Of a stretch of 32,000 nucleotides of DNA, positions 1 through 32,000 are shown piece by piece; the first letter of the stretch is position 1, and every line of letters starts with the position of its first letter. Both the position numbers and the translations under genes were made by a program. Source of the stretch: Cereibacter sphaeroides 2.4.1 (GTDB lineage: Bacteria > Pseudomonadota > Alphaproteobacteria > Rhodobacterales > Rhodobacteraceae); assembly GCF_000012905.2 (NCBI RefSeq), contig NC_007493.2, forward strand, positions 2,310,001 through 2,342,000, given 5' to 3'. The notes under the pieces are model-generated. The model did not search any database. It saw nothing but the letters and a program-made list of their open reading frames with translations, and was not told the origin of the DNA.

Positions 1-287
1 TGGTTCTCGAAGTCGAAGCGCGGCAGCGTGTCGTCGGGCTGTGGTTGAAGGAAGACCGCCTCGATCCGGCCCTCGGCATGGGCGCGCAGCTGCGGCATCC
101 GCCCCCGGTCGAGCAGGTTCGCCACGAGCCCGGTGATGAAGACCGTCTTGCCGGCCCGCGACAGGCCGGTGACACCGACCCGGATCACCGGCTCGAAGAA
201 GGTTTCGGAGACGGTGCTGACGGCGCCCTCGATGCCGCGCGCCACACCGTCGGTCAGTCTGCGGAAAACCACGCGCCTGCCTCTCAT
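1..287 (-). CDS. YcjX-like P-loop ATPase, N-terminal fragment (gene continues past window start)
   Basis: Reverse-strand ATG at 287-285. My translation is MRGRRVVFRRLTDGVARGIEGAVSTVSETFFEPVIRVGVTGLSRAGKTVFITGLVANLL... It carries the VTGLSRxGKTxFIT Walker-A block typical of YcjX/DUF463 proteins. The listed + ORF 45-329 is its antisense shadow. Confidence 0.7.
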   Translation of the reverse strand, partial: MRGRRVVFRRLTDGVARGIEGAVSTVSETFFEPVIRVGVTGLSRAGKTVFITGLVANLLDRGRMPQLRAHAEGRIEAVFLQPQPDDTLPRFDFEN

Positions 288-513
288 TGTGCCGCTCTCA
301 GGATAGGCGGCCCTTGCCCATGGATGTAGGCGCGCCGGGCCGCTGTGCCAACAGGCCGCAGCGGAAGTGCCCGGAGGTGGCCGCCGAGGGGCCGCGATGC
401 TTCCCCTCCCGGCCCGCGCCGCAACCCCGACCCCTCGCCCCCGCCATTCGCGCTTCGTGAATGGCGGGCCTCGCCCGCTTGGCAGCGCGGGGCTTGAATG
501 CTAGGGGGCCGTC

Positions 514-1281
514 ATGCCGAGATATGCGCTCAGGATCGAATATGACGGGGGCCCCTTCGCGGGCTGGCAGCGGCAGGCCGCGCAGGCCTCCGTGCAGGGG
601 GCGATCGAGACGGCGCTCGGCAGGCTCGAGCCCGGCCCCCACACGATCGCCGCGGCGGGGCGGACCGACACCGGCGTCCATGCGAGCGGACAGGTCGCCC
701 ATTGCGACCTTGTCAGGGAGTGGGATCCGTTCCGCCTCGCGGGGGCGCTGAATGCGCATCTGAAGCCCCTGCCCGTCGCCATCGTCGCCGCAGCACGGGT
801 GCCGGAGGAGTTCCACGCCCGCTTTTCGGCCGTCGAGCGGCGCTATCTCTTCCGGCTGCTCGCGCGCCGTGCGCCCGAGGTCCACGACCGCGGCCGGGTC
901 TGGCGCGTGCCCCATCCGCTCGATCCGGAGGCGATGCGCGCGGGCGCGGCCCATCTGGTGGGACGGCACGATTTCACCACCTTCCGCGCCGCGGGCTGTC
1001 AGGCCGCCTCGCCGGTCAAGACGCTCGACGCGCTCACGCTCGAGACAGTGGAGGGGATGAACGGCACCGAATACCGCTTCCACCTGCGCGCGCGGAGCTT
1101 CCTGCACAATCAGGTCCGCTCCATCGTGGGCACGCTCGAACGTGTGGGCGCGGGCGCATGGACGCCCGATCAGGTGCGCGAGGCTCTGGACGCCCGCGAC
1201 CGCGCCGCCTGCGGGCCGGTCAGCCCGCCGCAGGGGCTCTATCTGACCGGCGTGGGCTATCCGGCCGACCCGTTCGCCTGA
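514..1281 (+). CDS. truA: tRNA pseudouridine(38-40) synthase TruA
   Basis: ATG at 514 preceded by AGGGGG. The 255-aa product starts [21 protein letters not shown] and has the catalytic GRTDTGVHA motif and a typical TruA length. Confidence 0.95.
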
Positions 1282-1482
1282 GGCGCGACGGTCCGAGCCT
1301 TTCCCCCTGCCCGCAGACCTCAAGCCTCCCGGGCGGCCAGCCCGATCCGCCGCGGGCGGTTCGGTGGCACCAGGGATAGGGGGGAAAGCTGCTCGGGTCT
1401 CGCCGGGCGCTGCCCGCCGCCCGGCGCGCCTTGCGCAGGCCGGCGGTCCGGGTGGGCACCGCGTCGGACGCCCGCCGACCGC

Positions 1483-3570
1483 TCAGGCGTCGGTCAGATG
1501 CGGCTCGTTCAGGTCCTTGAGCAGCCGTCCGTGCCGGCGCACCTCCGAGAGCACGGCGCCGAAGGTCTCGAACCCCCGCCCCTGCAGCATCGGCAGCAGC
1601 TTGAGGAAGGCATCCGCCGTGGCCACCGTGTCGCCGATGGCCGTGTGCCGCGCCTCCTCGGGGATGGTGATACCGAGCCGGTGGGTCAGCGCGTCGAGAC
1701 TGTGCACGTCGCTCTGCCCGAAGAGCACCGCCGAGAGCAGCACGGTATCGAGGATCGGATTGTCGAAGCGGCGGCCGATCAGCGGCTCGGCCCGGCGCAG
1801 GAATTCCATGTCGAAGGGGGCGTTGTGGGCCACCAGCACCGCGCCCTCGGCGAACTTGTGGAAGCGGCGCCCCACCTCGACGATGTCGGGCGCCTCGGCC
1901 ACCATCGCATCGGTGATGCCATGGACCTCGGTCGAGGAGGGCGGGATCGGCCGGTGCGGATTGACCAGCGTGTCGAGCACCTCGGCCTCGACCCGGCGGC
2001 CGTTCACGATCCGCACCGCGGCGATCTGCACGATCTCGTCCTGCGAGGGCATGAGGCCCGTCGTCTCGGTATCGAAGACGACATAGGTCAGATCCTCGAG
2101 CCGCGCCTCGGCCACCTTCTCGTAGCGCGCCTTCGACAGAAGCTCGAAATCATAGACCACGGCGCGCGGAATGGGCCGCGGGCGGCGGCCCGTGCGGCGC
2201 GCGGTGCGCAGCGGCAGGCAGAGGGCGGAGGCGCCGGCCCCCGCGGGCTCGGGCCAGATCTCGGTCGTGTGGGTCGAAAGCACCGTGCGCCCCGTCACCT
2301 CGGGCACGCCCGGCTCGAGCGGCTCGCCGAGCCAGTCCTCGAGAAGGCCCACGGGCAGCGGCTCGCCGTGCCAGACGAGCCGCAGCATGGCCTCGGTGCC
2401 GTCCTCGGTCAGGGTCACGCGGAAATCGTGGCCGGTGCGCCGGGCCGCCACCCGGGCGGCCAGCGTCGCCACGAGGCCGATCACCTCGAAGCCGTTGCAG
2501 CGCAGGAGGAGCGGCGCCTCGCCGATCTCGGCCGAGAGGCCCGCCTGCTCCATCCGGGCGTGCAGCCCGTCGAGCAGGTCCGAGGCGCGCGTGAGCGACA
2601 GCGGCCAGCCGTCGTGGCGGCTCTCGTCGTGGCGCGCGCCGAGTTCGGTCACGGCGGCGGCGAGACCCGCCGCCTCCTGCCGCAGCGCGCGGTCCATGTC
2701 AGGGGGCGGGCAGCTGCCGGGCGGCAGCACCTCGAACAGCGTCTGGAGGTTCGCCGCCGGCCGCCGGATCCGGTCGAAGACCTCGGCCAGCAGCGCCTCG
2801 CGCCGGGCGTAGGAGGCCAGCGCCGAGGTCACGTCGCGCAGCGTGAGCACATAGCCGGGCTTCGTCGTCTCGCCCCCGATCAGCCGCATCCGCGCGGCCA
2901 GCACCCGCGCCCCCACGACCGTGGTGCAGAGGATGTCCGAGGCCGCATCGGGATCGCCCGCCTCGATCAGCCGCCGGTGCGCATGGCGGATCGGCCCGTC
3001 GCGCAGATAGTCGAAGAGGTTGCGGTCGAGCCCCGGCGCGCCGGCCGTATTCATCAGGTCGGTCGCGGGGCCGTTGTAGAAGACGAGCTGATGGTCGCCC
3101 GAGCAGAGCAGCAGCCCCACCGGCACGTCCGACAGAAGCGCCTCGAGCCGCGCCTTCTCCGAGGACAGCCGCGAGGTCTCGCGCGCCACCGACTCGGCCA
3201 GCGCGTCGCGCGTCTCGGCGAGGGTGAGGGCGGTCGCCGAGGCGGCCGGCGCCAGATCGCCCAGATAGCGGGCGGTCGGCTCCTCGATGCCGCCGTCGAT
3301 GCGGGCATGGGCGCGGGCGCGCAGCTTCGAGGCCAGCCGGATGATCGGCAGCGCCACATTGGCGTCGAAGAGATACCAGATCCAGGTGACGAGCCCGAGG
3401 ATCACGAGCCCCGCGACGAGACCCACCTGCTCGAAGGCGGGCAGAAGCTCGGGGGCGTCGAGGCGCCGGTAGGCGAGGAAGAGCCCGATCGCCACCGCCA
3501 CATTCGCCCCGCCCGCGAGCGCCGCGAAGAAGAGCAGGATCCGCACGCGCAGGTTGAGGCGGTCGAGCAT
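1483..3570 (-). CDS. Membrane sensor protein: 2 TM + HAMP-like + PAS-like + degenerate histidine-kinase core fused to C-terminal DEDDh 3'-5' exonuclease (DnaQ/epsilon-like)
   Basis: 695-aa ORF with ATG at 3570, 3 nt after the upstream stop. N-terminal hydrophobic helices are ILLFFAALAGGANVAVAIGLFLA and VGLVAGLVILGLVTWIWYLF. The exonuclease motifs are VVFDTETTGL (ExoI), VAHNAPFDMEFL (ExoII) and HTAIGDTVATADAF (ExoIII, H-x4-D). The central region resembles DHp plus HATPase domains but lacks their key residues. Confidence 0.85.
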   Translation of the reverse strand: MLDRLNLRVRILLFFAALAGGANVAVAIGLFLAYRRLDAPELLPAFEQVGLVAGLVILGLVTWIWYLFDANVALPIIRLASKLRARAHARIDGGIEEPTARYLGDLAPAASATALTLAETRDALAESVARETSRLSSEKARLEALLSDVPVGLLLCSGDHQLVFYNGPATDLMNTAGAPGLDRNLFDYLRDGPIRHAHRRLIEAGDPDAASDILCTTVVGARVLAARMRLIGGETTKPGYVLTLRDVTSALASYARREALLAEVFDRIRRPAANLQTLFEVLPPGSCPPPDMDRALRQEAAGLAAAVTELGARHDESRHDGWPLSLTRASDLLDGLHARMEQAGLSAEIGEAPLLLRCNGFEVIGLVATLAARVAARRTGHDFRVTLTEDGTEAMLRLVWHGEPLPVGLLEDWLGEPLEPGVPEVTGRTVLSTHTTEIWPEPAGAGASALCLPLRTARRTGRRPRPIPRAVVYDFELLSKARYEKVAEARLEDLTYVVFDTETTGLMPSQDEIVQIAAVRIVNGRRVEAEVLDTLVNPHRPIPPSSTEVHGITDAMVAEAPDIVEVGRRFHKFAEGAVLVAHNAPFDMEFLRRAEPLIGRRFDNPILDTVLLSAVLFGQSDVHSLDALTHRLGITIPEEARHTAIGDTVATADAFLKLLPMLQGRGFETFGAVLSEVRRHGRLLKDLNEPHLTDA

Positions 3571-3573
3571 GGC

Positions 3574-3963
3574 TCAGCCCCCCTCGCCCAGCAGCCGGCG
3601 CACCTCCTCGCGCAGGGCCTTCAGCTCGAACGGTTTCGAGATGAAGCCGTCGGCCCCGAGCGCGAGCCCCTTCTTGCGCTCGATGGCCGAGCCGCGGGCC
3701 GTCATCATCAGGATCTTGACGTGGGCGAGCGTCGGATCGAGCCGCACGCCCTGACAGATCTCGTAGCCGGAGACCTCGGGCAGCATCACGTCGAGCAGCA
3801 CGAGATCGGGATGGGTCGAGCGGATGCGGCCCAGCGCCTCCGCGCCGCTGGCCACCCGGTCGTGCTCGTAGCCTTCGCGCGTAATCAGATAGTCGAGCGC
3901 GATGGCGATATTGTCCTCGTCCTCCACAACGAGGATCCGGCGCTTTCTGGCTCCATCGGCCAT
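3574..3963 (-). CDS. Stand-alone response-regulator receiver (CheY-like)
   Basis: 129 aa with ATG at 3963, 1 nt after the upstream stop, and a GGGAGGGG Shine-Dalgarno. The acidic pocket is VVEDED, the phospho-acceptor context is LVLLDVMLP, and MMTARG (Thr) and SKPF (Lys) are present. There is no output domain. Confidence 0.9.
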   Translation of the reverse strand: MADGARKRRILVVEDEDNIAIALDYLITREGYEHDRVASGAEALGRIRSTHPDLVLLDVMLPEVSGYEICQGVRLDPTLAHVKILMMTARGSAIERKKGLALGADGFISKPFELKALREEVRRLLGEGG

Positions 3964-3964
3964 G

Positions 3965-4486
3965 TCACCCCTCCCTGCAGGCCGCCTTCAGCAGTTCGTC
4001 CTCCTCCCCGACCGGCGACCAGCCGGTGCCGGTGAGGGTGCCGTCGGGCCGGAGTTCCGACCCGGTCTCGAGATTCGCCGTGCGCCGGCCTCCGCAGTCG
4101 AAGGCCATGGGAACGCGCTGGGTGTTGTGCCAGCGCTGAACCACCACCACGTCGGCCCGCCGGATGCCCGGATCGCTCTCCGACCGGAGCAGCCCGGTGC
4201 GGTCGAGCGCCATGAAGCGCGTGGTGACCGGAAAGAGCATCGTCCAGGGCCGGAGGCCCACGCGGTCCTCGGGCGTCGAGATCATCACGACCTCGGCCGG
4301 CAGCGCCGCGGCGACGCGCGGATACCAGGTGTATTCGTTCCAGATCGAGAAGAAGAGCATCCCCGCCCCCGCCGCGATCGGCACGATCCATTTCGGCAGC
4401 CGCCGGCGGCTGAGGAGGCGCAGGAGCAGCGCGATCCCGGCAAGACCGGCTCCGGCGGCGAGGGTGGCGAGGAGGTCCATGACCAT
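3965..4486 (-). CDS. Hypothetical membrane protein (two N-terminal TM helices plus about 110-aa soluble domain)
   Basis: 173-aa ORF with strong third-position G/C bias on hand translation. It is tightly packed between the NTase gene (10-nt gap) and the receiver gene (1-nt gap). TM segments are LLATLAAGAGLAGIALLLRLL and IVPIAAGAGMLFFSIW. I recognise no family. Confidence 0.7.
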   Translation of the reverse strand: MVMDLLATLAAGAGLAGIALLLRLLSRRRLPKWIVPIAAGAGMLFFSIWNEYTWYPRVAAALPAEVVMISTPEDRVGLRPWTMLFPVTTRFMALDRTGLLRSESDPGIRRADVVVVQRWHNTQRVPMAFDCGGRRTANLETGSELRPDGTLTGTGWSPVGEEDELLKAACREG

Positions 4487-4496
4487 GGCGGGGCCT

Positions 4497-6317
4497 TCAG
4501 GTGCGCGCGCCGCGGGCAGAGCCCAGCGCGGATTGCATGGTGCGCACGACGACGAAGGCGTCGCGCAGGTGACTGCGCTCGAAATCCGACAGGTCCGAGG
4601 GGGCGAGGAAATTGTCCGGCGCGCGGCCCGACCGGATCAGCCGCGCCTGGTTTTCGAGCCGGATCTGGGCGATCATGTCATAGGCCTCGATCAGGTCGCG
4701 CGCGCCCGAGACCGAGATCACGCCCGCATTCTCGGCCGTGTGCAGCCGGGCGCGCGTGTTCACGGCGCCGAGCTCGCCGATCAGCGCATAGACGCGGCCG
4801 AGGTCGATCACCGGCACGACACCGTTGTGCTTGAGATCGATGTGGTTCTTGTGCTCGCCCGACCGGATGGTGGCGAAGCCGCGGATCAGCCCCAGCGGTG
4901 GCATGTGCTTCAGCGAATTCGCGATCATGTGCGCGACGAAGATCGAGTTCTTCGCGGCCATCCCCAGCGTGTCGGCCTGAAGCTCGTGGAACAGGCTCTC
5001 GTCGCCGCCGATGGGGCGCAGGTCGAACATGACCGACGACAGCATCTGCGCCATCGGGTCGGGCCGGTCGATCCAGCCGAGGAAATACTGCCGCCAGACC
5101 GCGAGCGGCTGCCGCCAGCGCGGGTTGGTGGCCATCATCTCGCCCGGGCAATAGACATAGCCGCAGGCGTCGAGCCCGTCCGAGACGAAGGCCGCGAGCG
5201 CGGAAAAATAGGGCTCGTCGGCCGGCAGCGTCTTGTCGGACAGGATCAGGCAATTGTCCTGATCCGAGACGCCGGTCTGCTCCTGCCGCCCCTGGCTGCC
5301 GCAGGCGCACCAGCAATAGGCCACCGGCGGCGGCCCGAGCTCGGCCTCGGCGAGCGCGAGCAGGCGGCGCGTCACCGTGTCGGAGATGTCGGTGATGAGC
5401 CGCGTGACCACCTCGTGCGAATTGTGCCCCGCCACGAGCTGCACGAGGAGCTTCGGGATCCGCGCCGTCACCGCCTTCAGTTCGTCGAGCGACTCGGCCG
5501 TGGCCGCATCGCGCACCAGCTGCGCCGATGAGACGGCCTGAAAGCGGGTGAGGTCGGTCTGGGTGATCATGCCGACGAGACGGCCCTCCTCGACCACCGG
5601 CAGATGGCCGATGCGCCGCTCGAGCATCACATGCAGGATGTCCGACCCCAGCGCCTCGGGCGCCAGCGCAATCGGGTCGCGGGTCATCACCTCGGCCACC
5701 GGGGTCGACGGATCGAGCCCAGTGGCCACGACCTTGTTCGTCATGTCGCGGGTGGTGACGATGCCGAGGAAGGCGCTGCCCTCGACCACGCCCAGCGACG
5801 AGACGCCCGCGTCGCGCATCTTCATGGCGGCGGCGCGGATCGTCTCGGCCGGGCCGCAGGTCACGGGCTTGCGCGCCATGAGGTCGGCCACCTTCTGCGT
5901 CGTGAGGTCGGAGGCGCGGTAGCCTTGCGTCCGCCGCCGGGTGAAGAACCGCTCGAAGGCCGGCGAGGCCGCGAAGAGCTGGCGGAATTCGTCGGCGGGC
6001 AGCATGAGCAGCACGCCCTCCGAGGTGGACTGCGCCGTGGTCGCGGCGCGGCCGTCGCGCATGAGGCCCCGTTCGCCGAAGGAGTTGCGCGGGCCCAGCA
6101 CCGAGATCACGTCGCCGGACGGCTCGAGGATCTCCACCCCGCCCCGCTTGACGAGATAGAGGCCAGTCAGCCGCTCGCCGTGACGGTAGATCGTCTCGCC
6201 GGCGGCGATCTCCCTGCGGCTGAAGCAGCCGGCGACACGCGCCAGCTCGTCCCGCGGCAGGCTGTCGTAGGGATGCACCGTCTCCAGAAAGCTCACGATG
6301 GTCTGCACGTCTTCCAT
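4497..6317 (-). CDS. cNMP-binding + tandem CBS + DUF294-type (GlnD-like, pol-beta fold) nucleotidyltransferase with DUF294_C-like substrate-binding domain
   Basis: The ORF track starts at a GTG at 6332. I prefer the ATG at 6317 (MEDVQTIVSF...), which has GAGGAG 4 nt upstream. The N-terminal cyclic-nucleotide-binding fold is GLYLVKRGGVEI...FGERGL. It is followed by two CBS repeats and the NTase signature CGSQGRQEQTGVSDQDN (G-S ... D-x-D). The C-terminal region is helical. Confidence 0.9.
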   Translation of the reverse strand: MEDVQTIVSFLETVHPYDSLPRDELARVAGCFSRREIAAGETIYRHGERLTGLYLVKRGGVEILEPSGDVISVLGPRNSFGERGLMRDGRAATTAQSTSEGVLLMLPADEFRQLFAASPAFERFFTRRRTQGYRASDLTTQKVADLMARKPVTCGPAETIRAAAMKMRDAGVSSLGVVEGSAFLGIVTTRDMTNKVVATGLDPSTPVAEVMTRDPIALAPEALGSDILHVMLERRIGHLPVVEEGRLVGMITQTDLTRFQAVSSAQLVRDAATAESLDELKAVTARIPKLLVQLVAGHNSHEVVTRLITDISDTVTRRLLALAEAELGPPPVAYCWCACGSQGRQEQTGVSDQDNCLILSDKTLPADEPYFSALAAFVSDGLDACGYVYCPGEMMATNPRWRQPLAVWRQYFLGWIDRPDPMAQMLSSVMFDLRPIGGDESLFHELQADTLGMAAKNSIFVAHMIANSLKHMPPLGLIRGFATIRSGEHKNHIDLKHNGVVPVIDLGRVYALIGELGAVNTRARLHTAENAGVISVSGARDLIEAYDMIAQIRLENQARLIRSGRAPDNFLAPSDLSDFERSHLRDAFVVVRTMQSALGSARGART

Positions 6318-6343
6318 GAGGCTCCTCGACACTGCACCGGATC

Positions 6344-6372
6344 GGCGCGCCCCCCTGCCCGGGGGACGCGCC
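6344..6372 (-). other. Intra-operon GC hairpin between symporter stop and NTase start
   Basis: GGCGCGCCCCCC (6344-6355) pairs with GGGGGACGCGCC (6361-6372). This gives 11 pairs plus one C.A mismatch and a 5-nt loop. No U-tract follows. Confidence 0.35.
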
Positions 6373-6380
6373 CTTGGCCC

Positions 6381-8198
6381 TCAGTGGGCCGTGGCCTTGC
6401 CGGCACCGCGCGGAATGCGGATGCTTTCGACCAGATCGACCACCTGACGCGGCGGAGCCTTCGTCACCGCCGAGACCCCGAAGGCCACGGCGAAGTTCAG
6501 GATGGCGCCGATGGTGCCGATCGACAGCGGCGAGATGCCGAAGAAGTAGTTGGCGGGAACGTCTTCATACATCGCGGTGCCGGGGATGAAGAACCAGCCC
6601 TTGTAGAGGAAGATGTAGACCGCGGTGAAGATCAGGCCGACGAGCATCCCGAGGATCGCGCCTTCCTTGTTCACGCGCTTCGAGAAGATCCCCATCATCA
6701 GCGCCGGGAAGATCGTCGCGGCGGCCAGACCGAAGGCCAGTGCCACCACCTGCGCGGCAAAGCCGGGCGGGTTGAGGCCGAGCCAGGTGGCGATCGCGAT
6801 CGCGCCGGTCATCGAGATCCGCGCGGCCAGAAGCTCGCCCTTCTCCGAGATGTTCGGGTTGATCGACCCCTTGATGAGGTCGTGCGAGATCGCAGACGAG
6901 ATGGCGAGCAGCAGGCCCGCCGCGGTCGAGAGGGCGGCAGCCAGCGCGCCGGCGGCCACGAGCGCGATCACCCAGCCCGGAAGGGCCGCGATCTCGGGGT
7001 TGGCGAGCACCATGATGTCGTTGTCGATCTTGGTGACTTCGTTGCCGGCCCAGCCGCGCTCGGCGGCCACCTCGGCCATCGCCGGGTTCTTGTCGTTGTA
7101 GTACTGGATCTTGCCGTCGCCGTTCAGGTCTTCCATCACGAGCAGGCCGGTCTGTTCCCAGGTCTTCACCCAGTTCAGGCGCGGATCGGTCTGGATCGCC
7201 TCGACCGAGATCGCATCGGCATCCAGCGCATTGCCCGTCACGGCGCCGGGCCACATGGTGGTGGTCAGGTTCAGGCGCGCCATCGAGCCCACGGCCGGAG
7301 CGACGGTATAGAGGAGCGCGATGAAGACGAGCGCCCAGCCGGCCGAGGAACGGGCGTCGGCCACCTTCGGCACGGTGAAGAAGCGGATGATGACGTGCGG
7401 CAGGCCCGCGGTGCCGATCATCAGCGACATGGTGAAGAGGAACATGTTCAGCATCGAGGGCGTATCGGCGGTGTAGGCGGTGAAGCCCAGTTCCGTGACC
7501 ACCTGGTCGAGCTTGGCGAGGAACGCCTGGTCGCCGCCCGCGGGCGCATAGTCGCCGATCAGGCCGAGCTGCGGCAGGAAGGCCCCCGTCAGCGCGAGCG
7601 AGATGAAGATCGCGGGGATCGTGTAGGCGATGATGAGCACGACATACTGGGCCACCTGCGTGTAGGTGATGCCCTTCATGCCGCCGAACACGGCATAGGC
7701 GAAGACGATCGCCGCGCCGATGTAGAGACCCATGTCGGTCGAGATCTCGAGGAAGCGCCCGAAGGTCACGCCCACGCCGCGCATCTGCCCGATCACATAG
7801 GTGATCGAGATGATGATGAGGCAGACCACCGCCAGAAGCCGGGCGCCGCCCGAATAGAAGCGGTCCCCGATGAATTCCGGCACGGTGAACTTGCCGAACT
7901 TGCGCAGGTAGGGCGCGAGCAGCAGGGCCAGAAGCACATAGCCGCCGGTCCAGCCCATGAGGAAGGCCGACTGGGTGTAGCCGCCGGCCGGGGCGAGCGC
8001 GATGATGCCCGCCATCGAGATGAAGGAGGCCGCCGACATCCAGTCCGCGCCCGTGGCCATGCCGTTCATGACCGGGTGCACGCCCTGACCGGCGGCATAG
8101 AACTCTGCGGTCGAACCCGCCCGGGCCCAGATCGCAATCCCGATGTAGATGGCAAAGGTGATGCCGACCACGATCAGGTTGAGAGTGAATTGATCCAT
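6381..8198 (-). CDS. Sodium:solute symporter (SSS family), VC_2705-like subfamily; probable acetate/monocarboxylate permease
   Basis: 605 aa with ATG at 8198. The N-terminus IAIWARAGSTAEFYAAGQGVHPVMNGMATGADWMSAASFISMAG is typical of ActP-like cation/acetate symporters. The protein is polytopic and hydrophobic throughout. It lies directly downstream of a DUF4212-type small subunit and acs. Confidence 0.9.
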   Translation of the reverse strand: MDQFTLNLIVVGITFAIYIGIAIWARAGSTAEFYAAGQGVHPVMNGMATGADWMSAASFISMAGIIALAPAGGYTQSAFLMGWTGGYVLLALLLAPYLRKFGKFTVPEFIGDRFYSGGARLLAVVCLIIISITYVIGQMRGVGVTFGRFLEISTDMGLYIGAAIVFAYAVFGGMKGITYTQVAQYVVLIIAYTIPAIFISLALTGAFLPQLGLIGDYAPAGGDQAFLAKLDQVVTELGFTAYTADTPSMLNMFLFTMSLMIGTAGLPHVIIRFFTVPKVADARSSAGWALVFIALLYTVAPAVGSMARLNLTTTMWPGAVTGNALDADAISVEAIQTDPRLNWVKTWEQTGLLVMEDLNGDGKIQYYNDKNPAMAEVAAERGWAGNEVTKIDNDIMVLANPEIAALPGWVIALVAAGALAAALSTAAGLLLAISSAISHDLIKGSINPNISEKGELLAARISMTGAIAIATWLGLNPPGFAAQVVALAFGLAAATIFPALMMGIFSKRVNKEGAILGMLVGLIFTAVYIFLYKGWFFIPGTAMYEDVPANYFFGISPLSIGTIGAILNFAVAFGVSAVTKAPPRQVVDLVESIRIPRGAGKATAH

Positions 8199-8213
8199 CC
8201 TGTGCGGCCCCCC

Positions 8214-8495
8214 TTACTCGTCCACGCCGTATTCACGGTCGAGCTTGTTCATCCGCCAGGCGTAGACGAAGATCAGCACGAGGAAGACGTAGATGGAGCC
8301 CTGCTGGGCGAACCAGAAGCCGAGGTCGGCCCCGCCCACCATGATGCCCTCGAGCGCGGGGCGCAGGATGATGCCCAGTCCGAACGAGCAGGCGAACCAG
8401 ATCGCCAGCGAGATGAGGATGATGCGGACGTTCGCCGACCAGTAGGCATTCGACGACGTCCGGTCTGATGTCACATGACCAGTTCTGTCCACCAT
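8214..8495 (-). CDS. DUF4212 putative solute:sodium symporter small subunit
   Basis: 93 aa with ATG at 8495 and a GGGAGGAA Shine-Dalgarno 5 nt upstream. The motif AYWSANVRIILISLAIWFACSFGLGI and the second helix match the small hydrophobic partner usually encoded just upstream of VC_2705-type symporters. Confidence 0.85.
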   Translation of the reverse strand: MVDRTGHVTSDRTSSNAYWSANVRIILISLAIWFACSFGLGIILRPALEGIMVGGADLGFWFAQQGSIYVFLVLIFVYAWRMNKLDREYGVDE

Positions 8496-8527
8496 TGGAC
8501 TTCCTCCCTGTAGGTTTCTTCTTCATG

Positions 8528-8555
8528 CCCGGTCCCTCCTCCTCGAGGGACCGGG
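8528..8555 (-). other. Intra-operon hairpin between adk stop and DUF4212 start
   Basis: CCCGGTCCCTC pairs with GAGGGACCGGG to give an 11-bp stem (8528-8538 / 8545-8555) with a 6-nt loop. On the transcript it lies 6 nt after the adk TAA. No U-tract follows. Confidence 0.4.
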
Positions 8556-8561
8556 GCTCGT

Positions 8562-9251
8562 TTACGCCGACACGCGGCCCACGATACGGCCCAGCGCGCT
8601 CGCGATCTCGTCGATGGCTCCCATCGCATCGATCCGTTCGAGCACGCCGCAGCCGTCGTAGTAGGCGATCAGCGGGGCCGTCTGCGCATGGTAGGCGGCG
8701 AGCCGCGCTCCCACGGTGTCGGCATTGTCGTCGGGACGGCGCTTGAACTCCGTCCCGCCGCACTTGTCGCAGGTCCCCGCGCGCGCGGGCTGCTTGAAGC
8801 TGTCGTGGTATCCCTCACCGCAGGCGGCGCAGGTGCTGCGGCCCGACACCCGCTCGACCATCGCCCCGTCATCGACCTCGAGGCTGATCGCCGCCGTGAC
8901 CCGCTGGCCCGCCCGCTCGAGGAGCCCGTCGAGGGCCGCGGCCTGCCCCGCGGTGCGGGGAAAGCCGTCGAGGATGATGCCGCGCGCGACATCGGGCTGC
9001 GCCATCCGGTCGGCGAGGATCGCCAGCACGATCTCGTCGGACACGAGGCCCCCCGCCTCCATCACCGCCTTCGCGGCCATGCCTGCGGGCGTGCCCGCGG
9101 CCACCGCCGCGCGCAGCAGATCGCCCGTCGAAAGCTGGACGAGGCCGAAGCGCTCCTCGAGCATCCGGGCCTGGGTGCCCTTGCCCGCGCCCGGAGGCCC
9201 GAGCAGGATCAGCACGGGCGGACGGGTGGTCGTCTCGGTCACGCCCTCCAT
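8562..9251 (-). CDS. adk: Adenylate kinase (long form, Cys4 lid)
   Basis: 229 aa with P-loop LILLGPPGAGKGTQ and GFPRT. The lid has CAACG...CDKCG. The ATG at 9251 lies 3 nt after the acs stop codon. Confidence 0.9.
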   Translation of the reverse strand: MEGVTETTTRPPVLILLGPPGAGKGTQARMLEERFGLVQLSTGDLLRAAVAAGTPAGMAAKAVMEAGGLVSDEIVLAILADRMAQPDVARGIILDGFPRTAGQAAALDGLLERAGQRVTAAISLEVDDGAMVERVSGRSTCAACGEGYHDSFKQPARAGTCDKCGGTEFKRRPDDNADTVGARLAAYHAQTAPLIAYYDGCGVLERIDAMGAIDEIASALGRIVGRVSA

Positions 9252-9254
9252 GCC

Positions 9255-11216
9255 TCAGCCCCGGTTCTTGCGGTTGGCGATCAGGTCGTCGACCACCGAC
9301 GGATCGGCCAGCGTCGTGGTGTCGCCGAGCGAGCCGAAGTCGTTCTCGGCGATCTTGCGCAGGATGCGGCGCATGATCTTGCCCGAGCGGGTCTTGGGCA
9401 GGCCCGGCGCCCACTGGATCACGTCCGGCGAGGCGATGGGGCCGATCTCGGTGCGGACCCATTTCACCAGATCCTTGCGCAGCTCCTCGGTCGGCTGGAC
9501 CCCGTTCATCAGCGTGACATAGGCATAGATGCCCTGCCCCTTGATGTCGTGCGGATAGCCCACCACCGCGGCTTCGGCGACCTGCGCATGGGCGACGAGC
9601 GCGGATTCCACCTCGGCGGTGCCCATCCGGTGGCCCGAGACGTTGATGACGTCATCGACCCGGCCCGTGACCCAGTAATAGCCGTCCGCATCGCGGCGGC
9701 AGCCGTCGCCGGTGAAGTAATAGCCCTTGTATTGCGAGAAATAGGCCTCTTCGAACCGCTCGTGGTCGCCCCAGAGCGTGCGCATCTGCCCCGGCCAGCT
9801 GTCGGCGATGCAGAGCACCCCCTCGGTCGCGGTTTCGTGCAGCTCGTGCCCGTCGGTCGGGTCGAGGATCACCGGCTTCACCCCGAAGAAGGGCTTCGAG
9901 GCCGCGCCCGGCTTCACCGGGATCGCGCCCGGCAGCGGCGTGATCATGTGGCCGCCGGTCTCGGTCTGCCAGAAGGTGTCGACGATCGGGCAGCGGCCCT
10001 TGCCGACATGGGTGTTGTACCAGCTCCAGGCCTCGGGGTTGATCGGCTCGCCCACCGAGCCCAAGAGCTTCAGCGACGACAGGTCGTACTTGTCGACCCA
10101 TTCCGGCCCGAGGCCCATCAGCGAGCGGATCGCCGTGGGCGCGGTGTAGAACTGGTTCACCTTGTGCTTCTCGCAGACGGCCCAGAAGCGGCCCGCATCG
10201 GGATAGGTCGGCACGCCCTCGAACATGAGCGTGGTCGCGCCGTTCGCCAGCGGGCCGTAGACGATGTAGCTGTGGCCCGTGACCCAGCCCACGTCCGCGG
10301 TGCACCAGAAGACGTCGCCGTCATGGTAGTCGAAGGTCATCTGATGGGTCATGGCGGCATAGGTCAGATAGCCGCCCGAGGTGTGCACGACCCCCTTCGG
10401 CTTGCCGGTCGAGCCCGAGGTATAGAGGATGAAGAGCGGATCCTCGGCATTCACCTCCTCGATCGGGCAGTCGGGCGAGGCGTGGCGCATCAGCTCCTTC
10501 ACGTCCACGTCGCGGCCGTCCATCCAGTGGATCTGGTCGCCCGTGTGCTTGACGACGAGGCAGCGCACCCGGTCCGAGCAATGGAGAAGGGCTGCGTCGG
10601 TGTTCGACTTCAAGGGCGTGCGCCGGCCGCCACGCGGAGCCGTGTCGGCGGTGATGACCACCTTGGCCTGACAGTCGTTGATCCGGTTCGCCAGCGCGTC
10701 GGGCGAGAAGCCCGCGAAGACGACGGAATGGATGGCGCCGATCCGGGCGCACGCCAGCATCGCATAGGCGGCCTCGGGGATCATCGGCAGATACATCACC
10801 ACCCGGTCGCCCTTGCGCACGCCCTGGCTCACCAGCACGTTGGCCATGCGGCAGACGTTGTCGTGCAGCTCCTGATAGCTGATGTGCTGGGCCGGCACGT
10901 TCGGATCGTCCGGCTCCCAGATGATCGCGGTCTGCTTGGCCCGCGTCGCCAGATGCCGGTCGATGCAGTTCCAGGCGATGTTCAGCGTGCCGTCCTCGAA
11001 CCACTTGATCGAGACCTCGCCCGGCCGGAAGTTCGTGTTCTTGACCTTGGTGTAGGGCTTGATCCAGTCGAGCCGCTTGCCCTGTTCGCCCCAGAACGCC
11101 TCCGGGTCGGCCACGGATGCAGCATACATCCGCTCGTAGCCGGCCGCGTCGACATGGGCTTGCGCAATGAAATCTGCCGACGCGGTATAGACCGCATTCG
11201 CCTGAGCGTGATCCAT
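9255..11216 (-). CDS. acs: Acetyl-CoA synthetase (AMP-forming)
   Basis: 653 aa with ATG at 11216 and a GGAGGAG Shine-Dalgarno. The AMP-binding motif [20 protein letters not shown] and the C-terminal [17 protein letters not shown] (acetylatable Lys context) are present. Confidence 0.97.
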
Positions 11217-11284
11217 GAAAGCTCCTCCAACAGTCGGGCCGCGCGCGGCCCGCTACAAGGCCGCAACGGCGGCCACCCTCCTCC

Positions 11285-11312
11285 ATTAGCCAGAGTGTAA
11301 CGCATCAGTCAA
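11285..11312 (-). promoter_or_regulatory. Candidate sigma70-type promoter for the acs operon
   Basis: The minus strand reads TTGACT (11312-11307) - 16 nt - GCTAAT (11290-11285), about 70 nt upstream of the acs ATG at the edge of an AT-rich island. This rests on pattern match only. Confidence 0.3.
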
Positions 11313-11568
11313 TTTTCGCGTAACTCTTTTTGCCACCATGATTTTTCTGTCACTTTTTTTACTGGATTCGTCGAAAAGCTGTAAATCATGAAAACGGACA
11401 GCGCCATTTGCGCTTGTTTTTCAACGTTCTGCCCGCGCGCGAATGACGCAGGGGCAGGCGCCCGCACAAGGAGAGCCCGAGGCACGGGCGCTGCGGCTCC
11501 CTCCACGCGAGAGCGGCCAGCGGCGCTATGCCGCTGCCGGCGAGGGCCCCCTCGGCTCTGCGATTCGG

Positions 11569-13207
11569 TCAGCTCTCGGAAAGGATCGCGTCTGCGCCCG
11601 CAATGTCTGGCGCATAGCGCACCAGCGGCTCGCGCAGGCCCTGCGCGAGGAGCACGCGGCGCACCTCGAGATTGGCCCCGGTCAGGAAGAGCTGCCCGCC
11701 CCCCCCGGTGCATCTTGTGGGCGAGGAGTTCGAACGAGCGCGCGCCCGAACTGTCGATGAAGGGCACTTCGGTGAAGTCCAGCACGAAGGCACGCGGCCG
11801 CTCGGCGAACCGGTCGAGGGCCGAGCCGAGCATCGCCGCCGCCCCGAAGAAATAGGGCCCGCGCAGCCGGTAGACGACGCGCTCGGCCGTGACGGCGCCG
11901 CCCGCCTCGGGCACCTGCGCGGGCTCGGCCGAGGCCGCGTCGGACATGCGCCGGATGAAGACGAGCCCGCCGAGCGCGAAACCCACGACGATCCCCTCGG
12001 TCAGGTCCCGGAACACCACGAGCAGGAAGGTCGCAAGCACGACCATCGCATCGCCGCGCGAGGTGCGCAGGAGGGCCCAGAATTCCTCCTTCTCGAACAT
12101 GTTCCACGCCACGACGGCGAGGAGCCCCGCCAGCGCCGCCAGCGGGATGTAGGCCGCAAGCGGGGCCGCCACCAGCATGAAGCCCAGCACGAAGAGCGCA
12201 TGCAGCATCCCCGATACCGGCCCGCGCGAGCCTGCGCGCACGTTGGTGGCCGTCCGGGCGATGGTGCCCGTCACGCAGAAGCCGCCGAAGAGCGCCGAGC
12301 CCACATTGGCCCAGCCCTGCGCGATGAGCTCGGCATTGGGCCGGTGCTGCGTCCCCGCCATCCCGTCCGCCACCACGGCCGAAAGAAGCGACTCGATGGC
12401 GCCGAGCAGCGTGAAGCTCACCGCCCACGGCAGCGCCGCAAGGATCGCCTCGCGGTCGAGGGCCGGCAGGGCGGGCGTCGGCAGCATCTTCGGCAATTCG
12501 CCGAAGCGCGTGCCGATGGTCTCGACCGGCAGCTTCAGCACGAGCACCGCGACCGAGGCCAGAACGATGGCGATGAGAAGGCTCGGCAGCCGCGGGGAGA
12601 GGCGCTTCAGCCCCTCGATCATGGCGATGGTGCCCACCGCCACGCCGAGGGCCGCGGGGGTGATCGTCTCGCGCGCGGCCCAGAGCGCCGCGACCTTCTC
12701 CACCAGCGCCGAAGGCTCGGGCCCCGCGAGCGTCAGGCCCAGCAGCTCCTTCATCTGGCTCGCGGCAATGATGACCGCGATCCCCGCCGTGAAGCCCACC
12801 GTCACCGGATAGGGGATGAAGCGGATGTAGCTGCCGAGCTTCAGCGTGCCCACCGCGATCAGCAGGAAGCCCGACAGGAAGGTGGCGAGGATCAGCCCCT
12901 CGATCCCCGTCTGCATCACGCAGGCCGCGACAAGGACGATGAAGGCGCCCGCGGGGCCTCCGATCTGGAAGCGGCTCCCGCCCAGCGCCGAGACGAGAAA
13001 GCCGCCCACGATGGCGGTATAGAGCCCGCGCTCGGGCCCCACGCCCGAAGCGATGGCGATGGCGGTCGACAGCGGCAGCGCGACGATCGCCACGGTCAGG
13101 CCCGCCAGCGCATCGGCGCGCAGGTCGCGCAGCCCGTAGCCTTCGCGGAACACGGTCACGATCTTCGGCAGAAAGTGATCCCAGAAGGTGAGGCTTGTCC
13201 CGCGCAT
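11569..13207 (-). pseudogene. SulP-family anion transporter with C-terminal STAS domain, interrupted by a +1 frameshift in a C8/G8 homopolymer (or a sequencing error)
   Basis: ATG at 13207. The N-terminus and TM core are typical of SulP (DauA/YchM-like): LRADALAGLTVAIVALPLSTAIAIASG. After ...FELLAHKMHRGG the frame turns into Arg/Pro/Ala junk and runs to 11309. The ORF 11569-11793 in the adjacent frame supplies a proper STAS end, GGGQLFLTGANLEVRRVLLAQGL...ILSES. Removing one C from the run 11699-11706 joins the two frames. Confidence 0.75.
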
Positions 13208-13279
13208 GTCCGTGCCTGTATCGCTGATTTTCGCAAGCGGAGCGCCCGGCTCCGCAGCTTGTCAAGCGTTCCCCGGATC

Positions 13280-13774
13280 ATGCCCGAGCCCCGAGACCTT
13301 CTTCAGTCGGCCGATGACGAGGCCCGCGCCCTCGCCCGGAGCCTCCTCGCCCGCGCGCGCCACGCCGCGCTGGCCGTCACCGATCCCGCCACCGGCACGC
13401 CGGGAATCAGCTTGATCGCCTTCGGGCTCGACCCGGAGGGCCTGCCGCTGACGCTCGTCTCCGCCCTCGCGCCCCACCGCGAGGCGCTGCGGCTTCACCC
13501 CGAGGCGGCCGTCCTCGTGGGCGAACCCGGCGAGAGGGGCGACCCTTTGACGCACCCCCGGCTGATGGTGAAGGTGCGGGCCGCGCAGGTCGCCCGGACG
13601 GCGCCCCGGCACGAGGCGCTCCGCGCCCACTGGCTGGCCACCCATCCCAAGGCCAGGCTCTATATCGACTTCCCCGATTTCGCCTTCGTGCGCCTCGCGC
13701 CGGTCTCGGCGGTGCTGAACGGCGGCTTCGGCCGCGCCTGGCGCCTCGCGCCCGAGGATCTGCGCCCGGAATGA
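13280..13774 (+). CDS. Pyridoxamine 5'-phosphate oxidase-fold / HugZ-like FMN- or heme-binding family protein
   Basis: ATG at 13280, in frame with the C-terminal part of the listed ORF 11672-13774. The 164-aa product MPEPRDLLQSADDEARALARSLL...ALAVTDPATGTPGISLIAF...LYIDFPDFAFVRLAPVSAVLNGGFGRA resembles COG0748/HugZ-type split-barrel proteins. Confidence 0.6.
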   Translation: MPEPRDLLQSADDEARALARSLLARARHAALAVTDPATGTPGISLIAFGLDPEGLPLTLVSALAPHREALRLHPEAAVLVGEPGERGDPLTHPRLMVKVRAAQVARTAPRHEALRAHWLATHPKARLYIDFPDFAFVRLAPVSAVLNGGFGRAWRLAPEDLRPE

Positions 13775-13923
13775 CGGACCACCCCGGGGCCTGTCAGGCC
13801 CGGAGCCCGCTGCCCTCCGGGCTTCCCGCCCCCTCCCCCACGCGACAGTCAGGGCGCGTAATCGCGCGCGGGCTTGCCAGCGGCCTGCCGGCCTCGCTAC
13901 CTTCCGTGCATGAGGATGATCGC

Positions 13924-15381
13924 ATGACCTTCACCCGGCGCTGGCTGCTCTCGGCGCTTCTGGCCAGCGCGGCCACGCCGGTGCTGGCCGAGGCCCCGCT
14001 CACCTCGCCGCGCCCGCCGCGCCGCGGCTTTCTCGAGCCGCCGCCCGAGGCGGGCGACCTCGTCGCGCGCGCGGCCCTCGGGGGCGCGGCGGCCTATGTG
14101 GTGGCCGATGCCCGCAGCGGCACCGTGCTCGAAGCCGCGAATGCGGCGCTCCGCCTGCCGCCCGCCAGCACGGCCAAGACGGTGACGGCCCTCTACGGGC
14201 TCGAGACGCTCGGGCCCGACTTCCGCTTCACGACCCGGCTCCTCGCCACGGGACCGATCACGAACGGCATCCTGCAGGGCGACCTCATCCTCTCGGGCTC
14301 GGGCGATCCCACGCTTTCGACCGATGCGCTGGGCGAGATGGCGGCGCGGCTCCGCGCCCGCGGCATCACCGGCATCACCGGCCGCTATCTGGCCGATGCG
14401 AGCGCGCTGCCCGCCGTGCCCTTGATCGATCCCGAACAGCCCGACCATGTGGGCTACAACCCCGCCCTCTCCGGCCTCAACCTCAACTTCAACCGCGTGC
14501 ATTTCGAGTGGAAGCAGGCGGCGAAGGGCTGGTCGGTGACGATGGACGCCCGCGCTGAGCGCTTCGTGCCGCCCGTGTCGATGGCGCGGATGAAGGTCGT
14601 GACGCGCGACCTGCCGATCTACACCTATGCCGGCGATCAGGGCTCGGACAGCTGGACGGTGGCGAGCGGCGCCCTCGGTGCGGCGGGCAGCCGCTGGCTG
14701 CCGGTGCGCCATCCCGAGGCCTACACCGCCGAAGTCTTCCAGACCCTCGCCCGCGCGCAGGGCATCGAACTGCCCGCGGCGCAGGTCGTCCGGGTCCGCC
14801 CCGAAGGCGCGGCGCTGGTCGAGTGGCAGAGCGACCCCCTGCGCGAGATCCTGCGCGACATGCTGAAGTTCTCCACCAACATCACGGCCGAGGCGGTGGG
14901 CCTTGCGGCCTCGGGTGCGCCGTCGCTCGCGCAGTCGGCCGCCGCCATGAGCGCCTGGGCCAACCGGCGCTTCGGCCTCTCGACCGCGTTCCACGACCAT
15001 TCCGGGCTGGGCGGCGGCTCGCTCGTCTCGGCCGCGGACATGGTGACGGCGCTCCTTGCCGCCGAGCGCGAGGGGCTCGGCCTGCGCCCGCTCCTGAAGC
15101 GGACCGAGATCGGCGGCGGCAAGGGCACGAAGAAGGGCGCGCGACGCATCGCCGTCGCGGCCAAGACCGGCACGCTCAACTTCGTGTCGGGCCTCGTGGG
15201 CATCGCCACGGCCCAAGACGGGCGCGACCTCGTCTTCGCCATCTATTGCGCCGACCGCGACCGCCGGTCGGCCCTGCCGATGGAGGCGCGCGAGCGCCCG
15301 CCCGGCGGCTCGGCCTGGCTCGGCCGGGCCCGCGCGCTGCAGCGCGCCCTCATCGAACGCTGGGCCGCCCTTCCCGCCTGA
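13924..15381 (+). CDS. dacB: D-alanyl-D-alanine carboxypeptidase/endopeptidase (PBP4, peptidase S13)
   Basis: I prefer the ATG at 13924 (GAGGATG upstream), which puts the signal peptide MTFTRRWLLSALLASAATPVLA at the N-terminus. The motifs SxxK (STAKTVTA) and KTG (AKTGTL) are present. The length and layout fit PBP4. Confidence 0.85.
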   Translation: MTFTRRWLLSALLASAATPVLAEAPLTSPRPPRRGFLEPPPEAGDLVARAALGGAAAYVVADARSGTVLEAANAALRLPPASTAKTVTALYGLETLGPDFRFTTRLLATGPITNGILQGDLILSGSGDPTLSTDALGEMAARLRARGITGITGRYLADASALPAVPLIDPEQPDHVGYNPALSGLNLNFNRVHFEWKQAAKGWSVTMDARAERFVPPVSMARMKVVTRDLPIYTYAGDQGSDSWTVASGALGAAGSRWLPVRHPEAYTAEVFQTLARAQGIELPAAQVVRVRPEGAALVEWQSDPLREILRDMLKFSTNITAEAVGLAASGAPSLAQSAAAMSAWANRRFGLSTAFHDHSGLGGGSLVSAADMVTALLAAEREGLGLRPLLKRTEIGGGKGTKKGARRIAVAAKTGTLNFVSGLVGIATAQDGRDLVFAIYCADRDRRSALPMEARERPPGGSAWLGRARALQRALIERWAALPA

Positions 15382-15414
15382 CCGCTCGCCACCCCACCGC
15401 CTTCCGTCTTTCAC

Positions 15415-15466
15415 TCTGCCCAAATATCCTCGGGGGAGCCGCCCCGGAGGGGCGGCCGGGGGCAGA
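15415..15466. terminator. Nested hairpin in convergent intergenic region (dacB / terB-like)
   Basis: The inner stem is GCCGCCCC (15438-15445) / GGGGCGGC (15449-15456) with a 3-nt loop. The outer stem is TCTGCCC (15415-15421) / GGGCAGA (15460-15466). It lies between two convergent stop codons. Confidence 0.45.
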
Positions 15467-15540
15467 CAGCCCCCGTCGACGCCAGACCCCGCAAAGCGGT
15501 GCGAGGGCGCGTGACCTTCCTGCGACGGAGCGGCGATGCC

Positions 15541-15984
15541 TCAGACCAGCATGTGACGGGCGCGCGCGCCGCGCTCGATCGCGGCCGCATGGAGGCGGTC
15601 GATGTCGAGCTCGTTGCGGATCTCCTCGAGCATCCGGAGCTCGGGCTGTCCCAGAGCGCCGTCCGCCGCGGCCACGTCGCAGGCCAGCGCATAGGCCGTC
15701 TCGTAGAGCCGGTCCTCGAGCGCCGCCCGGATCAGGCCGAAGAGCGCATCGAGCCCCTCGTCCTCCTCGAAGAGGTCGATGATCGTCTGGGCGATGGGCC
15801 GGATGCGGTCGCCGTCGTAGCCCGCGAAGATCGGCAGATGGTTCACGATCCGCTCGATGGCGATCAGCTCGACCGTCCGCACCGTCTCGTCCGAGAAGGA
15901 CACCGCGATCATGATGGCCACGAGGGCATCCTGAGGGCTGAGCGAGGAGAGCGTATCGGCCAAGGGAGGCCTCCTGAATTCCAT
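15541..15984 (-). CDS. TerB-like (tellurite-resistance TerB domain) protein
   Basis: The sequence [32 protein letters not shown]...[35 protein letters not shown] fits the TerB four-helix repeat pattern. The start is ambiguous. The ATG at 15984 has no Shine-Dalgarno. An in-frame TTG at 15963 has AGGAGG 6 nt upstream. Confidence 0.7.
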
Positions 15985-16220
15985 GTTTTGGCGCACAATA
16001 TGGCCTGCCCCCCGGCCCGGCAAGTCGGGCCGAACCGGATCACGGAGGCGTCAGCCGCGCCGGGCCGCGCTCTGCCCGAAACCGGGCCTGCGGCGCTGCT
16101 CCCGCCACCGGGGCGAGGCGCGCCCGGGCCTTGGGAATATTGACGCGCTCCCCCCCCGGCAATAGAGGACGGAGGTTCGGGGCGGCACGGGGCCGCCCGA
16201 CTGCCCGAGGAACTCAGCCC

Positions 16221-17801
16221 ATGTCCGCCCTCCGCGAAGCCGCGATGACGTCCAAAGCCTGGCCCTTCGAAGAGGCCCGCCGGATCCTCGCCCGCTTCAA
16301 GGGCAAGGCGCCCGACAAGGGCTATGTCCTGTTCGAGACCGGCTACGGCCCCTCGGGCCTGCCCCACATCGGCACCTTCGGCGAGGTGGCGCGGACGACG
16401 ATGATCCGGCGCGCCTTCGAGGCGATCTCGGACATCCCGACCCGCCTCATCTGCTTCTCGGACGATATGGACGGGATGCGCAAGGTGCCCGACAACGTGC
16501 CCAACGGCGCCATGCTGCGCGAGAACCTGCAGCGCCCGCTGACCTCGGTCCCCGACCCGTTCGGCGAGTTCGAGAGCTTCGGCCACCACAACAACGCGAT
16601 GCTGCGCCGCTTCCTCGACACGTTCGGCTTCGAATACGAGTTCATCTCGGCCACCGACTTCTACAGGTCGGGCCAGTTCGACGCGACGCTCCTGCGCGCC
16701 TGCGAGCGCTACGACGCGCTGATGGAGATCATGATGGCCTCCTTGCGTGAGGAGCGCCAGCAGACCTATTCGATCTTCCTGCCGATCTCGCCCACCACCG
16801 GCCGGGTGCTCTATGTGCCGTTGAAGGAGGTGAACGCCAAGGACGGCACCATCACCTTCGACGACGAGGACGGCACCGATACCACGCTGCCGGTCACGGG
16901 CGGCAATGTGAAGCTGCAGTGGAAGCCCGATTTCGGCGCCCGTTGGGCGGCGCTGGACGTCGATTTCGAGATGTACGGCAAGGACCATTCCACCAACACG
17001 CCGATCTATGACGGGATCTGCGAGGTGCTGGGCGGCAGGAAGCCCGAGCATTTCACCTATGAGCTGTTCCTCGACGACAAGGGCGAGAAGATCTCGAAGT
17101 CGAAGGGCAACGGGCTGACCATCGACGAATGGCTCACCTACGCTTCGACCGAGAGCCTGAGCTACTTCATGTTCCTCAAGCCCAAGACCGCGAAGCGGAT
17201 GCATTTCGACGTGATCCCGAAGGCGGTGGACGAATATCACCAGCAGCTGCGCGCCTATCCCGGGCAGGAGCCGGCCAAGCAGATCGACAATCCGGTCTGG
17301 CACATCCACCACGGCGCCCCGCCCGAATCGAAGATGGTGGTGAGCTTCGCCATGCTCCTCAACCTCGCCTCGGTGGCGCAGGCGCAGGACAAGGACGGGC
17401 TCTGGGGCTTCATCAAGCGCTATGCGCCCGAGGCCAGCCCCGAGACCCATCCGGATCTCGACGCGGCGGCGGGCTTCGCGGTGCGCTACTTCCACGATTT
17501 CGTGGCGCCGAAGCGCGTCTACCGGCTGCCCACGGATCAGGAGCGCGCCGCGATCGGCGACCTGCGCGCCCGCCTCGCGGCCTGGAACGGCGGGCTCGAT
17601 GCCGAGGCGCTGCAGTCGATGGTCTTCGCCGTGGGCAAGGAGCATGGTTTCGAGCCGCTGCGCGACTGGTTCAAGGCACTCTACGAGGTGCTGCTCGGAG
17701 CCTCGGAAGGGCCGCGCTTCGGCGGCTTCGTGGCGCTCTACGGCGTGACCGAGACCATCGCCCTGATCGACCGCGCCCTCGCGGGCGAGCTCGCGGCCTG
17801 A
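16221..17801 (+). CDS. lysK: Lysine--tRNA ligase, class I
   Basis: The sequence [23 protein letters not shown]...[15 protein letters not shown] carries a HIGH-type motif, and KISKSKGNG is a KMSKS-type motif. The size and layout fit class I LysRS as used by many alphaproteobacteria. The ATG at 16221 has GAGGA upstream. Confidence 0.93.
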
Positions 17802-17812
17802 CAGGCCCCGCC

Positions 17813-17840
17813 CCGCCCGATCCCGCTGCGGATCGGGCGG
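17813..17840 (+). terminator. Hairpin downstream of lysK
   Basis: 11-bp stem CCGCCCGATCC (17813-17823) / GGATCGGGCGG (17830-17840) with a 6-nt loop, 12 nt after the lysK stop. There is no clear T-tract. Confidence 0.45.
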
Positions 17841-18258
17841 CGGACGCCTCCGACGCCCCCTCGCGGCGCTCCTCGACAGACCCGCGCGGGGCGAGCTTCC
17901 GGCTCCACCCGGACCGGGGCCCTGCGCCGCCTCCCGGACCTCCGCCTGAAACGGACGACCCGCGCAGAGCGCCGCCCGGCGGCGGTCGCAAGCGGGAAGA
18001 GCATCGCGCCCGGATGACTGGCCGCCCACCCGCCCGCTCCGACAGATCCGTCCCGCAGTGGGAATGGCCTCTCCAGTCCCCCACGGCCGCTCCCGGGCGG
18101 GAGGGGCCGCCGGCGGGGGCATCGAGCCCCCTCCGGCGGCGTTGCCACGGACAGGGCACCCGGCAGAGCCCTGCCCGCAGGCCGGTGCCTGAGGAACCGT
18201 CCGCCGCCCGCGCCGTTGCCACGGCGGGGCGACGTGCCTCGGGCAACCGGAGACGATC

Positions 18259-18681
18259 ATGAAACGCAAGGGTTCCGCAGTCTGGATGGGCGACCTCAAG
18301 ACCGGCAAGGGCACGGTCAGCACGCAATCGGGCGTGCTCTCAGAAGCCCAATACGGGTTCAACACCCGCTTCGAGGAGGGCCCCGGCACCAATCCCGAGG
18401 AACTGATCGGCGCCGCCCATGCCGGCTGCTTCTCGATGGCGCTTTCGAACGTCCTGGGCGAGGCGGGCATGACGGCGGAGCGGATCGAGACCACGGCCAC
18501 CGTCTCGCTCGAGAAGCAGGGCGACGGGTTCGCCATCACCGCGGTCCATCTCGACCTGACCGCCTCGATTCCCGGCGCGAGCGAGGAGTCGTTCCGCGAA
18601 GCCGCCGAGAAGGCCAAGGCCGGCTGCCCGGTCTCGAAGCTGATGACGGCCGAGATCACCATGACGGCCAAGCTGGCCTGA
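18259..18681 (+). CDS. osmC: OsmC-family peroxiredoxin
   Basis: 140 aa with ATG at 18259 and GGAGA upstream. The two conserved Cys contexts are AAHAGCFSMAL and AKAGCPVSK. The overall sequence is OsmC-like. Confidence 0.9.
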   Translation: MKRKGSAVWMGDLKTGKGTVSTQSGVLSEAQYGFNTRFEEGPGTNPEELIGAAHAGCFSMALSNVLGEAGMTAERIETTATVSLEKQGDGFAITAVHLDLTASIPGASEESFREAAEKAKAGCPVSKLMTAEITMTAKLA

Positions 18682-18694
18682 GACAGGTCCGGCA

Positions 18695-18728
18695 GCCGGG
18701 GCGGCAGGGGATGCGCTGCCGCCCCGGC
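18695..18728 (+). terminator. Strong GC hairpin after osmC
   Basis: 13-bp perfect stem GCCGGGGCGGCAG (18695-18707) / CTGCCGCCCCGGC (18716-18728) with an 8-nt loop, followed by CGCCTTGTGTG. Confidence 0.6.
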
Positions 18729-18770
18729 CGCCTTGTGTGCAGGGAAGGCGCGGCACGCCGCGCCCTTCGC

Positions 18771-19138
18771 CCTGCCGGCGCTGCGGCCAGGCAGAGGCGG
18801 CTTCCGCCACTTCCCGCAGTCCGCCTATCCGCGCCAGCGGCCTGTGGCCCGGATCTCGGTCAAGGACGGTCCATCATCGCCATGTGGACGCAGCACGGGG
18901 CCGGGGCGGAGCCGCGGCCGGGCTACCCCGCAGTCCGCCTATCCGGTCGATGACGGTCCAACATCGGCAGGTTCACGAAGCACCAGGCCGGGCCGGGGCG
19001 GCGTCCGCTACCCTTCAATCCGCCTACCCCCGCCAGCGCCCCGTGGCGCGGATCTCGGTCGAGGACAGGTCCATCATCGGCAGGTTCACGAAGCACCAGG
19101 CCGGGGCGGCGCTGCGGCCGAGGCGGGCGGCTTCCGCC
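18771..19138. repeat. Degenerate tandem repeats (about 3.3 units of 85-115 bp) derived from the 3' end of nadD
   Basis: Unit starts are CAGTCCGCCTATCC at 18817, CAGTCCGCCTATCC at 18931 and CAATCCGCCTACCC at 19016. The last is the genuine nadD stop region. A partial unit at 18771-18808 matches 19100-19138 (GCGCTGCGGCC.GGC.G.GGCGGCTTCCGCC). Unit B carries an internal deletion of about 27 nt. Confidence 0.75.
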
Positions 19139-19593
19139 TCGGGGAGAAGCGCCGAGGCATAGCGGCGCGCGGCGGGGCTCGTGCGGGCGCGCAGGCCCGC
19201 CCCGGGCCGCGCCAGCACCCCCACCGGCACGCTTTCCATGATCGCGCGCCAGCGCTCCCACCGGTGGAACTGCGCGAGATTGTCGGCCCCCATCAGCCAG
19301 ACGAACCGCACGCCCGGATAGCGCCTCTGCAGCACCGCAAGCGTCTCGGCGGTGAAGCGGGTGCCGATTTCGGCCTCGAGCCCGGTCACGGCCACCCGGG
19401 GATGGCGCATCAGCCGCCGCGCCTCGGCCAGCCGCCGCGCGAGCGGCGCGGGCGGGCGGGGCTTCAGCGGATTGCCCGGCGAGACCAGCCACCAAACCCG
19501 GTCCAGCCCGAACCGTTTCAGCGCCTCGCGGGTGATATGGACATGCCCCGGATGGGGAGGATCGAACGACCCGCCCAGAAGGCCCACCACCAT
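19024..19593 (-). CDS. nadD: Nicotinate-nucleotide adenylyltransferase
   Basis: These are the last 189 codons of the listed 791-aa ORF, starting at the ATG at 19593. The product begins [20 protein letters not shown] (HxGH motif) and ends ...[13 protein letters not shown] (ISSTxxR-type motif). The rest of that ORF is an antisense shadow of ettA. Confidence 0.88.
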
Positions 19594-19773
19594 TCCCGCC
19601 TCAGCCCTGGGCCAGCCCTGCACCCGCTCCTCCTCGCATGGCGGGATCCGTTCCGGCCGCGCTTCTTTTCCTGCGGGCCGAGCGCCCGGAACCGCCGAGA
19701 AACCATCCTCGCGTTGTGCTTGTCCAGCGCAATCGGTAAAAGGGCCGCCAAACCGCGATTTCGGAGAGTTGGC

Positions 19774-21429
19774 ATGGCCTCGTATCAATATGTCTACCAC
19801 ATGGAGGGTGTCTCCAAGACCTACCCCGGCGGCAAGAAGTGCTTCGAGAACATCCACCTCAACTTCCTGCCGGGCGTGAAGATCGGCGTCGTGGGCGTCA
19901 ACGGCGCGGGTAAGTCCACGCTCTTGCGCATCATGGCGGGCATGGACAAGGACTTCCAAGGCGACGCCTGGGCCGCCAAGGGCGCCAAGGTGGGCTATCT
20001 CGCGCAGGAGCCGCAGCTGGACCCCGCGCTCGACGTGCGCGGAAACGTGATGGAAGGCGTCGCGGCCAAGCGGGCGGTCCTCGACCGCTACAACGAACTC
20101 GCGATGAACTACTCCGACGAGACCGCGGACGAGATGGCCCAGCTTCAGGACCTGATCGACGCGCAGAACCTGTGGGATCTCGACAGCCAGGTCGATATCG
20201 CCATGGAAGCGCTGCGCTGCCCGCCGGACGATGCGGATGTCGAAAGCCTCTCGGGCGGCGAGCGCCGCCGCGTGGCGCTCTGCAAGCTGCTCCTCGAAGC
20301 GCCCGACATGCTGCTTCTGGACGAACCGACCAACCACCTCGACGCGGAATCGATCGCCTGGCTGCAGAAGCACCTGATCGAATACAAGGGCACGATCCTG
20401 ATCGTGACCCACGACCGCTACTTCCTCGACGACATCACCGGCTGGATCCTCGAACTCGACCGCGGCCGCGGCATCCCCTACGAGGGCAACTATTCCTCGT
20501 GGCTCGAGCAGAAGGCCAAGCGCCTGCTGCAGGAAGCGCGCGAGGACAAGGCCCGCCAGAAGGTGCTCACCCGCGAACTCGAATGGATCCGCTCGGGCGC
20601 CAAGGCCCGGCAGGCCAAGCAGAAGGCGCGGATCCAGAAATACAACGAGCTCGCCGGCCAGTCGGTGCGCGAGCGGATCTCGACCGCGCAGATCGTCATC
20701 CCGAACGGCGAGCGTCTCGGCGGCAAGGTGATCGAGGTCGAGAACCTCAAGAAGCACATGGGCGACAAGCTCCTGATCGAGAACCTGTCCTTCTCGATCC
20801 CGCCGGGCGGCGTCGTGGGGGTGATCGGGCCGAACGGCGCGGGCAAATCCACCCTCTTCAAGATGCTGACCGGGCAGGAACAGCCCGACGAGGGCACGAT
20901 CTCGCTGGGCGACACGGTGCAGCTTTCCTACGTCGACCAGTCGCGCGATGCGCTCGACCCGAACAAGACCGTGTGGGAGGAAATCTCGGACGGGCTCGAG
21001 GTCATCCACCTCGGCGATGCCGAGATGAACAGCCGCGCCTATTGCGGGGCCTTCAACTTCAAGGGCACCGACCAGCAGAAGAAGGTGGGGCTGCTGTCGG
21101 GCGGCGAGCGCAACCGGGTGCACATGGCCAAGCTCCTGCGCTCGGGCGGCAACGTGCTGCTCCTCGACGAACCGACCAACGACCTCGACGTGGAAACGCT
21201 GCAGGCGCTGGAAGCGGCCATCGACGATTTCGCGGGCTCGGCGATCATCATCTCGCACGATCGTTTCTTCCTCGACCGGCTCTGCACGCATATCCTCGCC
21301 TTCGAGGGGGATGCGCATGTGGAATGGTTCGAGGGCAACTTCGAGGCCTATGAGGAAGACAAGATCCGCCGCCTCGGGCCGGATTCGGTCGAACCGCATC
21401 GGGTGAAATACAAGAAGTTCAGCCGATGA
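19774..21429 (+). CDS. ettA: Energy-dependent translational throttle protein EttA (ABC-F ATPase)
   Basis: ATG at 19774. The product begins [22 protein letters not shown]. There are two ABC cassettes, with Walker [10 protein letters not shown] and GPNGAGKST and signatures LSGGERRR and LSGGERNR. The 551-aa length is close to that of E. coli EttA. Confidence 0.95.
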
Positions 21430-21785
21430 CCGCAGGGCGGCTCTGGCTTGCCGCGGCCCTTGCGCTCGCCCTTCCGGGGGCGGCGCAGGCGGCCTGCGTC
21501 AAGTCCAAGGGCACGCCCCTGCGCACCGACGACGAGCTGACCCTCGACTATCTGCTCTGCAAGCACCGCGAGCAGGCCGAGGCGCTCCAGCGGCAGCGGG
21601 TCCGTCAGGTCCCGCCGCAGGACGAGACGCAGATCCCGGATGGGGTCATCGACAAGTATCAGCGCCGCACGACACCTTTCTTCGACCGCTCGCGCAGCAC
21701 GCAGGACTCGCTCGATTCGATGGGCGACGTGAACACGCTGATGGGAGACCGGCTGAAGCTGCTCGAGCCGCGCCGCCTGCCCTAG
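21426..21785 (+). CDS. Hypothetical exported protein (signal peptide, 2 Cys)
   Basis: The ATG at 21426 overlaps the ettA TGA (ATGA). The signal peptide is [22 protein letters not shown]. Hand-checked codons have strongly G/C-biased third positions. I recognise no family. Confidence 0.55.
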
Positions 21786-21923
21786 CTTCGGCCGCAGGCC
21801 CACGGCACCCGCCGCGCAGCGCTTCCGCAGGCGCATGGCGCCGCCTGCTCTCCCCCTGCCGCGCGTCAGCCCTCCGCCTGCATCAGCCCGGCGCCCGGCT
21901 TCCGCCCTCCGCTCGCAGCCCCG

Positions 21924-22127
21924 TCACTCGAAGGCGCAGCCGGGGCGAGCCCCCATCCTGCGGAAGGCGATGGCCGCAGGGCAGAAGCCGGTGAAGGACG
22001 ACTGGATCAGGTTCAGCCCGATGAAGACGGTGAACCAGACGAACAGCGGCGAGACGAACAGGGTGAGCAGGACGCTCAGGAGAACCATGGATCCGGCGAA
22101 CAGCATCACCAGGCGATCGAGGGTCAT
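21924..22127 (-). CDS. DUF2892 (YgaP-like) small inner-membrane protein
   Basis: I prefer the ATG at 22127. The 67-aa product is MTLDRLVMLFAGSMVLLSVLLTLF...FTVFIGLNLIQSSFTGFCPAAIAFRRMG. It has two TM helices and the conserved LxQxxxTGxCP motif of DUF2892. Confidence 0.7.
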   Translation of the reverse strand: MTLDRLVMLFAGSMVLLSVLLTLFVSPLFVWFTVFIGLNLIQSSFTGFCPAAIAFRRMGARPGCAFE

Positions 22128-22272
22128 GGGGGTGGCTCCGTGCGAAAGACAGTGCACCGACGCTAGCAGCTTCGCTCGACACATTCAATAACCGGAATAA
22201 AAAGGCCGGCAGGAACCGTCCAGTGGTCAAGGCGTTGGCGACGAAAGCCCTTTCCCATCCGAGGAAAACGCC

Positions 22273-22425
22273 ATGTCGACCATCCTGCTCATCATCCTGA
22301 TCCTGGTTCTCATCGGCGCCCTGCCGAGCTGGGGCTATTCCCGCAGCTGGGGCTACGGCCCGTCCGGCGTCGTGGGCGTCGTGGTGGTCATCGTGCTGAT
22401 CCTCATCCTGACCGGGCGCTTCTGA
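22273..22425 (+). CDS. DUF3309 small membrane protein (50 aa; below ORF-track cutoff)
   Basis: ATG at 22273 with GAGGA 7 nt upstream. My translation is MSTILLIILILVLIGALPSWGYSRSWGYGPSGVVGVVVVIVLILILTGRF*. It carries the PxWxYSRxWGYxPSG core typical of DUF3309. Confidence 0.75.
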   Translation: MSTILLIILILVLIGALPSWGYSRSWGYGPSGVVGVVVVIVLILILTGRF

Positions 22426-22442
22426 CGGCCCCGCCGCCTGTC

Positions 22443-22473
22443 GACCGGGACCCACGAAACGGAGGTCCCGGTC
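22443..22473 (+). terminator. Hairpin after the DUF3309 gene
   Basis: 10-bp stem GACCGGGACC (22443-22452) / GGTCCCGGTC (22464-22473) with an 11-nt loop. Confidence 0.45.
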
Positions 22474-22474
22474 A

Positions 22475-22508
22475 GCGCCGGAGGTGGGCGCCGCACAGCC
22501 TCCGGCGC
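22475..22508 (-). terminator. Hairpin after the zinc-ribbon gene
   Basis: 10-bp stem GCGCCGGAGG (22475-22484) / CCTCCGGCGC (22499-22508), immediately downstream (minus sense) of the stop at 22516. Confidence 0.45.
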
Positions 22509-22515
22509 GGATGAG

Positions 22516-22806
22516 TCAGACCAGCGCCTGCGCCTCGGGAGAGAGGGCCATCCCAGAGCGGATCTTCTCGGCCCATGGCGCCTCGATCTCGCCGAGCTTG
22601 CGCCAGACCGCCACCTGAACCTCGGGCACCTCCGACCGGGCGGCGCTCTCGAGGCAGCGCCAGTGCTCGACCGGCGGATCGCTGTCGCAGATCGCGCACA
22701 CGAGGATCTCGCCCGCGCCCTCGACCTCCACCGGCAGGCAATCGTCCATGCCGCCGCAGAACTCGCACATGCCGTGGGCGCGGCTCATCAGGGTTCCCCA
22801 GGTCAT
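22516..22806 (-). CDS. Small zinc-ribbon protein, tentatively PhnA-like
   Basis: The track start at 22812 is a TTG. The ATG at 22806 has GGAGG 6 nt upstream. The product is MTWGTLMSRAHGMCEFCGG...LVCAICDSDPPVEHWRCLESAARSEVPEVQVAVWRKL. It has CxxC...CxxC followed by an HWRCL/VPxVQV pattern that I recall from PhnA-like proteins. That recollection is from memory and was not searched. Confidence 0.55.
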   Translation of the reverse strand: MTWGTLMSRAHGMCEFCGGMDDCLPVEVEGAGEILVCAICDSDPPVEHWRCLESAARSEVPEVQVAVWRKLGEIEAPWAEKIRSGMALSPEAQALV

Positions 22807-22904
22807 TTCCAACCTCCAGATCGCTTTGCCGAAACCCTACCGCTGCGGCAGGAAACTGCCAATGCGACGCACCGGCGTCATTATGCCCTGCCCCGCGAAT
22901 CCAG

Positions 22905-22933
22905 TTGAAAAACGCCGCACTTCGGCCATACTG
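22905..22933 (+). promoter_or_regulatory. Candidate cspA promoter with long 5' UTR
   Basis: TTGAAA (22905-22910) - 16 nt - CATACT (22927-22932). This would give a leader of about 120 nt, as is common for cold-shock genes. This rests on pattern match only. Confidence 0.3.
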
Positions 22934-23056
22934 CGGTGCGCGACGTTATCTTTATCGACCACTGTCTCCCTCGCCGGCAACAGTCATTCGATCTTGCCCT
23001 GACTGAGCCGAGCCGCCGCACTTCCGCGGGCGGCATACCTGAGAGGAGACACCACG

Positions 23057-23263
23057 ATGGCCAAAGGCACCGTGAAATGGTTCAACGCCACCAAAGGCTA
23101 CGGCTTCATCGCCCCTGAAGGCGGCAAGAAGGACGTGTTCGTCCACATCACCGCGCTCGAGCGTGCGGGCATCCGCGCCCTGAACGACGGCCAGGCCGTG
23201 ACCTTCGACATCGAATCGGGCCGCGACGGCCGCGAATCGGCCACGAACATCTCGATCGCCTGA
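23057..23263 (+). CDS. cspA: Cold-shock protein (CspA family)
   Basis: 68 aa beginning MAKGTVKWFNATKGYGFIAPEGGKKDVFVHITAL, with RNP1 (KGYGFI) and RNP2 (VFVHI). AGGAG lies upstream. Confidence 0.95.
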   Translation: MAKGTVKWFNATKGYGFIAPEGGKKDVFVHITALERAGIRALNDGQAVTFDIESGRDGRESATNISIA

Positions 23264-23282
23264 GGACACTTCCTCGGCGGAC

Positions 23283-23308
23283 AGGGGCAGGCTCCGGCCT
23301 GCCCTTTT
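23283..23308 (+). terminator. Rho-independent terminator of cspA
   Basis: GGGCAGGC (23285-23292), loop TCCG, GCCTGCCC (23297-23304), followed by TTTT (23305-23308). Confidence 0.8.
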
Positions 23309-23386
23309 GCATGTCAGCCCCTGCCCCCATTGCAGCGCCGCCGCTGCGGACGCAGAGTGGCGCCGCGACGGTTGGAGCGCACGGCC

Positions 23387-24325
23387 ATGTTGGAAGCGGA
23401 CTACCACGACCTCCTCGATCCCGAGACCTGGCAGTTCATCCGCGACAGCGCCCGCCATTTCCCGCCCGACAGCGACCGGCTGCCGCTCGCCGAACAGCGC
23501 GCGCTTCACGCTGGCCTCTGCCGCGCCTTCCGCGCCCCGCTGCCGCCGGACGTGACCCTGACGGACCGGACCTTCGGCACCCGCCCCTGCCGCCTCTATG
23601 AACCGGCGGCGCCTGCGGGAACGGTGCTCTTCCTGCATGGCGGCGGCTTCGTTCTGGGCGGCCTCGACGCGTTCGACGATCTCTGCGCCGAGATCGCGGC
23701 CGGAACCGGCCTGCGCACCGTCGCGGTGGACTATCGGCTGGCGCCAGAATATCCCCATCCGGCGGCCTTCCACGATGCGCTGCGGGCGGCGCAGGCGGTG
23801 GCGCAGGCCTTTCCGGGGCCGCTCGTGCTGATGGGCGAGGATGCGGGCGGCGCGCTGGCCGCCTCGGTCGCCCATGCGCTGCGCGGCCGCCGGGCGCTGG
23901 CCGGACAGGTGCTGGTCTGCCCGATGCTCGGCGGCGCCCTCGACCGGGTCAGCGCCCTCACCCACGCCACCGCGCCCATGCTCTCGCGGCAGGACGTGCT
24001 CCGCATGGGCGCCCTCCGGCACGGCGGGCGCGAGCCTGCCGCCGATCCCACCGCGGACGCGCTCCGCGACACCGACTTCCGCGGCCTGCCGCCCACGCTG
24101 ATCGTCACCGCCCAGTGCGATCCGCTGACCGACGATGGCCGCGCCTACCGCGACGCCATCCGGGCGGCCGCGGGCCGGGCGCGCTGGATCGAGGAGCCGG
24201 GCCTCGTCCACGGCTTCCTCCGCGCCCGCCACCGCGTGCCCCGCGCCGCGGCGAGTTTCGCCCGCATCCTCCAGGCCGCCTCCGCCATGGCCCACGACCG
24301 CTTCGCCGCCGCCCGCCCGGGCTGA
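23387..24325 (+). CDS. Alpha/beta hydrolase, hormone-sensitive-lipase (family IV esterase)-like, with atypical nucleophile elbow
   Basis: ATG at 23387 (MLEADYHDLL...). The oxyanion motif is LHGGGFVLGG. The elbow reads GEDAGG instead of GDSAGG. The acid (QCDPLTDDG) and histidine (LVHGFL) motifs are present. Confidence 0.85.
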   Translation: MLEADYHDLLDPETWQFIRDSARHFPPDSDRLPLAEQRALHAGLCRAFRAPLPPDVTLTDRTFGTRPCRLYEPAAPAGTVLFLHGGGFVLGGLDAFDDLCAEIAAGTGLRTVAVDYRLAPEYPHPAAFHDALRAAQAVAQAFPGPLVLMGEDAGGALAASVAHALRGRRALAGQVLVCPMLGGALDRVSALTHATAPMLSRQDVLRMGALRHGGREPAADPTADALRDTDFRGLPPTLIVTAQCDPLTDDGRAYRDAIRAAAGRARWIEEPGLVHGFLRARHRVPRAAASFARILQAASAMAHDRFAAARPG

Positions 24326-24418
24326 GACACGCCGCCGCCGTCGCGGAGAGGTCGCTGGGAAGACAGACGGCCCGCCCCTGCCGCGGCAGGACGACAGGAA
24401 CACTGCAGGAAGGCCCCC

Positions 24419-25924
24419 ATGACCCAGCCCAACATCCTCATCCTGATGGTCGATCAGCTGAACGGAACGCTGTTTCCCGACGGGCCGGCCGACTGGCTGC
24501 ACGCGCCGAACCTGAAGCGGCTCGCGGACCGCTCTCTCCGGTTTTCGAACAGCTATACGGCCAGCCCCCTCTGCGCCCCGGCGCGGGCCTCCTTCATGTC
24601 GGGTCAGCTGCCCTCGCGCACCCGGGTCTATGACAATGCGGCCGAGTTCGCCTCGGACATTCCCACCTTCGCACATCATCTGCGGCGCGCCGGCTATCAG
24701 ACCACGCTCTCGGGCAAGATGCATTTCGTGGGGCCCGACCAGCTGCACGGGTTCGAGGCGCGGCTGACGACCGACATCTATCCCGCCGACTTCGGCTGGA
24801 CGCCGGACTATCGCAAGCCGGGCGAGCGGATCGACTGGTGGTATCACAACTTGGGCTCCGTCACCGGCGCGGGCGTGGCCGAGATCACCAACCAGCTCGA
24901 ATATGACGACGACGTGGCGCATCAGGCGATCCAGAAGCTCTACGACCTGTCGCGCGGCGCCGATCCGCGGCCCTGGTGCCTCACGGTCAGCTTCACCCAT
25001 CCGCACGATCCCTTCGTGGCGCGCCGGAAATACTGGGACCTCTACGAGGACCATCCAATGCTCGAGCCGCCCGCCTCCATTCCCTACGAAGCCCAGGACA
25101 GCCACTCGCGCCGCCTGATGGATGCCTGCGATTTCAAGGCGTTCGACATCACGCCCGAGCAGGTGCGCCGCGCGCGGCAGGGCTACTTCGCCAATATCTC
25201 CTATGTGGACGACAAGATCGGCGAGATCCTCGCCGTACTCGAGGCCTCGCGTCAGGAGGCCATCGTCGTCTTCGTCTCGGATCACGGCGAGATGCTGGGC
25301 GACCGCGGCCTCTGGTTCAAGATGAGCTTCTTCGAGGGCTCGGCCAGGGTGCCGCTGATGATCGCGGCTCCCGGCCTGCCCGCCGGGCGGATCGCGGCGC
25401 CGGTTTCGACCATCGACGTGACGCCCACGCTCTGCGCGCTGGCCGGCATCGACATGGGCGAGATCGCGCCCTGGACCGATGGCATCAGTCTGGTCCCGCT
25501 GGCCGAAGGCGAACTGCGTCCCGAGCCCGTGTTCATGGAATATGCGGCCGAGGGTTCGATCACGCCGCTGGTGGCGATCCGCGAGGGGCGCTGGAAATAT
25601 GTCCGCTGTCTCGCAGATCCCGAACAGCTGTTCGATATCGAGGCGGATCCCGGCGAGCGGACGGATCTGGCGGCCGATCCGGCCCATGCCGACACGCTGG
25701 CGCGGCTGCGGTCCCTCTCGCAGGCGCGCTGGGATCTCGCGGCCTTCGACGCCGCCGTGCGCGAAAGCCAGGCCCGGCGCTGGATCGTCTACGAGGCGCT
25801 GCGGCAGGGCGGCTATTACCCGTGGGATTACCAGCCGCTGCAGAAGGCTTCCGAGCGCTACATGCGCAACCACATGGATCTGAATATTCTCGAAGAGAGC
25901 AAGCGCTTCCCGCGGGGCGAATGA
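24419..25924 (+). CDS. betC: Choline-sulfatase
   Basis: 501 aa beginning MTQPNILILMVDQLNG. The formylglycine motif is SPLCAPARASFMSG (CxPxR). SDHGEMLGDRGLWFK is present, and the overall sequence resembles BetC. Confidence 0.9.
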   Translation: MTQPNILILMVDQLNGTLFPDGPADWLHAPNLKRLADRSLRFSNSYTASPLCAPARASFMSGQLPSRTRVYDNAAEFASDIPTFAHHLRRAGYQTTLSGKMHFVGPDQLHGFEARLTTDIYPADFGWTPDYRKPGERIDWWYHNLGSVTGAGVAEITNQLEYDDDVAHQAIQKLYDLSRGADPRPWCLTVSFTHPHDPFVARRKYWDLYEDHPMLEPPASIPYEAQDSHSRRLMDACDFKAFDITPEQVRRARQGYFANISYVDDKIGEILAVLEASRQEAIVVFVSDHGEMLGDRGLWFKMSFFEGSARVPLMIAAPGLPAGRIAAPVSTIDVTPTLCALAGIDMGEIAPWTDGISLVPLAEGELRPEPVFMEYAAEGSITPLVAIREGRWKYVRCLADPEQLFDIEADPGERTDLAADPAHADTLARLRSLSQARWDLAAFDAAVRESQARRWIVYEALRQGGYYPWDYQPLQKASERYMRNHMDLNILEESKRFPRGE

Positions 25925-25951
25925 ACCGCCCGCGGCCTCGTCCGCGGCAGC

Positions 25952-25986
25952 GCCGTGGGCAGGGGTTCGATGCCCCTGCCCACGGC
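25952..25986. terminator. Bidirectional terminator hairpin (betC / blc convergent)
   Basis: 14-bp perfect stem (25952-25965 / 25973-25986) with the 7-nt loop TTCGATG. Confidence 0.7.
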
Positions 25987-26006
25987 TCCCCCGCCGCCCG
26001 GTGGCC

Positions 26007-26522
26007 CTACGGACGCGTGCGCTCGAGAGCGGCCGCATCGTAGCCGCTCCGCTCGAATAGATCGCGCGCTGCGCGCAGCTCCTCGGGCGCGATCTTCGGG
26101 TCGCGGTGCAGCACCCAGCCTGCAATCCGCGTGGGCGTGCCGACCACGAACGTGCGCCCGTCGCGCGACTGGCCGAGGATCCAGTAGTCGCCGCCGAAGG
26201 GCACGCCCTGCAGGTTCACCGTCAGCTTGCCCGGCGCCACCACCTCGGCCGTCCCCGAGATCTCGCGCAGCGTGCCGCCCACCCGGCAGCGGTTGGTCAG
26301 CGCGATGCGCCCGTCCGGCAGCGGCTGGTAGTCGGCCGTGGTGCCCGTGCAGCCCCTCTGGAACGGGGCGGGGTAGCTCGCCACCTCATACCAGCGGCCC
26401 GCGAGATCGACCGGCTGCACCGCCGGATCGAGGAAGAGCGGCGCCCCCAGCCAGCGCTGCGAGGGCACATGCCGCTCGCAGGCCACCAGCGCAAGAAGGG
26501 CGAGCAGGGCCACTGCTTTCAT
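26007..26522 (-). CDS. blc: Bacterial lipocalin (Blc-like) lipoprotein
   Basis: ATG at 26522 with AGGGAG upstream. The product begins MKAVALLALLALVAC (lipobox) and carries the GRWYEVASYP lipocalin signature. It is 171 aa. The upstream part of the listed 268-aa ORF is not coding. Confidence 0.8.
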   Translation of the reverse strand: MKAVALLALLALVACERHVPSQRWLGAPLFLDPAVQPVDLAGRWYEVASYPAPFQRGCTGTTADYQPLPDGRIALTNRCRVGGTLREISGTAEVVAPGKLTVNLQGVPFGGDYWILGQSRDGRTFVVGTPTRIAGWVLHRDPKIAPEELRAARDLFERSGYDAAALERTRP

Positions 26523-26605
26523 CCGGATCTCCCTTGTCCGTTGTCGCATTCCCAGAGGCCCGGCACCCGCGCCGCGCCCCCTCACTGTCTCCGTCTCGGT
26601 CGCGG

Positions 26606-28624
26606 TCACGCGGCGTCGAGCAGCCCCCTGCCCCGCAGCAGCGCCTCCACCCCCGGCATCCGGCCGCGGAACGCGGTATAGAGCGCCTCCGCCTCCTCCG
26701 ATCCGCCGGCCGAGAGCACATGCCGCTCGAGCTTGCGCGCCATCTCGGGATCGAAGGCCCCGCCCGCTTCCTCGAAGGCCGCGAACGCGTCCGCATCCAT
26801 CACCTCGGACCACATGTAACTGTAATAGCCCGCGGAATAGCCGTCGCCAGAGAAGACATGCGCGAAATGCGGCGTGGCATGGCGCATCCGGATCGCCTTC
26901 GGCATCCCGAGCCCCGCCAGCACCTCCGCCTGCTTCGCCATCGGATCGGCCGGGGGCGCGCCCTCGTGGAAGGCCAGATCCACCATCGCCGACGAGATGA
27001 ATTCGACCGTGGCAAAGCCCTGATCGTAGGTCGAGGCCGCGAGCAGCCGCTCGCGCATCTCGGCCGGCATCGGCGCCCCGGTCTGCCAGTGCCGCGCATG
27101 GGCCTCCAGCACCTCCGGCACCTCGAGCCAGTGCTCGTAGAGCTGGCTCGGCAGCTCCACGAAGTCGCGCGCAACCGACGTGCCCGAGATGAAGCCGTAG
27201 GTCACGTCCGACAGCATCTGATGCAGCGCATGGCCGAACTCGTGGAACAGCGTCCGCGCATCGTCCCAGGACAGAAGCGCGGGCTCACCCTTGGCGAAGT
27301 TGCAGACATTGACCACGATCGGCCGCACCTCGCCGCCGAGCCTGCGCTGCCCGCGCATGGTCGAACACCAGGCGCCCGACCGTTTCGAGGACCGCGCAAA
27401 ATAGTCGCCGAGGAACACCGCCATGTGCCGCCCCTCGCGCGTGACGTCCCAGGCGCGCACGTCCGGGTGATAGAGCGGCACGTCGAGCGGCCGGAACTCC
27501 AGCCCGAACAGGCGCCGTGCGCAGTCGAAGGCCGCCTCGATCATCCGCTCGAGCGGCAGGTAGGGCTTCAGCGCCGCCTCATCGAGATCGAACTCGGCCG
27601 CGCGGCGCTTCTCGGAATAATAGCGCCAGTCCCAGGGCTCGAGATCGCCGTTGATTCCGTCGCGGTGCATCATGGCCTCGAGCACCGCCCGGTCCGCCTC
27701 GGCGCGGGCCTTGGCGGGCGTCCAGACCCGCAGCAGCAACTCGCGCACCGCCTCCGGCGTCTTGGCCATCTCGGTCTCGAGCTTGTAGGAGGCAAAGTCC
27801 GGGTAGCCCAGAAGCTGCGCCCGCTCCGACCGCAGCGCAAGGATCTCCGCCGCGACCGCCCGGTTGTCGGAGGCATTGCCGTTCGCCCCCCGCGCCACCC
27901 AGGCCTCGTAAGCCCGCCGCCGCAGCTCGCGCCGCGGCGAGAACTGCAGGAAGGGCACGATCAGCGAGCGGTTGAGCGTGACAATCGGCCCTCCGGCGCC
28001 GCGCTCGGCACCCGCCGCCCGCGCCGTCTCGACCACGAAATCGGGCAGCCCCTCCAGATCCTCCTCGGCGAGCGCCATCGTCCAGTCGCGCTCATCGGCC
28101 AGCAGGTTCTGCGAGAAGGTGGTGCCCAGCACCGCGAGCTGCGCCTTGACAGCTGTCAACTTCTCGGCCTCGGCCCCCTCCAGCTCGGCGCCCGAGCGCA
28201 CGAACATCCGCCGGTAGAGCATCAGCACCCGCTCCTGCTCGGGCGAAAGGCCCAGAGCCTCCCGCCCCTGCCAGAGCGTCTCGATCCGCCGGAAGAGCGG
28301 GCGGTTGTTCACGATCTCGGAGGAAAAGGCCGACATCTTCGGCGCAAGCTCGCGCTGCAGCGCCTCGCGCGCCGCGTTGCTGTCGGCGCCGGCGAGGTTG
28401 TAGAACACCCCCGCCACCCGGTCGAGCGTCTCCTCGGACAGCTCCAGCGCCTCGATCGTATTGGCGAAGGTGGGCGCTTCGGGATTGTCCGCGATGGCCG
28501 CGATCGCCCGGCGCGCCTCCGCGAGTCCCGCCTCGATGGCGGGACCGAACTGGTCGTCGCGGATCTCGGCGAAGGGCGGCAGGGCAAAGGGCGTGGTCCA
28601 GGGGGCGAGCAACGGGTTGGGCAT
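26606..28624 (-). CDS. dcp: M3-family peptidyl-dipeptidase Dcp
   Basis: 672 aa with ATG at 28624 and AAGGAG upstream. The zinc motif is HEFGHALH. The N-terminus NPLLAPWTTPFALPPFAEI is typical of Dcp/oligopeptidase A relatives. Confidence 0.88.
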   Translation of the reverse strand: MPNPLLAPWTTPFALPPFAEIRDDQFGPAIEAGLAEARRAIAAIADNPEAPTFANTIEALELSEETLDRVAGVFYNLAGADSNAAREALQRELAPKMSAFSSEIVNNRPLFRRIETLWQGREALGLSPEQERVLMLYRRMFVRSGAELEGAEAEKLTAVKAQLAVLGTTFSQNLLADERDWTMALAEEDLEGLPDFVVETARAAGAERGAGGPIVTLNRSLIVPFLQFSPRRELRRRAYEAWVARGANGNASDNRAVAAEILALRSERAQLLGYPDFASYKLETEMAKTPEAVRELLLRVWTPAKARAEADRAVLEAMMHRDGINGDLEPWDWRYYSEKRRAAEFDLDEAALKPYLPLERMIEAAFDCARRLFGLEFRPLDVPLYHPDVRAWDVTREGRHMAVFLGDYFARSSKRSGAWCSTMRGQRRLGGEVRPIVVNVCNFAKGEPALLSWDDARTLFHEFGHALHQMLSDVTYGFISGTSVARDFVELPSQLYEHWLEVPEVLEAHARHWQTGAPMPAEMRERLLAASTYDQGFATVEFISSAMVDLAFHEGAPPADPMAKQAEVLAGLGMPKAIRMRHATPHFAHVFSGDGYSAGYYSYMWSEVMDADAFAAFEEAGGAFDPEMARKLERHVLSAGGSEEAEALYTAFRGRMPGVEALLRGRGLLDAA

Positions 28625-28710
28625 GGCGGATCTCCTTCGCCCCCAAGGCTAGGGCGCGACCCGCCTGCCGTCCATCCCCGCCGATCGGGCGGCCATGCCC
28701 TCCCCGCCCG

Positions 28711-29757
28711 TCAGCCGGCGTTGCCCGTCCCGCCGCAGACCGGGCAGCCGGGGCGCGGCTTCAGCCCGATCCGCCGCGTCTCGCCCCAGAGTGCATCGTA
28801 GATCAGCAGCGCACCGCGCAGCGTGGCCCCCGCGCCGGTCAGATGCTTCACCGCCTCGACCGCCATGATCGAGCCCACCACGCCCGGCAGCGGCGCGATC
28901 ACGCCCGCCTCGGCGCAGGTGGGCACGAGGCCCGGCGCCGGCCGCTCGGGGAAGGTGCACTGGAAGCAGGGCCCGCCCGCCGCCGGATGGTAGAGGCTCA
29001 CCTGCCCTTCCCACTGCGCGATGGCGCCCGCGATGAGCGGCTTGCCCGCCGCCACCGCCACCCGGTTGACGAGATAGCGCGTGTCGAAATTGTCGGTCCC
29101 GTCGAGGATCAGGTCATAGTCGGCCAGCAGTGCCGCCGCATTTTCCTCGGTCAGCCGACGCTCGTAGGGCCGCACCTCGATGAAGGGATTGAGCGCCCGC
29201 ATCGCCTCGGCCGCGGAATGGACCTTGGGCCAGCCGATCCGCGCATCGGTATGGATCACCTGCCGCTGCAGGTTCGAGGCCTCGACCTGGTCGGCATCGA
29301 TCACCCCGACCGTCCCCACTCCCGACGCCGCAAGGTAGAGCAGCGCGGGCGAGCCCAGCCCCCCGGCGCCCACCACCAGCACGCGCGCCTGCTTCAGCCG
29401 CTTCTGTCCCGGCCCCCCCACCTCGCGCAGCAGGATATGGCGCGCATAGCGCTCGAGCTCGGCCGGCCGGAAGGCGCCCGGCGCCGCGGCCGGCCGAACG
29501 GGCGCCGCGCGCCGCCGCAGGGCCCCGAGCGCCAGCCGGTAGCCCAGCCCCAGCACCGCAACGCCGCCCAGCACCAGCCAGGGCTCGGCGCGGCCGCCGG
29601 TGGCCGCCCGCAAGGGATGGGCCTCGGGCAGCAGCAGATGGGCCAGCACCACCGCCAGCCACAGACAGGCCAGCATCAGCAGCCTGAGACGTCCCGGCAC
29701 GCCGAAGGCCCAGCCCAGCCCCCAGAGCACCACGGCCAGAAGACCCAGCGCCAGCAT
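28711..29757 (-). CDS. ThiF/MoeB/HesA-family adenylyltransferase (E1-like) with about 90-aa N-terminal triple-TM extension
   Basis: The nucleotide-binding motif is VLVVGAGGLGSPALLYLAASGVG, followed by ASNLQRQ. The CFQC and C-terminal CPVCG zinc motifs are present. The N-terminus [18 protein letters not shown] / LLMLACLWLAVVLAHLLL / WLVLGGVAVLGLGYRLAL is hydrophobic. The ATG at 29757 shares one base with the dut TGA. A GTG at 29760 is the alternative start. Confidence 0.85.
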   Translation of the reverse strand: MLALGLLAVVLWGLGWAFGVPGRLRLLMLACLWLAVVLAHLLLPEAHPLRAATGGRAEPWLVLGGVAVLGLGYRLALGALRRRAAPVRPAAAPGAFRPAELERYARHILLREVGGPGQKRLKQARVLVVGAGGLGSPALLYLAASGVGTVGVIDADQVEASNLQRQVIHTDARIGWPKVHSAAEAMRALNPFIEVRPYERRLTEENAAALLADYDLILDGTDNFDTRYLVNRVAVAAGKPLIAGAIAQWEGQVSLYHPAAGGPCFQCTFPERPAPGLVPTCAEAGVIAPLPGVVGSIMAVEAVKHLTGAGATLRGALLIYDALWGETRRIGLKPRPGCPVCGGTGNAG

Positions 29758-30224
29758 CACGCGGTCCCGGTCGAGCCGAAGCCGCCCGCGCCCCGCGCCG
29801 TGGCCCCGAGCCCGTCTGCCAGCTCGAACCGGGCCTGCACCACGGGCGCCACCACCATCTGCGCGATCCGGTCGCCGTGCGCCACCCGGAAGGGCTCGTC
29901 CCCCAGATTGACGAGGATCACGCCCAAGGGCCCGCGATAGTCGCTGTCGATCGTGCCGGGGCTGTTCGGCAGCGAGATCCCGTGTTTCAGCGCCAGCCCC
30001 GAGCGCGGCCGGATCTGCACCTCGAACCCGTCGGGGATCTCGATCCTGAGCCCGGTCGGCACCAGCACCCGCCCGAGCGGCGCCAGAACCAGCCCCTCGG
30101 CCCGGCTCTCCGGCGGCAGGTTCGCCCTGAGGTCGGCCCCCGCCGCGCCCGCCGTCTCGTAGCCAGGCAGAGGCAGCGCCGTATCCGCCCAGTCTTCCCG
30201 GATCACCCTCACCACCGGCCGCAT
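29757..30224 (-). CDS. dut: dUTP diphosphatase
   Basis: ATG at 30224 with GGAGGCGAGG upstream. The motifs [25 protein letters not shown] and GFGSTG are present. The product is 155 aa. Confidence 0.93.
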
Positions 30225-30329
30225 CCTCGCCTCCGTCTCTTCCTGCCCGCCCTCTCCCGCCGGACAGGGCGGGCTTCGGGTCGCGCTTTCATTCTGGTCC
30301 AAATATCCCCGCCGGAGGCGCACGCATCC

Positions 30330-31520
30330 TCAGGCGATCCGCTCGGCGATCCGGGCGGCCAGTCGCTCTGCCACCGCCGCCTTGTCCATCCGCGGCCAGT
30401 CCTCGACGCCCGTTTCGGTGATGAGATGCACCGCATTCTCGGTCCCGCCCATGATGCCCGTCGCAGGCGAGACATCGTTCGCCACGATCCAGTCGCAGCC
30501 CTTGCGGGCGCGCTTGGCGGTGGCATGGGCCAGCACCTCGTCGGTCTCGGCGGCAAAGCCCACCACGAGCCGCGGGCGGCCCTCGGCCCTCCGCGCGACC
30601 GTGGCGAGGATGTCGGGGTTCTCGGCGAAGGAGAGCGCGGGCCCGCCCGTCCCCTTCTTCATCTTCGAGCCGGAGGCATTCTCCACGCGCCAGTCCGCCA
30701 CCGCCGCGGCGAAGATCGCCGCCTCCACCGGCAGCGCCGCCTCGACGGCCGCCATCATCTCGCGCGCCGTCTCGACCCGCACGAGCTCGACCCCGGGCGG
30801 CGGGGGCACGGTCGCGGGCCCGGTGACGAAGGTCACCCGCGCGCCCAGATCGCGCAGGGCCGCGGCGATGGCCGTGCCTTGCGCGCCCGACGAGCGATTG
30901 GCGATATAGCGCACCGGATCGATCGGCTCATGGGTCGGCCCCGAGGTCACCAGCACCCGCCGCCCGGCGAGCGGCCCCGCCCCCAGCGCCGTCTCGATGG
31001 CGGCGAGGATCTCCATCGGCTCGGCCATCCGCCCCGGCCCGTATTCGCCGCAGGCCATGTCGCCCTCGTTCGGCCCCACCGCCAGCACCCCGTCGCACGT
31101 GAGCGTCGCGAGGTTCCGCTGCGTGGCCGGATGCTGCCACATCCGCACGTTCATCGCCGGCGCCATCAGGACGCGCGTGTCGGTGGCCAGCAGCAGCGTC
31201 GAGGCCAGATCGTCCGCCCGGCCCTGCGCCATCCGGGCCATCAGATCGGCCGTCGCAGGCGCCACGACCACCAGATCGGCCACCCGCGACAGGGCGATAT
31301 GCCCCATCTCGGCCTCCTGCGTGAGGTCGAAGAGCTCGCGATGCACCTGCTCGCCCGCCAGTGCCGCAACCGAAAGCGGCGTCACGAATTCCGCCGCGGC
31401 CCGGGTCATGACCGGCGTCACCGCGGCCCCGCCCTCGCGCAGGCGGCGGATCAGCTCCAGCGTCTTGTAGGCCGCGATCCCGCCGCCGATGATGAGGAGT
31501 ATCCGTTTTCCGTCCAGCAT
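30330..31520 (-). CDS. coaBC: Bifunctional phosphopantothenoylcysteine decarboxylase / phosphopantothenate--cysteine ligase
   Basis: ATG at 31520. The product begins MLDGKRILLIIGGGIAAYK (flavoprotein N-domain). PAMNVRMW and the C-terminal CoaB domain (VTSGPTHEPIDPVRYIANRSSG) are present. It is 396 aa. The upstream part of the listed 525-aa ORF is not coding. Confidence 0.95.
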   Translation of the reverse strand: MLDGKRILLIIGGGIAAYKTLELIRRLREGGAAVTPVMTRAAAEFVTPLSVAALAGEQVHRELFDLTQEAEMGHIALSRVADLVVVAPATADLMARMAQGRADDLASTLLLATDTRVLMAPAMNVRMWQHPATQRNLATLTCDGVLAVGPNEGDMACGEYGPGRMAEPMEILAAIETALGAGPLAGRRVLVTSGPTHEPIDPVRYIANRSSGAQGTAIAAALRDLGARVTFVTGPATVPPPPGVELVRVETAREMMAAVEAALPVEAAIFAAAVADWRVENASGSKMKKGTGGPALSFAENPDILATVARRAEGRPRLVVGFAAETDEVLAHATAKRARKGCDWIVANDVSPATGIMGGTENAVHLITETGVEDWPRMDKAAVAERLAARIAERIA

Positions 31521-31582
31521 TCCGTGCCCCCCGAGGCCGAAGCCAAGCTGTAGGGGCCCGGGCCGGGCGTGACAAGCCGCTC

Positions 31583-32000
31583 TCAGCCCGCCCCGCCGCC
31601 CTCCGCGAAGCCCGCACACGGGTCGGGCCGCGGCGCCGGCGCCGTCACCAGCCACAGATCGAAAGGCACCTCCCCCTCGGGCGGCGCCTCGAACTGGCCG
31701 ATGGACAGGACCCGCAGCGCGGGCGCCGCCTCGGCCAGCAGAGCCGGCACGCCCACGTCGCGCCGCGCATGGCCCGTGCCGGTGATGACGGCGACCGGGC
31801 CGCCGGTCTCCTCCATCGCCTCCATCACCGCGCGCGCGAGCGCCGCATCGCGCAGCCGCTGCGCCTCGACCATGCCGGACAGGAGATCGGCCGGCAGCGC
31901 CCCGCAATGGGCCACCCTCTGCTCCTCGATCCGCTCCGCCAGATCCTCGGGCGCGAGCGGCCGGTCGAGGCCGAAGCGGGCGGCCTCGGCCCCGAACGCC
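31583..32000 (-). CDS. ChaN-like (Cofac_haem_bdg / Tiki-fold) protein, C-terminal fragment; gene continues past window end
   Basis: The reading frame is open to the window edge. The segment ...EAQRLRDAALARAVMEAMEETGGPVAVITGTGHARRDVGVPALL resembles the conserved GxGH(v/a)r..GvP block of ChaN-family proteins. This assignment is from memory. Confidence 0.5.
   Translation of the reverse strand, partial: AFGAEAARFGLDRPLAPEDLAERIEEQRVAHCGALPADLLSGMVEAQRLRDAALARAVMEAMEETGGPVAVITGTGHARRDVGVPALLAEAAPALRVLSIGQFEAPPEGEVPFDLWLVTAPAPRPDPCAGFAEGGGAG

Follow-up and report, generated by a model that had tools for sequence, protein, structure and literature searches.

Downstream of the genes for acetyl-CoA synthetase, adenylate kinase and a two-subunit symporter, the stretch of DNA analyzed here (the window, 32,000 nucleotides) carries four further genes on the minus strand. 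Two of these encode a nucleotidyltransferase-like protein and an exonuclease-like protein, which raises the question of what the four genes contribute to the cluster and whether they form a single machine. The features concerned are as follows.

1483..3570, minus strand: sensor-exonuclease, 695 aa, membrane-anchored, 2TM-HAMP-PAS-DHp(dead)-CA(dead)-DEDDh
1579..2085, minus strand: DEDDh 3'-5' exonuclease domain, aa 496-664 of the sensor-exonuclease, catalytic pentad intact
2194..2598, minus strand: CA-like alpha/beta domain, aa 325-459, from alignments to VicK and ThkA and the family alignment
2620..2832, minus strand: DHp-like helical hairpin, aa 247-317, Asp266 at the phospho-His position
2833..3123, minus strand: PAS domain, aa ~150-246, from the strand pattern in the model and homologue matches
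3196..3375, minus strand: HAMP domain, aa ~66-125, from a profile match and a helix-connector-helix in the model
3385..3552, minus strand: two TM helices, aa 7-62, loop of ~3 residues, from DSSP on the AlphaFold model
3574..3963, minus strand: REC, 129 aa, single-domain receiver (Pfam), 3 nt upstream of the sensor-exonuclease
3965..4486, minus strand: TM173, 173 aa, two TM helices and a beta-rich C-terminal domain, family uncharacterized
4497..6317, minus strand: DUF294 protein, 606 aa, cNMP-binding, two CBS, DUF294 nucleotidyltransferase and DUF294_C domains, COG2905 type
6344..6372, minus strand: 12-bp GC-rich hairpin in the symporter-DUF294 gap
6381-8198, minus strand: VC_2705-type SSF symporter (TIGR03648, 7.8e-243, NCBIfam)
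8214-8495, minus strand: DUF4212 symporter small subunit (TIGR03647, 2.8e-33)
8562-9251, minus strand: adenylate kinase, adk (Pfam)
9255-11216, minus strand: acetyl-CoA synthetase, acs (Pfam)

A preliminary description of this DNA gave the four minus-strand genes gaps of 63, 10, 1 and 3 nt, which is correct when the DUF294 protein starts at the ATG at 6317, a codon preceded by GAGGAG; the list of open reading frames had used a GTG at 6332 (611 aa). The genes are not embedded in the operon, as was thought, and instead form the distal end of the cluster, with convergent truA next. Co-transcription with acs, which had been read from the short gaps, is unsupported, and simple co-transcription is uncertain because of a conserved GC-rich hairpin in the 63-nt symporter-DUF294 gap (-36 kcal/mol by RNAfold). 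Of 74 Paracoccaceae loci, 73 have at this junction a stem of 8 bp or more without interruption (median z -2.8), its sequence varying between loci, and Marinobacterium L004 has a classical terminator there. It is possible that the hairpin serves as an attenuator, a 3'-end-defining element or a stabilizer.

The order acs-adk-DUF4212-SSF-DUF294-TM173-REC-sensor-exonuclease is essentially invariant across 80 Paracoccaceae species, with adk and acs in conserved order in 64-67 of the 80 loci and absences mostly at contig ends. Comparison of gene neighborhoods showed that the co-occurrence reaches far past close relatives. Distant relatives, whose loci come mostly from metagenomes, retain REC and the sensor-exonuclease, often with the DUF294 gene and an SSF symporter, but acs and adk are rare among them. 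The proposed tie to acs and adk thus held for the Paracoccaceae and proved to be lineage-specific. The DUF294 gene is present in 27 of the 38 distant loci having at least 6 kb of flank. In Paracoccaceae, Competibacteraceae, soil alphaproteobacteria, Marinobacterium and P. aeruginosa it immediately follows the gene for an SSF symporter.

The 695-aa protein had been described as a TM-HAMP-PAS-pseudokinase fused to a DEDDh exonuclease. Although Pfam gave no match to the region before the exonuclease, this reading was supported by the AlphaFold model (pLDDT 79), by Foldseek matches of the protein to WalK, VicK, YF1 and ThkA (E 1e-13 to 1e-15), and by a family profile that matched VicK (6.8e-17) and the HAMP regions of Tsr (1e-6), NarQ and Af1503 chimeras in the PDB; full-length homologues form at least 120 clusters. 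The N-terminal helices (7-36 and 40-88 by DSSP on the model) are joined by a loop so short that the protein has no periplasmic sensor domain, and a conserved W65-x-L-F-D motif marks the membrane exit. Homologues match PAS_4, PAS and PAS_9, and C156, H160, N166 and R183 of the PAS domain are invariant across the family. In the DHp hairpin, the SHELRTP of VicK aligns with FDRIRRP; the phospho-His column holds D, E, V or T and His in none of 13 diverse relatives, while D266, R267 and R270 do not vary among 49 sequences. In the CA-like domain (model pLDDT 85-92), the N-box Asn is gone, W400 stands in place of the G1 Asp, and the G2 box is degenerate; judged by its sequence, the protein has lost its ATP-binding boxes. 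The exonuclease domain (RNase_T, 2.4e-38, aa 497-655, Pfam) keeps D500, E502, D587, H642 and D647, which are invariant in 49 homologues. It matches the PolC exonuclease (2.6e-27) and epsilon (1.8e-14) among PDB sequences, and Foldseek likewise matched epsilon and PolC exonucleases, with an rmsd of 2.1-2.5 A to epsilon.

The receiver (Response_reg, 6.5e-26, Pfam) is the stand-alone CheY-like protein that had been predicted, with its phospho-chemistry residues E14, D15, D58, T88, F107 and K110 intact. Among Paracoccaceae, 79 of 80 loci have it adjoining the sensor-exonuclease on the upstream side, as do 60 of 64 distant loci, and the two genes, 3 nt apart here, overlap in relatives; Competibacteraceae have the DUF294 gene and the sensor-exonuclease without REC. 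The arrangement resembles the DivL-DivK system of Caulobacter, in which a pseudokinase reads a phosphorylated single-domain receiver. DivL also has a histidine-kinase fold without the phospho-His and works with a stand-alone receiver, and control of an output by a phosphorylated receiver on DHp/CA domains would be the logic here as well. Compared to DivL, which carries Tyr at the His position and controls the kinase CckA, the present family has Asp or Glu and a fused nuclease as output. The membrane region of the 695-aa protein recalls BceS and other histidine kinases of the intramembrane-sensing type, whose signal comes by way of a cognate transporter and which likewise have two TM helices, a minimal loop, HAMP directly after and an adjoining transporter gene, although here the kinase part is catalytically dead and contact with the transporter is putative.

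The preliminary description missed the likely input to REC, a CbrA/CrbS-type kinase encoded beside REC and the sensor-exonuclease in many relatives. This transporter-like kinase, with genuine HisKA and HATPase_c domains, lies directly downstream of the sensor-exonuclease in 39 of 60 distant loci. Its transporter-like N-terminus matches PDB 10ed_A at 1e-67 and has 46% identity to that of a Marinobacterium MxtR-like kinase, which adjoins an ErdR-like regulator and acs. A LuxR-type regulator is absent from almost all metagenome loci (L103 being the one exception), and REC is therefore usually the sole receiver beside the kinase. No transporter-like kinase was found in this window or in the 80 Paracoccaceae loci. 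The relatives' kinase resembles the SLC5/STAC kinases CbrA, CrbS/MxtR and RpuS, which share with the module the theme of acetate, pyruvate and monocarboxylate uptake; compared to these it is non-hybrid, and its partner is a single-domain REC, not a LuxR/NtrC regulator.

The DUF294 protein carries the cNMP-binding (2.4e-17), two CBS (1.3e-25), DUF294 (8.8e-49) and DUF294_C (1.1e-42) domains by Pfam and the CGSQGRQEQTGVSDQDN motif, in agreement with its initial reading as a sensor-linked pol-beta-type nucleotidyltransferase. Its G-S-x-G-R-x-E...D-x-D-N core (GSxGRxE...DQDN) is invariant in 12 diverse homologues, and it is homologous over its full length to a Marinobacterium protein (3e-41). TM173, as noted earlier, belongs to no recognized family: it has two TM helices and no Pfam or NCBIfam match, and its model (pLDDT 91) had no PDB match below E 0.3. 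Its 38 homologues include proteins of Marinobacterium and P. knackmussii, where the gene again follows DUF4212-SSF. Given two invariant cysteines (C131 and C170) in the beta-rich domain and a periplasmic topology with a cytoplasmic RRRLPKW loop, TM173 fits a symporter accessory better than a signaling part. The notion of a single four-part machine was accordingly not upheld, since TM173 goes with the symporter and faces the periplasm.

The earlier statement that pairs of this kind sit at acetate-permease loci elsewhere is right for Pseudomonas (PA3232-PA3235, PP_0353/PP_0354, PFLU5625), and P. knackmussii and Marinobacterium loci have the pair too. In PA3233/PA3232, PP_0354/PP_0353 and PFLU5625, as here, genes beside acs and an SSF monocarboxylate symporter encode first a cNMP-CBS-DUF294-DUF294_C protein and then a DEDDh exonuclease. 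The exonuclease of Pseudomonas is soluble and 209-234 aa long, whereas the one in this window forms the C-terminal part of a dead kinase anchored in the membrane and has its own REC. The fused domain shares only 25% identity with its unfused counterpart in gammaproteobacteria and lies nearer to exonucleases of the PolC type, so the two may be non-orthologous. The unfused pair is a published target of CrbS/R (MxtR/ErdR), with mild pyruvate and propionate phenotypes and symporter cofitness, and, as the preliminary description held, no biochemical function was assigned to it in the literature up to a September 2026 preprint. Published work on the DUF4212 symporter reported cofitness and lactate/D-alanine phenotypes; a "COG2905 (RNase T domain protein)" gene was cofit with it, and the authors speculated that this gene is required for symporter expression. 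On pyruvate, the P. putida exonuclease mutant phenocopies yjcH and actP-I mutants and the nucleotidyltransferase mutant has little phenotype; on propionate, both mutants grow worse and symporter mutants do not.

With the gene architecture, fold, dead catalytic motifs, intact receiver and nuclease residues and conserved linkage established, the four genes may be read as the regulatory end of a cluster for taking up and activating monocarboxylates, an end made up of three functional units. TM173 would be a membrane protein that faces the periplasm and assists the VC_2705-type symporter, and the DUF294 protein a nucleotidyltransferase whose activity depends on adenylates, through its CBS domains, and on cyclic nucleotides. 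REC and the 695-aa protein would carry out the final two phosphorelay steps, with an exonuclease rather than transcription as output. The kinase feeding REC would in many relatives be the CbrA/CrbS-type enzyme encoded next door and here one not encoded in cis. Phosphorylated REC would dock on the kinase-derived scaffold, which has presumably lost ATP binding and, with Asp266 in place of His, the capacity to accept phosphate, and thereby switch the fused DEDDh exonuclease held at the membrane by its two-helix anchor. The nucleotidyltransferase may write a 3'-nucleotidyl mark that the exonuclease erases, and removal of the mark would favor symporter expression or activity. We give this receiver-gated opposition of the two enzymes on a common mark controlling the symporter somewhat less than an even chance. 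The writer-and-eraser idea, put forward earlier as inference, is compatible with the pyruvate phenotypes of P. putida, which are those expected for an inhibitory writer and an activating eraser. It does not agree cleanly with the propionate phenotypes, where both mutants are impaired and symporter mutants are not, so simple symporter-directed antagonism cannot be the whole story.

Other readings of the pair must be weighed. The exonuclease might work alone in RNA processing or DNA repair, controlled by a two-component system of its own, and the DUF294 protein might be a separate regulator of the symporter through its CBS and cNMP domains, comparable to the CBS modules of other transporters. 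Such a separation is suggested by Rhodovastum, which has REC and the sensor-exonuclease with no DUF294 gene within 10 kb, by L072, which keeps adk-REC-sensor-exonuclease and lacks the symporter, DUF294 and TM173 genes, by the different behavior of the P. putida mutants on pyruvate, and by the distance between fused and unfused exonucleases. However, the DUF294 and exonuclease genes adjoin in both Alpha- and Gammaproteobacteria, in company with SSF symporters of three subfamilies and with exonucleases of two lineages; this recurrence is hard to explain without functional coupling, and a lack of common chemistry appears improbable. Coupled enzymes could instead act on a protein, the DUF294 protein AMPylating or UMPylating the symporter, its small subunit, Acs or a PII-like regulator in the manner of GlnD/GlnE, and the exonuclease hydrolyzing a Tyr/Ser/Thr-O-P-nucleoside diester, chemically analogous to a 3'-terminal phosphodiester. 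Both GlnD/GlnE and the DUF294 protein combine a pol-beta nucleotidyltransferase core with a helical domain of the KNTase_C clan (DUF294_C in the present case) and metabolite-gated regulation, 3 of 12 DUF294 members have weak GlnE (0.0057) or GlnD_UR_UTase (0.013) matches, and we take the G-x-G-R-x-E...D-x-D motif to be GlnD/GlnE-like. A protein target is thus favored by the closest, though weak, relation of the nucleotidyltransferase; the membrane anchor would put the eraser beside the symporter, and the authors of the Pseudomonas papers favor this idea. On the other hand, the DUF294 protein lacks the HD and second nucleotidyltransferase domains that GlnD/GlnE use for removal as well as ACT domains, its sensors are cNMP and CBS domains and its partner is an exonuclease, and profile searches against the PDB reached no solved GlnE, GlnD or DrrA structure. 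No DEDDh exonuclease is known to us to take a nucleotide off a protein, and we judge modification of a protein rather unlikely.

A nucleotide messenger, linear or cyclic, made by the nucleotidyltransferase and degraded by the exonuclease at a rate set by phosphorylated REC, as Orn/NrnC act on pGpG, would suit a fold family that includes messenger synthases, the capacity of DEDDh enzymes to degrade dinucleotides, and the fusion of a cNMP-binding domain to the nucleotidyltransferase in this lineage. It is distinctly improbable, as no receptor or effector is evident in the loci, many DUF294 partners lack the cNMP domain (L145, L166), there is no PADLOC or CD-NTase-like match, and the close linkage in cis to a single symporter points to a local rather than a diffusible target. 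An anti-phage or mobile-element defense module inserted beside acs would share the common theme of nucleotidyltransferase plus nuclease, and PADLOC gave generic DEDDh matches. These matches are domain-level only, with none for DUF294 or TM173; the GC content of the module is uniform with its flanks, its gene order relative to metabolic genes does not vary across 80 species, and the Pseudomonas pair is under carbon-source two-component regulation, so that this barely credible reading is effectively refuted.

For the receiver-gated opposition of writer and eraser, we lean toward an RNA 3' end, for example that of the operon mRNA, over a protein side chain as the marked molecule; to our knowledge, all characterized DEDDh enzymes cut 3'-terminal nucleotides of nucleic acids. 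In E. coli, poly(A) polymerase I together with RNase II or RNase T exerts tail-and-trim control of mRNA 3' hairpins, again a pol-beta nucleotidyltransferase against a 3'-5' exonuclease, and here such opposition on RNA is proposed beside a strong hairpin just past the symporter gene. Compared to the E. coli system, the module uses other enzyme families and is locus-specific and sensor-gated. The enzyme pair itself is already known and unexplained, and the form fused to a kinase and controlled by a receiver seems to be undescribed so far. In Pseudomonas, an SLC5-type kinase acts on the pair through transcription, by way of the CrbR ACTU motif, whereas in the fused lineage the link appears to be post-translational.

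A co-directional run of open reading frames on the minus strand leads from acs through adk, DUF4212 and the SSF symporter gene into four genes that the preliminary description had grouped as a signalling and nucleotide-processing module, in DNA with a G+C content of 66-74%. The features are as follows.

9255-11216, minus: acs, open reading frame
8562-9251, minus: adk, open reading frame
8214-8495, minus: DUF4212 small subunit (TIGR03647, 114 bits against a cutoff of 26)
6381-8198, minus: VC_2705-type SSF symporter, large subunit (TIGR03648, 807 bits against a cutoff of 321)
4497-6317, minus: DUF294 protein (cNMP-CBS-nucleotidyltransferase), open reading frame with ATG at 6317
3965-4486, minus: TM173, 173-aa two-TM protein, open reading frame
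3574-3963, minus: REC, single-domain receiver, open reading frame
1483-3570, minus: sensorExo, 695-aa pseudokinase-exonuclease protein, open reading frame
514-1281, plus: truA, convergent, beyond the cluster end

The queried gene segment is 100% identical to contig NZ_MABH01000017.1 of Cereibacter johrii JA192. The DUF4212 small subunit precedes the TIGR03648 large subunit, as expected of a two-subunit sodium:solute symporter of the VC_2705 type. The mechanical start of the DUF294 reading frame is GTG 6332, and ATG 6317 has GAGGAG 4 nt upstream; with ATG 6317 as the start, the gaps of 63, 10, 1 and 3 nt reported earlier are right. The four genes had also been described as embedded in the operon, but the cluster ends at 1483 and convergent truA follows, and therefore they form its distal end. 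Pfam and NCBIfam searches agreed with every domain named in the preliminary description. The observation as a whole was confirmed, and the interpretation placed on it was supported in part. Two features of the upstream part deserve mention. A co-directional gene for a SulP/STAS anion transporter (11309-13207, minus) is separated from acs by 92 nt on its upstream side. Of 80 Paracoccaceae loci, many of them truncated at contig ends, 32 have this gene in the corresponding place, and its product may add another organic-anion carrier to the cluster. The adk gene, placed between acs and the symporter genes, codes for a complete adenylate kinase whose lid is of the zinc-ribbon type; the enzyme plausibly recycles the AMP that Acs produces.

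Co-transcription had been proposed from the short gaps. The gap sizes hold, but short gaps alone do not prove a single transcript, and a conserved hairpin stands at the junction between the symporter and DUF294 genes. A 12-bp GC-rich hairpin occupies 6344-6372 (minus) inside the 63-nt gap. Of 74 Paracoccaceae loci, 73 have a stem of 8 bp or more here; the stem sequences vary between loci, the median z is -2.8 versus shuffles, and a T-rich tail follows just 17 of them. The corresponding junction of Marinobacterium carries a classical terminator; soil alphaproteobacteria have a gap of just 15 nt between SSF and DUF294. Expression of the four genes may depend on read-through, which would lower its level, or on a start of their own. 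Strong hairpins were also seen in the adk-to-DUF4212 gap (8496-8561, minus, -29 kcal/mol) and upstream of acs (11217-11308, minus, -36 kcal/mol), and the hairpins along the cluster suggest that the mRNA is stabilised or attenuated segment by segment. No matches came from Rfam and tRNA scans of 1-14500 or from a sigma-70 promoter scan, and terminator-like matches were intragenic.

In sensorExo, Pfam recognised the exonuclease alone (aa 497-655, 2.4e-38), with no HATPase_c match. An AlphaFold model built on 49 homologues (pLDDT 79) has the following layout.

TM anchor: two TM helices with a joining loop of ~3 residues
HAMP: HAMP-like helix-connector-helix
PAS: aa 150-246 (window 2833-3123, minus)
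DHp: two-helix, aa 247-317
CA-like: alpha/beta domain, aa 325-459
DEDDh exonuclease: aa 496-664

Foldseek matched the model to the whole sensor kinases WalK, VicK, YF1, LOV-HK and ThkA at E 1e-11 to 1e-15 and to the epsilon, PolC and DinG exonucleases at an rmsd of 2.1-2.7 A (target-normalised TM-score against epsilon 0.82-0.84), and a profile of 13 diverse N-terminal regions matched VicK at 6.8e-17 as well as the HAMP regions of Tsr, NarQ and Af1503. Foldseek and the VicK profile thereby both recover the HAMP-PAS-DHp-CA fold of sensor histidine kinases. The phospho-accepting histidine of that class is missing from sensorExo: VicK SHELRTP aligns over FDRIRRP, which places Asp266 at the phospho-His position, and in the 13 family sequences this column holds D, E, V or T, never H. 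In the family alignment with VicK, the ATP-binding boxes are also lost, with the N-box Asn unconserved, the G1 Asp replaced by an invariant W400 and G2 degenerate. All five nuclease residues, D500 and E502 of ExoI (D-x-E), D587 of ExoII, and H642 and D647 of ExoIII (H-x4-D), are invariant. The model layout, the dead kinase motifs and the invariant pentad together bear out the earlier reading as a TM-HAMP-PAS-pseudokinase-DEDDh fusion, a dead kinase scaffold joined to an intact nuclease. Within the PAS domain, 13 family members of 23-60% identity all keep C156, H160, N166 and R183, which may form a ligand or cofactor site.

The receiver encoded just upstream is intact and translationally coupled. 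REC has 129 aa and no output domain, matches Pfam at 6.5e-26, and retains the CheY-like acidic pocket and phospho-Asp together with the conserved Thr, aromatic and Lys positions (E14, D15, D58, T88, F107 and K110). The DUF294 protein matched PF03445 (165 bits versus a cutoff of 21) and PF10335 (146 bits versus 22.5), which define the DUF294/COG2905 family, and its N-terminal domains were recognised by Pfam as CBS (90 bits) and cNMP (63 bits). It carries the pol-beta nucleotidyltransferase (NTase) catalytic motif (G-S...D-x-D), GSQGRQEQTGVSDQDN, and in the family motif GSxGRxE...DQDN no substitution occurs at G71, S72, G74, R75, E77, D83, Q84, D85 or N86 among 12 diverse members with identities as low as 26%. 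PDB searches with the NTase region, as a single sequence and as a profile, gave no matches, and no solved relative was reachable by sequence. What the DUF294 literature offered was an HEPN/KNTase_C clan statement, and no biochemical report of nucleotidyl transfer was found in it.

TM173 was rightly described as belonging to no recognised family, having no match in Pfam or NCBIfam and no significant fold match in the PDB when its model (pLDDT 91) was searched with Foldseek. Its N-terminal part consists of two TM helices with a basic loop, RRRLPKW, between them; a beta-rich domain follows, and C131 and C170 are invariant. Because of the positive-inside rule and the conserved Cys pair, we infer that the C-terminal domain is periplasmic. 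In P. knackmussii and Marinobacterium, TM173 homologues come immediately after DUF4212-SSF and adjoin a DUF294/RNase_T pair that is not fused, its exonuclease being 209-234 aa long. Within the proposed four-gene module, TM173 belongs with the symporter.

At 50% identity, the family of the N-terminal sensor region comprises 874, 466 and 161 clusters at E < 1e-3, < 1e-10 and < 1e-30, respectively, and most members are ~700 aa long with the exonuclease. Two proteins of ~465 aa (P0236 and P0250) join the sensor region (window-protein residues ~1-245) straight to the exonuclease, with no DHp/CA pseudokinase. Loci were collected with two narrower alignments (A3 and A4), as the 13-sequence alignment (A2) was too diverse, and sensorExo relatives were found in at least 572 stretches of species-representative genomes. 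The best 80 of these all come from Paracoccaceae, with N-terminal identities as low as 52%, and the one-strand order acs-adk-DUF4212-SSF-DUF294-TM173-REC-sensorExo hardly varies among them: REC is present in 79 of the 80 loci, DUF294 and TM173 in 78 each, SSF in 71, adk in 67 and acs in 64, with absences mostly at contig ends. One stretch labelled as an Exiguobacterium profundum MAG (CP059262.1, 4225932-4247350) has a Paracoccaceae-like SulP-acs-adk-REC-sensorExo arrangement and no match to symporter, DUF4212, DUF294 or TM173; the assembly is probably a mislabelled bin, and the locus is a natural deletion variant.

A distant set of 80 metagenome loci, whose sensorExo members are 20-34% identical to the window protein, allowed the co-occurrence check that had been suggested to reach beyond close relatives. 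REC lies immediately upstream of sensorExo on the same strand in 60 of the 64 loci with enough upstream sequence. Where the flank is 6 kb or longer, 27 of 38 loci contain DUF294, usually as the next gene downstream of an SSF symporter gene. Linkage of REC, DUF294 and SSF therefore extends beyond close relatives, with DUF294 constantly adjacent to an SSF symporter, but the link to acs and adk does not, both genes being rare in the distant loci. Named holders outside Paracoccaceae include Algihabitans, Stellaceae, Dongiaceae, Rhodovastum, Telmatospirillum and the gammaproteobacterial Competibacteraceae. The last have a variant without REC, DUF4212-SSF-(unrelated 192 aa)-DUF294-sensorExo, in which the 192-aa protein was ruled out as a TM173 homologue (hhalign probability 0.4). 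Rhodovastum has REC-sensorExo alone. There, an IS605 OrfB/TnpB-like gene (8379-9470 of that locus) lies directly upstream, DUF294 and symporter are absent within 10 kb, and the pair may have been relocated. An apparent sensor-exonuclease-CBS-DUF294 fusion of 1154 aa (P0269, JGI, one 5-kb contig) was dropped as Rosetta-stone evidence; its exonuclease has no ExoIII motif, and it is therefore probably a deletion or an assembly chimera.

A real SLC5-type kinase is frequently adjacent to REC-sensorExo in relatives. The gene right after sensorExo encodes a true kinase of ~909 aa (HisKA 2.5e-21, HATPase_c 2.7e-29) in 39 of the 60 distant loci with downstream sequence, and five further loci have the kinase at another place within the locus. 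Its N-terminal 650 aa form a multi-TM domain that resembles SSF over a short local stretch. The domain shares 46% identity with the N-terminus of a Marinobacterium hybrid kinase of 1322 aa that adjoins an ErdR-like regulator (NF041830, 3e-87) and acs. We read the neighbouring kinase, on these sequence similarities, as a transporter-like (SLC5/STAC) kinase of the CbrA/CrbS/MxtR type. The N-terminus of one member (8157-10886 of locus L145) matches PDB 10ed_A, a solved 606-aa "histidine kinase" chain, at 1.2e-67; this kinase class therefore seems to have a solved structure, which could serve as a guide for models. LuxR-type regulators were not found in almost all kinase-bearing distant loci, locus L103 being the exception, and therefore REC is usually the sole receiver adjoining the kinase. 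A single locus (L085) unites DUF294-TM173-REC-sensorExo-kinase. The window and the 80 Paracoccaceae loci contain no SLC5-type kinase and no ErdR-like regulator, and hence neither part of the CrbS/CrbR (MxtR/ErdR) system, which pairs an SLC5/STAC hybrid kinase with a LuxR-family regulator and whose targets are preceded by an ACTU motif.

Unfused DUF294/exonuclease pairs at Pseudomonas loci, mentioned in the preliminary description, are real and published; for Vibrio, also mentioned there, literature searches by locus tag returned nothing. PA3232-PA3235 are co-induced ~16-fold on propionate, CrbS/R (MxtR/ErdR) directly targets PP_0354/PP_0353 and PFLU5625, in Pseudomonas the pair ranks with the genes that depend most strongly on this system, and the CrbR motif is conserved upstream of its homologues in gammaproteobacteria. 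Three papers from 2017 to 2026 assigned the pair no function, and it was still called unclear in September 2026, in agreement with the earlier claim. The core pair is of a kind already known but unexplained. No earlier description could be found of the pseudokinase-fused, receiver-controlled exonuclease, of the SLC5-type kinase that recurs beside it or of the TM173 family; a search of the literature for the fused exonuclease, its REC partner and TM173 returned nothing.

A proposed mechanism, which in its full form, from transporter-like kinase to symporter, we consider rather unlikely to be correct, would connect these parts. A transporter-like (SLC5/STAC) histidine kinase would phosphorylate REC, and REC~P would dock on the DHp/CA scaffold of the membrane-anchored dead kinase, much as DivK~P docks on the pseudokinase DivL, and thereby gate the fused DEDDh exonuclease. 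Intramembrane-sensing kinases read their transporter, and the two-helix anchor of sensorExo with its 3-residue loop looks alike. Adenylates and cNMP would set the GlnD-like NTase, and this enzyme and the nuclease would work oppositely on one 3'-nucleotidyl mark, whose removal would favour symporter function, so that expression or activity of the adjacent monocarboxylate symporter would be tuned post-transcriptionally. Published phenotypes agree with this writer and eraser idea in part. On pyruvate, loss of the exonuclease, but not of the NTase, gives a phenotype like that of yjcH and actP-I mutants. In Shewanella and P. stutzeri, growth on lactate or D-alanine needs the DUF4212-SSF transporter; cofitness with it was reported for a nearby "COG2905 (RNase T domain protein)", which the authors speculate is needed for symporter expression. 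These pyruvate and cofitness results fit the idea, whereas on propionate the NTase and exonuclease mutants are both mildly impaired, which does not fit. Deletions of either gene have no acetate phenotype.

An RNA 3' end is a reasonable candidate for the marked target, although we hold it with less than even confidence. A nucleotide linked to a protein is a doubtful alternative: the DUF294 protein gave weak cross-matches to GlnE and GlnD_UR_UTase in 3 of 12 members, but these were sub-threshold, the PDB profile search returned neither GlnE nor GlnD, and, unlike those enzymes, it has no removal domain (no HD and no second NTase domain in Pfam). It is improbable that the NTase and the exonuclease share no chemistry, and a diffusible oligonucleotide as the target is a little less probable again. 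A role in anti-phage defence was rejected, as PADLOC gave generic DEDDh- and REC-level matches only and none for DUF294 or TM173.

The fused form names the likely partner of the exonuclease, a receiver, and the likely class of the upstream kinase. The same kinase class is wired to the pair transcriptionally in gammaproteobacteria and apparently post-translationally in alphaproteobacteria, and TM173 is set apart as a new periplasm-facing symporter accessory family. If the proposed mechanism of opposing NTase and receiver-gated nuclease is true, the cluster would represent a rare two-component system with a nuclease output and a new bacterial route coupling energy charge to organic-acid uptake, and the DUF294/exonuclease pair, widespread under CrbS/R regulation, would gain its first biochemical rationale.

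Follow-up and report, generated by a model that had tools for sequence, protein, structure and literature searches.

A gene in the 32,000-nt stretch of DNA analysed here (the window) encodes a membrane-anchored protein in which a PAS domain and a degenerate histidine-kinase core are fused to a DEDDh exonuclease, and it probably links two-component signalling to a nuclease. From the N terminus, the 695-aa protein comprises a two-helix membrane anchor, a helical linker, a PAS domain, a DHp-like hairpin, a CA-like domain, a conserved linker and the exonuclease (Table 1); its full-length AF2 model has a mean pLDDT of 80. With residues 1-485, 900 database proteins matched at E<=1e-3, the full-length homologues among the matches listed being ~690-715 aa long, and a database search returned an orthologue in Cereibacter sphaeroides 86% identical to the window protein. 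A profile of residues 125-485 matched 1202 clusters (50% identity) at E<=1e-3 and 580 at E<=1e-10. Judged by these searches the family is large and old: in Alpha- and Gammaproteobacteria it comprises no fewer than 580 clusters at 50% identity. Residue counts given below are over 106 aligned sequences (the window protein and 105 cluster representatives), and the Pfam survey of relatives covered 69 diverse family members. The earlier note on this DNA knew of no described example of such an architecture, and the searched literature likewise yielded neither a description of it nor a paper combining a kinase-like sensor with a DEDDh exonuclease.

Table 1. Positions of the pseudokinase-exonuclease gene, its domains and its neighbours in the window.
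Feature	Position	Strand	Basis
PAS / pseudo-histidine-kinase / DEDDh exonuclease gene, membrane-anchored	1483..3570	-	ORF with ATG start, 695 aa
Two-helix membrane hairpin, residues 7-70	3361..3552	-	Hydrophobic segments in sequence; model helices 7-36, 40-88
Helical linker, residues 71-147	3130..3360	-	Helix 106-147 in AF2 model; YLGDL motif
Cytoplasmic PAS domain, residues 148-246	2833..3129	-	Weak Pfam match, relatives' matches, VicK PAS alignment, beta-sheet fold in model
DHp-like helical hairpin, residues 247-319, degenerate H-box EVFDRIRRPAANL	2614..2832	-	Model helices 247-281, 290-319; HMM alignment to VicK H-box
Asp266 codon, phospho-acceptor His position	2773..2775	-	Translation; alignment to His of SHELRTP (VicK) and THELRTP (genuine kinase)
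CA-like (Bergerat-fold) domain without ATP-binding motifs, residues 322-460	2191..2607	-	AF2 model, Foldseek, motif counts
Linker, residues 461-494, family-specific motif R469-x-x-x-Y473-D474-F475-x-L477	2089..2190	-	Residue counts
DEDDh (DnaQ/PolC-like) 3'-5' exonuclease domain, residues 495-660	1591..2088	-	Pfam, PDB matches, Foldseek
Single-domain CheY-like receiver, 129 aa	3574..3963	-	Pfam Response_reg E=6.5e-26
Small membrane protein, 173 aa, without Pfam match	3965..4486	-	In 77/80 Paracoccaceae loci, 33-95% identity
cNMP-binding / 2xCBS / DUF294 nucleotidyltransferase, 611 aa	4497..6332	-	Pfam DUF294 E=9e-49, DUF294_C E=1e-42, CBS, cNMP_binding
VC_2705-family sodium/solute symporter large subunit (ActP/MctC-related)	6381..8198	-	TIGR03648 807 bits vs 321-bit cut-off; Pfam SSF
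DUF4212 symporter small subunit, 93 aa	8214..8495	-	Pfam DUF4212 E=5e-35; TIGR03647
Adenylate kinase	8562..9251	-	Pfam ADK E=9e-51; syntenic in 66/80 loci
Acetyl-CoA synthetase (Acs)	9255..11216	-	TIGR02188 1025 bits vs 725-bit cut-off; syntenic in 64/80 loci

As the loop of the membrane hairpin is only ~12 residues long, the protein has no periplasmic sensor domain. The helical linker that follows carries a YLGDL motif (Y102-L106) that is invariant in 95 Paracoccaceae sequences, and it is HAMP-like in some relatives (Pfam HAMP in 5/69 members, best E=2e-6); no Pfam HAMP match was found in the window protein. The PAS domain of the window protein gave a weak Pfam match (E=0.07). Among relatives, 61/69 had a Pfam PAS match at E<=1 (best 4e-8), one of them, P0187, scoring 33 bits against a cut-off of 22.6, and the PAS region of the family profile aligned with that of VicK.

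Neither HisKA nor HATPase_c matched the window protein in Pfam at E<=1, and kinase homology was established by way of the family profile, of structure models and of relatives that have diverged less. Against all PDB sequences, the family profile matched the VicK kinase (4i5s) across PAS and DHp (E=5.4e-4), placing Asp266 at the His of SHELRTP. Aligning family alignments to a single genuine kinase sequence with hhalign gave the same H-box register (probability 0.1-1%, used for register only). Pfam HisKA was detected below threshold in 29 of the 69 diverse members (best E=1e-4), and BLASTP of relatives against a genuine kinase reached E=3e-13 over DHp and CA. The CA-like domain was modelled separately with AF2 (residues 320-462; pLDDT 91.4, pTM 0.87), and its best 50 Foldseek matches in the PDB were all histidine-kinase or kinase-like (E 6e-8 to 1e-6, TM 0.5-0.7), including LvrB, CpxA, ThkA, ZraS, HK853, DivL, YycG, EnvZ and KinB. 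Together with Foldseek of the full-length model, these data show a HisKA-type kinase origin of both the DHp and the CA domain, as the earlier note had proposed.

That note had also seen by eye a likeness to the H-box, with Asp at the phospho-acceptor position, in the peptide EALLAEVFDRIRRPAANLQTLFE. The peptide is encoded at 2731-2799 on the minus strand, and both the profile and hhalign reproduced the register read by eye. Across the 106 sequences, the His position is occupied by Glu (59), Asp (18) or Gln (7), with Ala, Val and Thr also tolerated, so that Glu or Asp is present in 77/106; Asp is a minority residue and Glu the commonest. The sole representative with a His in the H-box column, P0145, proved to be a local misalignment rather than an intact H-box, and no conserved His was found anywhere in the DHp of the aligned sequences. 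The helix-1 motif L-R-x-P-x-A-N-L is still conserved after the loss of the His, and the H+4 position is not (R/A/Q). In genuine kinases the region of this motif is the receiver-docking face, and Thr or Asn at H+4 is used by HisKA kinases for receiver dephosphorylation.

Loss of the ATP-binding motifs was equally evident in the family alignment. Asn hardly occurs in the N-box helix, Trp400 (96/106) stands at the G1 Asp position, where W400-x-G402-x-P replaces DxGxG, and no GxGxG was found at the G2 box. The F-box/ATP-lid region carries an 11-residue deletion relative to a genuine kinase. The missing DxGxG and GxGxG boxes and the degenerate lid noted earlier for the single protein are features of the family. 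The CA-like and linker region has retained near-invariant residues (W400, G402, W413, H434, W439 and R-x3-YDF-x-L). As the acceptor His and the ATP-binding motifs are lost family-wide, we infer that the kinase core is catalytically inactive.

Between the kinase-derived core and the nuclease lies a linker whose motif reads RAVVYDFELL in this protein, against a family consensus of RPEFYDFDLL. Its residues are highly conserved (R469 in 92, Y473 in 91, D474 in 100, F475 in 97 and L477 in 95 of 106), and residues 463-474 have low pLDDT in the AF2 model. The exonuclease domain itself matched Pfam RNase_T (PF00929; residues 497-655, E=2.4e-38, 132.7 bits against a 24-bit cut-off) and TIGR00573 dnaq (120.7 bits against 71.5). 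It carries the ExoI (FDTETTG), ExoII (HNAPFD) and ExoIII (HTAIGD) motifs, and the catalytic D500, E502, D587, H642 and D647 are all present and conserved in 103-105 of 106 sequences (~98-99%), bearing out the earlier reading that all DEDDh motifs are kept. PDB sequence matches included the PolC exonuclease 2p1j (E=2.6e-27, 38% identity) and E. coli epsilon (E=1.8e-14), and Foldseek gave an rmsd of 1.8 A to PolC and of 1.8-2.4 A across DnaQ/PolC-type domains. Overall, the C-terminal exonuclease looks intact and is predicted to be catalytically competent. The fold and the D-E-D-H-D set are common to DnaQ/PolC-type exonucleases (E. coli epsilon, T. maritima PolC, the DinG N-terminal domain), which occur alone or joined to polymerase, helicase or Cas2 modules; none of them is known to be fused to a transmembrane PAS or kinase-like sensor. 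The closest solved relatives of the domain act in DNA proofreading and have no obvious role in acetate metabolism.

To place the gene in its genomic context, we compared 80 close loci, found by a contig scan with very specific peptide patterns that returned only Paracoccaceae, and nine distant loci (L081-L089) from look-ups of the encoding contigs. The DUF294 gene is present in 77/80 close loci and in 4/9 distant loci (L081, L083, L084, L085); in the gammaproteobacterial L081 and L084 it lies directly upstream of the pseudokinase-exonuclease gene. In gammaproteobacterial loci, a 192-aa protein occupies the position of the 173-aa membrane protein, and the two are not homologous. By gene content, the pseudokinase-exonuclease gene belongs to a DUF294/exonuclease/symporter/acs neighbourhood that is predicted to be an acetate-uptake operon. 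A promoter and terminator scan 3' of the gene found none. A role in anti-phage defence was considered and rejected: PADLOC returned nothing beyond generic DEDDh, PDC-S48 and receiver-like matches, which came without system context, and the stable synteny on the chromosome with acs, adk and the symporter also speaks against such a role.

A similar gene pairing is known from Pseudomonas putida, where PP_0354 (for a cNMP-CBS-DUF294 nucleotidyltransferase) and PP_0353 (for an RNase_T-family exonuclease) form an operon and are tied to CrbS/R (MxtR/ErdR) and to growth on short-chain carboxylates, mutants growing more poorly on propionate and pyruvate (PMC9927547; bioRxiv 10.64898/2026.09.07.749794). 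The Pseudomonas pair is described as the most strongly dependent on CrbS/R (MxtR/ErdR). Shared with the window are a DUF294 gene beside a DEDDh exonuclease gene and the actP/yjcH and acs neighbourhood, a likeness of gene pairing. In contrast to the window protein, PP_0353 is described only by its RNase_T-type exonuclease domain, with no sensor or kinase-like region mentioned, and its two-component link is transcriptional. PA3233/PA3232 are presumably the P. aeruginosa counterparts of this pair.

Upstream of the pseudokinase-exonuclease gene, the receiver ORF stops 3 nt before the exonuclease ATG (TGA-gcc-ATG, preceded by GAGGGGGG), an arrangement from which we take the two genes to be translationally coupled. 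Read from its sequence, this orphan receiver has an intact acidic pocket (E14/D15), D58, T88 and K110. It adjoins the exonuclease gene in 79/80 Paracoccaceae loci and in 7/9 distant loci (L082, L083, L085-L089), and is orthologous across the distant loci (41-46% identity, E=1e-30 to 1e-40); the L083 orthologue has Gly at the phospho-acceptor position. Neither gammaproteobacterial locus examined (L081, L084) has an adjacent receiver. Two Rhodospirillales loci (L085, L086) also contain a gene for a genuine SSF-HisKA-HATPase_c kinase, two genes downstream of the family member. These kinases pass the Pfam HisKA and HATPase_c thresholds, their His and their N, G1 and G2 boxes being intact. Homology between them and the pseudokinase core is detectable (128/338 members at E<=1e-5). 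They are of the general CrbS/MxtR/CbrA build (SSF plus HisKA-HATPase_c), a type without an exonuclease domain, and gave the strongest direct match to the pseudokinase core at the sequence level. The CrbS-like kinase of these two loci is a plausible phosphodonor for the receiver. No genuine kinase was found within the window, and a kinase is missing from most of the clusters, those of the window and of the 80 Paracoccaceae loci among them.

To our knowledge, histidine pseudokinases number only a handful of cases, with DivL as the model, and those regulate other kinases. DivL of Caulobacter crescentus (PDB 4q20) is likewise a PAS-containing HisKA-type protein whose acceptor His is replaced, and its CA domain ranks 31 in the structure search with the CA-like domain studied here. 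Its core senses the single-domain receiver DivK~P and has no kinase or phosphatase activity (PMC4211667). DivL has Tyr for His and no enzymatic output domain, acting instead by controlling the kinase CckA, whereas the window protein has lost every ATP-binding motif, carries a fused DEDDh exonuclease and is encoded in a carboxylate-uptake operon; the likeness is one of domain build and fold. Streptomyces PsmA and the pseudokinase version of ChrS are also kinase-like and signal without phosphotransfer; neither is known to have a fused enzymatic output domain, and their biological context is unrelated (PMC12963549, PMC9491836).

Taken together, our best model, to which we give about even odds (a probability of roughly 0.5), is that docking of the receiver on the dead kinase core, in the manner of DivL, gates a nuclease that works with the DUF294 protein in short-chain-carboxylate control. 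The DHp and CA domains would no longer phosphorylate and would serve as a regulatory scaffold for the C-terminal exonuclease. The receiver would be phosphorylated by a separate kinase, such as the CrbS/MxtR-like SSF-kinase encoded nearby in some Rhodospirillales; for Cereibacter, a distal kinase or acetyl phosphate could be the phosphodonor. Once phosphorylated, it may dock on the DHp-like hairpin by analogy with DivK~P on the pseudokinase DivL, and docking together with PAS input would alter the helical core to switch the exonuclease on or off. The nuclease and the DUF294 protein, whose genes are predicted to be co-transcribed, might act on a shared nucleotide-bearing substrate, either a 3' nucleic-acid end or a nucleotidylated target, and so tune how acetate and related short-chain carboxylates are taken up and activated. 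In Pseudomonas, CrbS/R (MxtR/ErdR) controls the DUF294-exonuclease operon at transcription; the pair would be the counterpart of this control at the post-translational level. Docking by the adjacent receiver, which the earlier note had raised as a possibility, is strengthened by the coupling, the conserved adjacency, the intact D58/T88/K110 and the Rhodospirillales kinases.

Because the gammaproteobacterial L081 and L084 lack the receiver, docking cannot be the sole regulatory mode. Their members nonetheless keep the full PAS-DHp-CA-exonuclease architecture, which favours a possible, if rather doubtful, reading in which the dead core does no more than dimerise and pass a PAS or membrane signal on to the exonuclease, and the receiver acts elsewhere without docking, its target being for example the DUF294 protein or the symporter, or its role that of a phosphate sink for some distal kinase. 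The strong conservation of the PAS domain and helical linker and the one receiver orthologue without a phospho-acceptor Asp are in keeping with such a relay. However, adjacency and coupling of the receiver are nearly universal in the sampled Alphaproteobacteria, and the helix-1 motif of the putative docking face has outlasted the His.

The genuine kinases of L085 and L086, with a DHp-CA region homologous to the pseudokinase core, would also suit a protein that modulates a kinase and not a nuclease, by forming DHp heterodimers (as RetS-GacS) or by sequestering a shared receiver; it would then tune CrbS-like signalling, with the exonuclease constitutive or separately regulated. We regard this as quite unlikely, as so few clusters include a kinase, and every full-length member has the core permanently joined to a conserved exonuclease, which points to the nuclease as the output under control. 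It is highly improbable that the core is a cryptic phosphotransfer enzyme, forming an acyl-phosphate on Asp/Glu266 or using ATP in a remodelled pocket: an acidic residue at the His position is common and the CA-like pocket has its own invariant W400, G402, H434 and W439, but the Asn that binds Mg-ATP, the Asp that binds adenine and the two glycine boxes are gone, the lid is 11 residues shorter, non-acidic residues are tolerated at the His position and the DHp has no conserved His.

Within the docking model, a more specific version, which we consider unlikely, is that the DUF294 protein and the DEDDh domain form a writer/eraser pair. The former would add nucleotides, either tailing the 3' end of a specific RNA or nucleotidylating a protein (the symporter or Acs, for instance), and the latter would remove them, the eraser being wired to two-component signalling by the phosphorylated receiver docked on the fossil kinase core. 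If true, this would constitute a new two-component output (receiver to pseudokinase to nuclease), with carboxylate uptake controlled after transcription or translation. Overall, the family combines a permanently inactivated kinase core with a hydrolytic enzyme, which would be a different kind of two-component output, and the fusion gives a handle on the DUF294-nucleotidyltransferase/exonuclease pair that travels with acetate permease and acs genes.

The 695-aa, ATG-started ORF of the pseudokinase-exonuclease is a real gene, and the fusion of a sensor pseudokinase to a DEDDh exonuclease described in the earlier note was confirmed by the reading frame, Pfam, AF2 modelling and Foldseek. In the window protein, Pfam assigned RNase_T to residues 497–655 (E=2.4e-38) and gave a weak PAS match, and neither HisKA nor HATPase_c was matched even at E<=1. 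A full-length AF2 model built on a 95-sequence alignment (mean pLDDT 80) has the segments listed in the table. With this model, Foldseek retrieved PAS-DHp-CA kinases (DHp, dimerisation hairpin; CA, catalytic ATP-binding domain), namely WalK, YF1, VicK and ThkA, over 340–465 columns (E=2e-15 to 1e-11) and, as a second class of match, the exonuclease domains of PolC, epsilon and DinG at an rmsd of ~2 Å. The linker carries a family-specific motif, R469-x3-Y473-D474-F475-x-L477, just before the nuclease.

Coordinates of the operon genes, of genes in two Rhodospirillales loci (L085, L086) and of the modelled segments
Feature	Position	Strand	Size	Remark
acs	9255-11216	-		
Adenylate kinase (Adk)	8562-9251	-		zinc-ribbon lid; directly after acs
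DUF4212 small subunit	8214-8495	-		
VC_2705-family symporter	6381-8198	-		
cNMP/CBS/DUF294 nucleotidyltransferase	4497-6332	-		
Membrane protein	3965-4486	-	173 aa	
Receiver	3574-3963	-	129 aa	
Pseudokinase-exonuclease	1483-3570	-	695 aa	
Small membrane protein	L085 9227-9517; L086 9126-9434		96-102 aa	downstream of pseudokinase-exonuclease
SSF-like HisKA-HATPase_c kinase	L085 9530-12316; L086 9449-12187		912-928 aa	without receiver domain
Two long hydrophobic helices	residues 7-36, 40-88			AF2 model; very short joining loop
Long helix	residues 106-147			AF2 model
PAS-like alpha/beta unit	residues 150-246			AF2 model
Helical hairpin	residues 247-281, 290-319			AF2 model
Compact alpha/beta domain	residues 322-460			AF2 model, pLDDT 85-90
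Poorly ordered linker, then exonuclease fold	C-terminal to residue 460			AF2 model

Four independent lines (profile, structure, BLASTP and Pfam) establish that the central region is kinase-derived, as the earlier note had proposed. A profile of residues 125–485 from 14 family members, searched against all PDB sequences, matched the VicK kinase 4i5s (E=5.4e-4) across PAS and DHp, aligning Asp266 with the His of SHELRTP. When the CA-like domain was modelled by itself (pLDDT 91.4, pTM 0.87), its best 50 PDB matches were all histidine-kinase or kinase-like proteins (E=6e-8 to 1e-6, TM 0.5–0.7), including LvrB, CpxA, ThkA, ZraS, HK853, DivL, YycG, EnvZ and KinB. Direct BLASTP matches to a genuine SSF-HisKA-HATPase_c kinase came from less diverged family members: P0354 aligned over 217 residues across DHp and CA (E=3e-13), P0293 at E=2e-10, and 128 of 338 members at E<=1e-5, a threshold at which the window protein itself gave no match. 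Among 69 diverse members, Pfam gave sub-threshold hits to HisKA in 29, the best at E=1e-4, and to HATPase_c in 4.

Residue counts over 106 aligned sequences, the window protein and 105 representatives of 50%-identity clusters, showed that the His and the G boxes are lost family-wide. The phospho-acceptor position, Asp266 in the window protein, is most often Glu (59 sequences), followed by Asp (18) and Gln (7); Ala, Val, Thr or others account for the remainder. One sequence placed a His in this column, a misalignment and not a real H-box His, and no conserved His was found elsewhere in the DHp of the 106. The ATP-binding boxes are degenerate as well: in a pairwise alignment with a genuine kinase, whose register recurred in two further alignments, DLIYRV faces the N-box NLLSNA, WRGAPVP the G1 box DNGPGIP and DAPGGL the G2 box GSGLGL, and the F-box/ATP lid is 11 residues shorter. 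Across the family, hardly any Asn remains in the N-box helix, the adenine-binding Asp has given way to Trp400 in 96/106, and Gly402 is the sole G1 survivor. We infer from the sequences that the HisKA-derived core would be unable to bind ATP or to take phosphate on His. Nevertheless, W322, D359 (Asn in the window protein), W400, G402, W413, H434 and W439 are each kept in about 88–100% of diverse members, and such strong constraint on the CA-like domain shows that it has some role that is not ATP binding. In contrast to the lost kinase residues, the DEDDh set (D500, E502, D587, H642 and D647) is kept in 103–105 of the 106, and the DnaQ/PolC-type exonuclease fused to this core looks intact.

Eight genes, acs through pseudokinase-exonuclease, follow one another in the same orientation on the minus strand. 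An intact orphan receiver, retaining E14/D15, D58, T88 and K110, is encoded with the pseudokinase-exonuclease in a carboxylate-uptake operon; 3 nt separate its stop from the ATG of the fusion gene, with a GAGGGGGG stretch just upstream. Acs yields AMP, which the operon-encoded Adk may recycle. Wedged between DUF294 and the receiver, the 173-aa protein has two hydrophobic helices at its N-terminus, followed by a soluble tail, and had no match in Pfam, NCBIfam or PADLOC. It evolves fast (33–95% identity) and keeps its position in 77 of 80 Paracoccaceae loci; in two gammaproteobacterial loci (L081, L084) a non-homologous 192-aa membrane protein fills the same slot. Many very long ORFs run antisense to real genes, on both strands, in 1364-4035, 5604-8468 and elsewhere; those at 1498-4035 (+) and 5604-8468 (+) would encode 845 and 954 aa. 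Pfam matched nothing in several other long ORFs, 22952-26125 (-) among them. At ~70% G+C long antisense ORFs are expected, and ORF length alone is no evidence of a gene here.

The receiver adjoins the fusion gene in 79 of the 80 Paracoccaceae loci, which also hold DUF294 and the small membrane protein (77 each), the symporter (69), adk in synteny (66) and acs (64). A chromosome labelled 'MAG: Exiguobacterium profundum' (CP059262.1) carries, under its Firmicute label, a Paracoccaceae-type SulP-acs-adk-receiver-exonuclease string with proteins 64–85% identical to those of the window, without symporter, DUF294 or small membrane protein; the record is probably mislabelled or chimeric. Among nine distant loci, seven, alphaproteobacterial where a taxon is named, have an orthologous receiver immediately upstream (41–46% identity). 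In one of them, from a Hyphomicrobiales MAG (L083, JACKKM010000004.1), the receiver at 8622-8996 has Gly at the phospho-acceptor Asp position (DLVLTGVTLP), and this lineage pairs a pseudo-receiver with the pseudokinase. An ABC-F-type ATPase of 559–560 aa (ABC_tran, ABC_tran_Xtn, ABC_tran) diverges from the receiver in four of the nine (L082, L083, L088, L089), and a Metallophos phosphoesterase lies directly 3' of the exonuclease gene in L082 and L088; these neighbours may be functional partners or plain synteny. The two gammaproteobacterial loci lack a receiver and have DUF294 directly upstream, with DUF4212/SSF alongside. On one of these, the JGI metagenome contig Ga0069787_10025281 (L084), lie three paralogous PAS-pseudokinase-exonuclease genes at 1-2066 (-), 7001-9130 (+) and 14985-16130 (+). 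Two of these each follow a DUF294 gene of their own, and the contig also has two SSF-type symporter regions; the module has here expanded locally, in relatives of Competibacteraceae. Competibacteraceae are acetate-storing organisms.

We favour, at a probability of about 0.5, a model in which the phosphorylated receiver docks on the DHp-like hairpin and gates a nuclease that cooperates with DUF294. The receiver would take its phosphate from a separate CrbS-like kinase if one is present, and otherwise from acetyl phosphate or a distal kinase. In both Rhodospirillales loci, whose small membrane proteins are 46% identical, a genuine SSF-like kinase resembling the CrbS/CbrA class lies two genes downstream. 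Docked receiver and PAS input would together switch the exonuclease, which would act with DUF294 on a nucleotide-bearing substrate. As precedent for docking, the dead kinase core of DivL senses a phosphorylated single-domain receiver (PMC4211667). For the nuclease–DUF294 step, Pseudomonas putida has a DUF294–exonuclease pair, PP_0354/PP_0353, whose P. aeruginosa homologues adjoin actP and yjcH; deleting either gene reduced growth on propionate, and PP_0353 deletion impaired growth on pyruvate (PMC9927547; bioRxiv 10.64898/2026.09.07.749794). The main rival, in which the core does no more than pass on the PAS signal and the receiver has its target elsewhere, is favoured by the gammaproteobacterial members without a receiver; we consider it unlikely. 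That the pseudokinase modulates a genuine kinase is more doubtful still, and cryptic kinase activity of a core so depleted of kinase residues is highly improbable.

Residues 1–485 as query returned 900 proteins at E<=1e-3, the listed full-length ones of 685–718 aa, under names such as 'exonuclease domain-containing protein', 'DNA polymerase III subunit epsilon' and 'PAS domain-containing protein'; no homologue among the listed matches was named a kinase. The earlier note knew of no described example of this architecture, and the literature searched yielded no paper on a kinase-like sensor joined to a DEDDh exonuclease. The pseudokinase-exonuclease belongs to a large family, so far unnoticed. 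Pseudo-histidine kinases themselves are already known; what is new is one with a nuclease output covalently attached.
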